Source: a virus (taxonomy: Duplodnaviria > Caudoviricetes). Taken from it: a stretch of DNA of 61,507 nucleotides. Location of the stretch: positions 1 to 61,507 of IMG/VR virus record IMGVR_UViG_3300048835_000959. One strand, given 5' to 3'. The notes beneath the pieces were generated by a model. It was not told where the DNA came from. It ran no database searches and worked only from the letters and a program-made list of their open reading frames with translations. Of this stretch, positions 1-61,507 are shown one piece after another; the first letter of the stretch is position 1, and every line of letters begins with the position of its first letter. The position numbers and the translations under genes were made by a program.

Positions 1-813
1 TCATTGCAAGTTACTCCTTTGCAAGGGACTGGGATGACGAAACGCGACGCGCCTACAAGGACACAACGCGCACTGAGGAATCGACTTGGTTTCGAGGAAT
101 GAGCGAAGCTCGTCGTCGCTCGCTGTTGGCGGGCAAGATTCGTAATCACGGAACAAATCCCACTCCGAAATAGATTCGAGGCGGGCTTTTGTCTCTAGCT
201 GTGGCCAATACGCGAGTGCGGGGCATTTTGCTAGGCAACCATTCACAAGCTGGGTGCAAGCTCGCTGCATACAAACGCGATATGCGGCATCTGGCTCGGA
301 ATTGAAAGGCATCGGCTTGCCATCGACGATGTTGTATTGCCGCATCCAGCCTTTGTGCGACTTGCGAATGTTGATGCGAAGCTTCGGATACTGCTTACGC
401 CAACTCCACACGATCGCTTTAACTTCACGAAACCGATCGAGGTAGTCTTGATGTGTTCCATGCTGGCTGATTTCAAGTTGGCACTCTGTATCAACGAGAA
501 CCCGCGGCAACTCAGGGAAGCGGTGCAGGAAGAATCCATTGGTGACCAGCATCAGTTCACTGTCGTACCAATGTTGTCGAGCGACTTGAATGTGTTCCAA
601 GATCGCAGGATTGAGCAACGGTTCGCCGCCGAGCAAAGCGAATCGCGCTGGCTCAAGTCGATGCGACCATAGCGAGTACTCGGACTCAGCGTCGGCGAGC
701 GTTGGCAGCTTGCCTGCCAAGTGAAAGTTGCTGTAGTGGCTGCACTGCCGGCAGGACAAGTTGCAACCATGAGCAACGTGATACTCAAGTGCGGGCAAGC
801 TGAAGCGTTGCAT
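1..813 (-). CDS. Radical SAM domain protein
   Basis: CNLSCRQC (CxxxCxxC), GGEPLL and VTNG motifs, Cys-rich C-terminus; ATG at 813 preceded by AAGGAG. Confidence 0.85.
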   Translation of the reverse strand: MQRFSLPALEYHVAHGCNLSCRQCSHYSNFHLAGKLPTLADAESEYSLWSHRLEPARFALLGGEPLLNPAILEHIQVARQHWYDSELMLVTNGFFLHRFPELPRVLVDTECQLEISQHGTHQDYLDRFREVKAIVWSWRKQYPKLRINIRKSHKGWMRQYNIVDGKPMPFNSEPDAAYRVCMQRACTQLVNGCLAKCPALAYWPQLETKARLESISEWDLFRDYESCPPTASDDELRSFLETKSIPQCALCPCRRVAFRHPSPLQRSNLQ

Positions 814-1804
814 CGTCGCCCTCCTTGATCCGAAGTTTGAATCGACGAGCATTTACGCCCAGACGGATGAGAAACCGAGTTAGAACTAAATGCGATGAAA
901 ACGTTTCATCCAAGCTCGTCAGTCTCTCGTCGTAAACCGTCAGCTCATCGGACCACGTTCCTGAAACGAGCAGCTTCGGATAAACAGACAGAAGATTCGC
1001 TGCGAGATCTGGTCGGAAGATTGAGCCAATGTCGTAGCTCGTTGGCGGATCGTCTTTCCACTCGTTTATCAGTTCGAACGATTGACGATTGTCAGGAAAT
1101 GGCAACTCGGGTGGATTGCTTCGCTGCCAGTGACAGCGATCAAGATGCGGCTTGCTAGGGCCAATGAAGTGGTAGACAAAGGATTGCATCACTGGATTGG
1201 TTGCCCACTCAGGCGTCTGCAACATACTGACGTTGAAGTCAGGCGGCAGAAACGTGATGGTCTCGGCGTGATCGTTCCACAGTTGGTTGATGATCAGCGA
1301 CTCGTCGGTGGCTTGATCGTTGGCTCCAAAAGTAACGATTAAGTACTGAATGATTCGCTCGAACATGCGTGCAAACGTTTCGGTGTCGTACAAATACAGT
1401 CCACCGTTTGGATGCATCCAAGTCGGCGCGGGATTGAGGCGACATCGTTTGGCCCAAATTTCGTGCGCTGTCTTTTGCCACCCACCGTTGTCGATTCGGT
1501 TTTGAGCGCACTGCCTTTCGCCAACCATTGCGAACTGGCCAGGTTCGGCCAACGCGAACGGCGACGGACAGTCGCTGCGAATAACCATGTCGTTGTCGAT
1601 TTGCAGGACATGCGACGGACCGAACCGCTTTGCAACATCACCACAAACGAACATCTTTTGCCAAAATGGATGGCATGGTTGCAGAGGACGGCGAATCCAA
1701 TGCAGCTCGACGTTCCATCTCTCGGCAGCAGCTTCGACACTCTCTCGCACCGTCGGTACCGCACGGCGCGGTGGTAAATCCAGAATTGCGATGACTCGTT
1801 TCAT
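785..1804 (-). CDS. Putative GT-A glycosyltransferase (GT8-like)
   Basis: WQK..IDND DxD motif, NGG, DESLIN and YHFIG..KP motifs; ATGA overlap with the upstream gene. Confidence 0.65.
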   Translation of the reverse strand: MKRVIAILDLPPRRAVPTVRESVEAAAERWNVELHWIRRPLQPCHPFWQKMFVCGDVAKRFGPSHVLQIDNDMVIRSDCPSPFALAEPGQFAMVGERQCAQNRIDNGGWQKTAHEIWAKRCRLNPAPTWMHPNGGLYLYDTETFARMFERIIQYLIVTFGANDQATDESLIINQLWNDHAETITFLPPDFNVSMLQTPEWATNPVMQSFVYHFIGPSKPHLDRCHWQRSNPPELPFPDNRQSFELINEWKDDPPTSYDIGSIFRPDLAANLLSVYPKLLVSGTWSDELTVYDERLTSLDETFSSHLVLTRFLIRLGVNARRFKLRIKEGDDATLQLART

Positions 1805-2529
1805 TTCCAAAGTACCTTCCTTAATCCGTGTTTACGAAGTGCAGCTCTTAAGAACACTGGTCGATGCCGCTTGTAGGCCGGCGGATCGACATGGATGTGC
1901 GGGAACACATGGTCCATCGCCACTCCAACCCTGACGCCGGCAATCTTGGCTCGCCAGAAGAAGTCCCAGTGCTCATCGACCTTGAGGTCTTCATCCCAGC
2001 GAATCGCCTGCAAGATGTCTCGATGGGCAACAAAGCAGTTACAAACGAATGCGCACTCGGCAATGTCACCGATGCGTCGATACTCGCCACGAGGAATGTG
2101 CAGAACGCCGCCTGAGGAATTGAGTAGCCGGGGCGTTCCATCTGGATGAGGGCGATGGGGCTGCTTACTGAGTGTTGCCAATAGATCAAGGCGACTCAAT
2201 TCGAACTTGCGCACGAGATCATTCAGTCGTGTCTGCGGACCAACGACGTGATCGTCATCGGAGAAGATCACCATCCGAGTTTGCGCGGCTTCAACCAGAC
2301 GATTGCGACCAGCCGACAGTCCGATGTCATACTCGGTCTCAATGAGTCGGTCGACCATCGCGGCTTCATCAGGACAGGTCTGCGAGAATCGCAATTCAGG
2401 CTTCCCATCGTCGAGGACGTAGATCAACGGACGATCGTCCCCACAATACTCATAGATGCTGCGCACAAGCGTTGCGCAGCAATGAGGGCGATGGATAGTC
2501 TTGATGCAGAATGTGACTCGATCACGCAT
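1801..2529 (-). CDS. GT2-family glycosyltransferase
   Basis: TFCIKTIHRP, VLDDG, GLSAGRN, FSDDD and EHWDFF motifs; RBS GGAGG before ATG 2529. Confidence 0.8.
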   Translation of the reverse strand: MRDRVTFCIKTIHRPHCCATLVRSIYEYCGDDRPLIYVLDDGKPELRFSQTCPDEAAMVDRLIETEYDIGLSAGRNRLVEAAQTRMVIFSDDDHVVGPQTRLNDLVRKFELSRLDLLATLSKQPHRPHPDGTPRLLNSSGGVLHIPRGEYRRIGDIAECAFVCNCFVAHRDILQAIRWDEDLKVDEHWDFFWRAKIAGVRVGVAMDHVFPHIHVDPPAYKRHRPVFLRAALRKHGLRKVLWK

Positions 2530-3265
2530 GGACAATGCCTCCTCCTGGGTAGCGAAGTGAATCAAAGCCATGCTTGCGAAGCCCCAATCGGCGGAACTTG
2601 GGTCGAGCTCGCAGCGCTCCATATGGCTTAGCTGCAACGTGGTCGTGGACTACCGAGCAATCGAGCGCCACGGCGATTTGCAGATGTTCGATATGAGAGG
2701 CTCTATAGAAGAACTCCCAGTGCTCGTACGTTTTGATCTCGTCATCCCAGCGAACTCGGGCGATCGTGTCACGCCGCGCGAGGAATGCGTTGCTTACCAT
2801 GTCGCACCAACAGGTTTCGCCGATGCGTTTGCGTTCGCCTCGATGCATCCAGATGCGAGTTCCATTCATAAGTGGGCTGAATAGCATTGGCCGGCCGCCA
2901 GCATCTTGCCGTACAGCCAGAATGTCGAGGTCGTACTCAATGAACCTCTGGTAGACTCGGTCAAGATGCAGATCTGGCGTTACGATCTGATCATCATCCA
3001 GCAAAAAAATAAACTCGGTTTCTGCGGCGTCTATTGCTGTATTGCGTCCAACGCCGACACCCACATCGTGCTGCTGGAGATCAATCACTTTGCAGTGTTT
3101 GGCGGTCTCGGGATACTTGCGCGAGAACCAGTATTCAGGCAAGCCATCGTCAACGACCACGATCTTGGGCTCGACAAACTCCTTTCGAAGCGACTGGACG
3201 AGTCGATGGCAGGCCCAAGGCCGATGAATGGTTTTGATGCAGAAGGTAATGTCGTCGAACTTCAT
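2522..3265 (-). CDS. GT2-family glycosyltransferase (paralog of 1801..2529)
   Basis: TFCIKTIHRP, VVDDG, GVGVGRN, LLDDD and EHWEFF motifs. Confidence 0.8.
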   Translation of the reverse strand: MKFDDITFCIKTIHRPWACHRLVQSLRKEFVEPKIVVVDDGLPEYWFSRKYPETAKHCKVIDLQQHDVGVGVGRNTAIDAAETEFIFLLDDDQIVTPDLHLDRVYQRFIEYDLDILAVRQDAGGRPMLFSPLMNGTRIWMHRGERKRIGETCWCDMVSNAFLARRDTIARVRWDDEIKTYEHWEFFYRASHIEHLQIAVALDCSVVHDHVAAKPYGALRARPKFRRLGLRKHGFDSLRYPGGGIVHA

Positions 3266-3267
3266 GG

Positions 3268-4746
3268 TTAGCCAAACTTTCTTAATTGTGGGTTAACATG
3301 AGCGATTGCCGAATCGATCTCTTCGGAAGTGGGCTCAATGCCGAGGAATGCGATCAGTTCATTGATCACCGTTTCAGGATCTTCCGTTAGCTTGGCGAAG
3401 TTGATCCGATGGACGGGGACTTCGGGATGTTCTTGAATGAACGTCTCGCGATGTTCCAGAAGCGAACGCTGTAGCTTGTCGCAGGCTTCATCGCCGGCTG
3501 CGAACCATTGACCTGGATGTCGGCTACTTCGATCTTGAAGGGATCTAATCGAGGCTTCGATTGGGCGATCGACTGCGATGATTCGTAGCGAGTTATCGAG
3601 GTCTTCGTAGAGGTGGTTTGCGAATCGGCAGAGATGCGGATACTTGCCGCCTGCCACGGTTCGATCGCGAATGGCTTCTGCCTTCCGCGTTACGATCCAG
3701 GCCTTCAGTTGCTTGGCGAGCTGGCCGTCGGGAATCTTGGGATCGATCGCTGGGAATCGCATCGCCTTTTCACAAAGATTCGCTAGCCCGATCGCCTCGC
3801 CTCCGCCGGTAGCTTCGTAGCCACCGAGTTCGTTGCCCATATGAACGCCTAGATGATGCATGACCATCGCGACGCAACTGGTGCCACTGCGATGGGGCCC
3901 GAGGACGGCGAAGAACGGAGCGTCGCTGTGGTCGGCATTCTTGGCATCGTTAAAAAATCGCGTCTGCGTCCATTTGCGACCGCAGATGTTGGACTTGGTT
4001 GGAAGCTGACCAACTAGCCAGCGATCGGGTGTGTAAACAGGAATCGATTCTTTCTCAACGTTCTTACCTTGAACCAGCGCTTCGTAGCGCCGCTGAATCA
4101 ATCGACCCAGGTGATGATCGATGTGGTGCTTTAGGTGCCAGTCATTCCAGTTCAAGTGACGGTACAAAGCCTTCATCGTTGCGCGCCCGCGAACCATAAA
4201 GGCATGGGTGCGATTGACGTTGTAAGGTCGGTAAACGTGGTCGCTGATCTTCTTGGGCGGATGCTTGGCAGCGTACAGGTGCTGACCTCCGAGGTAAGCG
4301 AGGCCCCAGTCTTCAGGCAACTCACGAATGTATGCCTCAAGATGTTCCACGAAGTCCGGAACGAACCCCGCGTCATCTTCGAAGACCACATACGAGTCGA
4401 TCCCTTCGAGCAAACATTTCTCCAAGATCAGCAAGTGCGAACGGTAGCAGCCCCAGGCACCATTGCCGGCGCGCCACTGCTCGGGCGTCGAGAGCTTGCG
4501 ACCATCGATGGCTGCGAATCGCTCGACGTCTGGGAATGGCCATGGCTGCGGTAGTTGCTGCATCCATTCATGCAATCGATCATCACGGCGATCGAGATTC
4601 ATCAGGAAGCAACGTTCAACGATCTTCTTCGTCGGTATCTGGATCGTCTTCGTTGGGCTCGGGTGCACCGTCTGGGAACTTACGTTCAAACCTGCGGATG
4701 GCAGTGAGCACGAGTGACTTGGCGATGGTTCTAGTAAACTTTCCAT
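3268..4746 (-). CDS. GT25-family glycosyltransferase fused to a C-terminal sulfotransferase-like domain
   Basis: N-terminal NLDRRDDR, RFAAIDG, GCYRSH and VFEDD (GT25); C-terminal VLGPHRSGTS PAPS-binding loop; start uncertain. Confidence 0.75.
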   Translation of the reverse strand: MESLLEPSPSHSCSLPSAGLNVSSQTVHPSPTKTIQIPTKKIVERCFLMNLDRRDDRLHEWMQQLPQPWPFPDVERFAAIDGRKLSTPEQWRAGNGAWGCYRSHLLILEKCLLEGIDSYVVFEDDAGFVPDFVEHLEAYIRELPEDWGLAYLGGQHLYAAKHPPKKISDHVYRPYNVNRTHAFMVRGRATMKALYRHLNWNDWHLKHHIDHHLGRLIQRRYEALVQGKNVEKESIPVYTPDRWLVGQLPTKSNICGRKWTQTRFFNDAKNADHSDAPFFAVLGPHRSGTSCVAMVMHHLGVHMGNELGGYEATGGGEAIGLANLCEKAMRFPAIDPKIPDGQLAKQLKAWIVTRKAEAIRDRTVAGGKYPHLCRFANHLYEDLDNSLRIIAVDRPIEASIRSLQDRSSRHPGQWFAAGDEACDKLQRSLLEHRETFIQEHPEVPVHRINFAKLTEDPETVINELIAFLGIEPTSEEIDSAIAHVNPQLRKFG

Positions 4747-5188
4747 GGGGTAATCCTCTGAGTTGGGCTTCTTCCAAAAGCCATTCGATAATGGTGTCGA
4801 GATTCGTACGGCATCCCTCCACGCCCCAATCATTCATGGTCTCGGCGCGGGTCTCACACTTGCAGGTGTCGCTTGGTCTTGCGAACCATGCGAGCATCTT
4901 GCGAAGTTCACTTCCTGGCCCCGGCTTGTAAGCTGCGATCCGCAGGGTCGTGGGTTCTTCCTGATTGGGCAGGTAGCTCTTCAGCAGCGTTTTGAGTTCG
5001 TCGACGCTCTGGTTGCGTCGGCGTTTGTTGACGATGGCCATGCCGATCGTCACGAGGTTGACAGCTTGCGGATTCGAACACTCGCTGCAGGCTCGGCATC
5101 CGCTGGACGAAGCCTGGACGGAGCAGTCGGCCAAGTGACTAGCGACCTGACAGCGGTTGTCGTTAGTCAGATTGGGACAATGCATCAT
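4616..5188 (-). CDS. Cys-rich hypothetical protein
   Basis: 190 aa ORF coupled to the Ser-rich gene by an ATGA overlap; several Cys pairs. Confidence 0.6.
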   Translation of the reverse strand: MMHCPNLTNDNRCQVASHLADCSVQASSSGCRACSECSNPQAVNLVTIGMAIVNKRRRNQSVDELKTLLKSYLPNQEEPTTLRIAAYKPGPGSELRKMLAWFARPSDTCKCETRAETMNDWGVEGCRTNLDTIIEWLLEEAQLRGLPHGKFTRTIAKSLVLTAIRRFERKFPDGAPEPNEDDPDTDEEDR

Positions 5189-7584
5189 GCTGCCACCTCC
5201 ACAACTTCACCGTCGTACCCACCCGATCCACTCGGTGGATCGCCAACTTCGGGACAATCACTTTCAAGGAGCTGCCAACCGCAGGACCAGATCCATGTTG
5301 TATTGCAGGGCTCGCTCGTGCTGCTGTCGGAAGTTGGAGGTTCGCTTGGCGGTTCGCTATCGGAGTGACTGACGCTCGGACGATCCGACTCGCTGGTCGA
5401 TTGATCATGGGAGTCGCTTATTGATGGATCATTTGAATCGCTTGTCGATGGCGATGAGTCACTGCCTGAGCCGCTCGTTGATCCGCTTCCAGAGCCGCTT
5501 TGCGAATAGCTGCCAGAACCGCTGGTGGAATGGCTGGTCGACCAGGGAACGCTGTAGCTTTCACTTTCGCTGTAGCTGGGGCGGTCGCTGCTGGATCGGC
5601 TTTCTGAACCATCGCTGCTCGATGGCTCGCTCGTTGATCGCGATTCACTACCTGATTCGCTTTCCGACTGGCTTTGCGATTCGCTTTGCGATTCACTCTC
5701 GCTCTGGCTTGAGTCGCTGGCCGACACTGAACCACTGCCGCTTGAATAACTTGGCTGCGAGTAGCTCGGCCATGAGTAACTCGGCACCGAACGGCTATCG
5801 CTACTTGGATCTTGAGAATCCGATTGGCTTTCCGACTGGCTCTCGCTTTCCGAACTGATCGATTCGCTTTCGGAGCTGTCGGATTGGCTGCTGTCGCTTC
5901 CACTCGAATCGCTCTGGCTGGAATCGCTACCACTGGATGATCCCGAGTAGCTTGCGCTGTACGACTGGCTGTAACTGGCGTCGCTCGAATACGATTCGCT
6001 TGTTCGTGATGAATCTGAATCGCTAGATTCAGACTGGCTGGATTTTGATTCACTTGATTCGGACTGACTCGACTCCGATTTACTCGAGCTCGATCCACTG
6101 GAGCCGCTGGACTGGCTCGAATGACTCGAATCAGAGCTTGATCCGCTCGATGAGTGACTGCTTGAGTAAGAGGGCTCACTCAGTGAAATAGATTGGCTCG
6201 AGTCGCTAGAAGATCCGCTGGATGCAGATGATCCAGAACTTGATGATTGGCTTGAGCTTGAATGCGACGAGCTCGAGCCGGATGAACTCGAAAGACTAGA
6301 CGAACTCGATCCAGAACTTGAGACCGACGGTGCCGAGTAGGATTGCGACGAACTTGAATGCTCGCTCGACGATGAGCTCATCGAAGACTGGCTACTCGAT
6401 GAGCTGATGGAACTGGATGAACTCGATGAGACGCTCGAACTGCTCGACGAGGATGGACTCGATGAGCTACTGCCGGAGCTGCTGCTGGAGCTGCTCGACG
6501 ATGACGATGAACTCGAAGAGCTAGACGAGCTGCTGCTGGAACTTGAACTACTGCTTCCCTCGCAGCAGCGGCAGCCGATGGTTAGGTAAGCGCTGGTGTC
6601 CTCGTGGAAATGACAAACAATCTGTTGGCTTGTCAGAAGGGCATAGTCACAGACATTGTAGACCGCGACCTTGACTCCGATTGGTGCCCAGACACCGTTG
6701 GCATATCGCAGTTCACGAGCCATGCCCCAACTCTTAGCCTTGAGCCTCGAGACGGGTTTGCAGAGCAACGTTTGTTTTGGCGGGTCGATGATCCAGGAAT
6801 GATTGCCGTCGTAGGTGACGCTGAGATACTGACCATCGTCGTAATTGGAAACCGGACCTCGAATGCGCTGGGCGCTCGGGTTGCGAGCGATGATGCGAAC
6901 GCCTTGTCCATTCGGTTTCAGGACCGGCTCAATGGTGCCAGCATCGTCGAGCTGAAAGAGGTCGCAGTTGGCGGAACCGGTCGCAAGACCAGAGCGACCA
7001 GGGATACCACCGCTGGGAACCTTCACCAGGAACGCAGGATCGGCCGGCTTACCAACGCGAACGACAGCCCACTGGACGCCCGTTTGATTCGCATCGCGTC
7101 GCCATAGGATCTGGGCGGAGCCGCTGGGCGTTGACTGGAGTGTCGTACCTCCCGAGTCGGCTACATCAGCATATTGATGCCAGGTCTCTTGAACGTTCAC
7201 ACGGGCGGCGACGACGCCTGAGAATACCACGCGACCGACTTTGTCCTCGGCGATCGGCTCGATAGCTACTCCGAATCGTCCCATATGCTCGTCGACGATG
7301 GGACGAACCGACTGGATCGTCGCATCACGTACGAAACGAGCGAGTGCTGTATTGTCGACGTCTGGATCGCCCAGTGGGGCGTTAAAACCGACGATTCCAC
7401 CGATGGGCACAGTGGTCGCACTTTGATAGTGAACGCGAACGGTGGCAGCGTCGCGAACGTGGGTGCGGTTTCCTGCGCCACCTGCGAGTCGGTCACGCGC
7501 AACTGCATCGGCGGCCGCCAGCAGACGGTTGTATTCCGCTGCGGTGATATTGAGTCTTTCGCCTGGCCGAACTCGCCTTGCCAT
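5185..7584 (-). CDS. Putative distal tail/fibre protein with a ~415 aa Ser-rich mucin-like region
   Basis: Position two genes after the tape measure; beta-rich N-terminal ~345 aa, then poly-Ser/Ser-rich tract (about 5310-6555), short Cys/Trp tail. Confidence 0.65.
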   Translation of the reverse strand: MARRVRPGERLNITAAEYNRLLAAADAVARDRLAGGAGNRTHVRDAATVRVHYQSATTVPIGGIVGFNAPLGDPDVDNTALARFVRDATIQSVRPIVDEHMGRFGVAIEPIAEDKVGRVVFSGVVAARVNVQETWHQYADVADSGGTTLQSTPSGSAQILWRRDANQTGVQWAVVRVGKPADPAFLVKVPSGGIPGRSGLATGSANCDLFQLDDAGTIEPVLKPNGQGVRIIARNPSAQRIRGPVSNYDDGQYLSVTYDGNHSWIIDPPKQTLLCKPVSRLKAKSWGMARELRYANGVWAPIGVKVAVYNVCDYALLTSQQIVCHFHEDTSAYLTIGCRCCEGSSSSSSSSSSSSSSSSSSSSSSSSSSSGSSSSSPSSSSSSSVSSSSSSSISSSSSQSSMSSSSSEHSSSSQSYSAPSVSSSGSSSSSLSSSSGSSSSHSSSSQSSSSGSSASSGSSSDSSQSISLSEPSYSSSHSSSGSSSDSSHSSQSSGSSGSSSSKSESSQSESSESKSSQSESSDSDSSRTSESYSSDASYSQSYSASYSGSSSGSDSSQSDSSGSDSSQSDSSESESISSESESQSESQSDSQDPSSDSRSVPSYSWPSYSQPSYSSGSGSVSASDSSQSESESQSESQSQSESESGSESRSTSEPSSSDGSESRSSSDRPSYSESESYSVPWSTSHSTSGSGSYSQSGSGSGSTSGSGSDSSPSTSDSNDPSISDSHDQSTSESDRPSVSHSDSEPPSEPPTSDSSTSEPCNTTWIWSCGWQLLESDCPEVGDPPSGSGGYDGEVVEVAA

Positions 7585-8375
7585 TACTCGATCCCCAATG
7601 CGTTGAAGTTCGCTTCGGGGTAAACCTGTTCGACGTAGGCCGCTTCAGGAACTTGTAGGACGCGATCACCAACCACCTCTTCGCCATGCTTGACCCAGAG
7701 GTAATCCCAGCCTCGTTTCGCAACGCCAGAAATATTGCCAACCGTGAGGTTGATCTCGTTGGGACGCGCCGCGAAGTGATAGGTCACATCGACCCAGTTC
7801 TGTTCATCTTCGCCGCCTTCGCCTCCAAGGAACAATGCTTCTCCGGGAGCGAAGATCGACCAGGGACTTGAGTTAACACGGCCCGTCATCGCGACCATGG
7901 CGAGCAGGTAGGCAGTGGAGACAAACTCAAACTTTTTGCGGACAGAGAACTCGAACGCGGGAACGGTCACATCGACGCCGGCAACGCCCGAGTCGCTCAC
8001 ACCGATTGCACCTCGATAGTTCGGAGCGATCTTGCCTGGGGCGGCATAAATTCCACGAGTGATGAGCGACTGATTGAGATGCGTCGATGCGCCGGTGGTA
8101 TTGAACGAGACTGGATCGAGCTTGGTCCTGTTGATCGATGCGGTGACAAGAGCATGCTTCTCGTTGATGTACTCGCCATCAACTTGCAGGTACGGAATCA
8201 GATCCCGATGATTGCTGCGGTAGTACGACAGAAGCGCATCGGCCGCAGTTGCCGGATCAACGGCTCCCCCGTTTGTCCCAACGTACACGAACGTGTCGGC
8301 AGTCGACTTACCGCGAGTTGCCTTCTTGGACAGTGCTGCCAAGTCAAAATTGTATCCACCGTGTGAGAATCCCAT
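7584..8375 (-). CDS. Putative tail protein (distal-tail position)
   Basis: Directly follows the tape measure gene with a TAATG overlap; beta-rich composition. Confidence 0.55.
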   Translation of the reverse strand: MGFSHGGYNFDLAALSKKATRGKSTADTFVYVGTNGGAVDPATAADALLSYYRSNHRDLIPYLQVDGEYINEKHALVTASINRTKLDPVSFNTTGASTHLNQSLITRGIYAAPGKIAPNYRGAIGVSDSGVAGVDVTVPAFEFSVRKKFEFVSTAYLLAMVAMTGRVNSSPWSIFAPGEALFLGGEGGEDEQNWVDVTYHFAARPNEINLTVGNISGVAKRGWDYLWVKHGEEVVGDRVLQVPEAAYVEQVYPEANFNALGIE

Positions 8376-11300
8376 TAGCTGAACACGAAGCCTCCCGTGC
8401 GGGCGCGTTCGGCTAGCTGAGCGGTGTTCTCAGCGGTTTGAATGATGGCTCGCTTGACATCATCCGACATGCCTTCGCCAGTAACTGGGGGCATCTGCAG
8501 CCGAGCGACGCTTTGCGATAGAGCTGCGTCGAACTCCTCGAGTCGAGCTCGCACCGCAGCAAAGGATGCCAGAAGTGATTCGAGATTAAGCGATGGCTCC
8601 GTTTCCTCAGGAAACAATGCGTCGGCCAGTTCATCGAGCTCTTCCTCTGACATGTCTTGAGACTGCAAAGACGGGGTCTCGTTCATCGGAACAAGAACCT
8701 CGGGCATCTCCCCGTTATCAGGCTGAGCGTCTGCCTGCGGATCAACGTCAAGATCGCCCGCGTCAACATCTTCAGCCACGTCAGGTTTGTCAGCGACCTG
8801 CAAAGTAGGAATCAGCGATGCGCCGCTCCCAAGTCCCAGGCCACGGCTATCGAAGTTGCCGGCCGCTTCGGTCTTCTCGGTCACTGCTTCTGGACCGCTG
8901 GAGAATTGATCCAGCGAATCCTTAGCCGAGCGGTCGAGACCAAGCTTGAGGTCCTTCTTCTTGGGCGGCTTAAGCTTGGGATCTTTGATGCCATCGACTT
9001 CAACCTTCGGCACCTTCAGTTCGCCAGGCACCGGAGGCGCGGGCATGTGAGGGATCGGAGTGCCAGCGTCTGGTTCTTTGGCAGCTTCCGGCTCTTGCGG
9101 TTTTGCGGCATTGGCTGCTTCGACGGCGGCATCGAACTCAGCTTGGGCGGCGGCAACCTGATCGTCTCGTTCCTTGGTACGATCCTCGGGCGACTGACGA
9201 CCAGCTTCACGAGCGACGCGTGCCTCCTCACGCATTTGATCGAGGGTCTTTTGAACGCCTGCGGTGGTATCGTCGATCGTCTGTTGTCGCGACTGTCCGG
9301 CCGCTTCGTTCTGTTTGAACTGATCATCGCGCGAAGCATCGACCACCTGGTTCTTGGCGTCGGTCTCTTGATCGATGACCGCCATCTCAGCATCAATGTC
9401 GCGACCAGCCCGGGCCTTGCGTCGTTCCTCAAGTTGCTGCTTGATGCCTTCCTGCATCTGTACGCGATTAGCTTCGATCTGCTGTTTACGAGCGTCGCGC
9501 CGTTTCATGCGATCGCCGATGGCTTGCTGCTTCTTGGCTTCTTCGGCTTCGTCGGCTGTGCGGATCTCCTTGTCAATCTTGGCCATTTCGACTTCGACAT
9601 TCACATCGTCATCAAACAGTGACTTCAGTTTGATCCAGGCCTTGCGCAGAAAGCCGACGGTCGAATTCCACATCGATTTGACTTGGGCGACGAACACCGA
9701 CCAAGTGTCGGCGAGATAGTCAATCGTTTCGACCCAGGCGGTCTCTACGCCTGCAAGCGCATTGATGAGCACGCCACCGATCTGAACAGAAACGTCGCCA
9801 GCAATATCCACGAGCTCTCGCAGCCGAATGAATCCCTTTTTGAGAAACCCTATCGTGGAATTCCAGCCTTTTTGCACCGAGGTCGTGAGGATAGTCCAAC
9901 CATCGGCCATGAAACCGAGCGTCGCATTCCATACGCTTGCAAGTCCTGATAGGGCACTAATCAGCACATCGCCAATCGCGTAGGCGGTGTCGCCCCAAAC
10001 ATCGGACAGGTAACTGGTGAAATCGGCCCACACTCCTTTGAGATAGGTTGTGCCCTTGATCCACTGGAGCTTGAGATAGGTCCACAGAACATTGGCTGCT
10101 GCGGTGATATCTCCGGCAGCCAGTGCATTGGCGATCGCACCAAAGGCCTTGATCGTGTCGGCCTTCAGCGTCTCGAAGACGCCTTTCAAATACTCGATCG
10201 CCTGGCCGGCAATTCCAGTGGAGTAGATGAAGTATGCACCCAGTGCCGCGATGGCAGCGACAACCAGACCGAGAGGCGTGAACAGAGCGCCGATCATGGT
10301 CACAAGGAAGCCGATAGCGGTTCCCACCAGTGAGAACATCGAAGCCAGACCACCGACTGCGAATGCAGCGACACCAGCGGCGCTACCGATGCCGATGAAC
10401 GCTGCGCCTACACCAACCACGCCAGCAACGATGAGGGCGACCTTCTTGACCACTTCCTGGTTCTTGCCGATCCATTCGGTGAGTCCAGACAATGCCCGTG
10501 AGATCGCATTCATCATCTTGGTCACAGAGAGATCGAGTGATTCGCCAATCGCAATCGCTACGCCCTCGATGGAGCTTTTGAGAATCCGGAAGGCACCGCC
10601 GATTCCAGAATCCATATCAGCAGCTGTCTTGGCGGAGATTCCACGGGCTTTTTGAATCTCGCCGAGCAATTGCCGGGTATCGGTAACCGACTTGCCGATC
10701 GCAGATGCGCTCGTGATGCCCAACAATCCAAACACTTCGTTGAATGCTGCGGCGCGATCACCAGAGCCCATGTTGGCTGTGGCTGCAGCAACTTCACCAA
10801 GCACATCGACCAGCTTGCGAGCGTTACCTTGCGCATCTTTCGTAGCAACGCCGAAGACCTTTTGAAACTTCTCGGATTCCGACGCGCTAAGCGTGAGCAA
10901 GCGACGCAGTGCGGTTCCCGCCTCGCTGCCTTGAATCCCAAGGTTTCCAAGGGTACCGAGAATGGCGAGCGTCTCTTCGAGACTCATGTTGGCATCGGCT
11001 GCCACAGGACCTGCATACGATAATGCCTCGCCGAGTGATTCCACGGAGTTGAACGACTTGTTGGCCGCGGCCGTCAATCCGTCAGCGACGCGGACCGCAT
11101 CGGTGGCTGCCATCGAAAACTGGCGAATGGTGGCGGCCATGATCCCGGAGCTGAGGGTTGCATCGGTACCAGTAGCTCTTGCGAGATTCATCACCGCGCC
11201 GGTCATCTCTTCGATTTGCTTGGGTGAGAAACCGGCTCGTCCGAGCTCGGTCATCAGCGAGGCAACTTCACTCGCCGAGAAACTCGTGGTTGCCCCAAGA

Positions 11301-11578
11301 AGCTTGGCTTTCTCACGCAAGGAATCGAAAGCCGCTCCAGTCGCGCCGGCCACTGCACCTGCGGCGCGAATCGCATCATCGAAGTTAGCATAGACGGCGA
11401 CACTTCCAGCCACGGGAGCAGCAGCGGCCACCCCTAGTCCCATCAGCTTGGTGCCGATCATTCGCGTTGATGCGCCGAATGATTTCAGCCGCTTCTGCGC
11501 AGCCTCGAGCCCCTTGAGGAACTGGGCGCTCCTCGCGGTCAGCTCGACGTAGGCTCCTCCGGCTTTGACTTGAGACAT
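8375..11578 (-). CDS. Phage tail tape measure protein (TP901-type core)
   Basis: 1067 aa Ala/Gly-rich; LGATTSFSASEVA, ELGRAGF and GIQGSEAGTALR motifs; hydrophobic middle with periodic Trp. Confidence 0.92.
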   Translation of the reverse strand: MSQVKAGGAYVELTARSAQFLKGLEAAQKRLKSFGASTRMIGTKLMGLGVAAAAPVAGSVAVYANFDDAIRAAGAVAGATGAAFDSLREKAKLLGATTSFSASEVASLMTELGRAGFSPKQIEEMTGAVMNLARATGTDATLSSGIMAATIRQFSMAATDAVRVADGLTAAANKSFNSVESLGEALSYAGPVAADANMSLEETLAILGTLGNLGIQGSEAGTALRRLLTLSASESEKFQKVFGVATKDAQGNARKLVDVLGEVAAATANMGSGDRAAAFNEVFGLLGITSASAIGKSVTDTRQLLGEIQKARGISAKTAADMDSGIGGAFRILKSSIEGVAIAIGESLDLSVTKMMNAISRALSGLTEWIGKNQEVVKKVALIVAGVVGVGAAFIGIGSAAGVAAFAVGGLASMFSLVGTAIGFLVTMIGALFTPLGLVVAAIAALGAYFIYSTGIAGQAIEYLKGVFETLKADTIKAFGAIANALAAGDITAAANVLWTYLKLQWIKGTTYLKGVWADFTSYLSDVWGDTAYAIGDVLISALSGLASVWNATLGFMADGWTILTTSVQKGWNSTIGFLKKGFIRLRELVDIAGDVSVQIGGVLINALAGVETAWVETIDYLADTWSVFVAQVKSMWNSTVGFLRKAWIKLKSLFDDDVNVEVEMAKIDKEIRTADEAEEAKKQQAIGDRMKRRDARKQQIEANRVQMQEGIKQQLEERRKARAGRDIDAEMAVIDQETDAKNQVVDASRDDQFKQNEAAGQSRQQTIDDTTAGVQKTLDQMREEARVAREAGRQSPEDRTKERDDQVAAAQAEFDAAVEAANAAKPQEPEAAKEPDAGTPIPHMPAPPVPGELKVPKVEVDGIKDPKLKPPKKKDLKLGLDRSAKDSLDQFSSGPEAVTEKTEAAGNFDSRGLGLGSGASLIPTLQVADKPDVAEDVDAGDLDVDPQADAQPDNGEMPEVLVPMNETPSLQSQDMSEEELDELADALFPEETEPSLNLESLLASFAAVRARLEEFDAALSQSVARLQMPPVTGEGMSDDVKRAIIQTAENTAQLAERARTGGFVFS

Positions 11579-11880
11579 GGCAACTCGGCTAACTTGGGTT
11601 GAAAACTCGCACCGAGCATCGCTGCAGCTTGCTCAACAGTTCCGCGAGCAACGATCGGTTTCTGGTCTGCGTAGGGATTGAAGTCATCGGGCCTAAATGG
11701 CTTGCGACGTCTCTTACGATCGCGGTTCATCTCGGCCATCAGTGCCATGATCGTGCTGGCGACATTCCAGTCGTGCTGGCGTCTGGCCTCAGCCATCAGC
11801 ACAAGTTGGCGAAGCGTTAAGGGACCTGGATCGACTCCGACGATGCCGGCGAGTCTGACGATGAGTCGCTCAATGTCGGC
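11539..11880 (-). CDS. Tail assembly chaperone C-terminal (T-like) frame, probably reached by a -1 frameshift
   Basis: Frame lies between the chaperone and the tape measure, is -1 relative to 11817..12317 and stays open upstream of the first start codon (DIERLIVRLAGIVGVDPGPLTLRQL). Confidence 0.5.
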   Translation of the reverse strand, partial: ADIERLIVRLAGIVGVDPGPLTLRQLVLMAEARRQHDWNVASTIMALMAEMNRDRKRRRKPFRPDDFNPYADQKPIVARGTVEQAAAMLGASFQPKLAELPCLKSKPEEPTSS

Positions 11881-12317
11881 ACAGCGAGCTTGCGTTCGAG
11901 ATCTTCGACGAGCTTGTCGACCAAGTTCGGATCGTCCAGTCGCTTCTCGATCGCATTGATCCCCCGAGTCTCGATCAACTTCTGTTTCTCGGCCGCCTTC
12001 CGCAGAAGACGGCGTCGGGACTCCGGGAAGTAATTGATCAACGCTTCGAGGAGTGCACCGGTTGCATCGTCGATCGAGTTTCCAGCGAGGCCCTCACCGA
12101 AGGCTTCGTCCGTGATCTGCTGCTGATCAGCTTGCGGCTTGCAAATCGCAAATAGCACATCGCCGAGGAGCAACGGATCGGTCGAGAGGCGTGTGATCAA
12201 ATCACCGTCGATCGCTTCCAGCAGATGCACGCCTGTGAGAGTCTTCACGCGGCGCAGCGTCGTGTTATCGATATCCACAATCCAAATGCGACCGGCGCGG
12301 TCAACGAACTTCTGCAT
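11817..12317 (-). CDS. Tail assembly chaperone (G-like)
   Basis: Position between tail tube and tape measure; helical composition; GGGAGG RBS. Confidence 0.65.
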   Translation of the reverse strand: MQKFVDRAGRIWIVDIDNTTLRRVKTLTGVHLLEAIDGDLITRLSTDPLLLGDVLFAICKPQADQQQITDEAFGEGLAGNSIDDATGALLEALINYFPESRRRLLRKAAEKQKLIETRGINAIEKRLDDPNLVDKLVEDLERKLAVPTLSDSSSDSPASSESIQVP

Positions 12318-12368
12318 GATGCCTCCCTGAGTGTTATGAATCCTCTAAACCAACGACAACGCCAGCGA

Positions 12369-12785
12369 TCAAGGACCAGCCAAGCCAGGTCCAACATTCA
12401 TGCCACCACCGGAACTCGACTGAGTTGGCTTGAGAGTCACATCTGCGGAGATGACCTCTTCCAAGTTCTGGTTGACATTGAAGGTCATCACTTCACAAGT
12501 CAGTGTGAGCGTGCCACCAGCGTCGCTGATGCCGACATCACAGGGATCACCGCTACTCCACAAGCCTTGAAGCAAGCCGAACGCGCTATCGCCATCCTTG
12601 TTCAGCACTGTGAACTCGATGGACGCATCCTTCAGCGTTCCGACCGTCGCGCGCCAGCCGTTGTTGGCCCGAGTGCTGGCGTCGGCTTCGGCCTTTTCAA
12701 GGCTGACGGTTAAATCCTTGACATTGGTGATCTCGACGCCGTCGACGGTGAGGACGGCTTCGAGACCAAGTCTTACTTCTGGCAT
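12369..12785 (-). CDS. Major tail tube protein
   Basis: 138 aa beta-rich protein with DASTRANNGWRATVGTLKDASIEF motif; synteny. Confidence 0.75.
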   Translation of the reverse strand: MPEVRLGLEAVLTVDGVEITNVKDLTVSLEKAEADASTRANNGWRATVGTLKDASIEFTVLNKDGDSAFGLLQGLWSSGDPCDVGISDAGGTLTLTCEVMTFNVNQNLEEVISADVTLKPTQSSSGGGMNVGPGLAGP

Positions 12786-12811
12786 CGTGAATGATTCCTT
12801 ATGGCGAACGT

Positions 12812-13378
12812 TTACTTAACTGAGTTGGCCCAGAACATTGGGAGCCGACTCCGATTGGCATCTAGTGCCGGCTTCATGAAGGGGCGTTTGGGGTAATGAC
12901 GAGGTTTGTTGTCACTGCGACGCTCGTTCTCTTCAGCAACCAAGCGAGTGGCTCGATTGGCTTGTGCTGCGGTTCGCAATTCGATCCGCGCAAACTTCGT
13001 CTTGTTTCCGTGCTGCTTGATTCGGATTGGACCATGCTCGCCAACCTTGAATCGATGTGGCTTCAGCTTGCGGCGTTTGGTTGCCACGCCACCAAATTCA
13101 TGCAGGTTCCAAAGCCGGCCCGCGATCTCATTCACCGGCCCGATAATCACTTCGGTCTTGTTGTTGGTTACTTCGTAGCGAATCACTCGCCTGAGCATGC
13201 CGGTCTGGGTATGCGGTGGGCTTCCAGGCTTGGATGACTTCTTACGCTTGCGAATGCTCCGACTGGCAGTTTTACGGATGGCACCGCCGGCTTCGCTGAT
13301 CGATGTAAAGGTGGCAGTTTCCACCTTCTTCTTGAGCTTTCGCTTATCGAATTGAGTTCGAACGGTGAGTCTGATCAT
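12812..13378 (-). CDS. Tail completion / HK97 gp10-like protein
   Basis: Basic protein with SKPGSPP..TGMLRR, HEFGG and PKRPFMKPAL motifs. Confidence 0.65.
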   Translation of the reverse strand: MIRLTVRTQFDKRKLKKKVETATFTSISEAGGAIRKTASRSIRKRKKSSKPGSPPHTQTGMLRRVIRYEVTNNKTEVIIGPVNEIAGRLWNLHEFGGVATKRRKLKPHRFKVGEHGPIRIKQHGNKTKFARIELRTAAQANRATRLVAEENERRSDNKPRHYPKRPFMKPALDANRSRLPMFWANSVK

Positions 13379-13803
13379 CGCGCCAGTTCAAAGGTTAGGG
13401 TCAACAGACTGGTAAACTGACGCAGTTGCTCCCAATGTTCGCTGGAGTACAGCACGGCATGTTCAGCCTTCACACAGCGAGCCGCTTGAAATGAAACGAG
13501 CCGTTTCAAGCGAAACTCGTCGGCGATCTTCTCCACCAGATCCACCAGTGGATCGATCTCCTCGTTGGTTCCCTTGGAGAACTTTTTCTGCACTGCAACA
13601 TCAACACGGCAGTGGTATCGGTTGTGGGCGCGATCGTGAGGCAAAAGCTCGACGTCGCGAGGTACCACGCTCACGCGAAGTTCCTTCATGTCTTCGAGGT
13701 CGAAGTTGGGAACATACAAACGCTCGGCGACGAACTCGAAGTCGAACTCGGCGGCATTGAGCTGAGCGGTGACGCTGTCGGCAACTTGTAGAACGGTCGT
13801 CAT
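13375..13803 (-). CDS. Putative tail terminator protein
   Basis: Size and synteny; ATGA overlaps on both sides. Confidence 0.5.
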   Translation of the reverse strand: MTTVLQVADSVTAQLNAAEFDFEFVAERLYVPNFDLEDMKELRVSVVPRDVELLPHDRAHNRYHCRVDVAVQKKFSKGTNEEIDPLVDLVEKIADEFRLKRLVSFQAARCVKAEHAVLYSSEHWEQLRQFTSLLTLTFELAR

Positions 13804-14183
13804 GAGGGATGGGATTCGATCTGTTTGGTGTGGATGCGGAGTTTCAAACGGAATGGGTCGCTGTAGCGCCAAGGTGGGTCGCCACCAAGGGCCATCACTT
13901 CAAAGATGAAGGTGTGGTTGCAATCGATCTCAACGATCGTGTCACCGCGGCGTGGCAAAGTTCCGATGATCGACTGGAGCAGAGATTGCGTGTCGATCAG
14001 GAAGTCGCGGACCTGGCTGCGAGTGACAATGCCCTCGCCATCGTCCTGGTCATACACCGACTTGCCGATCGTGGCTTGGAGCGTGGCTCCAAGCTCTCCT
14101 CGGCGATACACGACCTGACGCGATGCGTGCTGGGTGAGTTTTGAGGCAAGCCACTCCTGGCCTTTCTGAAGCATGTCGGTCAT
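13800..14183 (-). CDS. Head-tail joining / head closure protein
   Basis: 127 aa with RDFLI..PRRGDTIVE pattern reminiscent of gpFII-like proteins; synteny. Confidence 0.55.
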   Translation of the reverse strand: MTDMLQKGQEWLASKLTQHASRQVVYRRGELGATLQATIGKSVYDQDDGEGIVTRSQVRDFLIDTQSLLQSIIGTLPRRGDTIVEIDCNHTFIFEVMALGGDPPWRYSDPFRLKLRIHTKQIESHPS

Positions 14184-14470
14184 GACTCGGCTTTTGCCTT
14201 CGTGTTGCCAAGCAGCTTCGAAGCCTTCGTTCGAACTTCATCAAGCCAAACCGCATCGGCGCGGCGCTGATACTCGGACGCAACCGCATTGGCCTCTTCG
14301 TCAAGCTGTTGCTGACGAAGGGTTGTTTGACGAACGGGCTGGGCTGGTTCTGGAGTCAGGAATGCAACGGGCGACGCTTGCTTGAGTTGCTCTGGTTCCC
14401 GTTTCTTCACAGGAATCAGGGCAACTGCCAGCAGGACGACAACCACAATGATGGCTATGGCTAATAACAT
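14180..14470 (-). CDS. Small single-pass membrane protein
   Basis: N-terminal hydrophobic helix followed by a charged helical tail. Confidence 0.55.
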   Translation of the reverse strand: MLLAIAIIVVVVLLAVALIPVKKREPEQLKQASPVAFLTPEPAQPVRQTTLRQQQLDEEANAVASEYQRRADAVWLDEVRTKASKLLGNTKAKAES

Positions 14471-14519
14471 TTTTTTGGTTGAACCTCATCTAGGAGAATG
14501 GATTGGGTTAAAGCAACGC

Positions 14520-15572
14520 TCAGCTAATGCCGCGTTTGATCAGAATGAACACGAGCAGCACGACTGCGATTCCGATGAGCGCGACCGTGGCGATCTCGCC
14601 GGCCGACAGCCAAAGGAGAGCGTTGCGAGTGTCTTTCGCCCCGTCGAAGAGATCGCGCACTCGATCTAGTGGCCGACGGTCTTCAGAGGGGGGCGTTGGG
14701 CAATAGCCATCGGGACAATCCTCGGCCGACAGATACAGCGTCGGTGTGATCGCATCGTCCCAGGAGTAACCTTTGGTTTTTACCGCGCCGGTTTTCTGTG
14801 CCTCCTTGGCTTGCTTGTAGAGCGTGTAACCATGACGGAGGTCCGAGTAGAGCTCGTCCGGCGTGCTTGGAATCATCGAACGACCAGCGGCGTGGATGTG
14901 TCCGCCGGTTGCATCTTGGAAGAGAACCACAGGGAACTGATCCGCAGGCACAATGTCGGCGTAGCGAGTCTTGTAGATCGCGTTCGTTGCCGTGTAGACC
15001 TGGAATTCGCAGCTTTCCTTGAGTGCCGCAAGTTGCTTGTTTTGCGTGAACCATTCCTGTAGTCGCTGACTTGTGGCATCAGTGTTCACGAACAACGCGA
15101 TCTGGTAACTCTTCTTCGGTGGAGGAGCCGCAGGATTCGAAACGGGAGTTACAACCAGCGGCTCTTGCGTTGGCTTTGGAGTGTCCACGAAATTCGGCGT
15201 CGCAGGTACCGGTTGGGCAAATGTGGGCGTCACCGTTGGCGTCACAACGGTCGGTTGCACGATTGTGGGCTGAACTACCACCGGCGCGGGATAGACGCGT
15301 TGTGGTAGGCAATTCGGCGGACAGTTGCGGATCTGTTGCTTGATCTCACCCTGGGCCTGCAAGTTAACCGACTGCGGCTCTTGCAACTTCTCGATCGTGC
15401 CAACACTTGGCGAAGTCGGTCGATAGTTGGGTACCGTCCAGCTTTGTTCAGGCTGTGGCTGCGCCGGCTTGTCATGCAAAGCAGTGAAGACAACGCCCAG
15501 GAGAATCGCGTGGACGATTGCCACCACGATCAGCCCCAGACTTAAGCGAATTCGAATCGTATCGTTGATCAT
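14520..15572 (-). CDS. Membrane-anchored hypothetical protein
   Basis: N- and C-terminal TM helices, Pro/Thr/Val-rich linker, CPPNC and CPDGYC motifs. Confidence 0.6.
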   Translation of the reverse strand: MINDTIRIRLSLGLIVVAIVHAILLGVVFTALHDKPAQPQPEQSWTVPNYRPTSPSVGTIEKLQEPQSVNLQAQGEIKQQIRNCPPNCLPQRVYPAPVVVQPTIVQPTVVTPTVTPTFAQPVPATPNFVDTPKPTQEPLVVTPVSNPAAPPPKKSYQIALFVNTDATSQRLQEWFTQNKQLAALKESCEFQVYTATNAIYKTRYADIVPADQFPVVLFQDATGGHIHAAGRSMIPSTPDELYSDLRHGYTLYKQAKEAQKTGAVKTKGYSWDDAITPTLYLSAEDCPDGYCPTPPSEDRRPLDRVRDLFDGAKDTRNALLWLSAGEIATVALIGIAVVLLVFILIKRGIS

Positions 15573-15577
15573 GGTGA

Positions 15578-16177
15578 TTACAGAACCTCATAACTTTGGT
15601 AAGGCAGTGAACTGCTGGGATCGTTGAGAACGGTCAGGGCAAAGCCTCCGTAGCCTGCCCATAAGCGAATGAACTGTTCGCGAGGCGTGAGTTCGAAGCG
15701 CCCCGGATAGTTGTTGTCGAGGATCGCGGCATATTGCTTCCCATCACGCTCGATCCAACCGACGAACGTGCAGCAATGCGCGGGCTTCCACCACAGGATT
15801 GCACCTCGCCTAGTTGCACTTGCCCAATCGAGGAAGCGCGGGTCGGCCTTGAGCGTGTAGCTGTAGTCAATGCCGGCAGCATCCAAGCGATCACGCAGAC
15901 GCGAGTCCCACTCGCCATCGGCATAGGTAGCTCGCCAGCGTTCGCCAAGCTCGAATCTATTGAGCCAACGGAGATGGTTGACAAGCGAGGCATGAACGCA
16001 GCTCCCTTGACCAAGCGAGCCCGTCCAATTGCGCTGATGCAATTGCACCGGCAGATTGGCTGGCGGTTGCTCCGGTTCAGGCGTTGGCAATGCACGAACA
16101 TTGACGATGCCTGGGTCGCAACCTGCCAGTACGAGCAACAACAATACAAAGGCTGGAATCAATGGCTTAAGAATCAT
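15578..16177 (-). CDS. Lipoprotein with putative papain-like Cys peptidase domain
   Basis: Lipobox LVLAGC; QGSC, AHCC and ILDNN fit a Cys-His-Asp/Asn arrangement. Confidence 0.55.
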   Translation of the reverse strand: MILKPLIPAFVLLLLVLAGCDPGIVNVRALPTPEPEQPPANLPVQLHQRNWTGSLGQGSCVHASLVNHLRWLNRFELGERWRATYADGEWDSRLRDRLDAAGIDYSYTLKADPRFLDWASATRRGAILWWKPAHCCTFVGWIERDGKQYAAILDNNYPGRFELTPREQFIRLWAGYGGFALTVLNDPSSSLPYQSYEVL

Positions 16178-16225
16178 TTTCAGCTCGCGAAATGAACTTT
16201 CTTGGCGACGGTTAGTTCTGAGCCG

Positions 16226-16579
16226 CTATTGACTCAGTCTTAAGCGGACACAGCGAGTTCCTGCTGGCGCAGATTCGATCGCTTTGCCCATCATGGGGTG
16301 GGCGTAAGCGTTCTTGACCACATGCCAACTGATCTCCGACCAGTAAAGGATTGTGCCCGCGGGAATGTTGGTGGTTGGATCTTTCACAACATCGAAGACG
16401 CCCCGCATCGTGATGCTGCCACGTGAGCCCGCACTAATCCCAAACTTGGCGATGCCCACGAGCCGGTCGACGACAACCACTGAGCCAGCGGCCACGTCGG
16501 ACTCGGGGACGATCGGCAAGGTGTTACCATCCGCGACGAAGATGGCTCCTGCATTTATGACTTGTGCGTTGTTGCTCAC
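16226..16579 (-). CDS. DUF2190-like capsid cement/decoration protein
   Basis: DVAAGSVVV..VGIA..GVFDV.K..VRLRLSQ pattern; downstream of the capsid gene. Confidence 0.75.
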   Translation of the reverse strand: MSNNAQVINAGAIFVADGNTLPIVPESDVAAGSVVVVDRLVGIAKFGISAGSRGSITMRGVFDVVKDPTTNIPAGTILYWSEISWHVVKNAYAHPMMGKAIESAPAGTRCVRLRLSQ

Positions 16580-16588
16580 GGCGTCTCA

Positions 16589-16918
16589 TCACTGGCTCAG
16601 GCGAATGCGAACGAAGGAATCAGTGGCGGCAGCGTCATTGACGACTTTGCCGAGATACGTGGTGCCAACATCGTCAGCGACTACGGCTCCGTCTTCATCG
16701 ACGTAGACCTTGGTGCCTGCTTCGAACTCGACAGCCAGGGCGGGGTCTTTGGGAATGTCAAAGACGCCTTCCACAGCGATCGAGCCAAGCGAGCCGGCCT
16801 TAATGTCGCGTTTGGTGATTCCCACCAAGTCGCCTTGGATCACGATTGATCCAACCGCGACATCAACGGTGGGAGTAAAATCGACGGCCTTACCGTCATG
16901 AACGAATTGAGCTTGCAT
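16589..16918 (-). CDS. DUF2190-like capsid cement/decoration protein
   Basis: MQAQFVHDG..DVAVGSIV..EGVFDIPK pattern; directly after the capsid gene. Confidence 0.8.
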   Translation of the reverse strand: MQAQFVHDGKAVDFTPTVDVAVGSIVIQGDLVGITKRDIKAGSLGSIAVEGVFDIPKDPALAVEFEAGTKVYVDEDGAVVADDVGTTYLGKVVNDAAATDSFVRIRLSQ

Positions 16919-16978
16919 GGATTATGGAATCCTTGAGGACAAAGAATGGTTGGTTTCAGATCGGTCAGGGGACGAGGC

Positions 16979-19012
16979 TTACTCGCCGGTGACCTTCACA
17001 GCGGCGCGTGGGTCTTGCGAGTTCACACCGAAGTCGATGTATGAACGGAAGCCCATGCCGAGCGTGTTGGCCGGCATTTCAACGCGCTCGATGACCGGCG
17101 TGCGGCGACCATTGAGGAATACGATCTCAAACGCTGGCAGCACATTCGGATTGGCGAACAGATACCAAGCCGAGCCGCTGGCTCCCTGGTAGTAGCTGTC
17201 CGACAAATGCGGCGTTGAAATGACGCGATACTTGTTGCGGTGAGGGTTGTCGACCGGAATTTTTGTCGGCGTTCCTTGCGCATCAATCATCAATTGCGCA
17301 GAGCCCATCAGCAGTTCGGCGTCGGTTTCAATCTCGACGGGAACAACCAAGAACTCAGGCCGAATGTTGATCGGCTTTTGGTCCTTGGCTTTGTTGCTCG
17401 GTCCAGCCTTCTGTTTGCGGAAGGTTGTCTTGGCAACGGTCAGCGACTCGGGACCGAACTTGGTTTCGGGTCCTTGCAGCAAGTTGGCGTTAGCCGAGGA
17501 GAAGAACCCGGTGTTCTTGAGGAGCAACGTAAAGAACAGGTCGTCGATCGACTCGGCTCCGCTGCGACCCATTTGACGCGGGATGTCCATGAACGCGTTG
17601 AGGTCATCATTGATGATATCGTGGCGCGTCAATGCAAGGATCTGGCCATAAGTATCAGCCTTGTTGCTGTACTTTTGGTCGGAAAGCTTGCCATGCTTGA
17701 GCTCACCATCCGGCGCGACTTTTTCAAACCCGCCGGTACCAAGCAATCGATAGCGAGCGATCTCCTTGAAGTCGCTCACAGTACCGATGCTGCACAAATC
17801 AAACGCTGCGATCGGCGTCGATTCATAGGCAGACAGAAGCGTCTTGTTCATTACGTTCTCAAGGATGCCGGGCAGCGACATCGTCGAGAAGCCGGCGCGA
17901 ATCGTTGCCGTTCCATCACCAAAGACACGAGGTACATCGAAGCCTTCGAGCCGCGCGCACTCGGCAACTAGTTCACGCAAGCCAATGTGGCGAAGCGGAT
18001 CGGCAGCGTTGAGCGTTCGCTCTCCGTAGGCCTTGAGCAACTTGGTTTCGTCGAGTCCAACCGATAGACAGCAAGCTGCCTCGAGAACTTCGCGACGGTA
18101 CATCGGTTGGCTTGCCTGTTGATCAGGAGCCTTGGGTCGTTCGATTCGCAGCACTGCCAACTCCGTTTTGGTAACGCTCCAGCCTTCTTCAATGGCGCGA
18201 GCTTCGATCTCTGGATGCTTGCCAGCACACACTTTTCGAATGCCGGCGATACGTTTGGATTCAGCAGCGGCTTCGATACGCATCTTGGAAACGACTCCAC
18301 TCGTGACAGGACGCTTGGGCTTGCTGCCCATATCCAAGCTGGCGTTCACCGGGTCGAGCTCCGAATCATCGGACTCGGTGGTGTCGTCATCCGGCTGTTC
18401 GCTATCGAGGTCCTCGTCATCGCCAGACTGGCCAGCTGCGATCCGAGCCTCGGTGTCGTCGTCGGCACCAAGGGCCACGAACGAGACTTCACCCAGCGTT
18501 GACTTGCGAGCGATGTAGACTGGACCCTTGAACTCGCGATTGTTAGCGGTCGCAGTCTTACCCTCAGGGATGAAGACAACCTTATCTGCGTTCGCGCCAA
18601 GCGATGCCTGCCAAGGAAAGCCGTTCTCGCTGGTGGCGATGACTTCCTGAGCGGTATTGCCCACGCCCGAGATCACACCAGCAACTTCGAGTCGCGAATC
18701 GCCGACCGTGATGTCATCGGTATGACCAACGATACTGGCGCGATCATGGTCCTTGAGGATTGGGCGCGACTTGCGAGTCACTCGCATGCCTGCCAAGTCA
18801 ACAACGACAGGGTAAGGCCAGCCACCAAGACGCATCGCGCCACCGGTGTAAGCGACCATTGAGAACTTTCGCAGCGCCGGCTTGCCTTCTTCGGCAGCCT
18901 CAGCGGCTTGTAAATTGATCGAACTGGCATCGTCACAAACGATTCGCAGCGAGCTTGGTACCGACTCAGCGTCTACCTCACTCTGCTTGTTCGACTGCAA
19001 TGTCTTCGTCAT
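16979..19012 (-). CDS. Fused prohead protease / major capsid protein (Mu gpT-like capsid)
   Basis: N-terminal AYTGG..PILKDHD..WQASLG..EVSFVALGAD protease motifs; acidic linker; C-terminal VSDFK..GELK..TYG..INDDL..DFGV capsid motifs. Confidence 0.85.
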   Translation of the reverse strand: MTKTLQSNKQSEVDAESVPSSLRIVCDDASSINLQAAEAAEEGKPALRKFSMVAYTGGAMRLGGWPYPVVVDLAGMRVTRKSRPILKDHDRASIVGHTDDITVGDSRLEVAGVISGVGNTAQEVIATSENGFPWQASLGANADKVVFIPEGKTATANNREFKGPVYIARKSTLGEVSFVALGADDDTEARIAAGQSGDDEDLDSEQPDDDTTESDDSELDPVNASLDMGSKPKRPVTSGVVSKMRIEAAAESKRIAGIRKVCAGKHPEIEARAIEEGWSVTKTELAVLRIERPKAPDQQASQPMYRREVLEAACCLSVGLDETKLLKAYGERTLNAADPLRHIGLRELVAECARLEGFDVPRVFGDGTATIRAGFSTMSLPGILENVMNKTLLSAYESTPIAAFDLCSIGTVSDFKEIARYRLLGTGGFEKVAPDGELKHGKLSDQKYSNKADTYGQILALTRHDIINDDLNAFMDIPRQMGRSGAESIDDLFFTLLLKNTGFFSSANANLLQGPETKFGPESLTVAKTTFRKQKAGPSNKAKDQKPINIRPEFLVVPVEIETDAELLMGSAQLMIDAQGTPTKIPVDNPHRNKYRVISTPHLSDSYYQGASGSAWYLFANPNVLPAFEIVFLNGRRTPVIERVEMPANTLGMGFRSYIDFGVNSQDPRAAVKVTGE

Positions 19013-20495
19013 CCGTTACCTCTCCTGGAGAAAGTGAAGTTGAATCGGTCGAGAGTCCGAGCTCACGCATGAGCGAGATCTCTTTCGCGCGTTGTTTAAG
19101 TTCCGCCTCCCAATCACGCCCCTGCCTCGCGTATTCATGGGCCAGAGTTGTCGTATGATTGGCGAGGCGGATTTTCTGGGCATTGGCTTCCTTGGCTGGG
19201 TCGACATGCTCATGTCCGTCCCAAAACCATTGATGCTCGAACGACGAGTCGAGAGTGCGAAGCGAGTTAGGCAGATAGCCTTCGATGAGAATCGCTTCGC
19301 GCAGCCATGCGTACAGAATGCGATCCAGAATGGTGCGAGCCATTTGGGACTGCTCGACACGGATCGACTTGAAGTAGGTTTGGTGATCGAGCCGCCCGGA
19401 GGCATAGTTGTAACCCGACGAATTGCCCGCAGCGACATTAAATGGCATGTTCAAACAACGCGCGATCTCATTGAGAATCTCACGCTTGAACTCGGCGTAT
19501 GTCGTCGCTGGTTGCTCCGCATGCATCTGAGCCATCTTCCAACCGCCTGGCATGGTCAGCAGGGCTCGCTTTTCAAGTTCGATCGGCTCGAATGGTTCAG
19601 CGGCGTCGGCTTCGCCACCGGCCGGCGCGTCGGTATAGAGAATCCCAGCGAAGTCAGCCGCTGTTTCGGCAGCCGCAAGAACAGCGAGCGTGAATCGTCG
19701 GAGTTGTGCAAACAGCGGCAGCGCCGGCGTGATATCGGGAACGCCTCGGATCTGGCCTGGTCGATCGCTGCGGAAGTAGTGAAGAATGGAACTCGCGTCG
19801 ATGGTGTCGTAATTCTCGGTCAACGAGAAAGCGTCATCGCCTGGATGCTCTCGGAGTACATCGTATGAGATCGGATTACCGTGCTCATCAAAGCGAATGC
19901 CATCGAGGTAGCGATAGGTGTCGAGTGCCAAGATTGGCGATGTAACTTGTTCGGCTTCGACCAGCTTCAAATCAAGTTGAACCGGCGAATCGATTCTTGG
20001 GTTACTGGTTAACAAACCAAACGATTCACCATCCGAAACGCGAGCCAGCCGCATCGTGCGTAGCTTCTCTGCCAGGCCAACAGCATCGGCCCACGCAAAA
20101 AACTCTTGCTCAACAAATCGGTTGGCGAACGCATCGCCTGTCAGCATCTGCAATCGAGGTCCGGTACCAACACAGTCGTTGGCCAGCGTCAGCGAGATAC
20201 CGCGAGCGTAAGAGTTGTTGGCGATCTCGTATCGCGAACGGTTGCGTAGCGTGCGGCGCACTTCAGGACTATTGGCCGCGCTGGCCGATAGTCCGTCAGC
20301 GGCCGCCCAGTGGCGAACGTTGTCGACCGTGGTGGTCGCAGCGTCGTAGCGCCCCAGCAATCTCACCAACGACCAGGGGTGTCGGGCCGAGCGTCCACGG
20401 ACGAGCGATCGATCTTTGCGATCGCCGTTCTTGCTCAGAATCCCTGACAACAACTTAAACATCCGTGACTCAATCCCTACTGTTAAACCCGACAC
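18978..20495 (-). CDS. Phage portal protein, lambda family
   Basis: LRNRSR..NNSYARG, DGE, RPGQIRGVP, NYASGR and VDPAKE motifs; start may be ATG 20462. Confidence 0.92.
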   Translation of the reverse strand: MSGLTVGIESRMFKLLSGILSKNGDRKDRSLVRGRSARHPWSLVRLLGRYDAATTTVDNVRHWAAADGLSASAANSPEVRRTLRNRSRYEIANNSYARGISLTLANDCVGTGPRLQMLTGDAFANRFVEQEFFAWADAVGLAEKLRTMRLARVSDGESFGLLTSNPRIDSPVQLDLKLVEAEQVTSPILALDTYRYLDGIRFDEHGNPISYDVLREHPGDDAFSLTENYDTIDASSILHYFRSDRPGQIRGVPDITPALPLFAQLRRFTLAVLAAAETAADFAGILYTDAPAGGEADAAEPFEPIELEKRALLTMPGGWKMAQMHAEQPATTYAEFKREILNEIARCLNMPFNVAAGNSSGYNYASGRLDHQTYFKSIRVEQSQMARTILDRILYAWLREAILIEGYLPNSLRTLDSSFEHQWFWDGHEHVDPAKEANAQKIRLANHTTTLAHEYARQGRDWEAELKQRAKEISLMRELGLSTDSTSLSPGEVTDDEDIAVEQAE

Positions 20496-20534
20496 CCCTG
20501 CCTATAGAAACAAGCTCGATCAGTTGCGAACCAA

Positions 20535-20732
20535 TTAGTCCGCCCCTGGTGGCACGAGCTTGTTAAATCGAAGGCCACGCTTCGGTTGAGAGGCGGCTGC
20601 CTTGGATGCCAGATACTTGTCAGCAGCGATCTGCTCGGTCAGCTTATGCTGCTCGACGCTACCGGCATCTCCTGATGCCTTAGCGGGTGCTTTTGCACTC
20701 TCGCGAATCGTTTCTTGCAAGTTGTCTGACAT
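20535..20732 (-). CDS. Small head-completion (gpW-position) protein
   Basis: 65 aa between terminase and portal. Confidence 0.5.
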   Translation of the reverse strand: MSDNLQETIRESAKAPAKASGDAGSVEQHKLTEQIAADKYLASKAAASQPKRGLRFNKLVPPGAD

Positions 20733-20817
20733 ACTGGAAACCCTCTTCGAGTGAAAAAGAAACTCGATAGCCTCTTCCAGTACTAACTATGCAATTTGAC
20801 CGAACGACGTCCCAAAA

Positions 20818-23085
20818 TTATTTGCGTCGGTTCTGCTGGATGTCCTTAAAACTCAAGCGTTTTGGGGATATTTCGCGTGTTGACTCCGTTCCAAATAAAA
20901 TTGCTCCCTGCATCGAAGCCGCAACGGCGGAACCGACGAGACAATCGAACCAGTGGTTGTCCGGCTGCTCGGGGCGCTGCTTCCATTCGTCGACGCTCCG
21001 GCCGCGCGCTTCCGTCTTGACGAAGTACTCCGAGGTCAGATGTTCGGCGAGCATGCGATGGGTTTCGGCGTTCGTTCCGAAGAGCGAGATGCAGCCGCGA
21101 TCGCCCATGGAAACACGAAGTCGAGCGTTGATGAACGACTTCCACCAGTTCGTGTCGTAGACTACGTGGCGGATGGCCCGCTTACCGGCGACGTTTGGGA
21201 TACGCCAGTTGAGCCCGACGCGATCACCTGGCCGGCGTCGGTACTCGCTGAATGGCAAACTCGAAGCACCGACGAATCGACCGTGGCTGGGAATGATCAC
21301 AGCGGCGTGCATGGACTGCCGGCAGAACTGGTAGACCACATCTGTCGATTGCCCCCAGTTGGCATCGATCAAGCAGCGACCGACACGCATCGCTGCACCA
21401 TCATCGCGTTGCCACTCGCGATCGAGCAGTTTCGTTGTCAGAGATTCGAGGCCGGCGTAGATCGATCCCTCGAGTCCGGTACCAGTCGCTTCGGAGCTCA
21501 GCGTCTGGCGAGCCTCGCGCAGCGTAAAGTACGGACGCTGCTGGTCAGGGTAGCAACCATAGTCGATCACATAACCCGTGAAGTCGTCCTCCCAAGCGGT
21601 GACCACATAGAACAGGAGCTTTTGCTGGACGTCGATGAAGGCCGTGAGATGGTTTGCACCTATCGATACCAAGCCGCGATCCATGCGGTTGATCTTGCTG
21701 GAGACCTCTTCTGGTTTGAGCATCCCATCGACAACGGTCTCCGCCGGCAAAGGTTGGTTCTGATATTCGGCGAAGAACGCTGCTTCGTCTTGTAGCTTGA
21801 GATTCATCGCGTGCTGAATCGCCGAGAGTTCGTCGTAGTTGAACCGCTCTTGCCAAGCGATGACCGCGCCTTCGTCCATCGCCACCTGGTTCTGTCGATA
21901 GAACTCGGTGGCCGCTTCACCACCATCACCGCCACGCATTCCTTCGGCGCGGATCTCGGCGTAACGCTCCCACAGCGTTTCGTTCTTGGGGAACGCGTAA
22001 ACCATCTTGGTGCGCTCGCCATTCCATTCCGGATGGCGATTACGATCGAGAATATTGTCGGCCATATCACCCGGACGAATCACGGTGCAGGGCATGATGC
22101 CCGAGATCTTCTTGCCCGGCCCGGCCAAGCCAAGGACTGCGCCGGCGAGAATGCTTTCGCGATTCGCGCATTGCGAAAGCGAACGAGCGCTCTCATCCGT
22201 TTGCGGGTCATCGAGTACCACGAGACTCGGACGTACTGTTCGGCCATCGGGACGTTTGAACTTCATACCTCGGATGCGGCCGGTTAGGCCGGCGACCTTG
22301 ATAATCGCTCCGCTGGCACTGCTACCCTCGATCGTTGGTAAGACGACTTCTTTTGCGGTCCAACCGATCTGCGTGCGTTTGCCTTTATAGAGTTGACCGT
22401 TCGCGCGATTCGAAATCCCATCGAGGGCTTGGATCGGAAAACAAACCTCGGGGAAGTCGGCCAAAAGCAGCTCGTTGCTATCGAGTTCGGTTTTGATTGA
22501 GTCGAGCATATCACACGCATGCCCTTCATCGCTGCCGATCAAACACACAAAGTTGCGATGCCCATATAGCACTGCCCAGATACATGCGACCTCGGCAATT
22601 GAACTCTTGCCGCTACCTCGAGCCATCGCGAGCGCAAACAAACCGCCATGCACAACCGCTTGCTCGATCTTGTTGATGACCTTGATATGGTCCGGCGACC
22701 AAGCGAGATGAAACGTCAACGGGAAATACGTTTCACAAAAGTATCGGAAGTCGCGAGATGCGCGATCTTTGCGATCTGCGTTATCGACCTCCGGCAGTTC
22801 ACCAATGTCACGACCTGCAAGTGCAAGCGCGGCGTTACGAGCACGCGCTCGTTCTTTCATCGCATCGTACGGATCGACACCGCTCGTCGTACGAGGCGTA
22901 TGACGTACGACATGCATCCAGGCACAATAGCGAAGCAAATCGACGGTCTTGTTATCACCGATGCGTGCGCCGGCGCGTTGACGATGGCGATACAACTGCC
23001 GCTCGCTGATCACCTCGCCTAGCGGCGTCGAGTTCAGCAGCCGGCACAGTTCGCTGGGTTTTAGTTTCCTCGGATCACTCGCCAC
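20818..23085 (-). CDS. Terminase large subunit (lambda gpA-like) with N-terminal HTH-like extension
   Basis: ARGSGKS Walker A, VLDD Walker B, FIDVQ and DNHWFDC nuclease motifs; AAGGAG RBS before GTG 23085. Confidence 0.9.
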   Translation of the reverse strand: MASDPRKLKPSELCRLLNSTPLGEVISERQLYRHRQRAGARIGDNKTVDLLRYCAWMHVVRHTPRTTSGVDPYDAMKERARARNAALALAGRDIGELPEVDNADRKDRASRDFRYFCETYFPLTFHLAWSPDHIKVINKIEQAVVHGGLFALAMARGSGKSSIAEVACIWAVLYGHRNFVCLIGSDEGHACDMLDSIKTELDSNELLLADFPEVCFPIQALDGISNRANGQLYKGKRTQIGWTAKEVVLPTIEGSSASGAIIKVAGLTGRIRGMKFKRPDGRTVRPSLVVLDDPQTDESARSLSQCANRESILAGAVLGLAGPGKKISGIMPCTVIRPGDMADNILDRNRHPEWNGERTKMVYAFPKNETLWERYAEIRAEGMRGGDGGEAATEFYRQNQVAMDEGAVIAWQERFNYDELSAIQHAMNLKLQDEAAFFAEYQNQPLPAETVVDGMLKPEEVSSKINRMDRGLVSIGANHLTAFIDVQQKLLFYVVTAWEDDFTGYVIDYGCYPDQQRPYFTLREARQTLSSEATGTGLEGSIYAGLESLTTKLLDREWQRDDGAAMRVGRCLIDANWGQSTDVVYQFCRQSMHAAVIIPSHGRFVGASSLPFSEYRRRPGDRVGLNWRIPNVAGKRAIRHVVYDTNWWKSFINARLRVSMGDRGCISLFGTNAETHRMLAEHLTSEYFVKTEARGRSVDEWKQRPEQPDNHWFDCLVGSAVAASMQGAILFGTESTREISPKRLSFKDIQQNRRK

Positions 23086-23284
23086 GTCCCATCTCCTTCG
23101 CTTGCCACGCGCTGTAGTGCACGAGGTTGATTGTGCCATCGGCGTTCACCGGCGCACCGCTTTGTATGTCGAGGCGGATCTTCTCGGGATCGATCCGCTC
23201 TCGGTATGCGGCCGCAAGTAGCTTCGCCGCTTGCTCGACCGGAAGCCTCGTCGGATCGACCTGGCCCGTTCCTTCACTCATCAC
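23075..23284 (-). CDS. Putative terminase small subunit / Nu1-like DNA-binding protein
   Basis: 69 aa directly upstream of and overlapping TerL; GAP..DGTINL..Y.AW winged-HTH-like pattern. Confidence 0.55.
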   Translation of the reverse strand: MMSEGTGQVDPTRLPVEQAAKLLAAAYRERIDPEKIRLDIQSGAPVNADGTINLVHYSAWQAKEMGRGE

Positions 23285-23462
23285 ATTCCTCCGTGACTTG
23301 GCATCTCGAAACGTGGGGCCACCGTTTGCGCACGGTCGCGTTTTGACCGCATGTTCGCCTGGTTATGCGGAGCATGTTTGGACGCGACGGTGGCGTAATG
23401 TTGGGGCACCGGTGGCCTCTCAAAAAAACATGGAAATTACTGGGAAAAACATGCAAGACGTC

Positions 23463-23504
23463 GCTTGAGGTTCCTCGAAACGCATGGCTCATGTGTGTCA
23501 TCGC
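23463..23504 (+). promoter_or_regulatory. Island repeat copy 1 (GCTTGA-N14-CATGGCTCATGTGTGTCATCGC)
   Basis: Direct repeat upstream of the amidoligase gene. Confidence 0.75.
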
Positions 23505-23556
23505 GACGCAGAAAGCGCGACGCAAAACACACCTCGAACCACACAGGAACGCAACG

Positions 23557-24414
23557 ATGAACGCAAACGAAATCGCCTTCGGAATCGAATTCGAAACCAC
23601 CCTCCCCGGCACCGACAACACACCGATCGGACCCTACCACAACGGATACCAAGTACCCTGGCTGCCAACCGGATGGAAAGCAGAACGAGACGGAAGCATC
23701 CGACCCGAGAACGCCAGCCGCAAAGGTTGCGAGTTTGTAAGCCCAATACTCAAAGGGGTTGAAGGCGTACAGCAGATCGAGAACGCGATCGACCAGATCA
23801 ACGCTCGCGGGGGCCGAGTAAATTCGAGCTGCGGGCTGCACATAACGGTTAGCTGGTACGGAGACGCAGCCGCCTTGGCAAGATTGATTTCCTTGGTCGG
23901 CAACCACGAACGAGCGATCTACGCCTCGACCGGAACCCGCAAACGCGAACAGATGATGTACGCCAAGCGGATCAAACAATACGGCAACAAAGACAACGCC
24001 AAGAGCCGATGTGAATCGGATCGCTACCACCTGCTGAACCTCACCCACCTGACCCGCGGCAAGAACCGAATCGAATTTCGGGCCTTCGGCGGAACGCTCA
24101 ACAAGACCAAGGTGGTCGGATACCTGATGATGGTTTTGGGTTTGGTTGAACTCGCCCTCAATACCAAACGCTGCAGCGAATGGGACTACATCAAGAAGGA
24201 AGGCACCAAGAGTTGTTGGGACCGCCCCGGGGCCGGCCTGGGCGAAACCGAAATCAACCGATTGTTCTACCGACTCGGATGGACCAAGGGTTGGTACAAG
24301 GGTGCTCTTCGCGACAAGGTCTACGGAGAGATCGCCAGCGAAACCAAACCGGAATGGAAAAAGATCAAGACCAAACTCCTTGAGCTCGCCCGCAAATACG
24401 ACCGCGCGGCCTAA
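23557..24414 (+). CDS. Putative amidoligase (COOH-NH2 ligase) family enzyme
   Basis: FGIEFE, DGSI, EFVSPIL, SCGLHI, RYHLLN and IEFRAF motifs. Confidence 0.85.
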   Translation: MNANEIAFGIEFETTLPGTDNTPIGPYHNGYQVPWLPTGWKAERDGSIRPENASRKGCEFVSPILKGVEGVQQIENAIDQINARGGRVNSSCGLHITVSWYGDAAALARLISLVGNHERAIYASTGTRKREQMMYAKRIKQYGNKDNAKSRCESDRYHLLNLTHLTRGKNRIEFRAFGGTLNKTKVVGYLMMVLGLVELALNTKRCSEWDYIKKEGTKSCWDRPGAGLGETEINRLFYRLGWTKGWYKGALRDKVYGEIASETKPEWKKIKTKLLELARKYDRAA

Positions 24415-24580
24415 ACCACAACCACATAGAACGCCGCGAACGGAATCGCGGCGTTCTTTCGTTTGGTCGCGACAGTTGCGCACTGTCGCGTTCTTACGAG
24501 CATCTTCGACCAAGTAACCGACATCCAGAACGACGCGACACGGGCGAACGTTGCGAACCGTGGGGCGTTCCCAGGAACAT
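24412..24580 (+). repeat. ~170 bp structured intergenic element, copy A
   Basis: Colinear similarity to 25522-25710. Confidence 0.7.
24428..24464 (+). terminator. Probable intrinsic terminator hairpin
   Basis: 12-bp stem AGAACGCCGCGA/TCGCGGCGTTCT with 6-nt loop, followed by TTCGTTT, just after the amidoligase stop. Confidence 0.55.
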
Positions 24581-24609
24581 GCAAAAACATTCAGAAAAGC
24601 TGCTGGAAT

Positions 24610-24653
24610 CGGCTTGAGGTTATTCGAACCGCATGGCTCATGTGTGTCATCAC
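24610..24653 (+). promoter_or_regulatory. Island repeat copy 2
   Basis: CGGCTTGAGGTTATTCGAACCGCATGGCTCATGTGTGTCATCAC. Confidence 0.75.
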
Positions 24654-24693
24654 GTAAACGATTCCATTCCCTTTCCGAAACGGAGAAGCACAG

Positions 24694-24987
24694 ATGAACG
24701 ACACAACCACCACCAGCGCCGAACAAGCGATCAAGGACGAACTGCGACGCCTCGGATGGATGATCCCCGACGCACAACGCCGCCTCAACGAGCATGCCCA
24801 AACGATCCTTCGGAGGGCCGAACGAGCGGTCAAGGACATGGAAGCCATGATGGCCAACCAACCCTGCAGTATGAGCTGGGTGGATTTCGCTGAAAGCGAT
24901 CTGCGAAACGCGCGCGAGGCGAAGGCCCAACTCGAGTTCCTCTACCAACAACGAACCATGCTCGAATTCTTTTTGAAGAAGGACTAG
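24694..24987 (+). CDS. Small helical hypothetical protein
   Basis: GGAG RBS; preceded by the repeat. Confidence 0.75.
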   Translation: MNDTTTTSAEQAIKDELRRLGWMIPDAQRRLNEHAQTILRRAERAVKDMEAMMANQPCSMSWVDFAESDLRNAREAKAQLEFLYQQRTMLEFFLKKD

Positions 24988-25182
24988 CGAACGACGCGAA
25001 TTCGCCGGCGGCCACGAGCTGCCGGCGAAGTTCTCGCGAGATTCTTTGGGACCTCGTTCCACCTCTTTTGCATAGATAGTTAATAGAGGGCCAACATACT
25101 CGTCCTCCCAATACGCGAACTTCCGCGGCAGCCAACACGCGGAAAAGAAAGCTGCAGAATCTTTCCCGAATTCTCGCATGCT

Positions 25183-25226
25183 CGGCTTGAGGTTATCGAA
25201 ACCGCATGGCTCATGTGTGTCATCGC
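25183..25226 (+). promoter_or_regulatory. Island repeat copy 3
   Basis: CGGCTTGAGGTTATCGAAACCGCATGGCTCATGTGTGTCATCGC. Confidence 0.75.
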
Positions 25227-25266
25227 GTAAACGATTCAAACCTTTTTCCGAAACGGAGACACAAAC

Positions 25267-25524
25267 ATGACCAACGCAAACAACCCACACGCAGCTACGG
25301 ACGCAACCCTTCGCCAGATCTTCAAAACGATGGACGCCCACCAAGCCCAAGAGATCCGCGAAGCCTACTACAAGGCAATCGAGGGTTTGATGACCTTGGC
25401 AGAAACCCTCGAGATCGCCGACGCGCAACAAACACCCAGCGCCGGCCCGCTTCTCACCGAACACTTCAACGCGGTCCAAGCCCTGGACGCAATGAAGAAC
25501 AGCCGCCTCGGAAAGATCCTCTAA
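25267..25524 (+). CDS. Small hypothetical protein
   Basis: GGAG RBS; preceded by the repeat. Confidence 0.75.
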   Translation: MTNANNPHAATDATLRQIFKTMDAHQAQEIREAYYKAIEGLMTLAETLEIADAQQTPSAGPLLTEHFNAVQALDAMKNSRLGKIL

Positions 25525-25710
25525 ACCACAGACCAGCGGAATGCCACGGACGCCGCGAACGGAATCGCGGCGTTCTTCCGCTTGGTCGCGACACTCGCCC
25601 ACTGTCGCGTTCTTCTTAGCACCTTCGACCAAGTACCCAACATTCGAAACATCGCAACACGGGCCAACGTCGGTGCCCGTAAGGCATCCCGAGAAACATG
25701 GAAGAACATG
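25522..25710 (+). repeat. ~170 bp structured intergenic element, copy B
   Basis: Shares ACGCCGCGAACGGAATCGCGGCGTTCTT, TTGGTCGCGACA..CACTGTCGCGTTCTT and TTCGACCAAGTA with copy A. Confidence 0.7.
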
Positions 25711-25728
25711 GGAAAAAGCTGCTGAAAG

Positions 25729-25772
25729 CGGCTTGCTGCCGGTTGAACCGCATGGCTCATGTGTGTCATCGC
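25729..25772 (+). promoter_or_regulatory. Island repeat copy 4
   Basis: CGGCTTGCTGCCGGTTGAACCGCATGGCTCATGTGTGTCATCGC. Confidence 0.75.
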
Positions 25773-25815
25773 CCAGCGACCAACCGCCTTCACCACGCAA
25801 GAGGAGAACAAACCG

Positions 25816-26091
25816 ATGGCCCGAACTAACGCCAGGCACACTGCTATCAGAACCGCCTTCAAACAAATGCCGCGCGCAACTGCGCTGGACCTCTGTGAGG
25901 ACTACCGCGAAGTGGTCACAAGGTTGAAACGACTGGCTGACAACTTGGCCGGCGCGTTCGCGGTAGCGAGCGGAGGTTCGGCCCGCGCCCTGGAAGCAGA
26001 ACTCCGCATGTTTGAAGAAGCTATCGACGTCCTTTCCGGCAGCATGTTGCCCGAAGCGATCGACGAATGTTTGCCTTCCAAAGAATGCTGA
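25816..26091 (+). CDS. Small hypothetical protein
   Basis: GAGGAG RBS before ATG 25816. Confidence 0.7.
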   Translation: MARTNARHTAIRTAFKQMPRATALDLCEDYREVVTRLKRLADNLAGAFAVASGGSARALEAELRMFEEAIDVLSGSMLPEAIDECLPSKEC

Positions 26092-26118
26092 AAAAACCTG
26101 CTGAAAACATTGAAAGGA

Positions 26119-26162
26119 CGGCTTGAGGTTATCCGAACCGCATGGCTCATGTGTGTTATCGC
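26119..26162 (+). promoter_or_regulatory. Island repeat copy 5
   Basis: CGGCTTGAGGTTATCCGAACCGCATGGCTCATGTGTGTTATCGC. Confidence 0.75.
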
Positions 26163-26199
26163 ATAACCAATTTTCATTCACCCAAACGGAGAACCAAAC

Positions 26200-26475
26200 A
26201 TGAATCTCGACACCCTGATCGAAATCCTCAACGACTACCGCGAAGAGTTCGGAGGCGACGCCGAAGTGCGGCTGATGACCCAGCAGAACTGGCCTTTCGA
26301 GAACCGCATCTGCGGCGTGACCAGCGGACGCGACATGAACGAAGCGGACGATGAGGATGCGGACGCCGACGACGATGACCAAGACGTCGCCGACGACCAC
26401 ACGGTCTACATCGTCGAAGGTGGCCAGATCTGCTACGGCAGCAAGCGAGCTTGGGAAACATGTCGCGATAGCTGA
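26200..26475 (+). CDS. Small acidic hypothetical protein
   Basis: GGAG RBS; AEVRLMTQQNWPFE..VYIVEGGQ..YGSKRAW with an Asp-rich loop. Confidence 0.8.
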   Translation: MNLDTLIEILNDYREEFGGDAEVRLMTQQNWPFENRICGVTSGRDMNEADDEDADADDDDQDVADDHTVYIVEGGQICYGSKRAWETCRDS

Positions 26476-26536
26476 CCGCAACACGCCGATGCGCCGGGAG
26501 AAAGGTTCTGGAAAACCTTCAGAATCTTTCCCCCTT

Positions 26537-26580
26537 CGGCTTGATGCGGTTTGAACCGCATGGCTCATGTGTGTCATCGC
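26537..26580 (+). promoter_or_regulatory. Island repeat copy 6
   Basis: CGGCTTGATGCGGTTTGAACCGCATGGCTCATGTGTGTCATCGC. Confidence 0.75.
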
Positions 26581-26619
26581 ATACGACATATCAAACACGA
26601 ACAAACGGAGATCAACACG

Positions 26620-26868
26620 ATGCCAACCATGACCAACCGACCACGCCTGACCTCGGCCCAATTCCTCGGAGCGCACCGACGAGCGCTCGAGACGATCAGC
26701 GACCTGTACGCAGCGATCGAAGAGATGCCGATCCTTGCCGCTGCAGACCCAACGACCATGAAACGGTTCTTCGACGAGTTGGCTGATGTGCAAGCCACAG
26801 CCGCCAAGCTCGCCCAGCATTTCCGCACGCAGGTATGCACCGAAGAAAAGATTTCGAATTCCTTTTGA
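26620..26868 (+). CDS. Small hypothetical protein
   Basis: GGAG RBS before ATG 26620. Confidence 0.7.
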   Translation: MPTMTNRPRLTSAQFLGAHRRALETISDLYAAIEEMPILAAADPTTMKRFFDELADVQATAAKLAQHFRTQVCTEEKISNSF

Positions 26869-26871
26869 ATC

Positions 26872-26915
26872 CGGCTTGATGCGGTTCAAACCGCATGGCT
26901 CATGTGTGTTAACGC
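26872..26915 (+). promoter_or_regulatory. Island repeat copy 7
   Basis: CGGCTTGATGCGGTTCAAACCGCATGGCTCATGTGTGTTAACGC. Confidence 0.75.
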
Positions 26916-26952
26916 GAAAACGATTCACCAACCAAACAACGGAGACCAGTAG

Positions 26953-27267
26953 ATGACCCAACACGACCTCGACCTGACGATCACCAAGATCAGCAATCGC
27001 AACCGCGGTGCTGGCGGGTCTTGGGTGCAAGGCAAGATCAACGACGAATACCGATTCGATGCTTTGGTCTTCGCCGAACACGCAGAACACGAATCGTACG
27101 AATTGAACCAAAGCAAGATTTCGAAGCTTTGGGTTCAACGCCTGGCCGACCGCAAAGTGATGTTCAACTTCGATCGCGGGTTGGATGTGCCAGCGGTCAA
27201 TACAGAGGTGCAGGTGATAGTCGACTTTCTCTGCGAGGGATTGTCGGACTTGGTCTTTGGTCAATAA
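26953..27267 (+). CDS. Conserved-looking phage hypothetical protein
   Basis: GGAG RBS; W..G.I..YRF.ALVF..S.ISKL..NFDRG.D pattern. Confidence 0.8.
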   Translation: MTQHDLDLTITKISNRNRGAGGSWVQGKINDEYRFDALVFAEHAEHESYELNQSKISKLWVQRLADRKVMFNFDRGLDVPAVNTEVQVIVDFLCEGLSDLVFGQ

Positions 27268-27360
27268 GCCGAAACGCAGCACGGACGCGCGTAGTCGATC
27301 GGTGGTTCGATCGGCCTGACGATGGCAGCCAACCACGAACATAGATTTGGAGATACCAAG

Positions 27361-27930
27361 ATGAAGAAGGCAGAAGTAAAGATCGGTGGCAAGTACTATG
27401 CGAACGTTTCTGGCAATCGCTGCGAGATTCGGATCGATGCCGAAAAGCCTCGGGGCGGTTGGGACGCAACTAACCTCGCGACAGGTAAGAAGATTCTTAT
27501 CAAGAGCGCCCAACGCCTGCAGGGCGAAGTGGGTGCGAAACGCGGACGCGCGAAGGTCACCACCGAAGGCAACGTAACCGTTGTCGAGAACGAACCGGTG
27601 ACCGTCGAAACAATCGGAGGCGAATCGTCCACAGCGGTTGCGGTTCTCAAGAAGCCACGTAAGGCAAAGGCGGCATCCAACGAGACCGCCGACGCCGGCG
27701 AGAAGCGATTGAGCTGCGTCGCTGCGGCCTTGAAGGTTCTCAGGGAATCGAGCGAACCGATGAACGCACAAGAGTTGATCACGGCGATGGAAGCCAAGGG
27801 CTATTGGACCAGCCCCGGTGGCAAGACTCCCCACGCGACCTTGTACAGCGCGATCCTCCGCGACCTGGCCAAGGGCGATGACAGCAAGTTCGTGAAGACC
27901 GAACGCGGACGTTTCACCGCTCGAGGCTAG
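27361..27930 (+). CDS. HARE-HTH-like winged-helix domain protein
   Basis: C-terminal AALKVL..PMNAQEL..GKTPHATLYSAILRD..F.K.ERGRF; GGAG RBS. Confidence 0.75.
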   Translation: MKKAEVKIGGKYYANVSGNRCEIRIDAEKPRGGWDATNLATGKKILIKSAQRLQGEVGAKRGRAKVTTEGNVTVVENEPVTVETIGGESSTAVAVLKKPRKAKAASNETADAGEKRLSCVAAALKVLRESSEPMNAQELITAMEAKGYWTSPGGKTPHATLYSAILRDLAKGDDSKFVKTERGRFTARG

Positions 27931-27942
27931 GGGAACGAACCG

Positions 27943-28176
27943 GTGAAACACTTTTACGATTTGCGAACGGTGGATGACCTGGCCGAAGGCGAGATCGCAA
28001 CGCCAGAGCCAGGCATCACCTACGACCTTCGAACGATTAACAATCGCAAGCTCGACGTAGGCAGCGTGGTGGATGTGATCCGCCAGGGCCCGACGCTGTT
28101 CGCCCGAACCACCAGCGGAGACTCGATCGCAGTCTCCGGCCACGGCGCTGCCATCCTGGTGCCGCACGACTTGTAG
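27943..28176 (+). CDS. Small hypothetical protein
   Basis: GTG start 12 nt after the previous stop. Confidence 0.6.
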   Translation: MKHFYDLRTVDDLAEGEIATPEPGITYDLRTINNRKLDVGSVVDVIRQGPTLFARTTSGDSIAVSGHGAAILVPHDL

Positions 28177-28353
28177 ACAAGCCCGAAGCACGGAACGCTT
28201 CCCACCAATCGCCCCACGTTTACACCGTGTGGGCGTTGTCTCGTTGATGCGAACATAAGCCCAGCGCGCAATACAACGCGACACGTCGCGAAATCGCGGT
28301 TCGCCGGCGCAGCCACATGTTTGGAAGAAATTCGCAAAACATGCTCGCATGTT

Positions 28354-28390
28354 GGCTTGATGTTTTTGCGATTCGCTGGCTGACTGTTGA
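28354..28390 (+). promoter_or_regulatory. Degenerate island repeat copy 8
   Basis: GGCTTGA and TGGCT at the same spacing as in copies 1-7, upstream of the last three genes. Confidence 0.45.
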
Positions 28391-28428
28391 GGATCGTCTT
28401 TCGTTTCTCCAACAACTAGGAACCAATC

Positions 28429-28644
28429 ATGGCCAAACCAACTCTTGAGCCAGCAGCTCCCTACGAGAACCTGCACCTCGTAGCACGCGACTACCTCGAT
28501 CGACTGCGTCAATCGCTCGACGCCTTGCAACCACCAGACGACCCAGCACTGCGTTGGCGGAACGTTCACACGATGGCCCAGGTCAACGCACGCTTGGCTC
28601 AAGCCGGCGAACTGCTCGACAAACTCAACGCAACCACCAAATGA
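28429..28644 (+). CDS. Small hypothetical protein
   Basis: AGGA RBS; helical composition. Confidence 0.7.
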   Translation: MAKPTLEPAAPYENLHLVARDYLDRLRQSLDALQPPDDPALRWRNVHTMAQVNARLAQAGELLDKLNATTK

Positions 28645-28656
28645 AACAAGGAACCC

Positions 28657-28887
28657 ATGACTATGCAGACACGATTGAAGAAAGGCGATCGCATCCGTTT
28701 GGTATCGATGCCGCAAGATCCAGATCCAATCCCCGTTGGATCGCTGGGGACCGTCGTTGAAGTCCACGAACACCGCGACTGGACGCAGGTCGATGTCGAT
28801 TGGGACAACGGCCGCTCCCTCATGCTGACGATGCCCGACGATTGTGTCGCCATCGTCGCACCCAACCACCACGAACCATCGAAGTAA
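28657..28887 (+). CDS. DUF4314-like small beta-barrel protein
   Basis: GDRIRLVSM.QDPDPIPVG..GTV..V.WDNGRSL pattern. Confidence 0.75.
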   Translation: MTMQTRLKKGDRIRLVSMPQDPDPIPVGSLGTVVEVHEHRDWTQVDVDWDNGRSLMLTMPDDCVAIVAPNHHEPSK

Positions 28888-28899
28888 GGAAGCCAACCT

Positions 28900-29217
28900 A
28901 TGTCCACAAGAGCAACGATTGCCTGCAAGCAAGAAGACGGTCGCTACGCAGCGATCTACCTTCACTTCGATGGCTACCAAGACCACGCCGGCAGAGTCCT
29001 CAAAGAACATTACACATCGATCGAGTCGGCACGAACGCTGGTCGCAGGCGGCGATATTCGCTCGCTCGCTAACGACGGAACGCCCGAACGATTCACCGAC
29101 GGTAATCGCACCGTTGTCATGCCGACGCGTGCAGCTCTCCACGAGTTCGCGAGGAACTGCGGCACCGAGTATGTTTACGTTTTCGAGGAAGACGCTTGGC
29201 ATAGTCATAAGCTTTGA
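28900..29217 (+). CDS. Conserved-looking phage hypothetical protein
   Basis: MSTRATI..IYLHFDGY..G..L..HY..GDI..EYVYVF pattern. Confidence 0.8.
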   Translation: MSTRATIACKQEDGRYAAIYLHFDGYQDHAGRVLKEHYTSIESARTLVAGGDIRSLANDGTPERFTDGNRTVVMPTRAALHEFARNCGTEYVYVFEEDAWHSHKL

Positions 29218-29234
29218 CGTAATGAATTGTCCCA

Positions 29235-29831
29235 CTACTTTCTATCGCTAGATGGTTTTCGCACTGATTGCACAATGTAAGTTGCGTTCTTTGGCTCTTT
29301 CTTGTCCCATCTCCGGTGACATGGGACACACAGCCATCGGACATCGAGCGGTCTGTCATAGTCATAGTGGGCACCTTCAATTTGCCGATCCGATCCACCG
29401 CATTCTTCACATTCGGTGGGGCGAGCTATCTTTCCGGTCTGAACGTGATAACGAAGTAGACCTTGCGCCCGTCTTGCTTTAGCGGTGGTTTTGCGAATCG
29501 TCATTCTTCCAGTAGATGCCGCTGCATACTTGCAATTCTTCGAACAGAACTTTCGTTTCAAGTGGTCAGCAGGCCCGAAAAGTTGTCCGCAGTTCTTGCA
29601 AACAAGGAATGTTGGTGCACGAAGTAGTTGACCACACAACTCCGAGCACGCTTTCCGGCCTGACTTCCCAACAAAAAGGCGATTGCAAAACTTGCATTGC
29701 CGTATGGCAACGCCGTGGCAGTCCTTGCACCTCGATGCTAGTTTGTTGGTGCCCGATCGATGGAACCGAGTAATCGGTAGTTCCCTTCGACAGAACCTAC
29801 AACGTTTCAAACCGGTTTGAGCGATGTCCAC
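29235..29831 (-). CDS. Zn-finger / HNH-like endonuclease
   Basis: Multiple CxxC motifs; CEECG..EGAHYDY..V.WLC..CH. Confidence 0.7.
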   Translation of the reverse strand: MDIAQTGLKRCRFCRRELPITRFHRSGTNKLASRCKDCHGVAIRQCKFCNRLFVGKSGRKACSELCGQLLRAPTFLVCKNCGQLFGPADHLKRKFCSKNCKYAAASTGRMTIRKTTAKARRAQGLLRYHVQTGKIARPTECEECGGSDRQIEGAHYDYDRPLDVRWLCVPCHRRWDKKEPKNATYIVQSVRKPSSDRK

Positions 29832-31186
29832 GTTGCACCATCCCTTTCACGCACAGGTTCAGTCCCAGTGAACTTAAAGTAGCGCTGGCAGATAACGTCT
29901 GAGTACAACGAATCAAGCTCCATCAGGAATGCGTTGCGTCCAGACTGTTCAGCGCCGATTAGCGTTGAGCCGCTACCTCCGAAAAGATCGAGCACGTTTT
30001 CACCTTGGACCGATGAGTACTGCATCGCGCGGATCGCTAACTCAACGGGCTTCTCCGTCAAGTGGATCATCGACTGTGGATTAACCTTCTTGACCTGCCA
30101 TAGGTCCGTCGCATTCTTGGGCCCGTAGTACTTATGCCCGGCTCCTTCTTTCCAGCCGTAGAACGCCCATTCATGTGCCCCCATGAAATCTTTTCGCGTG
30201 AGTACTGGATGCTGTTTGTCCCAGATGATGGATTGCGAGAAGTACAACCCATGCTTCTTAAGCACTGGTGGATAGTTACCGCAGTTTGCGTAACCGCCCC
30301 AGATGTAGAAACAGCGACCTGGTAGCAAGACGCGTGCAATGTTTCCGAACCAATCGTCAAGCAACTGATCAAAAGCCTCGTCGCTAACGAAGTCATTTGC
30401 TAATGGACGATCTTTCGCACGAAGCTTTTTGTGCGTCGCCGCGTGCTTCGGTTTGCCAGTCTCATGATCGACACCGAATGAAGCAGCGTTTCCTTGACCA
30501 CCTTTGAGTCTCGATGCAGCTCCATCGTTCGTGAACGACGACAGGCCGGCGGCGATTGCGTTGTTCGATCGCGGTTCAACCTTCACGTTGTAAGGCGGAT
30601 CTGTATTGACGAGGTGGATGGCAGCGCCGGCCAGCAAACGATCCAGGTCTGCCGGCGATGAGGAGTTGCCACAAAGCAATCGATGGTTACCGAGGATCCA
30701 AAGATCGCCGGGTTGAGTGACAGCTTCGTCTGGCGGCTCAGGGATCTCGTCCGGATCGGTCAAGCCTTCGTTGACGCCGGTATCCATCAGCTTCGCAAGC
30801 TCTTCAGCATTGAATCCGAGGAGCCCTAGATCGTAGTTCGCTTCCTGCAACGCCGACAACTCGATCGGCAACAGATCGTAATTCCATTCCGCGATCTCAG
30901 CGGTCTTGTTGTCGGCGATGCGATAAGCACGCACCTGCTCTGGTGTGAGGTGCGTCGCGACAACGACCGGCACTCGCTCGAGGCCGAGTTTTTGTGCGGC
31001 CTTCAATCGCGTATGGCCGACGATGATGACGCTGTCGTTATCGACAACAATCGGTTGTGAGAAACCAAACTCCTTGATCGATGCTGCGACTGCGTCAACG
31101 GCTTTATCGTTGTTGCGAGGGTTGTTTTCATAAGGTCGAACGCGATCAAGCGTCCACATTTCAATCTGCAAGGCTGTGGTTGTCAT
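29807..31186 (-). CDS. ParB-like N-terminal domain fused to an N6/N4 DNA methyltransferase
   Basis: PYENNPR..GHTRLKAA..ADNK (ParBc); TDPPY, EKPVEL and VLDLFGGSGST motifs. Confidence 0.9.
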   Translation of the reverse strand: MTTTALQIEMWTLDRVRPYENNPRNNDKAVDAVAASIKEFGFSQPIVVDNDSVIIVGHTRLKAAQKLGLERVPVVVATHLTPEQVRAYRIADNKTAEIAEWNYDLLPIELSALQEANYDLGLLGFNAEELAKLMDTGVNEGLTDPDEIPEPPDEAVTQPGDLWILGNHRLLCGNSSSPADLDRLLAGAAIHLVNTDPPYNVKVEPRSNNAIAAGLSSFTNDGAASRLKGGQGNAASFGVDHETGKPKHAATHKKLRAKDRPLANDFVSDEAFDQLLDDWFGNIARVLLPGRCFYIWGGYANCGNYPPVLKKHGLYFSQSIIWDKQHPVLTRKDFMGAHEWAFYGWKEGAGHKYYGPKNATDLWQVKKVNPQSMIHLTEKPVELAIRAMQYSSVQGENVLDLFGGSGSTLIGAEQSGRNAFLMELDSLYSDVICQRYFKFTGTEPVRERDGATWTSLKPV

Positions 31187-31245
31187 AATGCAATCCTTTG
31201 GGGTTTTATTGATGAACTTGGTAAATCGGCTAGCAAAAGCACTGG

Positions 31246-32046
31246 TTAGTGCTCGTTCGTGGGTGTCGCTCGTTGGTTGTCTGCAACCTGCTTGCAGAGC
31301 AAAATGAATTCGTCTTGTGACAACGTGTGTTTTGCCCGATTGGCTGCTTTTGAAACTAATTGCGAGTTTTCAATGCTGAAGTCTCCACCACTCGAGATTG
31401 GGACGATGTGATCAATCGCAACATCATCAGGACTTAGCACGTCGCCCGTTAATGCGCAGCGATAGTTCTGTTCCTCCAGGAGCGCAAATAGGTCGGGGAG
31501 TGAGAGCTTCGACGGATGTGATGCAAGCGCCCCTTTGGTTCGCCGTCGACATAGCGCAGCAACAAAGCGAATAAAATGGATTCCACCATTTTCAGATTCG
31601 ATCTGGGGCGTTTCTTTGCGATACCGAAGCAACTGCCGTTCGTTAAGAACATTGCCGAGGCCTGCATCGTTGATCAGCCGCTTGAGCTGTGATGGCCGAA
31701 GTACAATCCGGCCCCAATCTAAATGTCCCTGAGTCGAATCCCCGATACTCTGATGCTCAGCGCGTATTCCCAGGTCCCTCTGTTGAGCGCACTCAGAACC
31801 CTCGTCCGCTGGTCTACTCTTGCCTTGATCAGAGCTTCCTTCCAAGTCAAACATTTCGAGCTGTTTGACTTGCTCGAACACTTGCATTTCAAATGACGCT
31901 GAGAACGTATTCGCTGCGCTGTGCATAGACAGAGAAGCGTTTGCCTCCAGGGATCGTTCCTTCTCCGAGATTGCGCTGCTTTCGTTCTCGCACTCGCCAA
32001 AGCATCGCTCAGGGCAAGCTTCCATTGAGCTGTTAAATTCATTCAT
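31246..32046 (-). CDS. HNH endonuclease with a TerL-N-like HTH domain
   Basis: C-terminal CALTG..IDHIVPISSGG..N..L..AN..K; AAAGGAG RBS before ATG 32046. Confidence 0.75.
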   Translation of the reverse strand: MNEFNSSMEACPERCFGECENESSAISEKERSLEANASLSMHSAANTFSASFEMQVFEQVKQLEMFDLEGSSDQGKSRPADEGSECAQQRDLGIRAEHQSIGDSTQGHLDWGRIVLRPSQLKRLINDAGLGNVLNERQLLRYRKETPQIESENGGIHFIRFVAALCRRRTKGALASHPSKLSLPDLFALLEEQNYRCALTGDVLSPDDVAIDHIVPISSGGDFSIENSQLVSKAANRAKHTLSQDEFILLCKQVADNQRATPTNEH

Positions 32047-32100
32047 CGAAACTCCTTTCAAAGTAAAATCCGGACAAAAACAAACTGAGCTATCTAGCGC

Positions 32101-32147
32101 GGCTGTTCCCGCAGCCCAATGGCGCGTCAAATTTCTGGGGAGGACCC
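32101..32147 (-). other. Putative lambda-like cos site (cosQ-cosN)
   Basis: Minus strand GGGTCCT-N23-GGGCTGCGGGAA, the same spacing as lambda GGGTCCT-N23-GGGCGGCGACCT; upstream of the HNH/terminase operon. Confidence 0.55.
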
Positions 32148-32564
32148 ATCCGTTGGGGGCTCGCGATTTCGTCGCAACTTGCGACTGAGTGCCACTCTGG
32201 CAGACGCGCCGTGGGGCCCGCATTGGCGCACTGACGCGTCATCGTGCTGAGTGGGCGTGTGAGGCGAATCTGCCGCGATGTCGCGTAACGACGCGAACGT
32301 TGCGATCCTAGAAACGAATTCACCGCACCAGTCGTTTGAAATCACGATGGGGAAAGATCGCTGAAGATCATTCGACTCAGCCACTTCTGGCTTGATCGAT
32401 GCGATGGGTGGGAATCTGCGGCACTCTCCTGCAATGAGATCTTCTGGCACCAGCAGTGCGCGATCGACGAACGGGTCGGGAGCGAAGTACTTGCATTCCG
32501 AACAGTACTGGTTGTTGGGAGCATCAGGGTATGGACCGGGATGATTCAAGCTTGTCAGCTTCAA
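32127..32564 (-). CDS. Small Cys-containing phage protein
   Basis: CSECKYF..GECRRFPP..FP..DWCGEF motifs; AAGGAG before TTG 32564. Confidence 0.5.
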   Translation of the reverse strand: MKLTSLNHPGPYPDAPNNQYCSECKYFAPDPFVDRALLVPEDLIAGECRRFPPIASIKPEVAESNDLQRSFPIVISNDWCGEFVSRIATFASLRDIAADSPHTPTQHDDASVRQCGPHGASARVALSRKLRRNREPPTDGSSPEI

Positions 32565-32667
32565 ACGAGTTCTCCTTGGAAGAGTGGAAACGGAAACCAG
32601 AGATCGCGAGTGCGATGGAAAGATTGACTTGGTCTCCCAAGTCCGAGCGCCGAGTGAAAACCCGCTG

Positions 32668-33106
32668 GCGAGGTTAGCGAGGTTAGGCGAGGTTATTTTC
32701 AGCCCGTTTCTATATGCGTGATTTTTTATCACGCGCATGCGCACGCACGCGTGCGTACATGTGAGCATAGGAGGAAATAACCTCGCTAACCTCGCTTTTG
32801 ATAAAAACACCAATGTTTTCAGGGGTTTGCAGGGCGAGGTTATGCCCAAAACCATAACCTCGCTTAACCTCGCTAACCTCGCCAATGGCAACCATCGGCA
32901 AAACACATCTAAGCATGGGTAAACACAGGACTTAGAACGGATTTCGAATAGATTACGAGGCTCACGGAAGGTGCTCGAACCGCACTTGCGCGCAGATAAA
33001 TTGCAAACATCAAACACACTGAGCGCACCGCTCCAAGTGGCGTAATTCAATACATCACGACGATTGCGGACCTGAAAAATGTCCTCGCTAACCTCGCTAA
33101 CCTCGC
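32668..33106. repeat. Iteron cluster, putative replication origin
   Basis: 11 exact AACCTCGC/GCGAGGTT octamers in both orientations immediately downstream of the primase gene. Confidence 0.7.
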
Positions 33107-33108
33107 CG

Positions 33109-35709
33109 CTAAACGTTTGCAGAATCATCGCCACCCTCCATGTCGAAAAGAGTCGTTGGTGGTGCGCTCATGTTGACCAGCTGCCAAAGTCGCACATGGG
33201 TCTTCGCGTTGACGCCTGCGTCTTTCAGTTTGCGGCCGTTGAAGACCCGCCCACGGAGCTTGGATAGATGACGTCCCAGCGATCGCTTGAACGAACCTTC
33301 GCCACGGTCTCGATTCGCCGACAGAGGCTCTGGGAGAGCCCTCACAAGCGGATCGTCGATGTACTCGACCGGCGAGTCTTTAGGTGGAACGACAACGCGA
33401 CAGATGTCGTCTGCCGTTTGCAATCGGTCTCCAAATCTCTCCCACCAGGCATCGAAGAATGCCGTCCACTCCTGAGCCGACTCGTCTTGCACGACTTGCG
33501 TCTGCTCAAGGTTGGTTAGGAAGCCAGGGATGCCGGCGAACGCTAGAACGCTACCGATCGTGTCCGCCCACTCTTGGAAGCTGCCGAGCGATGGAATAGG
33601 GATCGTAGGTTTTCCATTGGTGTACCAGGCTCTGATGATCGTCAGCGCTGCAGCGAGCAGATTGCCACGGTGCTCATCGATGTGCTGCTCAAGGTCGCGA
33701 ATGCGAAAGCCAGTGCGTTCCCATGGCCGTTCCGCATTAGCATCGAGGCGAATGCTGTAGCTGCGTCGTGGTAGGTCACCAGTAACGCGAAGGTTATTCC
33801 CGCTGGCTGCCCACACAACCCGCGACAGAAGCGTTACGATCCGATTACCACCGAGCAGGCGATCGGATATCTCACGCGATGTCAGCGTTGCAGCCAACAT
33901 CGGAGAATCGATCGTGGTGTTGTCGGGGATGTTGTCGAGCAGAACAAACGAAGCGGAGGTCATCAAGATCGATGTGATTTTCTTCCGCCACTCGTCCTCA
34001 TTCTGTTTGGTGGGAATTGACTCGGATGAAACGTTGCCGACAGCGATCTTCGCGAGTGCGGTGATCAGCAACGACTTACCCGTCCCTTGCATAGGTGCGT
34101 CCACGATCGCGAGTGGCACATGCCCCTTAATGACTGGACGCATAAGAATTGAGAACAAGATCGCCAGTGCGTTGGCGCGACTCGCATCATCGACAAATGG
34201 GAATTCGTCGATGACCTGAAGAAGAATATCCACGCACGCGCGGACCTCTTCTCCGCAGGGATACTCGGGGACGGGTCTCAGATTTAGCGACGGATCAGGA
34301 CAATACATCAACCTTGATGTAGGATCGTAACCAGGCGTCGTACAGATCGTGCCATCGCCTCGAAGGATAGGAGCGCGAACCACGCCAGCTAAAGGTGGCA
34401 GCTCCCAATCCTCTTGAGCCAGGATATTCTCGGCGAGCGTCTTCGGCGGATTGGTGCCCACTTGGATGTAGCCACCATCCGACTTGCGCAACGTGAAAAA
34501 GTTGGCGACCTCAGTGAGACGACACCGAACGCGCGCAACATCAAGTGGTTCGATCTTGGGTATGTTTTGTTCGTCATGAACAACGCGAACTAGACATCCA
34601 GAACGCACGAATGTAGACGGAGGAGTGTTTGCACGTTTGACAGCGGCAAGAGCTTGCGAGGTGAGATCGCTGAGTTGCCGATCGTCAATGATGATTGACG
34701 GCAAGCCTGAGTTGGCTGGTTGCGGTTGCTGCGGCCGGCGAGAGGGCGTCCGCTTTGCCTTGGGTGTGTATTGCTTGGTGACCTTGCTGAGCGCTTTTGC
34801 AATCGTGATTGCGCCGTACGTTTCACCGCCATGCAGTTGATCCCACTTATCTCGCATCAACTGCGAACGCCGAAAGATGCGGTCGATCTGCTGTGCATCC
34901 TTGGTGTAATACGCAAGCGAAAAAACGACCGACGAATCAGCTTCGCTGGCCGAGTTGTAGTGGTCGTTCCAATGACCCTCCCAAAGCGATCGAAACTTAT
35001 CGCCTGTTCGAGGCTTCTTGCATGCGAGATCAATGATCTCGTCGTCACTCAGCGAAACGAAACCGCTATCGCTTGGCTGCGGACCTCGACTGGCAGTTGG
35101 AACTGCATTAGTGCCTGGATCATCATTTCCGAACACTTGTGCGTAAACGAGATCGAGCGATTCCTGTCGAAGGTTGATTTCACTCGGAATGGTCGGTAAG
35201 CGACTGCCGGTAACGGTGAAGAAGCGGTCGCGATCGTAGATCTCCACTTCGCCATCTTCGTAGGCCTTTCGACAACGCGAGCCTGGCTTGTTGGCCTTGA
35301 TGAAGACCTTCAGTCCCGAGCCTGAAGGACTGATCTCGGTGTAGCTGTCTAGGCGATCAACGATCTGCTGAGCCCAAGGTTTCAACTGCCTCGTTGATTC
35401 GTCGACCGAGTCATCGAGATCCACACCGCAGTACGGGTCATCGGCGGTGAAAACGAAGCCAACGCCAGCTAACGCATTATTGCGCCGGCAAGCTTCAATC
35501 GCCTCAGCAAAGGTTCCCCAGGTAGAGGCGTCAGTCGATGACGCCAGCGACCCATTGTGTGGATTGATGGGAGCTTTGGTCGGCTTGCCTCCACGCTCGA
35601 CGTATTTCCAGGCAACCCACTGATTGCGATCGCGAATGCAACTCGGACAGTTTTGATGGATGGCTTCAAGTGGTGGTTGAGGAGCAGAACTCAATGTTCG
35701 ACCTCCCAC
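33109..35709 (-). CDS. Primase-polymerase (AEP, NrS-1-like) fused to a P-loop helicase domain
   Basis: QWVAW, GVDLD, YTEISPSGSG, EIY..RFFTVTG and SEAD motifs; C-terminal GTGKSLL and LLDN. Confidence 0.85.
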   Translation of the reverse strand: MGGRTLSSAPQPPLEAIHQNCPSCIRDRNQWVAWKYVERGGKPTKAPINPHNGSLASSTDASTWGTFAEAIEACRRNNALAGVGFVFTADDPYCGVDLDDSVDESTRQLKPWAQQIVDRLDSYTEISPSGSGLKVFIKANKPGSRCRKAYEDGEVEIYDRDRFFTVTGSRLPTIPSEINLRQESLDLVYAQVFGNDDPGTNAVPTASRGPQPSDSGFVSLSDDEIIDLACKKPRTGDKFRSLWEGHWNDHYNSASEADSSVVFSLAYYTKDAQQIDRIFRRSQLMRDKWDQLHGGETYGAITIAKALSKVTKQYTPKAKRTPSRRPQQPQPANSGLPSIIIDDRQLSDLTSQALAAVKRANTPPSTFVRSGCLVRVVHDEQNIPKIEPLDVARVRCRLTEVANFFTLRKSDGGYIQVGTNPPKTLAENILAQEDWELPPLAGVVRAPILRGDGTICTTPGYDPTSRLMYCPDPSLNLRPVPEYPCGEEVRACVDILLQVIDEFPFVDDASRANALAILFSILMRPVIKGHVPLAIVDAPMQGTGKSLLITALAKIAVGNVSSESIPTKQNEDEWRKKITSILMTSASFVLLDNIPDNTTIDSPMLAATLTSREISDRLLGGNRIVTLLSRVVWAASGNNLRVTGDLPRRSYSIRLDANAERPWERTGFRIRDLEQHIDEHRGNLLAAALTIIRAWYTNGKPTIPIPSLGSFQEWADTIGSVLAFAGIPGFLTNLEQTQVVQDESAQEWTAFFDAWWERFGDRLQTADDICRVVVPPKDSPVEYIDDPLVRALPEPLSANRDRGEGSFKRSLGRHLSKLRGRVFNGRKLKDAGVNAKTHVRLWQLVNMSAPPTTLFDMEGGDDSANV

Positions 35710-37856
35710 GACGTGAGATCCGCTTTCGCCCAGCGATCCAAGAACGTTCGGCGTAGATTGACGCGGTTCTTTTTCAGTGCACTACGAAGCCCCCAGCGAT
35801 CGCCGACCACGATGCAATACTTCGAGGCGCGAGTAACCGCGGTATAGAGCCAGTTACGATCCGCAAAGAAATGGGATTTGTGGCAAAGGACAACCACGCA
35901 GGGAAACTCGCTCCCCTGAGCTTTGTGGGCCGTGAGCGCATAAGCGAGCTGGAGATTCAGTATCTGTTCATCGTGAATATGCCTGTGTCCATCGCCATCG
36001 AAATCGACGATGTAACTGATCCCGCCAGTGGTCTCGACTTCGGAAATGACACCGATGGTGCCGTTCATGATTCCCAAGCCGTAGTCGTTGGTTGTCTGAA
36101 TGACCTTGTCGCCGACTGCAAACTTGCGATCCACCGCGCCGTGTAGCAGATACTGCATCATCTCGTTGATGGCCTTAGTGCCGAGTTGGCCCAGGTGCAT
36201 TGGCGTTATGATCTGAACGTCATTCACAGGGTCGAGACCAAGCCGATCAGGAATGCGATTCAATACGAGATCGCGAAGGTAGACCTGAATCTGCGTTGGA
36301 TCTTGAAGAGAGTCGATGACGCTCCAAGCTGGATCTCCTACAACCGTTGGCATCAGACGCTGCGAAAGAATCGCCGTACTGTTGGTCTTGAGCACTCCAG
36401 CCTGGCGAACAACTTCATCCAGAATGAACGTTGGAACGAGCTTGTGTTCAATGCAATCACGAAGGACGTTACCAGCGCCGACGGGCGGAAGCTGGTTATG
36501 ATCGCCGACGAGGATCAATCGAGTTTTATCGAAATCGATGCGACGTAGCAGCTCTTCCATGAGCGGTGCATCGACCATCGATACTTCATCGACGATAACG
36601 ATGTCATAGGCAGGGTCGCGGACCTTGCCTTCACGGTCTAGCGATGGCGCGGATAGACTTTCACGCTGAAACGCGACACCATTCGATTCGAGCAGTCGGT
36701 GAATGGTTTTCGCGGACAGCTTCACGCCCTGTGACGCTAACGACTCCTCGATTCGCTTTGCTGCTTTCCCGGTTGGCGAACAAAGGGCGACCTTCAAGCC
36801 AGATTCGTCGAACGTCTGGGCCAATCTCGCCAGGGTGTGGGTCTTGCCGGTGCCTGCTCCTCCGGAGATCACCACAATCGCGTGATTCAGCGCCGCTTCA
36901 TACGCAGCGAACTGAGCTCGCTTAAGGCCGACGGTGTTGCCAGGCTCAATCCCCAAGGGGCTCTTGAGAATCCCGTGCTCTTGGAAGCATTCAAAGATGT
37001 ATCGCTCGGCATCTGCATAGTGCGGCAGTGCGACTGCATCGCTATCAACGACCAACTGCCCTTGGTCTACGACCCTTTGATAGGCAGCCTCGATAATCGA
37101 GCCACTATCGAGCGAATCAAGCAACAGCAGATCGAACGCCTTGCGAATCAGCTCATCGTGCGCGATCCATGTATGACCATCGGACGCCTCTTCGCGAACC
37201 AGATAACACAGTGCGGCTTCAAGTCGGCCCGGGTGCTCTTTGGGAATGCCCATCGAACGCGCGATCTTGTCGACCCGCTTGAAACCGTAGCCCTTGATGT
37301 AGCGGATGATGAGGTACGGATTTGCCCGCAGAACGCCAACCACCGAGGGTCCAAATTCTTCAAGCAATGTTTCCATCTGGTGATGAGAAAGCCCGAAGCC
37401 GGCCAAATACGTTCGGACTTCGTTCTCGTCACTGTTGGCGATCCACGCTTCACGCAAAGAATTCAGAGTTCGTTTGGGAATCCGCAGAGCTCGATGTAGT
37501 TCCTCGATGTCCTGGCGGATCACTCGATCGAGATGCTCCGCGCTGGCGACGTAGGAGACGATCTTTCGCGCCGTGGTTTCGCCGATGCCAGTAAACGCCG
37601 GATGCTTGGCGAGGTATTGCACCAATCCTTCAGGCGTTTCCGGCAGGTCGTAGCTCACGCTCTTCGCATCGAACTGCGGTCCATACTTGGGATCGCTTTT
37701 CCACTGTCCCGTGAGCGTGACCAACTCGCCCTCGCTCACGCAGAATGGCCCACGAAAACGCACACGATCGCCGTCGTCGCGAACAAGTGCGCCGGCGGAG
37801 AACTTGGCGCTGGTGAAGAAAACTCGATCGACCGTGCCACTGATACGATTACTCAT
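35691..37856 (-). CDS. recD2: RecD2-like SF1B helicase
   Basis: HhH N-terminus; GGAGTGKT, DEVSM, GDHNQLPPVG, AYALTAHKAQGSE and YTAVTRA motifs. Confidence 0.9.
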   Translation of the reverse strand: MSNRISGTVDRVFFTSAKFSAGALVRDDGDRVRFRGPFCVSEGELVTLTGQWKSDPKYGPQFDAKSVSYDLPETPEGLVQYLAKHPAFTGIGETTARKIVSYVASAEHLDRVIRQDIEELHRALRIPKRTLNSLREAWIANSDENEVRTYLAGFGLSHHQMETLLEEFGPSVVGVLRANPYLIIRYIKGYGFKRVDKIARSMGIPKEHPGRLEAALCYLVREEASDGHTWIAHDELIRKAFDLLLLDSLDSGSIIEAAYQRVVDQGQLVVDSDAVALPHYADAERYIFECFQEHGILKSPLGIEPGNTVGLKRAQFAAYEAALNHAIVVISGGAGTGKTHTLARLAQTFDESGLKVALCSPTGKAAKRIEESLASQGVKLSAKTIHRLLESNGVAFQRESLSAPSLDREGKVRDPAYDIVIVDEVSMVDAPLMEELLRRIDFDKTRLILVGDHNQLPPVGAGNVLRDCIEHKLVPTFILDEVVRQAGVLKTNSTAILSQRLMPTVVGDPAWSVIDSLQDPTQIQVYLRDLVLNRIPDRLGLDPVNDVQIITPMHLGQLGTKAINEMMQYLLHGAVDRKFAVGDKVIQTTNDYGLGIMNGTIGVISEVETTGGISYIVDFDGDGHRHIHDEQILNLQLAYALTAHKAQGSEFPCVVVLCHKSHFFADRNWLYTAVTRASKYCIVVGDRWGLRSALKKNRVNLRRTFLDRWAKADLTSWEVEH

Positions 37857-38298
37857 GGTGTAGATCTCCTGCGTTGGAGATCACACGAATGAACGATCGT
37901 AGATAGGCATCGGTGAATCGAACGGCCCCTGGCCGCGATCCGCACCAATAGACAGGCACCCGATACTTGACGCCAATGTATGTGGACGCACCAAGCAATG
38001 ATTGTGGAGCGACTGCCCGAAGTGCTTCAGCATGTTGGCCGCAAAGCACAGCAGTTAGATCAGCTTCGACCACGATGCACGCCGCTTCCATCGCCGAAAG
38101 CTTTTGAAGCTCGCGAGCGAAGCGATCAAAATCGTGAATGACGGTGCCGACGAAATCACGCAGGCTCTTGCGCTCAACAGCCACTCGCTGTTCGAAGCCA
38201 ACCACCGAGTAATCACCGGCATCAAGCTTCTTACATACAGTTTCGCAATCAAAGGAGTACTTTTCTTGCTCCCGAGTATCAATTGCAATTACGAACAT
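37849..38298 (-). CDS. ERCC4-domain nuclease
   Basis: IDTREQ, GDYS and VERKS motifs. Confidence 0.85.
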   Translation of the reverse strand: MFVIAIDTREQEKYSFDCETVCKKLDAGDYSVVGFEQRVAVERKSLRDFVGTVIHDFDRFARELQKLSAMEAACIVVEADLTAVLCGQHAEALRAVAPQSLLGASTYIGVKYRVPVYWCGSRPGAVRFTDAYLRSFIRVISNAGDLHHE

Positions 38299-38804
38299 GC
38301 GATCATCTCCCGATACGAGATACCCTTGTGAATACACCGCTTTGCTCGCAGATAAGTTTCTTCACCGACCACATCGCGTAGCTCTGCGTCGTGTAGACGT
38401 GCATGCTCTGCAATATCTAGAACTTCGAGGTTTTCAATTCGATTGTCAGTCTTGATCTTGTTTAGATGATGTATCTGTTCTTCTCGTCCCAGTTGACGCC
38501 CCAGATGCTCTTGCATGACGAGTCGATGTTCATAGATGTAACGATCGCGATGACATGTTCTGTTTGGGTTGAGAACCACCACATAGCCGTGCTGATCGAT
38601 CCGTCTACCTCCTTTGAAGTGCGGATTCGATTCTGCGAATCGACCTTTCATGCCATTGATGACACGCGCCGAGTGACCCTTGACATACTGAGGTATTCCT
38701 CGTGCGTGATGATCTTTGATAATGTGAATTAATTGGCCACAACCACATTGGCAAACATGCTTTCCTTGCTGTTTGGAAACCCAATCCTTTAAGTTGACTC
38801 GCAC
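38289..38804 (-). CDS. HNH homing endonuclease
   Basis: CQCGCG, YEHRLVM, IHHLN.IKTDNRIENL motifs. Confidence 0.85.
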   Translation of the reverse strand: MRVNLKDWVSKQQGKHVCQCGCGQLIHIIKDHHARGIPQYVKGHSARVINGMKGRFAESNPHFKGGRRIDQHGYVVVLNPNRTCHRDRYIYEHRLVMQEHLGRQLGREEQIHHLNKIKTDNRIENLEVLDIAEHARLHDAELRDVVGEETYLRAKRCIHKGISYREMIACS

Positions 38805-38983
38805 AATGCTTCTCCGAAGGAAATAGAAAGAGCCGAGGCAGGCACGGGGAGTCTGGAAAAGGAAGCGCGGTGTGGACCCGGCAAAAGAACCACATCGCAA
38901 GGAACTGCTTCCAAGTCACGCCATCCCGCCTCGGCCGCACCCGTTCACAGGGGACGACTAACGCCGGTCAAGCAACCAGCGAC

Positions 38984-39445
38984 CTAGAACGGAAGATCCT
39001 CGTCCGCCAATCCACCACTCGGCGCGGCGGCGATATTCAGCCGACGATTGAAATACACGTTCGTGTACTCGCCTCGCGTACGCTTGGTGACTTCGAGCGT
39101 CTTGTCGAGCAACTCGTCGAGCCGACCTGCCAGTTCGCTGAACTTGGCCAGTTCCAACCCAAGCGTCTTGAGATCGCCTTTGACATAAGGCAACGACGCT
39201 TGGGTGATCACCGAGTTCTTGAAGATGTGCCGACCAGCCTGCGAACCAGAGATGACCACCAGATCGAACTTGATCATCGGGTCACCTTTCTGACTCGATT
39301 CAAGCTTCGCGGTCTGGATCTTCACTTGGTACTTGCCATCGGGGACCTCGTCGTAGCTCGGCGCGTCTGCCGTCTCGAACTCGTCATCAAACGAGGTGAG
39401 GTCGACTTGCGAATCGATAGGTTCGAATGATTCGTAATCACTCAT
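38984..39445 (-). CDS. DUF669-like putative ssDNA-binding protein
   Basis: VPDGKYQVKI..S.KG.PM pattern; acidic DLPF C-terminus. Confidence 0.75.
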   Translation of the reverse strand: MSDYESFEPIDSQVDLTSFDDEFETADAPSYDEVPDGKYQVKIQTAKLESSQKGDPMIKFDLVVISGSQAGRHIFKNSVITQASLPYVKGDLKTLGLELAKFSELAGRLDELLDKTLEVTKRTRGEYTNVYFNRRLNIAAAPSGGLADEDLPF

Positions 39446-39447
39446 GA

Positions 39448-40230
39448 TTATTTAGCCTTTCCTGAAGGGGTGCTTGCCGGCGTGGAGCTCTTCGCTGCGC
39501 TGCTGGTGCCGGTTTCCGAGCTGCGAGCGGGAGAATTGAAAGCTTTCATGAACTGCTCGTAATCGAGAGGGAGCAGCTCAGGCAGACGACCGGTGCGATC
39601 GCCGGCCTCGTAGGTTGGATGCGGTTTGGTGCGCACAACGCGTTCAATGGTGACGTTGCCAGCGGCATCTTTCTTGGCGATTGAATCGCCATAGAGGATG
39701 ATGTCAACCAGACCCAAGACGACGTTGCGAGCACGATCGGGAAGGCTTGGCTGCGTCTTGGTGTACTCGCCGGTTCGCGTTTCGATCGTCTTGTCGACTG
39801 CATGCGAAATGAGGATCAAGCCGTAGGGCAAGCTCGCCAATCGAGTCAGCACGCGATGCCATTCGTTCTTGACCAGAGCCCAGCCTTTGCCGTGGCCCAT
39901 GTCACCTTCGTACTCGATACCATGCTTGGCACAGACATAGTCCGAGCACATCTTGAAAGCGTTGTCGACGGTGTCGATCACAATCGTTTTGAAGTTGTGA
40001 TCTCCCTTGGCCACAAGCTTGCAAGCCTCGAGGAATGCCTCCCACGAATAGGTCGGCACTTTGAAAACCTCCAAGTGATTGAGCCCAGGTTCACACTCAA
40101 AGAAGAGCGAACCAGGTGCCTTGCTTGCGAAGGAGCTCTTCCCAAGTTTGGGGCTGCCATAAAGCAGGATCGTTTGTTTGCCGAGTTCGGTCACGGGTTT
40201 GGATGCTTCGGTTGGTAATGCAATTGACAT
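39448..40230 (-). CDS. AAA_24 / Sak4-like ATPase
   Basis: YGSPKLGKS, IVIDTVD and LISH motifs. Confidence 0.85.
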   Translation of the reverse strand: MSIALPTEASKPVTELGKQTILLYGSPKLGKSSFASKAPGSLFFECEPGLNHLEVFKVPTYSWEAFLEACKLVAKGDHNFKTIVIDTVDNAFKMCSDYVCAKHGIEYEGDMGHGKGWALVKNEWHRVLTRLASLPYGLILISHAVDKTIETRTGEYTKTQPSLPDRARNVVLGLVDIILYGDSIAKKDAAGNVTIERVVRTKPHPTYEAGDRTGRLPELLPLDYEQFMKAFNSPARSSETGTSSAAKSSTPASTPSGKAK

Positions 40231-40245
40231 TAGTTGTCAGTCCTT

Positions 40246-41292
40246 TCAAAAAACGGGTGCGTCAGAATCGATTGAATTGAGTTCCTCATGCGGTGGAGTG
40301 ATCTCGTAGAGGTTGTCCACCACGTTTGGATTGAAGCCGGATTGGCAGTAAGGCAGATACTCACACGGGCGCTGGTACGAGAAGCAGCTCGATGTGTTGA
40401 GTAGCCATTTGCCGCGACGTCGCGCGTCGAGGTATTGCTGGGTGATCTCCCAGACCTCGTCTTGCAGCATGGCAAGACGGTCTTCGGAGAGATAAATGAA
40501 CTCGCGATGGAACGCTTCGGGCTTGGCGTACCAGGCTGCCAGCCGGCCTTGAAACTCTTCGTTGGTTTCAGGCATCTGGCGTTTGGCTGTCGACTTTCCA
40601 CTCTTGTTCTTGGCGGCGAGTTCCGCGTGGCGTGCTTCGTACTCTTCCTGCGTTTCGCCTTTGCTTTGCTTGAGGCGGCTCTTGAGCAGCACGTTGTAGA
40701 TCACGCCAACGATCGGATAGCCCAGTTCACGCAGGTAATAGCAGTACAGTGCGATCTGCGTATCGGTCCACAGCTTGTCGAGATAGTTGGAGTCGATCGA
40801 AGCGGCGGTCTTATGCTCGAGCAGATACATGCCATCGGATCGCTGAACGATCGCATCGGCTTTGCCCGCCATCACAAACGTTTGGCTGCAGCGGCCCGTG
40901 TCTGGATTGCGAATGTTCCCAGTGAATGACTTCTCGATCTCGATGATCGTGAAGTCTTCGGTTGCGTAGCGCGAGGCGTAACCAGTCATGATGGCACGAG
41001 CCAAGTGCCAATTCGCTTGTTGGTTCTCATCGGTCGCTCGCTCTGGAAAGCTGCGATCGATGAAATCCAGCACGATCCACAAGCGATTGGCATCTTCCAC
41101 CGAGCGATACCAGATCTCGATGGCACTGTGGATGACGCTACCGAACGACAATGATTCAACCTTCATCCGTGGACGCAGGTTATCGACGTAACGATGTTTG
41201 TATTTGCGAGGACAATTGCGGAACGTGTTGAGTGCCGAGTAGGTCAGTACGCTCTTGTCGCTCGTTTCAGGGGTTAGGGTTGCTTGAGACAT
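40246..41292 (-). CDS. PD-(D/E)XK (RecB/Cas4-like) exonuclease
   Basis: TYSAL..CPRKY, GS.IH, GKAD..EHKT, Q..LY and C-terminal Cys cluster. Confidence 0.85.
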   Translation of the reverse strand: MSQATLTPETSDKSVLTYSALNTFRNCPRKYKHRYVDNLRPRMKVESLSFGSVIHSAIEIWYRSVEDANRLWIVLDFIDRSFPERATDENQQANWHLARAIMTGYASRYATEDFTIIEIEKSFTGNIRNPDTGRCSQTFVMAGKADAIVQRSDGMYLLEHKTAASIDSNYLDKLWTDTQIALYCYYLRELGYPIVGVIYNVLLKSRLKQSKGETQEEYEARHAELAAKNKSGKSTAKRQMPETNEEFQGRLAAWYAKPEAFHREFIYLSEDRLAMLQDEVWEITQQYLDARRRGKWLLNTSSCFSYQRPCEYLPYCQSGFNPNVVDNLYEITPPHEELNSIDSDAPVF

Positions 41293-41341
41293 AAGACTTT
41301 CGAACTGAAATTGGGTGCGTTTTCTTGGTTTTTGTTGCGGC

Positions 41342-41635
41342 TTACGAGAAGTTCATCTCGTAGGTGTCTTGTTCTTCGATCAAATTGCCATTGAGGCGTT
41401 TCGCGCCTCGTTCTCGAGCGAGCTGAGCTTCACTCACCTTCAGCGACGCATTGATCTGCGAGCACTTCTTGCAAATGCGGTTAGCTGCACTCTTGGAACG
41501 AAACATTTCGTTGCACTTCAGGCACTTCCGATCACCGGGTTCATGGGGTAAAGGTCGTGTTGACATCGCCTGCGGATCTTTCAGCGAGGAGGTCGAAGAG
41601 GGATGGGTGACCGGTTTCGAATCAAACCGTGTCAA
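41342..41635 (-). CDS. Small Zn-finger protein
   Basis: CLKC..NRICKKC; start may be ATG 41566. Confidence 0.6.
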   Translation of the reverse strand: MTRFDSKPVTHPSSTSSLKDPQAMSTRPLPHEPGDRKCLKCNEMFRSKSAANRICKKCSQINASLKVSEAQLARERGAKRLNGNLIEEQDTYEMNFS

Positions 41636-41861
41636 CTGACTCGACCTCGAAGTTGCCTTCGCGATCGCTGGTCACCAGATAGTGCTGGTGCGAGATGTTG
41701 GCGACGAATCGGCTCTCACGAGGAAGTGCCTCACGAATCGTTTGACAGGAATCGTTGAACTCGTTGGAAGCGGCTTCGAAGCGTTCGACGGCTCGGAGGT
41801 ATCGCTGCAAAGCGAGCGAGACGGTGACTCTTTGTTCGATATTCATGGTGGGTGCGCTCAT
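41622..41861 (-). CDS. Hypothetical protein
   Basis: AGGA RBS; in the operon. Confidence 0.6.
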   Translation of the reverse strand: MSAPTMNIEQRVTVSLALQRYLRAVERFEAASNEFNDSCQTIREALPRESRFVANISHQHYLVTSDREGNFEVESVDTV

Positions 41862-41953
41862 TAACTGATGTCCTTCTACTGCTGGTGACTTGTGTTGGCT
41901 GAAACTTGCTCTCTCTATCTGTTGGAATACCCGGTACCCGGGTGAGTTGACGG

Positions 41954-42550
41954 TTACGAATCCAGATATCTGTCAAATCCCGCTTCTTCAAAGAGCTTGC
42001 GGATCTGCAACATCCAGTCGTTGAGCGTGGTGCGAGGGATGCCGAGATCGCGAGAAATTTCGGTAATCGACTGGTTTTGACGGCGACGGAGAATGTCTTG
42101 GTATTTCTCCGGTAGCTTCGATATGAACGTTGCCAAATCCATTCGAAGGTCGTTGAGCTCTTCCTCGCCAAGGCGACGCTCACGTCCCAACCGTCGGTCT
42201 TGATCTCGGTGGTGTAAGGTCTGGGACATTTCGACCTGACCGCCGTCATCACCGCGGACGCTCTTGCTGAGACTGACGCGACCGGCGTTCGCTCGCTTTG
42301 ATACCGAGCGATCGCGAACCACGTTGGCCAGGTGACGTTGCACCACGGTGCAGACGTACGGGTAGAGATGGCCAACCGATGGGTCGTAGAGTCGAAGGCT
42401 CTTCGTCGCACGGACGTAGACCTCCTGGACCAGATCACTACGATCCTGCTGGGTAAAGTCGGACTTGGCGATCAGCTTTCCAACTTGACGATTGATGACA
42501 CTGCGAACGAAACTGTCATCGGCGAGATTGATAGAATGGTTGTCTGACAC
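41954..42550 (-). CDS. Sigma-70/ECF-like sigma factor
   Basis: DRSDLVQE..YDP (region 2) and LPEK..SITEISRDLGIPRTTL (region 4 HTH); GGAGG RBS. Confidence 0.8.
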   Translation of the reverse strand: MSDNHSINLADDSFVRSVINRQVGKLIAKSDFTQQDRSDLVQEVYVRATKSLRLYDPSVGHLYPYVCTVVQRHLANVVRDRSVSKRANAGRVSLSKSVRGDDGGQVEMSQTLHHRDQDRRLGRERRLGEEELNDLRMDLATFISKLPEKYQDILRRRQNQSITEISRDLGIPRTTLNDWMLQIRKLFEEAGFDRYLDS

Positions 42551-42672
42551 GGACGGACCTCCTGGTTGAGGCCCCACAGGCGACAGGTCCGAGAGTTAAA
42601 GCCTGTGAGGCCCGCCCGCTCGTTTGCGGGCTGTTTCCTGATGTGAATCAGACCTGTCGTCCGCTACTGGCG

Positions 42673-42810
42673 AAAATTCCCAAAACGGCCTGGGAAAGAA
42701 GAAAATTCCCATTCGTCGCCACAGGAAACCTTGGAATTTACGGGCTAAACGCAGTGAGAAATTTGATAAAATCCCAGGAGTAGGGTTTTGGGAAATTCCC
42801 AAAATTCCCA
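42673..42810. promoter_or_regulatory. Operator-like repeats in the divergent intergenic region
   Basis: AAAATTCCCA at 42673, 42702 and 42801; palindrome TTTTGGGAA-A-TTCCCAAAA at 42786-42804. Confidence 0.5.
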
Positions 42811-42833
42811 GTTGAGAAGGGGGAGGCCACCGC

Positions 42834-43082
42834 GTGAAGTTCGGATTTCGCAAACCATCGCTGAAGAAAAGAATCGCGGCGCGCACGTCCGTAAAGAGAG
42901 CGATTCGCCATCGCCTGGGATTCAAAGCGCCAAGAGGCTGGGGATGGCTAACCAATCCCCGCAAGGCCGCCTACAACCGCGTGTACAACAGAACGACTCG
43001 CGGTTGTTTAGTTTTGATTATGGCAGCCGGCGCAGCGACGATTTCACCATTCGTCTTGTTGACGATTTGGTTGATTCGCTGA
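42834..43082 (+). CDS. Small very basic phage protein
   Basis: MKFGFRKPSLKKRIAARTS..GWGW..P.KAAYNRVYNRTT; GGAGG RBS. Confidence 0.7.
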   Translation: MKFGFRKPSLKKRIAARTSVKRAIRHRLGFKAPRGWGWLTNPRKAAYNRVYNRTTRGCLVLIMAAGAATISPFVLLTIWLIR

Positions 43083-44129
43083 AGAGAACGAGTGCTCCCA
43101 GTCCTCGGGATGCAGTTTGAAAACGCATCTCCAACCCTTTCGATCGTCGGTAAGCTCGATTGGCTCGCCCTCGATGTCAAAGAACTGTTGAAGCGACTTG
43201 TTAAGCAATTCTCGCTGCTTACGATTCTTTCGGCAGGCGTCAGGAGAGAGCCAGGTCATCATGCCATGTTCTCTAGCAAACTTAAGAAGCAGCTCCCACT
43301 GCTTGCTGGGTTTACCACTTCGCGAATCAACCAACCCCAGTTGAGAGTAGGTCAACACTTGTCGCTGGTCACGGATGACCACGCTGATCTTCTCGGTGTC
43401 GCTGAAACGCATCTCCACATCGCTCCAGCGGCTACCGCTTGGAGTTGGGAATCGACCAGTCACGGTTTTCGCCGGTGGCATCAGTCGATCGCGGAAAGCA
43501 ACCAATTGCTGACGCGCCCATGGAGACAGGCACCACTCGCCATCATCGCTAAGCAACAACGATTGATCGAGCGGAACCACGAGAGTTCCTCTCGAGTCCA
43601 ACATCTTCTCGTTGCGACTACTCAGCATCCGTTTCGAAGTGAGAAACAAGACGAATGGTCGCTGAAACTCTGCCAAGAACGCATCGATGCACCAATCAAG
43701 CCGGCGTGGATCGCTGACTTTCGCCAGGAACAACGAGAACCCCGATCCATTGGGATTCCCGTAGTGACCAAGCCTGTATCGATACATCGGGCCTCCGAGA
43801 CGTTCGAATGCCATGTCATACCCAACTAGCGAAGCCAGCTCTGCGGCGAGCTTGCCAAAGCTGAACTCGTAGCAAACGATTTCGCGGCGATCGATCGGAA
43901 CATACTCTTCGGTCTTCTCGTTGTAGCCTTCGAAGACACCATCTTCGACCTCGACAATTTCCAGCCACTCGTACGGACGACCTGGAACAGGCAGCGCCGC
44001 AGCGAGGTCTTTGATCGGCACGAGGAGTTCACGGTGCGAATCAAATGCATCGCCGAGCAACAGCCGCCAGCTCAGATGGGAGGTCGCCACATCGTTTAGC
44101 TGCTCAAGTGCTTGCCAGGGCTGGCTCAT
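43044..44129 (-). CDS. Hypothetical protein (possible C-terminal winged HTH)
   Basis: GAGGAG RBS; overlaps the upstream gene. Confidence 0.65.
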   Translation of the reverse strand: MSQPWQALEQLNDVATSHLSWRLLLGDAFDSHRELLVPIKDLAAALPVPGRPYEWLEIVEVEDGVFEGYNEKTEEYVPIDRREIVCYEFSFGKLAAELASLVGYDMAFERLGGPMYRYRLGHYGNPNGSGFSLFLAKVSDPRRLDWCIDAFLAEFQRPFVLFLTSKRMLSSRNEKMLDSRGTLVVPLDQSLLLSDDGEWCLSPWARQQLVAFRDRLMPPAKTVTGRFPTPSGSRWSDVEMRFSDTEKISVVIRDQRQVLTYSQLGLVDSRSGKPSKQWELLLKFAREHGMMTWLSPDACRKNRKQRELLNKSLQQFFDIEGEPIELTDDRKGWRCVFKLHPEDWEHSFSSANQPNRQQDEW

Positions 44130-45312
44130 GGCGAGTCCTCCTCGGCAATTGCTTCGAGATGATGAATCCGCGCTGGGTAAGCCAAGCTTCGATGGTCGAC
44201 GACACTCGACCACGACTGTAGATGGCAACATTAGGAGGACGAACTGTGATCGCCAATTCGGTCTTGCGTCCCTCAAGCTCCATCTTGAACGTTGCGGAGA
44301 TCAAACGCCTCTCGATGCGAATATTCTTGTTTTTCGCCTGCGCCCAATCAAGTAAATCGTTACCCTTGCGAATAGTTATGACGCCGTAACGATCATCCGG
44401 GTCACCAAGCCAAAGCTCGATCATTCGAACATCGCGGACGCCCTCAATATCGCCAGGCACCAGTGCATCAAACTCGAACTCGCGTAGAGGATCGAGCGTG
44501 TATTTCACGCCAGTTGGAAACATATTCTCGTTGCCGAACATATGCTTACCCAGGAGACGGCAGTACAGGGCTTTTTCCCTCGCTGTCTTGGCATTGACCC
44601 GCAACTCTCCAAACTCACGGTTGTAGATGGCTGAGGCGCTCTGCACTGGCCAGAACGACTGAAATCCGAACCGACCATTTTCTACAACCGTCTGGCGTCG
44701 AAAGAGGCTTCCGTGCATGATGGAGAATTCGACCTCCTCGTCATTCTCGAAGACTTCAACCTTCGTTCCCTGAGCGCGGAATCGCTCCACATGCCAGGAA
44801 TCGATGTCTCGTTCCAGTTGCTGAAGCGTCTCCTCTGCGGGCGTCACGAACTTCGGAGCGGTGGTCTGGCTCGCTTGAAAATAGTCGTACGAGCGAACTC
44901 GCTTGATCCGAGACAACGCATGGGTCTGGACCAGCTTCTCGCGATTCGATAGCCACGCCGCCGTGACGATGTCGGCCGAAGAATGCTTCCCTCCAGGAGC
45001 GATTCCAAGGGTTTCGGCTGGAACTCGGTCGAGCAACAGGTCGACAGCAACCGTGTTGGCTAGTTCGTCAATCAAAGAGATCGCGTCCAGCAAGTCTGCT
45101 GGCGTTTCTCGATCGGCTTTGGCTATCTCGCGTATGACCGCTTGGCAATCGATCGAGCCTGGGGCTTCGATCGGGACAGACCGATTCGCAAAGAAATCGG
45201 CATAGGGGTGGAGCAGAGCGAACAATCGCTCGGGATCGATCGATTCCAAAACACCGGGGCGCGACAGGCGCGAAATTCGAACTGCGGTCATGTTGCAAAC
45301 CTTGAAAATCAA
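44104..45312 (-). CDS. Hypothetical protein
   Basis: 402 aa ORF with natural composition. Confidence 0.7.
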   Translation of the reverse strand: MIFKVCNMTAVRISRLSRPGVLESIDPERLFALLHPYADFFANRSVPIEAPGSIDCQAVIREIAKADRETPADLLDAISLIDELANTVAVDLLLDRVPAETLGIAPGGKHSSADIVTAAWLSNREKLVQTHALSRIKRVRSYDYFQASQTTAPKFVTPAEETLQQLERDIDSWHVERFRAQGTKVEVFENDEEVEFSIMHGSLFRRQTVVENGRFGFQSFWPVQSASAIYNREFGELRVNAKTAREKALYCRLLGKHMFGNENMFPTGVKYTLDPLREFEFDALVPGDIEGVRDVRMIELWLGDPDDRYGVITIRKGNDLLDWAQAKNKNIRIERRLISATFKMELEGRKTELAITVRPPNVAIYSRGRVSSTIEAWLTQRGFIISKQLPRRTRHEPALAST

Positions 45313-45665
45313 TTAGCCATACCAATCCTTCATTGAATAAAACGTCAAGCGATCCAAACGACTGACGCACAAAAAGTGCGATTGGCAGGGGCTGGCCTAC
45401 GGTTTCCACCGTGCAAATTCCTAGCGTGGGCATCCCATCCGCCAGTCCATGACCGCTGTCCTGAGAGATTCCATCCAGGCCAAGCCACTGCCAATCGCGA
45501 ATGCTATCATCCCGATGGCTGTGACACGTTAGGTCACAGCCCGGAAGAATTTTTTGGAAAAGAAAAAATACCGGCCCGATTTGAGCGAAGCCGCACATAA
45601 CCGCGTGGCAATCAAACTCGCGAGCGTGCGCTTCGAGAAAGGTCTTGCGACGGCAAGACTGATCG

Positions 45666-46751
45666 CTAATCTACGAGCATGATGGAATTTGAAAGCAAAA
45701 ACGACTTGAGTGCATCAAGGGTAATATAGGGTGCGCAGGTACCACCGTAGAGTGATGAAAATCTGTCCCATCTGCTTAAAATTCTAGCGCGGACCTTCTC
45801 TGCCATTGCTAGATTTTCACACTCAAGCGCAATTACACAGTCAGACAATACGATGGTTTGTGCGCAGTCGTAAATCGCACATTTCTTCGTTGCTGGTGAT
45901 CCAACACGTGTGAGCAAAACTGCTGGACCACGAACCGCTCGCGTATCAATCTTCACTGAGCGCTGATACTGGTTAACTTCATTATCCACGATATCAGTGC
46001 TGTGGATGAAAGGGAACCTGCGTCCGGCTAGACCATTTTCGGCTCTGTAAACGGGTATGCACCCCCGAACTACTTTCACGAAAAGATGATCTTCGCCACG
46101 CCGACGAACTTGTTGGCAATCAATATTGGGAGTGGTCTGTACACTGTTGGCGAGTCGACGGAATCGAACAACTACAGTGGAAGCCGAGCAGTCAGGAAAC
46201 GTATTATTCGAGTATCTTCCGATTTCATAGTAGTTTGCAAATCTCCGAATCTCTTCGAGAATCTTGGCATCCTTCCGGCTACTCAAACACGATGCGGGAA
46301 GTATCGCGACAATTTCTCCTCCGGTCCGCAAAAACTTGATTGCTGTGAAAATGAAAGCCATGGCACGACTACAGGTGACTTCGCCAGATTCGGTCTTGAC
46401 TGACAAAGCTCTGCCACCGCGACCACTGAAAGGCGGATTCAGCAAAACTACATCGCACTTCCCCAACAACTCTCTAAATCTTTTAGAGGCATTCGTAGAA
46501 CGATCGTTCAAAAAATCGCATCTTGAATAGGCTGAAATTCGTTCATCTGTCGCTAACCTTGATAAACATGCGAAATCTATATCATTGCCAAAAGTGAAGC
46601 AATCTGGCCATCGTGAACGTGCTGCGACTAGCAGATCGCCATGACCAGCGGCAAAATCAGCTACAATCTCAACTTTCCGTACCCTGACAGCGTTAATTGC
46701 TGCTGCTGCTAGTTCCATCGGCGTGAAAAATTGGTCCTTCATCCGTGGCAT
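45666..46751 (-). CDS. N6-adenine DNA methyltransferase
   Basis: QFFTP, DFAAGHGDLL and LNPPF motifs; TRD-like C-terminus. Confidence 0.8.
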   Translation of the reverse strand: MPRMKDQFFTPMELAAAAINAVRVRKVEIVADFAAGHGDLLVAARSRWPDCFTFGNDIDFACLSRLATDERISAYSRCDFLNDRSTNASKRFRELLGKCDVVLLNPPFSGRGGRALSVKTESGEVTCSRAMAFIFTAIKFLRTGGEIVAILPASCLSSRKDAKILEEIRRFANYYEIGRYSNNTFPDCSASTVVVRFRRLANSVQTTPNIDCQQVRRRGEDHLFVKVVRGCIPVYRAENGLAGRRFPFIHSTDIVDNEVNQYQRSVKIDTRAVRGPAVLLTRVGSPATKKCAIYDCAQTIVLSDCVIALECENLAMAEKVRARILSRWDRFSSLYGGTCAPYITLDALKSFLLSNSIMLVD

Positions 46752-47671
46752 ACCAATTGTGTTACTTCGTAAACATGGAGACGTTTGATTCCTTCTGTTC
46801 GCTCTGCCTTCCGAACCGGATGATCGTATACGATCTCGACTTGTTCAGGATACTGCAATGCAGAGATGACCGCTGCCAGCGATTGAGGCTTTGTTCCTAT
46901 AGGTGCAAGCGCGATACTCCGATTCTTGTGCTCATAACGCAATTGGTTTATGACATTTAAGGTAGCAAACGGACAGCTTGCGGGAGCAAAGATTACTTTT
47001 CTCCATGCCTGGCTCTCTCTCAATGCGGTACGATTTGCCCAGTAAGTAATGAATGGAAATTCGGCACGAAATCCTGGAACTCCAACTATTGGAAAAATCA
47101 GTTGTCCAGAAGGTTCAAGCTGATTTATCAAGTATTGAAGGCGGGTCCCTTCAAATCCAAGCAGCGGAGCAAAGACACCTGCATTACGGTCACGCCGGAA
47201 TCGGGCGAAACCGGGGAGCGGACGAATGCCTTCGATCTTTTCGCTGAGATCATAGATGACATTCTGAGTTGGCCGGGGATTCATTCGATAGTCATCTGGC
47301 TCAACATAAACCACTCGTACTCTTTTTCCGTCCGTATTCTTCAAACCTCGAAGCAACGCTGCCCAAGTGCTGTGCCGCAATCCGGTAATATCGAGATATA
47401 GAACCTTAGACTCTACCGCTTGCCAAAACGCCGTCAGCTGTGACAAGCTTCGCAACTGAATGACGCCACCCGCTCCTGAAAACTCAATCTCATCCGCAGC
47501 CTCCCGCAGTACACGGTAGAACTGAACATTGCGGCATCCATGCTCCCATTGTTCACCATGTCTACTTCGCTTCTCAACCGATACTCCAGCGACATACGCA
47601 CTGCCTGGCTCGGGACAGAAGTCAGCTACGGACTCAAATGTTGTCGTTAGGGCGGCGGTGCTATCCATCAT
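46739..47671 (-). CDS. Hypothetical protein of the PRTase/ATPase cassette
   Basis: LDITG, LGFEG.R and APIGTKP motifs; overlaps both neighbours. Confidence 0.65.
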   Translation of the reverse strand: MMDSTAALTTTFESVADFCPEPGSAYVAGVSVEKRSRHGEQWEHGCRNVQFYRVLREAADEIEFSGAGGVIQLRSLSQLTAFWQAVESKVLYLDITGLRHSTWAALLRGLKNTDGKRVRVVYVEPDDYRMNPRPTQNVIYDLSEKIEGIRPLPGFARFRRDRNAGVFAPLLGFEGTRLQYLINQLEPSGQLIFPIVGVPGFRAEFPFITYWANRTALRESQAWRKVIFAPASCPFATLNVINQLRYEHKNRSIALAPIGTKPQSLAAVISALQYPEQVEIVYDHPVRKAERTEGIKRLHVYEVTQLVCHG

Positions 47672-49538
47672 TACCGTAAAACTGTGAAAAGAATGTCAAT
47701 TGCCGGGGAAGTTCAGAAGACGTAGCACGCTTGTGCTCCCGAAGAATTCCACTAATTGTTTGCTTGGGACTTTCGATCAAAGCAAGCAACGCACTGGAAG
47801 AGATTTCCATTTTGCGCTTCCGCCGAGGGCTGAACTCGAATAACGCGGCAAAGATCGGGTGGATTGTATAATCAAACTCGATGGTATCGGATTCAGTCAC
47901 TAACTTTGTCCCTTGAAACCGAACGAGAGCTAGGTGCATCACCGCCTGCTTGAGCAAATCGTCGAGTTCTGCGGTCATGCTCGTCAGATGGAACTGATTA
48001 AGCTCTGGCGCATGCCCAAATGGCTCAGCTGCAAACTGCTGAAAAATCCGGCCTAGCGCGAGCAGTAATTTTGTTAGCTTCGCGCCGCTGACAGAAAGCC
48101 CTTCTAACTCTGAAAGATTCATTGCGCCAACACTTTGAGCGGTCTTGGTTTGAACCTCAGGGGATATTGGAGATAGTAAATCGGAGCCGGATCTGATATG
48201 TGCCATAAGACTGTGATCGACCAATTCAAGCATATAGCGTATGTTTCCGCAGGCCAGTTGAGCATACACATCGAGCCCACAATAGTACTTATCCACTCCA
48301 CGCTTGCGTTTCCGAATGGCAAAAAGAGCAGCGTACTTATAGTTGTCGAACCGTTGCCTCCAGGAGGCAGGATTCGACTCCAGCTCGGTAACCTCATCCT
48401 GCAAATTTCGCGAATGGCTCTTTGACCATTCGCTCAAGAAAAAGATCTCGAGGTTCGAGAGCTTTTCCAAAGTTGCGAGCGAACTCGCTGAAAGTTGACT
48501 TTCAGCGGCTTGCAATATTGAGGTGGCATGCTCCGCGACTCCGAGTAGATCAGCTTCTTCCTCGATACTTAGCGATGGTAACGCATGTCGAAGTCGAGAG
48601 TCGATTTGTTTGCCTTCAATTTTCACTTGTCGCAATCTGGTTTCGCAGACTTCTGTTGCGAAAGACAAGAATGACTCACCGTTCATTTTGTCTCCAATTC
48701 TGACCAATGCGTAATCAGCAGGAGAAACCAATTGCTCGTTTGGCTGGAGCGTGGTTCTACACACCCATCCTAGCTCTTTCACCCCGATCTTGAAAAAGAA
48801 CTGCCCGGTCGTGTGCTTGATGTAGGTATTCAAAACTTGTTGTTGGTATGGCAGCAGATTTTCATACTCGTCGAGTAAGAAGAAGATATGCTTGCCACGA
48901 GACTGCTGACATGCCAGAACCGCATTACAAAGGAGTTCTACCGGCCTTTGCTGTAGTGACAGTTCGATCTTAGGATGATCTGCGATATTGTTTATCTCTG
49001 CCTCGAAAATTAGACGAGAGTCGATAATGCGATCATGCAGTTCCCGATGACTGTCCATTGCCGCAAGATGTAGAGATGTGCATACTCTCGTTAACAGATT
49101 ACGATCGAGATCGACCTTTAATTCGTATGTATTTTCGTACCAGTCAACAAATTCCAGGAGAAGCTCGCATAGCAGAAGATTGGTATAGTGTGCGAATGCT
49201 GGTATCCACTGCTCCGCTGACCACCCAGCGCCCGTAAAAGCTGCTACATGATTTGTGTTTATTCGGTGGTATAACCCAATAAACTGTGGTTCCTGTTGGG
49301 CTGACGCATCAACCTTTTGTGACAATGCATACTGGCCTAGGTAGGAAAGTCCGCGAAGAACCGTGGTCTTTCCAGTTCCTCGCCCCCCGACTAGCACGCA
49401 CGATTGTCGTGTAGTCAATTCCGGGAAATACCGTGGTTCGGTATAGAGGTCAAAAACCTTTTCCTGTAGCCATTCCGCTCGGTAGCTTCCGAAAAGATCG
49501 CTGAGTTGTTTTTGAAGCTCCTCAGAATTTGAAGTCAT
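47661..49538 (-). CDS. P-loop ATPase (ORC/CDC6- or STAND-like)
   Basis: GGRGTGKT Walker A, LLDEYEN Walker B, GNIR sensor-like motif. Confidence 0.8.
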   Translation of the reverse strand: MTSNSEELQKQLSDLFGSYRAEWLQEKVFDLYTEPRYFPELTTRQSCVLVGGRGTGKTTVLRGLSYLGQYALSQKVDASAQQEPQFIGLYHRINTNHVAAFTGAGWSAEQWIPAFAHYTNLLLCELLLEFVDWYENTYELKVDLDRNLLTRVCTSLHLAAMDSHRELHDRIIDSRLIFEAEINNIADHPKIELSLQQRPVELLCNAVLACQQSRGKHIFFLLDEYENLLPYQQQVLNTYIKHTTGQFFFKIGVKELGWVCRTTLQPNEQLVSPADYALVRIGDKMNGESFLSFATEVCETRLRQVKIEGKQIDSRLRHALPSLSIEEEADLLGVAEHATSILQAAESQLSASSLATLEKLSNLEIFFLSEWSKSHSRNLQDEVTELESNPASWRQRFDNYKYAALFAIRKRKRGVDKYYCGLDVYAQLACGNIRYMLELVDHSLMAHIRSGSDLLSPISPEVQTKTAQSVGAMNLSELEGLSVSGAKLTKLLLALGRIFQQFAAEPFGHAPELNQFHLTSMTAELDDLLKQAVMHLALVRFQGTKLVTESDTIEFDYTIHPIFAALFEFSPRRKRKMEISSSALLALIESPKQTISGILREHKRATSSELPRQLTFFSQFYGNDG

Positions 49539-50458
49539 GTTCTCCTCATCAGTGGTTGCCAGCTGGATGATTCGTGGTAGTAGATAGGTAGGGTCGCATC
49601 TGGGATCCCGTGTTCGAACGCAATCCCAAGAGCCAAGTCATGGAAACCGCGCCAGCCATCGTCGAGTCCCGCTCGCTTGCTCACATTCTCGAGAAACTTA
49701 GGTGCACTTTGAATTAGATCACTTGTCCAGAATCGCGATCTAGGAGATAGGGCACTGTAGCTTTCATCTAATTCGTGAGCAGGTACAAGCTGCACACTCG
49801 GCGCGAAACGCCTAATTTTGGCTCGCCCCTTCCAAGTACAGAAAATAGGGCAGTAAAAAGCCGTAAACGCTTGTTTGCCTTCTTCTGCTATTCGTTTGAA
49901 TGAGTAATGCGTGCCTGGCGCAATTGTCAGTGTCCTATCCCAAGTGTCGCAGAATTGGTTTCCAGAACCCACAAAGTCGTCTACGAAAACAATGGTTTTA
50001 CAATCGCCGAAAAATATCTTCTCTACCGCTTGTTCGTTCGTGAGTATTTGCCTCGCATCCAAGCCCAAGAATTGTCTTGAAAGTCGCGCGAAATGGTATC
50101 CACTATCCGTTGGGCTAGGATCCTCTCCCGTAACGTGAGTGATCGCGACATTGTGCAAAAACTCAAGCCATTGCTCATGCAATACCTCATCCGCTTCACG
50201 AAAGTCACAATTGGCTGAAGCAAGTTTGTTGAACGCAAACCGAAATAGATGTTTTGTCAAATCATTGGAATAATACATGAAGTTCATGAGCAGGCGCTCA
50301 GCGAAATTCCTCTCCTCCTCAGTGAAGTTCGATAGCCAGCCTGAGTAGTTCAGGTTTCGTTGCAAGGGCCACAATTGCGATTCGACTAAGAAATCGCATC
50401 TTTCGAGCAGAAGCTCGTGATGGGCCGACATTTGCTCGGGGCTGTTTGGTTCGTTCAA
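49535..50458 (-). CDS. Phosphoribosyltransferase-like protein
   Basis: IVFVDDFVGSG PRPP-binding loop; WL.NF and F.H..PD.TLP motifs. Confidence 0.7.
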   Translation of the reverse strand: MNEPNSPEQMSAHHELLLERCDFLVESQLWPLQRNLNYSGWLSNFTEEERNFAERLLMNFMYYSNDLTKHLFRFAFNKLASANCDFREADEVLHEQWLEFLHNVAITHVTGEDPSPTDSGYHFARLSRQFLGLDARQILTNEQAVEKIFFGDCKTIVFVDDFVGSGNQFCDTWDRTLTIAPGTHYSFKRIAEEGKQAFTAFYCPIFCTWKGRAKIRRFAPSVQLVPAHELDESYSALSPRSRFWTSDLIQSAPKFLENVSKRAGLDDGWRGFHDLALGIAFEHGIPDATLPIYYHESSSWQPLMRRT

Positions 50459-51717
50459 GATGCATTCCCCCGTCGCTTTATGCTCGCTGTTTCCATATCA
50501 AACACATAGTCGCTAATCGATCCATCCTTGATTCGCTCGACAACTTCTTCGATCACCGGCAGTGGAACAAGGAACCACTCGCGAGGTTGAACCTTCCCGC
50601 CGAATCGATCGGCTAGCGCTAGGTCAATACGAGCGCGTGCGAGGAACTTGTGAAGCAGGGATTCAAACGCCTTGCAGTTGATGTTCGCTAATCGGTAGAC
50701 AGCTACCAACTCTACGGCGGCGAAGAGATACGTCGTTTCCTTCTTGGCGTTGGACACTCGCTTCTCGGGATCGCCGGTGGTGAGCCCGATCTTGTGTAGC
50801 AGTTCGCGGTTCTCTTGCACGAATGGATTGTCGGAGAGACTTCGTGCCACGTAGATCGCACCAGACTCGCAGTCGCCGTCTTCCATGACATTGGAGAAGA
50901 GCGGGCCTAAGTCGCTAAAGTCCTCTTCAATCTGGGCTTGTTGCGGTACGATTCGCCGGCTGTTTTCGTCTTTGTTTAGCGCGCGTCGCAATGAACGAAG
51001 TAATAAGTCTGACTCGGTACCATTGTCGAAGATGACTCGTAGGCGTCGATCACGTTCGCCGTGTTCAGGAGTGAACCACTCACCTGTCTCTGCGACCAGT
51101 GCCTTCTGGCCATCCACGATGAACCAGTCGCCCTTACGTATCTGAGATCGACTGCTGGTCTTGAACAACTCGGTCGATTGACGGCCGGTCTCGAGATCAG
51201 CCTGAACGGCTTCAAAGTCCAGCCGAAAAGCGTCAAAGTCTTCGCACGGCTTGCGCTGGGCAACTTCTTCAGGGACGTTTCGCTCAGCATTGCGCTCGGC
51301 AGCCGAACGAACGTGTTTCATCGTCGTGATATCGTTGTCTTCGGGGCTAACGCCGAGTGCCTCCAAGAGTTCATCGTCGCTGTCCAGTTCGTACTCTCCG
51401 GATGGCTCACTGACGCGATCTGTCAGTATTCCGTCAGCATCCATGGGCCTCAGAAGATCCAAGCACTCGGCATTGCCGCGAATTCGGTCTAGCCGAATTG
51501 CGTACAAGCGTTCGAAGATATCTCGGCCTTCACCGTGCTGTGGAAGTCGTTCGTGCTCTCGATAGAACCGCTGAATGTCTTCGAACCCTGCGATGATCCG
51601 CTCTTGCTTGGCCGTGTAGGTCTGATCCTGCTTGATTTCGGTTTCAACACCAAGCTCAGCCAAAAGCGCATCATCGTCATCTGTGAATGCGGCTTCCTTC
51701 GTCTTCCTTTTACCCAC
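50455..51717 (-). CDS. GIY-YIG / T5orf172-domain protein (YeeC-like)
   Basis: GAIYVARS, HKIGLT, E.LLH and REWF motifs. Confidence 0.8.
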   Translation of the reverse strand: MGKRKTKEAAFTDDDDALLAELGVETEIKQDQTYTAKQERIIAGFEDIQRFYREHERLPQHGEGRDIFERLYAIRLDRIRGNAECLDLLRPMDADGILTDRVSEPSGEYELDSDDELLEALGVSPEDNDITTMKHVRSAAERNAERNVPEEVAQRKPCEDFDAFRLDFEAVQADLETGRQSTELFKTSSRSQIRKGDWFIVDGQKALVAETGEWFTPEHGERDRRLRVIFDNGTESDLLLRSLRRALNKDENSRRIVPQQAQIEEDFSDLGPLFSNVMEDGDCESGAIYVARSLSDNPFVQENRELLHKIGLTTGDPEKRVSNAKKETTYLFAAVELVAVYRLANINCKAFESLLHKFLARARIDLALADRFGGKVQPREWFLVPLPVIEEVVERIKDGSISDYVFDMETASIKRRGNAS

Positions 51718-53785
51718 TTGCCTTCTCCTGTTTCATACGCGCAAGGAATGCAATGCCCTCTGCCATTCGTCGCTCCCATGCATCTTGGCTGGTGATCGAA
51801 GGCAGGCGTCCGCGTTCGTTCTTGAACTTCAAGGCGCGCTTTGCAAGATCGCGAGCCTCTTCGGGTGTCAGTTGAACTCGCCGGCCAGCGATCGCTGACT
51901 GGACCTGGCGCAATCGCTCTTCGTTCATCGTCTTGGCGAGAATGTTGTACGCCTCGCCGAAGGGATTGATCGAGTCGATTAGGTCGACATTCAAATCTCG
52001 AACATCGGTCACATAGCGGCGAATCCCGTCGATCAGCGCCGTGTTCGAAGTTGCACCACTGCCACTCGCTTTCTTGCCACCCATTTGAATCAGGTTAAGG
52101 GCTGCAACGGCGCGCTGCCGAATGGCCTCTTGGTCTTGCTCAGACAAGTCGGGGTACTTGTCGCGAATGATCTTACCCATTCGCTGCTGAGTTGTTTCCT
52201 GAGGTGGAAGCTCGTCATTGAACAAGCCATCCTGGACGGTGCGAGTGTCTTGAACGAAGGAAGCCAAAACCTCGTTGAGGTCCTCACGGCAGATTCTGGT
52301 TGCTTCGTCACTCTCGGGTTCGATGAGCCCATTTATCTCAATCTGAACACCGCCAGTCGCAGGGTCCACGCCAACATTGCAACCACCATGATCGTATCCG
52401 TCAGTTCCGTAGTCCAACCCAGGCTGAGGTCCGCTCGGAACGTTGGGGCCGTTCGGTACGTTGGCTGGCGTCTTTGGACGGAACTCGAAACGAGGTGCGA
52501 GCACTTGTTCCATCAGCAAACTAGCGGCGATCGCTTTGAGTGTGTCGTTGACCGCCTCGGTAACAGCTTGCTCACCTGCGTCCGGCTCGGCGATCAAGTT
52601 AGTGAATCTGGCCTTTGTCTTGCCGACAGCATCGCGTGTCGCTCGACCAATGATTTGCACGATTTCAGTCAAGCTACTGCGGTAACCGATGGTCAGGGCA
52701 TGTTCGCACCAAATCCAATCGAAACCTTCTTTAGCCATCCCCAAGGCGATAATGATGTCAACATGATCTCGATTCTCGCGACCTACTGGATCACGAAGCG
52801 CCGCTGCAACCTTCTCGCGTTTGATCGGTTCATCGTCCACGAGATCCGCAATTCGCAGAGTTCGTCCTGTCGACGTTTTCACAAGCTGAAAACCGGTGGC
52901 GTCATCGGTGCCCAGCCACTCACCTAGGGTCTCAAGTATGTGCTCAACTTCTTTGTGCTTGTCTTGAGTGCTTTCGCGGCTGTTAACATTTGGGATGTGA
53001 ATGATCGTCTTTTCGTTCTCGTCGAGAACCTTTGGCAGATCGTCGAGGTAGCTGCCAGAATAGAAGTAGTAGCCAATGTCCAACTGCTTCAGATGCTTAT
53101 AGCCGCTGAGCTGCTCGTAGTAAGTGTACGTCACCGTCGCAAATCGCCGCTCATCTTCAGGCATCAGCACGGCAGCAGCATCGCCACGGAAGTAGCTGCC
53201 TGTCATGGCGATCAGGTGTGTCTTGTCACGCTCGATCAATTGTCGCACGAATTCGCCTAGTCGATTGTCGTCACTCACCGATACGTGGTGAAACTCGTCG
53301 ACGGCAATAAGGCGATCATCAAAGGCTTCAACGCCGAACTTTTCAAATGCAAAACGGAACGTGGCGTGTGTGCATACCAACAAGCGATCTTCGGAAGCGA
53401 GAAAGCGCCCAAGTGCTTCAACCTTCCCACCGTCTGTACCAGGCGCGTTGCAAAGGTTCCATTGTGGAGCGACAGTCCAGTCGGTGAAGAAACCATCCTT
53501 GGCGAGCTGAGTGTTACCAAAGCTCGCACCAATCGACTTTTCAGGTACGACCACGATCACCTGCTTCAGGTTTTGGCGATGCAGTTTGTCGAGAGCCACG
53601 AACATGAGCGCTCGACTCTTACCCGAGGCCGGCGGCGACTTGAGCAGCAGGTACTGCTCGCCACGAAACTGCCAGACGCGTTGCTGCATGGCTCGCATAC
53701 CCATCGCGTTGGACGTGATGGATTGACCACTACCGGCATAGCTGACACTGACGCCAGGCATCGTTTTTGGCTTTTGTTCACTCAT
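51710..53785 (-). CDS. SF2 DEAD/DEAH helicase (YeeB-like)
   Basis: PPASGKS, DEFHH, MTGS and QIIGRATR motifs. Confidence 0.85.
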   Translation of the reverse strand: MSEQKPKTMPGVSVSYAGSGQSITSNAMGMRAMQQRVWQFRGEQYLLLKSPPASGKSRALMFVALDKLHRQNLKQVIVVVPEKSIGASFGNTQLAKDGFFTDWTVAPQWNLCNAPGTDGGKVEALGRFLASEDRLLVCTHATFRFAFEKFGVEAFDDRLIAVDEFHHVSVSDDNRLGEFVRQLIERDKTHLIAMTGSYFRGDAAAVLMPEDERRFATVTYTYYEQLSGYKHLKQLDIGYYFYSGSYLDDLPKVLDENEKTIIHIPNVNSRESTQDKHKEVEHILETLGEWLGTDDATGFQLVKTSTGRTLRIADLVDDEPIKREKVAAALRDPVGRENRDHVDIIIALGMAKEGFDWIWCEHALTIGYRSSLTEIVQIIGRATRDAVGKTKARFTNLIAEPDAGEQAVTEAVNDTLKAIAASLLMEQVLAPRFEFRPKTPANVPNGPNVPSGPQPGLDYGTDGYDHGGCNVGVDPATGGVQIEINGLIEPESDEATRICREDLNEVLASFVQDTRTVQDGLFNDELPPQETTQQRMGKIIRDKYPDLSEQDQEAIRQRAVAALNLIQMGGKKASGSGATSNTALIDGIRRYVTDVRDLNVDLIDSINPFGEAYNILAKTMNEERLRQVQSAIAGRRVQLTPEEARDLAKRALKFKNERGRLPSITSQDAWERRMAEGIAFLARMKQEKASG

Positions 53786-53875
53786 AGGGTATTTGTCCTC
53801 GATGGCTGTCTGGCATTGTGTAAGGTGGAACTGTCGATGATTTCTTGTTAGTTGCTCCGCTTGGGTATGGAAAGC

Positions 53876-56668
53876 TCATTTCATCCCTCTCTTCTTCGCC
53901 GTCATCTCAGTGTAGAGCTGGAATAGAGTTTCGAGCCGTTCGGTGTCGTTTTTAAAGCGACGACCAACGTAGATTCGTTCGAGAATTTCATCGTTGCGAT
54001 CGTGAGCAGCTCGTAGATCGTCCGGCATTGAGTCTGGGTCGTAGAGTTCCGCTAATGTCGCTGGCCAACGGGCCTCGCGGGCGAGGAGAATGTCCTCAGC
54101 ACACACTGTCAAATCTGTCTTGTTGGCGTCGGTGAGTGGAGGGACAGGAAAGGTGTTCCATCCAAGAGTGTTTGAATATGAGTAGTCTGTTCTCAGCCGT
54201 CCGCATACAGTTGCGATCCAAGCAAGATGCAATCTCGATACGAGAATGGACAACATCCACAGCGGACCATTGGGTGCGTAGCATGCTTTGTTTGTCGGAA
54301 TGACATCGTCCACTGCAACTCCCGCGGGAAAGAACTCGCGATCTTCTGAGCTTACAAGTGGCACAAAAATCTTAAATTGGTCATCTCCCTTAAACTCACG
54401 GAACTGATGCGGGCGTGCTGCGAGCTTGTTTACCGACGCATCGGTAGTTGCAAGACGGTCAGCCTTAACATTTTCAATGCGAGTCGCGATTTCGGGAAAT
54501 GCATGTGCTTCCTCGACGTCACTATTGCTAATCCAGAGACAATACCTAATCTTGCCATTAATAAATTCACTTGAGCCGATAAACTTTTTGAAGAGCCGTT
54601 CAGGAACACCGCGCCCACTCAAATCGCGGTATTCATCTGGCGACACAATCAAACCTTCGGACTTCGAATAGTAAACACCGTACTCGAGCGCCGCCTCCAC
54701 GAATTGTGGATTCTTAGAAGCCTGAACAATCTCCACCTCGTGGGATGTTAAATAAGGATTTATGTGCTCGGCGCTAACTACTTGATCGCCGTGGAAAAGT
54801 AGTTTCTGTCCATTTGACTTCAAACGAAGGCCAGTGATCACGACGGTCACGCCTGCGTTGTGACTCGCAAGGTTATTCCATTTAAAAGAAGTGTGTGCGA
54901 AATTGATTTCCAATCCCATCTGCAGAATGATTTGCCAAGTTATCGGTACTTGCTGGCCTTGACATATGCTGTTTGTCGCAACGAACGCAAAAGCTGCTTG
55001 GCTTCGTTTGCTGAACTCTGCAGCCTTGAGGAACCAGGCACCTACATAGTCAACATTCTTCCATTTGGATGTCTTGGTTTCGAAAAGCTGTTTTAGGTCA
55101 TCTTTCTGCTCTTGTGACTGTTTTCGTGTTCCAGTAAACGGGGGATTGCCACAGATGTACGTTTCCCCCCCTTCGTTCTCAAAATCGATCTCGATTTGAT
55201 CAAGTGGAGTTTGGAAAAGGTCATCCTCTAATAGCTTGATGCCTCCTGTTCCTGTCGGCGGACAAACCTTTAACCAATCCAAACGAAGCGCATTGCCATA
55301 TGTGATCCAGTTCTCTTTGTTGAGAGGCAGGAACTCGGCAAGCGCCAAGCGTTGACCTCGATAAAGTTCGTCGCATTGATACTCGGCAATGATGAGTGCC
55401 AAGCGAGCAATTTCAACTGCGAAGTGTCGCAGCTCGATTCCGCGAAAATTGGTGAGCGGAATCTCCGAGGCACGATCCGGCTCGCCACGCAGAATATTGA
55501 TCTCGGCTTCAATCTTGCGCATCTCTTTGTACGCAATGACTAGGAAATTGCCGCTTCCGCAAGCTGGATCGAAGACGCGAATGCGAGCCAATCGCTTGCG
55601 AAGATTGAGTAGCTTACGCGGATTCTTGCCTGCTTCCTTTAGCTGAGCATGCAAGTCATCAAGGAACAGAGGATTTAAGACCTTTAAGATGTTCGGTACA
55701 CTCGTGTAGTGCATGCCCAACGCGCCACGCTCCTCGTCGTCAGCAACAGCCTGAATCATCGAACCGAAGATGTCGGGATTGATCTGAGTCCAATCGAGCG
55801 AGCCGATGTGCAACAGATAAGACCGTGCGATCTGCGTGAACTTTGGAACCGTACCTCGCTCGGACGTTGAGCCGTTACTTCCAAACAATCCTCCGTTGAC
55901 GTACGGGAACTGGCCCGCCCATGGACGCAGCTTGGCTGCGTCGCGTACCTTCGTCGGCACATCCATAGCGCGGAAGACCTCGGCAAGAACAAAATCCGTG
56001 TTCTCGCCGCTCGGATCGCTCATCTGGCGAACTGTCTCGGTGAAGAGCGCGTTTCCGTTGAAGATCCCCGTATCTTCTGCGAAGAAGCAGAAGATCAATC
56101 TCGCGAAGAAATGGTTGAGCTCTTCCCGACGTTCATCCCCGTCCCAGTTCGGGTTGTTGCGTAGCAGTTCGACGTACAGGCGGTTTAATCGCCCGGTGGC
56201 CTTGATATCGAAGGCGTTTTCCCGGATCTGCCGAACGGTCGAGATCCCCGCAAGCTCCAGGAAGTAACCAAAGTGGTCAGCCAGCTCCTTGAACTCACAC
56301 ACCAATGGCGGATCTTCCGAATTCAGGCACTCCGCGTGAACCGTATTCCCATCGGTGGCCAGCGCGAACTTCGCTTTGTGTTTGCTTGATGCAGGACTAT
56401 CCACCAAACGCTTTAGTAGCCCAGCGACAGCGTCGGGGCCACCCGCAGAGCACGTGGCGATGTGAATGTTATTCCGCTGAAGTACGGCATGAATTCCGTC
56501 GCCTGCCACGTCCGTCTTGTTCGTCGAGTTCTTTCCGACACTGCGTAGTCGCTGAAGGGTCGCAGACTTGTTGCCGAACGCCTCCAAGAAAGCGTACGAG
56601 AACTCAGCCGCGTTGAACGGCTCTTCGACCAGCTTACTGACTGCTTCTTCGATCTCGACCGCGTTCAA
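53876..56668 (-). CDS. MmeI/YeeA-like adenine methyltransferase with C-terminal target-recognition domain
   Basis: FPYVNGGLF, GMHYTS, DPACGSGNFL, GNPPF and LYDP..MP..L..AH motifs. Confidence 0.88.
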   Translation of the reverse strand: MNAVEIEEAVSKLVEEPFNAAEFSYAFLEAFGNKSATLQRLRSVGKNSTNKTDVAGDGIHAVLQRNNIHIATCSAGGPDAVAGLLKRLVDSPASSKHKAKFALATDGNTVHAECLNSEDPPLVCEFKELADHFGYFLELAGISTVRQIRENAFDIKATGRLNRLYVELLRNNPNWDGDERREELNHFFARLIFCFFAEDTGIFNGNALFTETVRQMSDPSGENTDFVLAEVFRAMDVPTKVRDAAKLRPWAGQFPYVNGGLFGSNGSTSERGTVPKFTQIARSYLLHIGSLDWTQINPDIFGSMIQAVADDEERGALGMHYTSVPNILKVLNPLFLDDLHAQLKEAGKNPRKLLNLRKRLARIRVFDPACGSGNFLVIAYKEMRKIEAEINILRGEPDRASEIPLTNFRGIELRHFAVEIARLALIIAEYQCDELYRGQRLALAEFLPLNKENWITYGNALRLDWLKVCPPTGTGGIKLLEDDLFQTPLDQIEIDFENEGGETYICGNPPFTGTRKQSQEQKDDLKQLFETKTSKWKNVDYVGAWFLKAAEFSKRSQAAFAFVATNSICQGQQVPITWQIILQMGLEINFAHTSFKWNNLASHNAGVTVVITGLRLKSNGQKLLFHGDQVVSAEHINPYLTSHEVEIVQASKNPQFVEAALEYGVYYSKSEGLIVSPDEYRDLSGRGVPERLFKKFIGSSEFINGKIRYCLWISNSDVEEAHAFPEIATRIENVKADRLATTDASVNKLAARPHQFREFKGDDQFKIFVPLVSSEDREFFPAGVAVDDVIPTNKACYAPNGPLWMLSILVSRLHLAWIATVCGRLRTDYSYSNTLGWNTFPVPPLTDANKTDLTVCAEDILLAREARWPATLAELYDPDSMPDDLRAAHDRNDEILERIYVGRRFKNDTERLETLFQLYTEMTAKKRGMK

Positions 56669-56780
56669 CCGTTCGCTCCATCAATTGGGTGATTGTGAGA
56701 AATGACCTCCAAGCATAGCCACATGTTGCCTGTAAGCTGCTACAATCGTACAATGCTAGCCTCACTGGAACAAGCAGGGA

Positions 56781-57146
56781 ATGATGATGAACAAGTTCGG
56801 CGACCGAATTCGTGAACTCCGCAAGGCAAAAGGCTATTCCCTCCGCCAACTAGCTCCGCTGGTCGGCGTCGGGTTTTCGTATCTGAGCAAAGTCGAGAAC
56901 GACAAACTCGACTTCGAGGGCACGGCGTCCGAGTCGCTTATCCACCGCCTTGCGGACGTTCTAGAGGCGGACGAAGAGGAGCTATTGCTGCTCGCCCACC
57001 ACGTCCCTAAGCGCATTGCTGACCGGATCATTGAGCAACCGGAAGTGTTCAGGGCCCTAGCAACGCTTAATTCAGATGAACTTCAACGAGTGGCCGAGCA
57101 AGTGGCGAAGTACACGCTGCGGTCCGAAACGCGAACGCCAAAATGA
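56781..57146 (+). CDS. XRE-family HTH regulator
   Basis: FGDRIRELRKAKGYSLRQLA..SYLSKVEN. Confidence 0.85.
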   Translation: MMMNKFGDRIRELRKAKGYSLRQLAPLVGVGFSYLSKVENDKLDFEGTASESLIHRLADVLEADEEELLLLAHHVPKRIADRIIEQPEVFRALATLNSDELQRVAEQVAKYTLRSETRTPK

Positions 57147-57261
57147 CTCCACATTTGTACTGTCGCATTTTTACTGAACCAGAGTGCGGCTCCAGATGTC
57201 TTTAGCCCAAAGTGAATTTTGATGCAGGAAGCAGAGACCTTCCAGGAATGATGAGTGATCC

Positions 57262-58617
57262 ATGGACGACCAAACAACCAGAGCTTTGCCGGATGCTCTC
57301 AAACCGCCAATTCATCTCTCCAGTGATCAGTCGCCGTTCGTGTTTTGGGAAGGTGACACAGTCCTCCGACAAGACACGCGCACACAAGCAGGCAAAGCGA
57401 AGATCATATTTTGCATGCACCCGGCTCCTGAGTTTAGGTTTGAGTTTGTTCCTCACAAAACTCCTGATTTCTTGGAGGCTTGGTTTGAATCTGGGTTGAG
57501 CGACGCGACGTTCGACTGCGGCGAGCCCTTCGGAGAGGTGGTATGTAAGGTTACAAACTCTGGAAGCGAAATCTCCGGGTATCTTGATTCGCAAACAAAC
57601 CAGATTGGCGAAAGCTCAGCTGCTCTCAAGGCAGTTTTTATCGTCATCAACGGGCCGCATGTGCACGGCGAACCATTGAACCGTGGGAAGCATTCCTATT
57701 TAGGGAGACTCGAATCAACGGTAGACGATCACAAGATTGTAATCGACGCACTGCAAAGTGAACCGACACCGCGTAGCGTTGTGTACGAACCAACTCATGT
57801 AGCAAGCTGCGAGTTCATTGAACCAGCGAACTTAGAGAGTATCGAACAAGTGGGTTCGCACTTGTTTCGGGTTCTCAGCTTGATGAAATGTCGATGGGTC
57901 GGTCTCCTCGGACCTTGGATCTACGATTCCTCCGGAAATCTCATTGAAACCCGCTTATCTGTTACCAAGACAATGCGGAACGGTGGAGCAATTTCCTGGT
58001 ATCATAAAATGATGCGTTCTTCGTTCAGCGATTTTTACAAATCGATGTATTGTTCGTTTCAAGACAAAACGCGTGGACCTGCATTGCAAACTGCAAGCCA
58101 TTGGCTGGTTGAGTCTGAACAGTGCGCCGGCGGCGTTGAGGGAGCTATTATCCTGCAACAGTCTTCCCTTGAATGCCTTGCTTGGCTTGAGATTGTATTG
58201 GTTAGAAAGCTTTGCAGTGAATCTGGATTCAAGTCACTGCCAGCGAGCGACAAAATACGCTGGCTGCTGTCTCTAAACAATATCAGCTGCGACATTCCCC
58301 AAAAATCAGCTGCGATTAGCGCCTATGCCAAGGCTTTCAATCTCGCGAATTTGGTCGAAGTGCTAGCTGATGTACGAAATGCATTGGTACATGCCGAACC
58401 CAAAAAAGCGGAGCGCCTTTTCAGCCGTACCAACGGTGACGAAGAACGCGGCGACCTTTGGTATCAGACGGGCGGAATTCTTCAGCAGGCGTTTCTTGCT
58501 TCTATCGGCTACAGGGGCAAGATGCTTCGCCGCGATGTTGACTGCGAATACGCAACGCAAGCGACGAAACTCGTCCCTTGGGCGGGAAATTTGAATGCTA
58601 AGGAAGGAAACGAATGA
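57262..58617 (+). CDS. HEPN-like (ApeA/YopA-type) protein
   Basis: C-terminal helical domain with LE.L and RNALVH (Rx4H). Confidence 0.55.
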   Translation: MDDQTTRALPDALKPPIHLSSDQSPFVFWEGDTVLRQDTRTQAGKAKIIFCMHPAPEFRFEFVPHKTPDFLEAWFESGLSDATFDCGEPFGEVVCKVTNSGSEISGYLDSQTNQIGESSAALKAVFIVINGPHVHGEPLNRGKHSYLGRLESTVDDHKIVIDALQSEPTPRSVVYEPTHVASCEFIEPANLESIEQVGSHLFRVLSLMKCRWVGLLGPWIYDSSGNLIETRLSVTKTMRNGGAISWYHKMMRSSFSDFYKSMYCSFQDKTRGPALQTASHWLVESEQCAGGVEGAIILQQSSLECLAWLEIVLVRKLCSESGFKSLPASDKIRWLLSLNNISCDIPQKSAAISAYAKAFNLANLVEVLADVRNALVHAEPKKAERLFSRTNGDEERGDLWYQTGGILQQAFLASIGYRGKMLRRDVDCEYATQATKLVPWAGNLNAKEGNE

Positions 58618-59489
58618 GCAGTACGCGCGATGCAGTTCGAGCAATGTGCATGGCAATTGAGCAGTACCTCGATGGCGTGACGGAAGTTGTTCGTGCTTGG
58701 CCTGCTGCGCCAGCTACGGACTCCGTGGCGGCTAAGGAAGCCATATCCACAAGCCGTTTTGTAATGATGGCCGCATCCCATGCCGCGCTTTCAATTGAGG
58801 ATGGCGGTGACCACCTCATCGGACTGACTAAGCTTGTTGTTGAGCCAGCGACCGCTACCGCTTGTTTCACATGCATTAGATCGATGCTAGAAAGCTGTGC
58901 TATCGGAGCTTGGTTAGTTGACCCGGACACAGACCCTTTGAAGCGACAGGCACGAGTGTTTGCGTTCAAACGAAGTGGAATACTTGAATGCCGCAAGTTT
59001 GCGTCATGTATTGCTGACTCGGCAATGGAATTCGAGTTCGATAAGAAGATCACTCTTCTTGAGCAAGAAGCGACAGCGGCAGGATTCTCGCTGACCGTTC
59101 CCCCAGATAGCAAAAGTGGGATTGGAATTAAAATGCCTGGAGCAACGGAGATGATCCGGGATGTCTTGGGGCTAGATGAAAACTATCGTTTGCTTTCCGG
59201 TATTGCTCATGGTCACCAGTGGGCTCGCCAGATTATGTACAAGCAAACCGGGCCAGCACAGGTAGCAGGTACTCAGGGTGTTCTGCTGACGAAGACGCTT
59301 TCCACCGAGTCGTTCATGTTGATCATCCACAGTGGATTCTTAGCTCTAACAAAATTGCTATGGAATCGAAGTTGCTTTTGGGGGACCGATAAAGATCAGC
59401 TTGAAGAGTTGGTGGAGAACGCTGCAGATCAGTTACAGATCAAGTTGCAGAACCGATTTTGGCGATCGACAGCAAGCGTCGAAAATTAG
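58614..59489 (+). CDS. Hypothetical protein, DUF5677/HEPN-like
   Basis: RSMLE and YRLLSGIAHG motifs; ATGA overlap with the upstream gene. Confidence 0.5.
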   Translation: MSSTRDAVRAMCMAIEQYLDGVTEVVRAWPAAPATDSVAAKEAISTSRFVMMAASHAALSIEDGGDHLIGLTKLVVEPATATACFTCIRSMLESCAIGAWLVDPDTDPLKRQARVFAFKRSGILECRKFASCIADSAMEFEFDKKITLLEQEATAAGFSLTVPPDSKSGIGIKMPGATEMIRDVLGLDENYRLLSGIAHGHQWARQIMYKQTGPAQVAGTQGVLLTKTLSTESFMLIIHSGFLALTKLLWNRSCFWGTDKDQLEELVENAADQLQIKLQNRFWRSTASVEN

Positions 59490-59534
59490 ACCTGTCGTCG
59501 GTCCTGATTAATGGCCTAACCATGTTGCGGAGAC

Positions 59535-59936
59535 TCAGTCCTTTTGGTTTTCCAATAGCGCAACCTGCTTTTTCCAGCATTTTTCGCTTGCTACTCTTTG
59601 CAGCGTACGAAGGTCTAGTTGTTCTGGAAAGCAAGGTGTAAATAAGAGCGATTCTTGTATCTCAGGTGCTAAGAGCCGTAGGTTCATGATCTGCGTAACA
59701 CGGGCTCTTGTCACGTGCCCGAGGCGGGCAAGGTCAGCATAGTCGGCGACGACGCCTTCCCTGATTAGATCCTCGAAGTGTATCGCAAGAGCCATGTAGC
59801 GCGAGATGCGAAGTATGCGTTCGAGCGCTGGTTTGGGCTCGTCCGATGGGGCTGCCCCTTCGACGATTCGCTTCTTGGCTCCACGGCCGCGTTGCTTGAT
59901 GGAGAACTGAAAGTCGACGCTTACTGGCTTGCTCAT
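59535..59936 (-). CDS. Recombinase-associated small HTH protein
   Basis: DYADLARLGHVTRARVTQIMNL..LAPEIQE; ATGA overlap with the recombinase. Confidence 0.7.
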   Translation of the reverse strand: MSKPVSVDFQFSIKQRGRGAKKRIVEGAAPSDEPKPALERILRISRYMALAIHFEDLIREGVVADYADLARLGHVTRARVTQIMNLRLLAPEIQESLLFTPCFPEQLDLRTLQRVASEKCWKKQVALLENQKD

Positions 59937-61507
59937 GATGCGGCCTCCACGAGTTCAGGACGGTTCTCCATGGCGATCGTCTTGATGCCATCGGGATGGA
60001 AGGTGATGGTGACGCGACCGGTCGCTCCGTCGTAATCGATCTGCTGTACGATCAACTGGACAATCCGCGATTGCTCGCGGACTGTGAGCGATTCCCAGAT
60101 CGGCTCGAAACTGGTCAATGCGTTGACCACATCCTCGCGGGTTAGCGTCTGGGCCTGCAGCGCCGCCAGCTTGGCGCTGACGATCGCATGCCGATGTTCG
60201 GCGCGACGAAGGCTTTCGTGCCAGTCAGCTAATTGCTCCAGGGAGGTCGCATCCGGCGAGCCTGGCTTGATCTTGGGAGCGGCAACGCGAATGGCTTCGT
60301 TCCAGTATTCCAGCTCTTTCACAAGCTCGTCCCGTTCGGCCACAAGTGCCCCTAGTTCGCGTTCGGATTGGACCTTGGCTTGTTCCACCACCTCGTCGAC
60401 GAGCGCCGCGTCGTGGCCAACGTGACGTATCTTTTCGACGACAAACTTCTCGATCTCGGCGGCCGGCACCGACTTAGACTTGCAGTTCGTCCAGCCACGC
60501 TTCTGGGCCTTCATGCAAACATAGTAACGGTAGCGTTTCGATCCGTTCTTGGTCGTGTGCGTCGGCGTCATTGAACAGTCGCAGCATGCACATCGAAGAA
60601 TACCTTTGAGCATCGCCCCAAACTTGTTTCTCGCTTCGACACCGCCAGTTCGACCGTTGCGGCGAAGTAGCGATTGAACCTTCTGCCAGACGTCCGTTGA
60701 GATGATCGCGTCGTGTTCTCCTTCGTTCACTTCGTCTTTGTAGCCAAGCTTGCCGATGTAGGTCACATTGGTGAGGAGCCGGAACAGCGTTGCTTTAGTA
60801 AACGGCGAACCGCCCCGAAGAGTTCCCTTTTTCGTTTTCCATGACTTGTTGTTCCAGCCACGGTTGTCAAGCTCAGCAATGGTCGCCATGATCGATTCGC
60901 GTTCCAAGTACAGGTCGTAGATCGCCCTGACTCTATTGGCTTCGACCTCGTTGATTCGAAGCTTGCCACCTTGCGGCTCGATGTCGTAGCCAAGCAGCGG
61001 CATGCCACCAGACCATTTGCCTTTGCGTCGTGCCGCAGCGATCTTGTCGCGTGTTCGCTCCGAGATCAGTTCGCGTTCGAACTGGGCAAACGACAGCAGA
61101 ACGTTGAGCATCAGCCGCCCCATCGAGTTGGTCGTATTGAATTGCTGCGTTACGCTGACGAAGGCGACCTGGTTGCGTTCGAAGACTTCGAGCATGCGAG
61201 CGAAGTCCATCAGCGAGCGGCTAAGTCGGTCGACCTTGTAGACGACCACGCAGTTCACCTTGCCGGCTTCGATGTCCGCCAGCAGTTGCTTGAGCGCCGG
61301 ACGATCCATATTGCCACCAGTGAAACCACCGTCGTCATAACGATCGGGCACGCAATGCCAGCCCTCTTGCGTTTGGCTTTTGATGTACGCTTCGGCGCAT
61401 TCGCGCTGGGCGTCAAGCGAGTTGAACTCCTTGTCGAGACCTTCGTCTGTGGACTTGCGGGTGTAGATCGCACAGTTCAATTGGCGATTGATGTTGGCCT
61501 TGTTCAT
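59933..61507 (-). CDS. Large serine recombinase (integrase)
   Basis: YTRKS catalytic Ser, DRLSRS, ERE.I.ER, recombinase domain, Zn ribbon (CACC..YYVC..C), coiled coil. Confidence 0.92.
   Translation of the reverse strand: MNKANINRQLNCAIYTRKSTDEGLDKEFNSLDAQRECAEAYIKSQTQEGWHCVPDRYDDGGFTGGNMDRPALKQLLADIEAGKVNCVVVYKVDRLSRSLMDFARMLEVFERNQVAFVSVTQQFNTTNSMGRLMLNVLLSFAQFERELISERTRDKIAAARRKGKWSGGMPLLGYDIEPQGGKLRINEVEANRVRAIYDLYLERESIMATIAELDNRGWNNKSWKTKKGTLRGGSPFTKATLFRLLTNVTYIGKLGYKDEVNEGEHDAIISTDVWQKVQSLLRRNGRTGGVEARNKFGAMLKGILRCACCDCSMTPTHTTKNGSKRYRYYVCMKAQKRGWTNCKSKSVPAAEIEKFVVEKIRHVGHDAALVDEVVEQAKVQSERELGALVAERDELVKELEYWNEAIRVAAPKIKPGSPDATSLEQLADWHESLRRAEHRHAIVSAKLAALQAQTLTREDVVNALTSFEPIWESLTVREQSRIVQLIVQQIDYDGATGRVTITFHPDGIKTIAMENRPELVEAAS

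Follow-up and report, generated by a model that had tools for sequence, protein, structure and literature searches.

Virion glycosylation was reportedly described by Freeman in 2023 in cluster F1 and related mycobacteriophages (Che8, Rita). Among bacterial surface proteins, the Gram-positive Ser-rich adhesins GspB, Fap1, and SraP use GtfA/GtfB together with the accessory Sec system, and the staphylococcal Ser-Asp repeat proteins are modified by SdgA/SdgB. Gene clusters of the P22/SfV gtr type are serotype-converting, and the Gtr proteins are integral membrane proteins that act on O-antigen. Mycobacteriophage capsids are glycosylated by phage-encoded enzymes; in the available part of the published account, the acceptors are the major capsid proteins, the two glycosyltransferases (GTs) lie near the genome end, and no sulfotransferase is mentioned (PMC11256854). 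The serine-rich repeat adhesins provide a precedent for glycosylation of Ser tracts, which their GTs modify before export or assembly, according to the available portions of two accounts (PMC6973325, PMC7948813). The Megavirinae, which are eukaryotic giant viruses, have glycosylated fibrils and clade-specific glycosylation gene clusters comprising 6-33 genes, among them genes for nucleotide-sugar synthesis, as far as the available text extends (PMC10117803).

The locus described here, within a window of 61,507 nt (the whole stretch of viral DNA analyzed), encodes a Ser-rich fibre protein and a downstream enzyme cluster. As in the P22/SfV gtr clusters, GT genes occupy the stretch from the last tail gene to the end of the prophage, whereas the six proteins encoded here lack a membrane segment and co-vary with a Ser-rich structural protein. 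The locus resembles the mycobacteriophage systems in that phage-encoded GTs are inferred or shown to decorate the phage's own structural protein in the cytoplasm before assembly (PMC11256854, in the available part); it differs in the proposed acceptor (the dedicated ~415-aa Ser tract of a minor fibre protein), in a tail operon with four to five GT domains, a sulfotransferase, and a radical SAM enzyme, and in its planctomycete host. With the Ser-rich adhesins it shares long, variable-length, S-X-like Ser tracts beside several cytoplasmic GTs, and a tract joined to a folded binding region (PMC6973325, PMC7948813, within the portions available). Unlike in those systems, the window yielded no GT4 GtfA/GtfB pair, accessory Sec genes, or cell-wall anchor, a virus particle serves as carrier, the would-be initiator is a GT25, and sulfation would be added. 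The Megavirinae likewise have a virus-encoded, clustered, lineage-variable glycosylation toolbox for surface fibrils (PMC10117803, in the text available), but the system here is a 61-kb prophage with transferases only.

The region forms the distal end of the late structural operon in a family of temperate siphovirus-like prophages whose host lineage is the Pirellulaceae (Planctomycetota). Genes on the minus strand follow the order tape measure, a 263-aa gene (p263), Ser-rich gene, and enzyme cluster, the last module before the variable flank and opposite the integrase. The stop codon of the radical SAM gene coincides with the record end at base 1, which is the cut of the provirus rather than a natural terminus. 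The tape measure protein (1067 aa; 8375..11578, minus strand; PF10145, 151.5 bits; phrog_28, E 3.7e-75) marks the tail module directly upstream, and its stop overlaps the start of p263 (TAATG). Searches of Pfam, PHROG, and NCBIfam returned no match for p263 (7584..8375, minus strand), and although its model reached a pLDDT of 82.5, the best fold match (Z 6.0) covered residues 3-84 only. The synteny of tape measure, p263, and fibre persists in relatives at about 30% identity, and p263 is presumed to be a tail-tip component because of its constant place between the other two genes. The downstream genes overlap or abut as the first-pass annotation had stated, the junctions across the whole series, tape measure through radical SAM gene (rSAM), ranging from a 29-nt overlap to a 13-nt gap. 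Overlaps of 1-29 nt occur at tape measure/p263, p263/fibre, fibre/Cys190, GT2a/GT2b, GT2b/p341, and p341/rSAM, and the two remaining junctions, Cys190/GT25-ST and GT25-ST/GT2a, are gaps of 13 nt and 2 nt. No terminator-like site was found on the minus strand from 7584 to 1, and promoter- and terminator-like sites were not enriched (1 found versus 4.9 expected; 10 versus 11.4). Judged from this layout of the sequence, translation of the enzyme genes is coupled to that of the tail operon.

The fibre ORF (5185-7584, minus strand) encodes 799 aa with 272 Ser, and the ~415-aa Ser-dominated tract, the run of about 27 Ser in mixed codons, and the non-microsatellite character noted in the first-pass annotation all held. 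Residues 344-760 (417 aa) contain 250 Ser (60%), compared with 5.8% Ser in the remaining protein, and the longest run (27 Ser, residues 344-370) uses all six Ser codons, which across the gene number AGC 88, TCG 59, AGT 40, TCA 40, TCC 27, and TCT 18. Since Tandem Repeats Finder detected just eight arrays, all short and weak and located in 5334-6543 (periods 9-51, 2-4 copies), the tract is not a microsatellite. Three parts can be distinguished. The folded N-terminal module (residues 1-342; 6559..7584, minus strand; model pLDDT 77.5) is the presumed virion anchor, is conserved at 46-97% across 93 loci, and ends in a conserved junction (...HFHEDTSAYLTIGCRCC[DE]). The Ser-rich tract, the presumed acceptor region (residues 343-760; 5305..6558, minus strand), begins as near-pure poly-Ser and continues as S-X dipeptide-like sequence that includes D/E/Q/G and 12 Tyr; among 63 relatives the tract varies from 58 to 643 residues in length, and environmental contigs show in-frame indels of 3, 6, and 12 nt. 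The C-terminal Cys/Trp knob of ~39 aa (5185..5304 with the stop codon, minus strand) follows the pattern C-x3-W-x-W-S-C-G-W-x-L-x4-C ... P-P ... D-G, in which twelve positions, 3 Cys and 3 Trp among them, do not vary across 18 diverse homologues; 44 distinct versions are listed.

Of the genes that follow, Cys190 (190 aa; 4616..5188, minus strand) overlaps the fibre stop with its start (ATGA), has a GGAGG Shine-Dalgarno-like site, and gave no family match in Pfam, PHROG, and NCBIfam searches. It had been called Cys-rich, a wording to be softened, since its 190 aa contain 9 Cys, of which 7 are invariant across 13 homologues. The other enzymes first named, a GT25-sulfotransferase fusion, two GT2s, and a radical SAM enzyme, all score above their Pfam cutoffs. 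The GT25-sulfotransferase (PAPS-type) fusion (GT25-ST, 444 aa; 3268..4602, minus strand), with a likely ATG start at 4602 in a longest frame extending to 4833, matches PF01755 (40.9 bits, cutoff 24) and PF00685 Sulfotransfer_1 (24.9, cutoff 22). Its sulfotransferase domain retains GPHRSGTS and RPIEASIRS stretches, which presumably resemble the 5'-PSB and 3'-PB PAPS-binding motifs, and it is the best conserved cluster gene, with a mean identity of 78% compared with 70% for the fibre N-domain and 66% for the tape measure at the same loci. GT2a (247 aa; 2522..3265, minus strand; PF00535, 43.6 bits, cutoff 23.3) starts 2 nt past the GT25-ST stop and is overlapped by 8 nt by GT2b (1801..2529, minus strand; PF00535, 27.1 bits, same cutoff of 23.3), whose likely ATG start at 2529 is preceded by AGGAGG in a longest frame extending to 2637. 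The optional member p341 (341 aa, or 339 aa from the ATG at 1804; 785..1804, minus strand), previously described as GT8-like, a label likewise to be softened, is a probable GT-A-fold glycosyltransferase as a lead only: it has an invariant D-x-D (D72/D74) and a language-model atlas lead to GT34/GT8-like viral clusters (0.93-0.91), and Pfam, PHROG, and NCBIfam, as well as PDB sequence searches, gave no match. The radical SAM enzyme (1..813, minus strand; PF04055, 34.9 bits, cutoff 29.5, plus Fer4_12) carries a CNLSCRQC motif and has only far-below-cutoff NCBIfam matches; its likely ATG start at 813 is preceded by AAGGAGG (longest frame to 852) and its stop occupies bases 1-3. No membrane segment was found in the six cluster proteins, in which no 19-residue window exceeds a Kyte-Doolittle mean of 1.25, so that the proteins are taken to be soluble.

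The relatives demonstrate how closely this cluster accompanies the Ser-rich gene. Among 93 loci with a near-full N-domain at at least 45% identity (83 with the complete gene, 63 with at least 3 kb downstream), Cys190 and GT25-ST lie immediately 3' of the fibre gene in 62 of the 63 with sufficient downstream sequence, a count that combines viral and genome loci (19 + 44) that are partly duplicates and closely related. With at least 7 kb downstream (n = 44), GT25-ST was present in 43 loci, GT2a, GT2b, and rSAM in 41 each, and p341 in 21. Amongst 301 Pirellulaceae genomes, 23 have a close N-domain, and 22 of these also have GT25-ST at at least 70% identity; in three complete or draft genomes the GT25-ST copies equal the prophage copies (1, 4, and 2). 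In nine distant Ser-tract relatives whose N-domain is about 30% identical (L037, L039, L040, L041, L043, L117, L118, L119, L122), GTs of other families (Glycos_transf_1, GT64, GT2) lie directly downstream in every case, accompanied by a sulfotransferase of another family in six (L040, L041, L043, L117, L122, and one more by family Sulfotransfer_4), an FkbM methyltransferase in one, and a radical SAM enzyme in two. GTs were absent in all six relatives without Ser tracts (L038, L045, L048, L050, L051, L052). In one further locus (L129), the N-terminal domain is a different one and carries a Ser linker; a 271-aa protein (35% Ser) comes next, followed by homologues of GT25-ST (38%), GT2a (72%), GT2b (60%), and rSAM (54%). 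Accessory content differs among relatives (e.g., an extra Sulfotransfer_1 and GT11 in L100), a pattern to be expected if a glycan toolbox is diversifying. A tree built from the N-terminal 185 aa comprises 74 rows, of which 68 show both traits, 5 show neither, and 1 is Ser-rich but lacks the cluster. Along this tree Ser-richness switches just two times and the cluster three times; because this leaves only one (well-supported branches) to two independent pairs, a sign test cannot reach significance. The comparative evidence supports the view that the GTs belong functionally to the Ser-rich virion protein. The same claim in the first-pass annotation gains from synteny, enzyme replacement, coupling, and solubility, and is tempered by the one or two independent contrasts.

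We infer that the fibre is the substrate of these enzymes, and consider it rather likely that the Ser-rich fibre is O-glycosylated, and perhaps sulfated, in the cytoplasm before assembly. The protein would consist of the folded anchor (1-342), a disordered ~415-aa tract (60% Ser), and the conserved knob, and the soluble cytoplasmic enzymes of the coupled unit would O-glycosylate the tract before virion assembly. GT25, the most conserved, may initiate the glycan, the two GT2 enzymes and the optional GT-A-like enzyme may extend it, and the fused PAPS-type sulfotransferase would then sulfate it; Tyr residues within the acidic S-X repeats are a less likely target of sulfation. The radical SAM enzyme and Cys190 may tailor sugars, or may modify the Cys-rich knob or help to assemble it. 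Together these steps would yield a mucin-like polyanionic brush with a terminal knob. The absence of nucleotide-sugar and PAPS synthesis genes is a point against glycosylation of the fibre.

Alternatively, the cluster could be a moron expressed by the prophage that remodels host lipopolysaccharide (LPS), exopolysaccharide (EPS), or glycoproteins (e.g., for superinfection exclusion), with the Ser tract an unmodified flexible spacer, a role that Ser-rich linkers can serve. Conversion genes also occupy terminal positions beside variable flanking DNA and opposite the integrase, the Pfam descriptions of GT25 and GT2 mark them as classic LPS/EPS families, and host chromosomes carry homologues of the GT25-sulfotransferase fusion outside prophages, where 8 of the 12 examined have no Ser-rich neighbour; all three points also count against fibre glycosylation. 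Such lysogenic conversion is nevertheless fairly unlikely, as it leaves unexplained the unrelated GTs in all nine distant Ser-rich relatives (with an unrelated sulfotransferase in six) and the lack of GTs in all six relatives without Ser tracts; the genes also appear coupled to the tail operon with no space for their own promoter outside coding sequence, no GtrA/GtrB/Gtr-type membrane proteins are found in the cluster, and enzyme conservation equals that of the structural genes. It is highly improbable that the GTs are unconnected with the Ser-rich protein and instead shield phage DNA from restriction by hypermodifying it (glycosylated hydroxymethyl-pyrimidines). Phage GTs acting on DNA are known (bioRxiv 10.1101/2023.12.21.572611, in the part available) and GT2a has a sub-threshold match to the TET-associated glycosyltransferase PF20691 (26.0 bits, cutoff 27.5), but a Pfam search of the 46 window proteins revealed no TET/JBP, hydroxymethylase, or related domain, the genes lie in the late structural operon and not the replication module, and neither the sulfotransferase nor the co-variation with Ser tracts has a place in this model.

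A different question is where on the particle a glycosylated fibre would sit. The 799-aa protein is probably a virion fibre, and trimeric. Modeled residues 43-180 share the fold of trimeric capsid-stabilisation and fibre-base domains, including HFTV1 gp18 (8qsy_JI, Z 11.2, rmsd 2.4, 107 aligned), FCWL1 (Z 10.1), the base of phi29 gp8.5 (Z 8.4), and TW1 gp56 (Z 7.5), so that matches to the gp8.5, gp18, and gp56 proteins span Z 7.5-11.2, with no detectable sequence similarity. The matched HFTV1 protein is the capsid stabilisation protein gp18, for which the same relatives are noted in the available text (PMC12494034). As in phi29 gp8.5 and the trimeric stabilisation proteins, an N-terminal base would bear a protruding fibre, although the fibre here is a disordered Ser tract and not a coiled coil, and its gene follows the tape measure and is not beside a capsid gene. 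The enzyme-fibre link could therefore be real with the fibre on the capsid, as a cement or head-fibre protein, in which case the glycan brush would coat the head as a shield and would not be a tail-tip receptor-binding device; the known mycobacteriophage virion glycosylation is on capsids (PMC11256854, in the part available). This placement is unlikely, since relatives at identities as low as about 30% retain the order tape measure, p263, fibre, and the window yielded no further candidate for a tail-tip or receptor-binding gene. Proteins that a viral structure library annotates as tail fibre-like also start with the fold of residues 43-180, which matches a C-terminal fragment of the phi29 tail appendage gp12 as well (Z 9.8), and residues 270-342 are OB-like (Z 5-6) and resemble central-spike OB domains, but only at Z 5.1-5.4. 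The modeled N-terminal fold is thus equally similar to tail-fibre bases and to capsid cement and head-fibre bases; of the tail-fibre position first assigned, the gene order after the tape measure and p263 stands, and it is gene order only that supports the label "tail fibre". With the brush placed at the tail tip or on the head, this prophage family suggests that a phage may cover part of its own virion with a mucin-like glycan brush that is possibly sulfated.

The first-pass annotation had described a Ser-dominated protein with a long run of consecutive Ser that was not the product of a DNA microsatellite, and each element of that description holds. The gene at 5185-7584(-) encodes 799 aa including 272 Ser, and residues 344-370 are 27 consecutive Ser for which all six Ser codons are used (across the whole fibre ORF, AGC 88, TCG 59, AGT 40, TCA 40, TCC 27 and TCT 18). 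Within residues 344-760 (417 aa), Ser occupies 250 positions (60%), with 49 Asp+Glu, 22 Gly, 20 Gln, 18 Pro and 12 Tyr among the others, compared with 5.8% Ser in the remainder of the protein. The first ~150 residues of the tract are near-pure Ser, followed by an S-X rhythm (SESQSESQSD..., SYS...). Tandem Repeats Finder reports only eight short, weak arrays, which together with the mixed Ser codons indicates that the tract is kept at the protein level and not via a DNA microsatellite. Close homologues of this fibre protein all share its N-terminal domain (the N-domain, residues 1-342), ending ...HFHEDTSAYLTIGCRCC[DE], and carry a Ser tract whose length varies widely, from 58 to 643 residues. 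They terminate in one of two ways: with a ~40-aa Cys/Trp knob like that of the window, in which 12 positions are invariant, or with a ~140-aa domain starting SDKSTAIVPA. The fibre protein matched no Pfam, PHROG or NCBIfam model, and a tblastn search of 50,697 GenBank phage records returned zero matches.

Six genes follow the fibre gene on the minus strand, and the enzyme families named for them at first pass (a GT25-sulfotransferase fusion, two GT2s and a radical SAM enzyme) are all supported by Pfam. The fusion, GT25-ST (3268..4602(-)), contains GT25 (PF01755; 40.9 bits, cutoff 24; residues 75-185 of a 521-aa frame) and also matches the phrog_2835 glucosyltransferase (E 1.9e-10). Its predicted sulfotransferase part scores 24.9 bits for Sulfotransfer_1 (PF00685; cutoff 22) and 25.1 bits, under the cutoff of 27, for Sulfotransfer_3 (PF13469); the translation includes the stretches GPHRSGTS and RPIEASIRS, which are putative 5'-PSB and 3'-PB PAPS-binding motifs. 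The two GT2 genes, GT2a (2522..3265(-)) and GT2b (1801..2529(-)), are recognized by PF00535 at 43.6 bits in a 247-aa frame and 27.1 bits in a 278-aa frame (cutoff 23.3). The radical SAM gene rSAM (1..813(-)) scores 34.9 bits for PF04055 (cutoff 29.5) and has the CX3CX2C cluster motif as CNLSCRQC, while all NCBIfam subfamily matches fall far under their cutoffs (the best, viperin-like, at 36.7 bits versus 180). The 341-aa product of 785..1804(-), p341, has no Pfam, PHROG or NCBIfam match at E 0.01 or better, and an 11-row profile of it found zero matches among PDB sequences. Its language-model neighbours are viral clusters carrying GT34, Nucleotid_trans or GT8 (0.93-0.91, with 157-168 shared features) and its D72 and D74 are invariant (D-x-D); assignment as a GT34/GT8-like glycosyltransferase is treated as a lead only. 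No family was found for the 190-aa protein of 4616..5188(-), Cys190, in which seven of nine Cys are invariant; a complex prediction pairing it with the C-terminal knob of the fibre scored 0.29 (mark 0.32). Across the six proteins the hydropathy maximum over 19-residue windows is 0.77-1.14, with no membrane-span-like stretch, so they are expected to work in the cytoplasm, which supplies nucleotide sugars and PAPS.

The genes from the tape measure to rSAM are tightly packed. TAATG overlaps join the tape measure gene to that of p263 (a 263-aa protein, 7584..8375(-)) and p263 to the fibre gene, and an ATGA overlap after GGAGG joins the fibre gene to Cys190. These are followed by a 13-nt gap between Cys190 and GT25-ST, a 2-nt gap before GT2a, an 8-nt overlap of GT2a and GT2b after AGGAGG, an ATGA overlap of GT2b and p341, and a 29-nt overlap of p341 and rSAM after AAGGAGG. 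A consensus scan found no terminator-like sites on the minus strand from 7584 to 1 and no enrichment of promoter-like sites, for which the consensus may not suit planctomycete promoters. Judged from this arrangement, the tape measure gene through rSAM is predicted to be one transcription and translation unit. Four soil metatranscriptome runs contain contigs 90-99% identical to the window across the tail and enzyme genes, and short contigs bridge the GT25-ST/Cys190, Cys190/fibre and fibre/p263 junctions; because these runs were chosen using this stretch, because DNA carry-over is possible and because contigs carry no strand, level or timing, no inference is drawn from them. In the closest relatives (L053-L055, L006, L009, L014 and other loci) an extra small ORF lies between GT25-ST and GT2a, belonging to a family of 16 members of up to 201 aa with no Pfam match; the window has only the 2-nt gap at this place.

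Annotated homologues of the first 340 aa come from Pirellula and Novipirellula, and scans of sequence collections yielded 51 viral loci together with 74 genome loci found in Pirellulaceae isolates and metagenome-assembled genomes. Carriers include strain SH449 (N-domain 97% identical), Aporhodopirellula, Novipirellula, Stieleria, Rubripirellula, Rhodopirellula and others, with 2-5 copies in several genomes; among the cultured ones are SH449, Aporhodopirellula rubra CECT 8075 (four copies), Novipirellula rosea and species of Stieleria. The accessible part of the paper on strain SH449 says of prophages only that phage tail genes suggest them (PMC13092639). A near-full N-domain at 45% identity or more was present at 93 loci, 10 of which have a truncated fibre ORF; among the 83 with an intact gene, 63 have at least 3 kb of downstream sequence and the 20 with less were left out of the counts. 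Co-occurrence in related prophages, the check put forward at first pass, is nearly complete: Cys190 and GT25-ST lie directly behind the fibre gene in 62/63 of these loci. The sole exception (L075) is a decayed element with a truncated gene (466 aa, out-of-frame tail). Where at least 7 kb of downstream sequence is available (n=44), GT25-ST and Cys190 are each found in 43 loci, GT2a, GT2b and rSAM in 41 each, and p341 in 21. The loci in both counts are mutually related, and the viral and genome sets overlap. Mean identity is 78% for GT25-ST, the highest of the region, compared with 70% for the fibre N-domain and 66% for the tape measure at the same loci. Among 301 sampled Pirellulaceae genomes, GT25-ST has a match in 44 (often in several copies) and the N-domain in 60; GT25-ST is present at 70% identity or more in 22/23 genomes with a close N-domain, and in three genomes its copy number equals the prophage copy number, with identical coordinates. 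Beyond the rSAM gene, a single small ORF on the same strand is followed by variable, unrelated genes, which identifies the cluster from Cys190 to rSAM as a terminal prophage module. Accessory genes vary among relatives (e.g., an additional Sulfotransfer_1 gene and a GT11 gene in L100, a ConA-like lectin-domain protein in L034, an IS21 insertion in L113).

More distant relatives, ~30% identical over the N-terminal ~180 aa, keep the order tape measure, p263, fibre. Nine of these contain Ser tracts, in which runs reach 41 Ser and small Cys-rich modules are interspersed, and all nine have glycosyltransferases directly downstream, of other families (Glycos_transf_1, GT64, GT2); a sulfotransferase of another family (Sulfotransfer_4) is also present in six of them, a radical SAM gene in two and an FkbM methyltransferase in one. 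By comparison, a downstream glycosyltransferase is found in 0/6 relatives without Ser tracts, one of which has a radical SAM gene and a methyltransferase. These counts leave out the distant locus L044, whose scan covered only 838 bp downstream, and L049, L126, L120 and L121, which were truncated or offered too little DNA to be scanned. In a tree of the N-terminal 185 aa, from which L048 was excluded since its match starts at residue 82, the clade with alternative enzymes nests beside 46%-identity members bearing the GT25 set, suggesting that the enzyme set was exchanged while the Ser tract was retained. The tree contains 2-3 state changes, with one independent contrast on supported branches and two on all branches, so that no statistical claim is possible. 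A third context is provided by L129, in which the N-terminal domain is a different one, bearing a Ser linker, and the C-terminus is of the SDKSTAIVPA type; next come genes for a 271-aa protein (35% Ser), GT25-ST (38%), GT2a (72%), GT2b (60%) and rSAM (54%). Among distant chromosomal paralogues of GT25-ST, a Ser-rich ORF adjoins or lies near the gene in 4/12 loci (L129, L130, L132 and L134) and none does in the other 8. Paralogues with 29-40% identity on chromosomes (L127, L128, L132, L135, L136, L138) often adjoin ORFs of 1195-2458 aa, that of L132 including a (GGSSSYS)n tract, and these neighbourhoods hint that the Pirellulaceae host may apply the same type of enzyme to giant surface proteins. 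As a separate observation, the viral contig L048, related through the fibre N-domain, carries a Cas9-Cas1-Cas2 set after its tail gene (12146-16557; RuvC_III, HNH, Cas9 alpha lobe, Cas1 and Cas2 domains), with a tyrosine integrase nearby.

An AlphaFold model of fibre residues 1-342 (pLDDT 77.5) comprises an N-terminal helix, a domain at residues 43-180, a beta domain and an OB-like domain at residues 270-342. In this model residues 43-180 resemble the trimeric capsid stabilisation/fibre-base (beta-tulip-like) fold, with Z scores of 11.2, 10.1, 9.9, 9.8, 8.9 and downwards to 7.5. The matches are to capsid stabilisation or decoration proteins and to fibre bases, including HFTV1 (8qsy_JI; Z 11.2, rmsd 2.4, 107 aligned), FCWL1 (Z 10.1), the phi29 gp12 C-fragment (Z 9.8), the base of the phi29 head fibre gp8.5 (Z 8.4) and TW1 (Z 7.5). 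Six BFVD models match the fold at E 1e-3 or better, a level reached by none in a Foldseek search of the PDB (best 8.1e-3). Within a viral structure library the fold occurs in ~150-210-aa proteins and also opens long ones whose annotations read tail fibre-like, collagen-repeat or Mtd-N. The predicted likeness is one of shared fold only and says nothing about location or function. The OB-like domain bears a weak likeness to central spike proteins (Z 5.1-5.4). The neighbouring p263 (model pLDDT 82.5) has no persuasive fold match, Dit-like or other: VIA-align ranks ribosomal proteins highest, over residues 3-84 only (Z 6.0), SPP1 Dit ranks 31 in its Foldseek results with a probability of 0.03, and its profile found a single match among PDB sequences (E 0.79). 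As to placement in the virion, the fibre probably sits at the tail tip and less probably on the capsid, because of the gene order, the conservation of that order and the absence from the window of other candidates for the tail tip. By sequence, the N-terminal 185 aa (7030-7584) belong to a very large uncharacterised phage family with 3,472 representatives at E 1e-3 or better (1,278 at 1e-10 or better); the best 150 of the 3,472 have a median length of 289 aa, and Ser tracts occur in just 6. One family member, P0124 (780 aa), has poly-Thr linkers between many small Cys-rich modules and appears to be a Thr analogue of the Ser architecture.

The setting is that of an IMG/VR provirus record (CheckV completeness 78% for 61,507 bases) with nearly all genes on the minus strand. 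A large serine integrase (59933-61507) is followed by defence-type genes, including an MmeI-like type IIL restriction-modification enzyme (53876-56668) and an ORC-CDC6-like + PRTase-CE pair (47661-50458), then a replication/recombination module, terminase, portal, a protease-capsid fusion, head-tail joining and tail completion genes, a small major tail protein, a 1067-aa tape measure and the fibre region. The record stops at the rSAM stop codon, so its left edge is a software cut and no natural end. The defence block (45666-56668) further contains a DEAD/ResIII helicase with a PMBR repeat, a T5orf172/MUG113 protein and an N6 methylase. Between the capsid and head-tail genes, 14520-16177 encodes a 199-aa protein with a lipoprotein-like signal (LLLLVLAGC) and a 350-aa Pro-rich protein that has hydrophobic segments at both termini, neither with a family match; in this unusual position they may be lysis or envelope-crossing proteins. 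A 1932-aa minus-strand ORF (23437-29235) was considered as a giant fibre and discarded, since it looks like a chance frame across a region that contains repeats. There, at 23435-27334 (+), an ~81-nt repeat with the conserved core ...CCGCATGGCTCATGTGTGTCATC... occurs in seven direct copies 335-1149 nt apart, positive AT skew is strong, and a Hammerhead type II ribozyme (RF02276) matches at 27267-27334(+) (39.6 bits, gathering 37).

The locus was compared with several known systems. Serine-rich repeat adhesins share the logic of a Ser-rich protein with adjacent glycosyltransferases, and the 46 window proteins scanned include no GtfA/GtfB (GT4) pair, no SecA2/SecY2/Asp genes and no cell-wall anchor, so that the locus is not a member of the SRRP/accessory-Sec group. 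A Gtr-type serotype conversion module consists of an integral membrane GtrA flippase, GtrB and a type-specific transferase, and it is set aside because the cluster has no membrane proteins; the Pfam scan found no GtrA or related match and the hydropathy profiles no membrane-span stretch. For DNA hypermodification, the TET-associated glycosyltransferase model (PF20691) reached 26.0 bits, under its cutoff of 27.5, and the window Pfam scan contains no TET/JBP-type domain. The remaining comparison is with virion glycosylation of the mycobacteriophage type, which is defined by a glycan that the phage's own transferases attach covalently to a virion protein; here phage-encoded transferases are present and co-vary with the candidate acceptor. 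Comparative genomics gives good support to a functional link of the enzyme cluster with the Ser-rich fibre, which is in our estimate moderately probable.

Under such a link, the fibre and its enzymes would be made late and together, and the unfolded Ser tract would receive its O-glycans in the cytoplasm, GT25 being the probable initiating enzyme. The GT25 family includes collagen galactosyltransferases, protein O-glycosyltransferases that act on a repetitive protein. The glycan would then be extended by the GT2s and the optional GT-A-like enzyme p341, and the fused sulfotransferase would sulfate either the glycan or the 12 Tyr among the acidic S-X repeats, before the modified trimer is incorporated into the virion. 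The product would be three long, hydrated, polyanionic threads, each tipped by the conserved Cys/Trp knob, with shielding, adhesion or mimicry of host food polysaccharides as candidate roles. Pirellulaceae harvest sulfated algal polysaccharides, and one improbable version of mimicry would make the brush a bait, its sulfated glycan resembling those polysaccharides so that capture fibres reel the virion to the cell surface. The host-side premise is that planctomycete crateriform fibres bind and import high-molecular-weight dextran; the accessible part of Boedeker et al. (2017) describes gold-labelled dextran binding to pili-like fibres of large crateriform structures and being internalised (PMC5394234). 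On the phage side it is pure conjecture that the glycan on long flexible Ser threads would be taken by the capture fibres at these structures, and just as speculatively the Cys/Trp knob or tail tip would finally engage the true receptor. If true, this would be a Trojan-horse adsorption exploiting nutrient uptake and the first bacteriophage-made sulfated glycoprotein.

The wider reading, a phage that modifies its own Ser-rich fibre, is alike in logic to mycobacteriophage capsid glycosylation (PMC11256854) and to the fibril glycosylation clusters of Megavirinae (PMC10117803), as the accessible parts of those sources present them. New features are a fibre protein with a mucin-like tract of its own, the joining of the enzymes into the tail operon, the sulfotransferase and the phylum, together with evidence that entire enzyme sets were swapped while the Ser tract stayed in place. 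The literature search turned up no earlier account of a Ser-rich virion protein accompanied by a glycosyl/sulfotransferase operon, and none of this family of prophages in Planctomycetota. To our knowledge, only a few systems are known in which phage-encoded enzymes glycosylate the phage particle post-translationally, and none in which they sulfate it. The prophage family is common in Pirellulaceae, and the idea is directly testable because cultured, genome-sequenced strains carry it. If true, a mucin-like polyanionic surface would join the devices of phage adsorption or shielding, and a small group of enzymes able to O-glycosylate and sulfate a simple run of Ser would be of glyco-engineering interest. 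It would also provide a first handle on phage-host recognition in a phylum with an unusual cell surface and polysaccharide uptake.

Follow-up and report, generated by a model that had tools for sequence, protein, structure and literature searches.

An antisense reading frame of 1,932 codons across a twelve-gene island of a temperate Pirellulales phage: a candidate translated bridge cistron

Why would a phage keep a 5.8-kb reading frame open on the antisense side of twelve of its genes? The window, i.e. the whole 61,507-nucleotide stretch of DNA analysed here, comes from a temperate Pirellulales phage with almost all of its genes on the minus strand. Upstream of an island of plus-strand genes lie replication genes, a ParB-N/DNA methyltransferase (29807..31186, minus; Pfam N6_N4_Mtase 3e-23, ParB_N 7e-9) and an HNH-like endonuclease of 198 aa (29235..29831, minus; phrog_2340 endonuclease, 2e-20), and downstream of it follow the terminase, portal, capsid and tail genes. 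The minus strand of the island carries one giant open reading frame (23437..29235) of 1,932 codons with a GTG start and a TAA stop, which covers all twelve plus genes and the spacers between them. Its frame contains the terminal stop only, compared to 44 and 74 stops in the other two minus frames. A preliminary description of this DNA had reported the frame and its coordinates and attributed them to selection on translatability; the observation as a whole is real and far beyond chance, and every statement in it that could be checked held, some with the qualifications given below.

The plus-strand ORFs are real genes, as indicated by four Pfam matches, one PHROG match and a divergence peak at third codon positions. 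They encode an amidoligase (g01, 23557..24414; Pfam Amidoligase_2, 1.3e-17), a DUF7678 protein (g07, 26953..27267; Pfam, 2e-16), a HARE-HTH protein (g08, 27361..27930; Pfam, 4.9e-13), a DUF4314 protein (g11, 28657..28887; Pfam, 1.1e-11) and a protein of 105 aa (g12, 28900..29217; phrog_1987, 5e-22). The remaining genes have no assigned function: g02 (24694..24987, 97 aa, 34 distinct homologues), g03 (25267..25524, 85 aa, 83), g04 (25816..26091, 91 aa, 14), g05 (26200..26475, 91 aa, 97), g06 (26620..26868, 82 aa, 24), g09 (27943..28176, 77 aa, GTG start, 58) and g10 (28429..28644, 71 aa, 52). Recomputation agreed with the earlier claim that all twelve share a single frame: the starts are all 1 mod 3, and each of the 11 gaps (279, 279, 291, 108, 144, 84, 93, 12, 252, 12 and 12 nt) is a multiple of 3.

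A promoter-like repeat with a 17-nt core occurs in seven exact copies on the plus strand, all confined to the island, where shuffles predict 0.18. The first copy (23482..23498) lies 75 nt ahead of the g01 start; the others are at 24631..24647, 25204..25220, 25750..25766, 26140..26156, 26558..26574 and 26893..26909, with spacings of 1149, 573, 546, 390, 418 and 335 nt. The two TCA triplets of the repeat are 9 nt apart and therefore in the same phase, so that one of the three phases is forbidden. Six copies are read as THEPC in the antisense product, and only the sixth occupies the other permitted phase, being read as THMSH. The preliminary description had pointed out that no copy sits in the stop-creating phase, and this is correct, but taken alone it is weak evidence ((2/3)^7 ~ 0.06). 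A strong terminator-like hairpin of 12 pairs follows g01 (24428..24457, plus), and a minus-strand transcript would need to pass it.

Stops in the giant frame correspond to TTA, CTA and TCA codons on the plus strand, and we derived their expected number in the island from the synonymous usage of the backbone genes, where they account for 2.4% of codons (324 of 13,344). The island has none in 1,353 codons against 24.6 expected (P0 ~ 3e-12). CTA is missing from 85 CTN codons and TCA from 30 TCN codons, while GCA, CCA, GTA, GGA and CGA match the backbone in their usage. Counted by phase, stop triplets number 0/48/35 in the coding sequence of the island and 0/24/9 in its spacers (1,698 intergenic nt). 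For the spacers we simulated a first-order Markov null, such a null distribution having been proposed in the preliminary description: the mean was 15.0 antisense stops and none of 5,000 simulations was stop-free (Poisson P0 3e-7). In the phage's two other plus-strand genes, which serve as an internal control, such codons number 9 in 451 and 9 in 291, and opposite the backbone genes the longest stop-free run has 323 codons.

Is the frame also kept open in relatives? Our comparison set comprised 192 sequences, namely 191 loci and the window, with the relatives residing in Pirellulales prophages. The antisense frame has about 500 to 2,399 codons, and in 61 of the 192 sequences a run of at least 1,000 codons lies over a repeat; these runs hold 4 to 14 in-register genes from a common pool of families. 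Distinct homologues of g01 to g09 (14 to 97 for each gene), which reach down to 32-51% amino acid identity (78% for g04), contain 0-1.6 TTA/CTA/TCA codons per 1,000, compared to 12.4 in the methyltransferase, 15.6 in the large terminase (TerL) and 23.6 in the TerS-like gene of the same loci. The third-position divergence of the island homologues is 0.47-0.61, with synonymous sites near saturation. Homologues of g10 to g12 are only partly depleted, with 3.3-8.7 per 1,000. Adjacent genes are in frame in 188 of 252 distinct arrangements, against one third expected, and among the 92 islands with at least four recognised genes 53 keep a single frame throughout and 39 are mixed, the frames in the latter being grouped in runs. 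The span from the methyltransferase to the TerS-like gene (1.4 to 7.2 kb in 44 loci) is covered by one stop-free run in 9 loci and by two in 13 more; in divergent islands, e.g. L091 and L101, the frame is broken into 3-4 large pieces. The preliminary description had suggested looking in related prophages for gaps in multiples of 3 and an open antisense frame, and both are widespread but not universal. Its claim that only multiples of 3 are permitted when cassettes come or go thus stands as a strong tendency and not as a rule.

A feature that had been seen only in part is that both ends of the giant frame are placed as in a cistron of an operon. At the 5' end its GTG overlaps the TAG of the 198-aa endonuclease (TAGTG), as had been described; in many relatives, the ParB-N/DNA methyltransferase is directly upstream instead. 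An in-frame start lies -4 to +20 nt from the stop of the upstream gene in 32 of 45 distinct 5' junctions, many of which have no clear Shine-Dalgarno sequence. In relatives the giant frame has a conserved ATG-ACT-ATG start, to which the final His-Ser-His codons of g12 are complementary. At the 3' end, the commonest geometry is an overlap of the giant-frame stop with the start of the TerS-like gene (27 of 59 distinct junctions, 15 with a 4-nt ATGA overlap). Both ends are close in L074, with a 5-nt gap and ATGA, and in the complete Pirellulaceae chromosome L086, with a 19-nt gap and ATGA.

In the window, the TerS-like gene is an ORF of 68/69 aa (23075..23284, minus) with a GGAGG Shine-Dalgarno sequence, directly before the large terminase of the gpA type (20818..23139, minus; Pfam GpA_nuclease, 4e-23). 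Its position alone suggests a small terminase, and sequence searches gave no PHROG and no PDB match. The giant frame ends 152 nt ahead of its GTG and 155 nt ahead of its conserved ATG, in line with the roughly 150 nt first reported; in another lineage the distance is 61 nt. The end of the giant frame is overlapped by a second minus frame free of stops (23274..23621, 115 codons), which has in-frame starts at 23423 (TTG), 23375 (ATG) and 23333 (GTG) and extends 8 nt into the next minus gene before it stops (ATGAGTGA geometry). The giant frame of L018 and L080 itself ends in this geometry.

Taken together, everything that we computed supports the earlier proposal that selection acts on the translatability of the antisense frame and not on its protein. 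This reading is favoured because the avoidance is limited to three codons and one phase, in genes and spacers alike, because it persists in homologues in spite of near-saturated synonymous sites, because relatives whose islands hold 4 to 14 genes keep the frame open, and because its junctions with the minus-strand neighbours resemble those within operons. It also rests on the spacer substitutions, which by minus-frame position (0.173/0.152/0.156) have no codon-like periodicity. In the island genes, plus-frame third positions, which are the minus-frame first positions, vary most, and we saw no amino-acid-level constraint on the antisense product in either gene or spacer substitutions.

We therefore favour, as the probable though by no means certain explanation, that the 5.8-kb frame serves the minus-strand operon of the phage as a translated bridge cistron. 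Inside this minus-strand unit the island, with its small and individually promoted plus genes, would sit in opposite orientation. Ribosomes finishing the upstream minus gene would restart within a few nucleotides on the giant frame, traverse the island on its antisense side and terminate where the small ORF ahead of the large terminase begins, or a little short of that point. The selected property would be unbroken translation and not the polypeptide. A ribosome behind RNA polymerase would block terminator hairpins, leave Rho no naked RNA and stop the antisense RNA from pairing with the island mRNAs, and minus-strand transcription would thereby reach the packaging and structural genes. That ribosomes coupled to transcription keep terminator hairpins from forming and Rho from loading is a general principle described in PMC5021804. 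We infer translation of the frame, the passage of a minus transcript across the island and the hazards averted. A Rho RNA-binding domain is encoded in all three host genomes searched (E ~ 1e-31), which counts in favour of the bridge. If the bridge exists, it imposes a standing cost on the island: its genes are barred from TTA, CTA and TCA, its spacers are barred from these triplets in the same phase, and both are held in one phase or a few long phase-locked blocks.

Several observations speak against the bridge. Frame-locking is not universal, given the mixed islands and the fragmented frames of L091 and L101, and g10 to g12 are incompletely depleted. The minus RNA of the island is G-rich (G 1,711 vs C 1,543) and hence no textbook substrate for Rho loading, a caveat already raised in the preliminary description. 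A clear Shine-Dalgarno sequence is missing at many 5' junctions, and the GGAGG site of the TerS-like gene makes it translatable without coupling. Finally, the frame stops short of the next gene in two lineages; in that of the window, continuity would require re-initiation in the second frame, and the conserved gap could alternatively hold an independent late promoter or a packaging site.

Could the antisense translation instead be selected for what it does to the island, rather than as a route to the terminase genes? We regard this as unlikely, albeit the best of the alternatives. Ribosomes could keep the antisense RNA single-stranded and so spare the early island mRNAs duplex destruction, or ribosome-backed polymerases could win head-on encounters and silence the island promoters late in infection. 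The same stop avoidance and frame-locking would fit, the seven or more close-set promoter-like repeats point against the minus direction, and both the strong ribosome-binding site of the TerS-like gene and the 61-155 nt that separate the frame from this gene in several lineages agree with a local role. On the other hand, the frame regularly starts at the upstream stop and most commonly ends in overlap with the TerS-like start, and for these reasons a through-going operon fits better than a purely local role, although the sequence does not decisively separate the two.

Somewhat less probable still is that the giant ORF encodes a functional protein, very large, fast-evolving and of odd composition (filler, decoy or virion-internal), its frame being kept open by ordinary selection on a gene that overlaps twelve others. 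The operon-like junctions would suit such a gene, and gene callers do predict it in public assemblies, where it falls into ten clusters (1,306-2,308 aa); those with a name, four in all, are called "hypothetical protein". Long antisense overlapping genes under selection have moreover been reported in P. aeruginosa (957 and 1,536 nt; PMC8850804). However, the substitution patterns described above argue against it, the length and content of the frame follow the cassettes, and part of the product is translated promoter repeat. As had been claimed, the product is biased towards V, L, G and R (11.9, 9.4, 9.3 and 7.9%) and has no recognisable domain, the Pfam search giving zero matches; together with 4.1% Cys (1.4% in the backbone) and 0.6% Met this is an unnatural composition of the antisense type.

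That the open frame is an untranslated by-product of base composition, highly-expressed codon bias, tRNA-related avoidance or cassette duplication is highly improbable and close to refuted: in-register antisense "shadow" frames are long in GC-rich genomes, the plus strand is T-poor (AT skew up to +0.25), third positions are C-rich (0.44 vs 0.32) and the spacers are partly built of repeats (D1-D3), but the phase counts, the sparing of other A-ending codons, the Markov null for spacers that are untranslated on the plus strand, the homologue depletion, the frame-lock counts and the short backbone runs all contradict it, and reading in threes across plus-strand stops is a property of translation only.

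How does the proposed bridge compare to known systems? The "shadow" ORFs of GC-rich genomes are in-register antisense frames left open through codon bias, and they share with the phage frame the relation by which antisense stops are sense TTA, CTA and TCA. Codon bias fails as an explanation for the island: the backbone of the same phage uses these codons at 2.4%, other NNA codons are normal and the spacers obey the same rule. Processive antitermination in phage late operons, as by lambda Q and N or the HK022 put RNA, has the job proposed here, namely to bring a long phage transcript to the packaging and structural genes, past terminators and past stretches that are untranslated or antisense. 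The bridge, however, invokes no antiterminator protein or RNA; the obstacle itself would be translatable. In leader peptides and upstream ORFs, translation and not the product controls Rho or attenuation, so that the function likewise lies in the act of translation. Both are tens of codons long and occupy a dedicated leader RNA, whereas the phage frame has about 2,000 codons and runs over opposite-strand genes.

Bacterial antisense overlapping genes (reviewed in PMC7457138) are similarly long ORFs opposite established genes, in the in-register frame and kept open by selection. With 5.8 kb in the window and up to 7.2 kb in L018, the phage frame is 4 to 5 times longer than the antisense ORFs translated in Pseudomonas aeruginosa. 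It crosses 12 or more genes together with promoters, terminators and spacers, forces the crossed genes into a single phase and bears no sign of amino-acid-sequence selection. Its ATGA and TGATG-type stop-start overlaps and short gaps are those of ordinary operon junctions, and the shielding from hairpins and Rho by a leading ribosome is an established principle of transcription-translation coupling, operon polarity and the translational coupling of adjacent cistrons (PMC5021804, PMC7858274). The coupled cistrons of known operons all code for useful proteins, whereas the phage cistron appears to be a spacer with the absence of stops as its sole selected property.

The minus strand carries one reading frame from 23437 to 29235, comprising 1,932 codons, in which the only stop is the terminal one; the other two minus frames of this stretch contain 44 and 74 stops. 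This giant frame lies antisense to the whole island of 12 small plus-strand genes (g01 to g12), five of which have Pfam or PHROG support: the Pfam matches are Amidoligase_2 (1e-17), DUF7678 (2e-16), HARE-HTH (5e-13) and DUF4314 (1e-11), and g12 corresponds to phrog_1987 in PHROGs (5e-22). A GGAG-type site precedes most of the island gene starts, and the plus genes of the island are genuine. All 12 of them start at positions that are 1 mod 3 and all 11 gaps between them are multiples of 3, just as the preliminary description had it. It also rightly stated that the giant ORF product contains no recognisable domain (no Pfam family was matched) and that the island's repeats, read within this product, give THEPC in six cases and THMSH in one. 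The 17-nt core of the repeat occurs in seven exact copies (23482-26909), located 60-75 nt 5' of seven start codons and nowhere else in the phage. We take its GAACC ... TCATCG layout to resemble that of ECF-sigma promoters; a GGCTTGA-type box lies upstream of the core. In a consensus scan of the island, with Planctomycetota promoter rules outside its scope, there were no sigma-70-like promoters (2.3 expected) and nine terminator-like sites (10.4 expected). The island contains at least one strong hairpin, at 24428-24457. A spacer module of 221 nt is present twice (24431-24651 and 25550-25770, 80% identity). It combines a terminator hairpin with the promoter repeat and a second hairpin of 9 bp, and this second hairpin resembles, by eye, the conserved minus-strand sequence just 5' of the TerS-like gene beyond the island.

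The window is a complete virus record of 61,507 bp, and nearly all of its long ORFs are on the minus strand; the only plus-strand segments are the island (23.4-29.2 kb) and two genes at 57.3-59.5 kb. From high to low coordinates, the minus strand begins with a large serine recombinase (59933-61507), whose start coincides exactly with the last base of the record. It is followed by cargo with restriction and defence-type genes (45666-56668), which includes an MmeI-family restriction-modification enzyme (53876-56668), an ORC-CDC6-like and PRTase-CE pair (47661-50458), a T5orf172/MUG113 protein and a DEAD/ResIII helicase. Then come a replication module (PD-(D/E)XK nuclease, AAA_24, RecD-like helicase and NrS-1-type primase-polymerase) and, next to the island, an HNH protein, a ParB-N/DNA methyltransferase and a 198-aa endonuclease. 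Beyond the island lie a 68/69-aa ORF (23075-23284), the gpA-type large terminase (TerL), the lambda-family portal, and the capsid and tail genes. The putative name “small terminase” for the 68/69-aa ORF, here the TerS-like gene, derives from its position; the ORF has no PHROG match and no PDB sequence match (best E 0.52). At the other end of the record, the stop codon of a minus ORF at 1-852 occupies bases 1-3, and since the recombinase starts at the last base, the record seems to be cut at gene boundaries. It is probably an excised prophage.

The codons TTA, CTA and TCA, which are stops when read on the minus strand, account for 2.4% of the backbone genes, i.e. the rest of the phage genes (324/13,344 codons). 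The island has none in 1,353 codons, compared to 24.6 expected from its own Leu and Ser content with backbone synonymous usage (P0 ~ 3e-12). Within their families, CTA and TCA are used 0/85 and 0/30 times, while GCA, CCA, GTA, GGA and CGA make up a backbone-like 14-37% of theirs, so that A-ending codons in general are used. Sorted by phase, the three triplets occur 0 times in island genes in the phase of the giant frame vs. 48 and 35 times in the other two, and 0 vs. 24 and 9 times in the 1,698 nt of spacers, which are read by no plus-strand ribosome. A shuffle-type null for the spacers, which the preliminary description had proposed, points the same way: under a first-order Markov model 15.0 stops are expected, and none of 5,000 simulations was clean. 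The other plus-strand genes of the phage contain 9/451 and 9/291 antisense-stop codons, and antisense to backbone genes no stop-free stretch exceeds 323 codons. The openness of the frame is explained neither by base composition nor by general sense codon bias. The avoidance is confined to one phase in genes and spacers alike. To account for the open frame, something must read the minus strand three nucleotides at a time. General codon bias, T-poverty, tRNA-linked avoidance and cassette duplication were each rejected as its cause. The plus strand of the island (23000-29000) is strongly T-poor, with an AT skew of +0.13 to +0.25 and T contents of 16% in genes and 19% in spacers. A T-poor plus strand means less A on the minus strand and hence a smaller mutational supply of antisense stops, and the T-poverty of the island may be a secondary adaptation.

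The 17-nt core was found in 76 stretches of viral contigs and 115 stretches of bacterial genome contigs (L001-L191). The multi-copy matches in bacterial contigs are mostly from Pirellulales (Pirellula, Rhodopirellula, Novipirellula, Stieleria, Rubripirellula, Aporhodopirellula and Bremerella), and single-copy matches in other phyla look like chance. Across the prophages of these many Pirellulales genera the core is identical. Relatives had been expected to retain an end-to-end antisense frame over differing gene content, and the open frame does persist over varying cassettes. When the window is included, an antisense stretch over a repeat runs for 1,000 codons or more with no stop in 61 of 192 sequences, the longest reaching 2,399 (L018), 2,275 (L070) and 2,202 codons (L052). 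The in-register plus ORFs within these stretches, 4-14 per stretch, belong to a common pool of families and differ in number and order from one stretch to the next. In the 44 loci (window included) with a methyltransferase as well as a TerS-like gene, the span from one to the other measures 1.4-7.2 kb and is wholly covered by one stop-free stretch in nine cases and by two in 13 more. 

We also searched all 191 loci by tblastn with the 12 island proteins and three backbone proteins, counting distinct DNA sequences only. The homologues of g01-g09 (14-97 sequences per gene, down to 32-51% identity, except 78% for g04) have 0-1.6 antisense-stop codons per 1,000, vs. 12.4 for the methyltransferase, 15.6 for TerL and 23.6 for the TerS-like gene. 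At 50-70% amino-acid identity the third-position difference in island genes is 0.47-0.61; the forbidden codons therefore had every chance to arise and were removed. These alignments indicate that selection for the open antisense frame is ongoing. Depletion is weaker in g10-g12 (3.3-8.7 per 1,000), which lie where the frame starts, and this is mainly so in divergent relatives, in which the long frame seems to begin further in. In two loci a lone in-frame stop splits the frame, into 660+496 codons in L143 (about 5423-5425) and 737+297 codons in L177 (about 6450-6452, both in motif-oriented coordinates); the prophages may be decaying and the breaks recent, or the stops may be tolerated.

One complete Pirellulaceae chromosome has at least three separate core-bearing stretches (L086, L125 and L140), two of them with antisense frames of 1,352 and 1,369 codons, which implies that several related prophages coexist in one host. 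A blastn search of the island in “distant” mode against a phage GenBank collection gave no match. Among the 24 runs listed, contigs of 14 DNA runs (by label wastewater, marine, wetland, lake, freshwater or unspecified metagenomes) contain 40-50% of the sampled 31-mers of the island. In six RNA libraries, labelled soil, aquatic and biofloc, the share is 20-33%; the highest fraction in any run is 0.50, and these 20 runs span 12 studies. Some segments of the island seem to be conserved very widely. In four metatranscriptome runs from three studies, 655, 366, 232 and 84 contigs matched the region 21500-31000 at a likeness of at least 85%, spread over the terminase, island and methyltransferase, the contigs being strandless and possibly including DNA carry-over.

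The suggestion that cassettes can be gained or lost only in multiples of 3 stands as a strong tendency. Four or more island genes can be recognised in 92 loci, and in 53 of these all such genes share one frame (30/38 viral contigs and 23/54 genome contigs). It does not stand as an absolute rule, nor is single-frame spacing universal among the relatives, because the other 39 islands are mixed; their frames fall in runs such as 22222211. Counted as distinct arrangements (adjacent pair and distance), which are not independent events, 188 of 252 are in the same frame vs. one third expected. In the divergent islands L091 (Stieleria) and L101 the antisense frame consists of three or four overlapping pieces of 265-511 codons. 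We relied on the frame relations of adjacent genes in place of indel lengths, as a blastn census of the latter was unusable, with hundreds of 1-nt gaps even in conserved genes (alignment artefacts or compensating pairs).

The cistron-like seating of the giant frame between its minus-strand neighbours is a new finding beyond the first reading of the sequence. At the 5' side, as in coupled operons, the nearest in-frame start lies -4 to +20 nt from the upstream stop in 32 of 45 distinct junctions, and the upstream gene is the methyltransferase or, where one is inserted, an HNH or endonuclease gene. The commonest form has the methyltransferase stop followed by GAGG and an ATG 19 nt past the stop; the sequence there, ATG-ACT-ATG, is complementary to the His-Ser-His codons that end g12. 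The window has the 198-aa endonuclease inserted at this point; its stop overlaps the start of the giant ORF as TAGTG, in agreement with the preliminary description, and the conserved ATG follows 27 nt later. At the 3' side, 59 distinct junctions were compared (stretches of at least 400 codons). In 27 of them the stop of the frame overlaps the TerS-like start, 15 times as the classical 4-nt ATGA overlap. Of the remaining junctions ten end 61 nt short of the TerS-like gene and the others 10 to about 230 nt short, all offsets being counted from the conserved TerS-like ATG, one codon past the GTG of the window. The frame exactly fills the space between its neighbours in L074 (5-nt gap at the 5' end, ATGA at the 3' end) and L086 (19-nt gap and ATGA). 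The giant ORF of the window had been placed about 150 nt from the terminase genes, and it stops 152-155 nt before the TerS-like gene. Its end is overlapped by another minus-strand frame, which is open over 23621-23274 and offers a TTG 14 nt past the giant stop. Like the giant ORF of L018 and L080, this second frame stops 8 nt into the TerS-like gene.

The antisense product lacks the pattern of amino-acid purifying selection. In the genes, the plus-frame third positions, which are the minus-frame first positions, are the most variable (0.304 vs. 0.085 and 0.117), and in the spacers the minus-frame positions vary alike (0.173, 0.152 and 0.156), with no periodicity. A minus ORF that is the real gene, with the plus ORFs as its shadows, is thereby out, since plus-frame third positions vary most; the Pfam and PHROG domains of the plus ORFs contradict it as well. 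The polypeptide would range from about 500 to 2,399 residues across relatives, and has a high content of Val, Cys, Phe and His and a low content of Met, Tyr, Lys and Ile. Gene callers predict it in ten database clusters, four of which are named, all as “hypothetical protein”. On this evidence, the conserved thing is not the product.

The simplest account, judged by sequence statistics and comparative anatomy, is read-through translation of the island. Ribosomes would translate the minus RNA across the island, within an operon that leads from the methyltransferase and HNH genes into the terminase genes, and selection would act on the continuity of translation. Several readings may explain why continuity matters. 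Translation might protect the antisense RNA from duplex formation, or silence the island promoters late in infection; both are live alternatives to an effect on transcription, and both also need translation. As for transcription, terminator hairpins and the loading of Rho are suppressed when a ribosome follows the polymerase (PMC5021804), and Rho is encoded in all three host genomes searched (Rho_RNA_bind above cut-off). The minus RNA is, as previously cautioned, G-rich (G 1,711 vs. C 1,543 of 5,799 nt) and not the C-rich, G-poor RNA of a Rho substrate, which counts against a Rho-specific version. The TerS-like gene has its own GGAGG, which counts against a strict need for coupling, and an independent promoter in the conserved 61-155 nt before this gene is possible. 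Among the Pfam matches of 21 backbone proteins, obtained in a general, non-targeted scan, there was no antiterminator of the Q/N/put type. An HNH-type endonuclease beside the packaging genes usually serves as a packaging accessory, as in lactococcal phages (PMC12967558). HK97 is another case. If the HNH-type endonuclease of the window were likewise a packaging accessory, the island would split a late unit that starts upstream of it.

Could the giant frame then be a new genetic element, a “translational bridge”? We consider the case evenly balanced for a cistron of thousands of codons whose product is functionless and which is kept stop-free so that the operon reads through opposed genes, with a hidden grammar of three forbidden codons, multiple-of-three spacers and phase-restricted promoters, and with cassettes that circulate among Pirellulales phages as pre-adapted in-phase modules. 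If so, an ORF of about 2,000 codons would be selected purely for translatability, and such selection would determine, from the opposite strand of the double helix, which codons a dozen unrelated genes use and how they are spaced and phased. The signature, phase-specific loss of three codons together with frame-locking, would make antisense translation and operon continuity testable in uncultured phages; if bridges are general, phase-specific TTA/CTA/TCA depletion could detect antisense read-through translation from sequence alone in any genome. For annotators there is a warning too: the giant “hypothetical proteins” called at these loci and the small genes beneath them are both real, as two different kinds of feature.

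The antisense overlapping genes known so far each consist of one ORF within one gene; those of 957 and 1,536 nt are the longest that we found in print (PMC8850804). Shadow ORFs are explained by codon bias, an explanation that fails for the giant frame. Phage late operons cross obstacles by means of antiterminator proteins or RNAs. In the literature searched, at abstract level, we found neither a stop-free antisense frame kept open across many genes and spacers nor a cistron of comparable scale selected only for being translated. Beside antiterminator proteins and RNAs, the translational bridge would be a third answer to the problem of how a late transcript gets past opposed foreign cargo inserted before the packaging genes.
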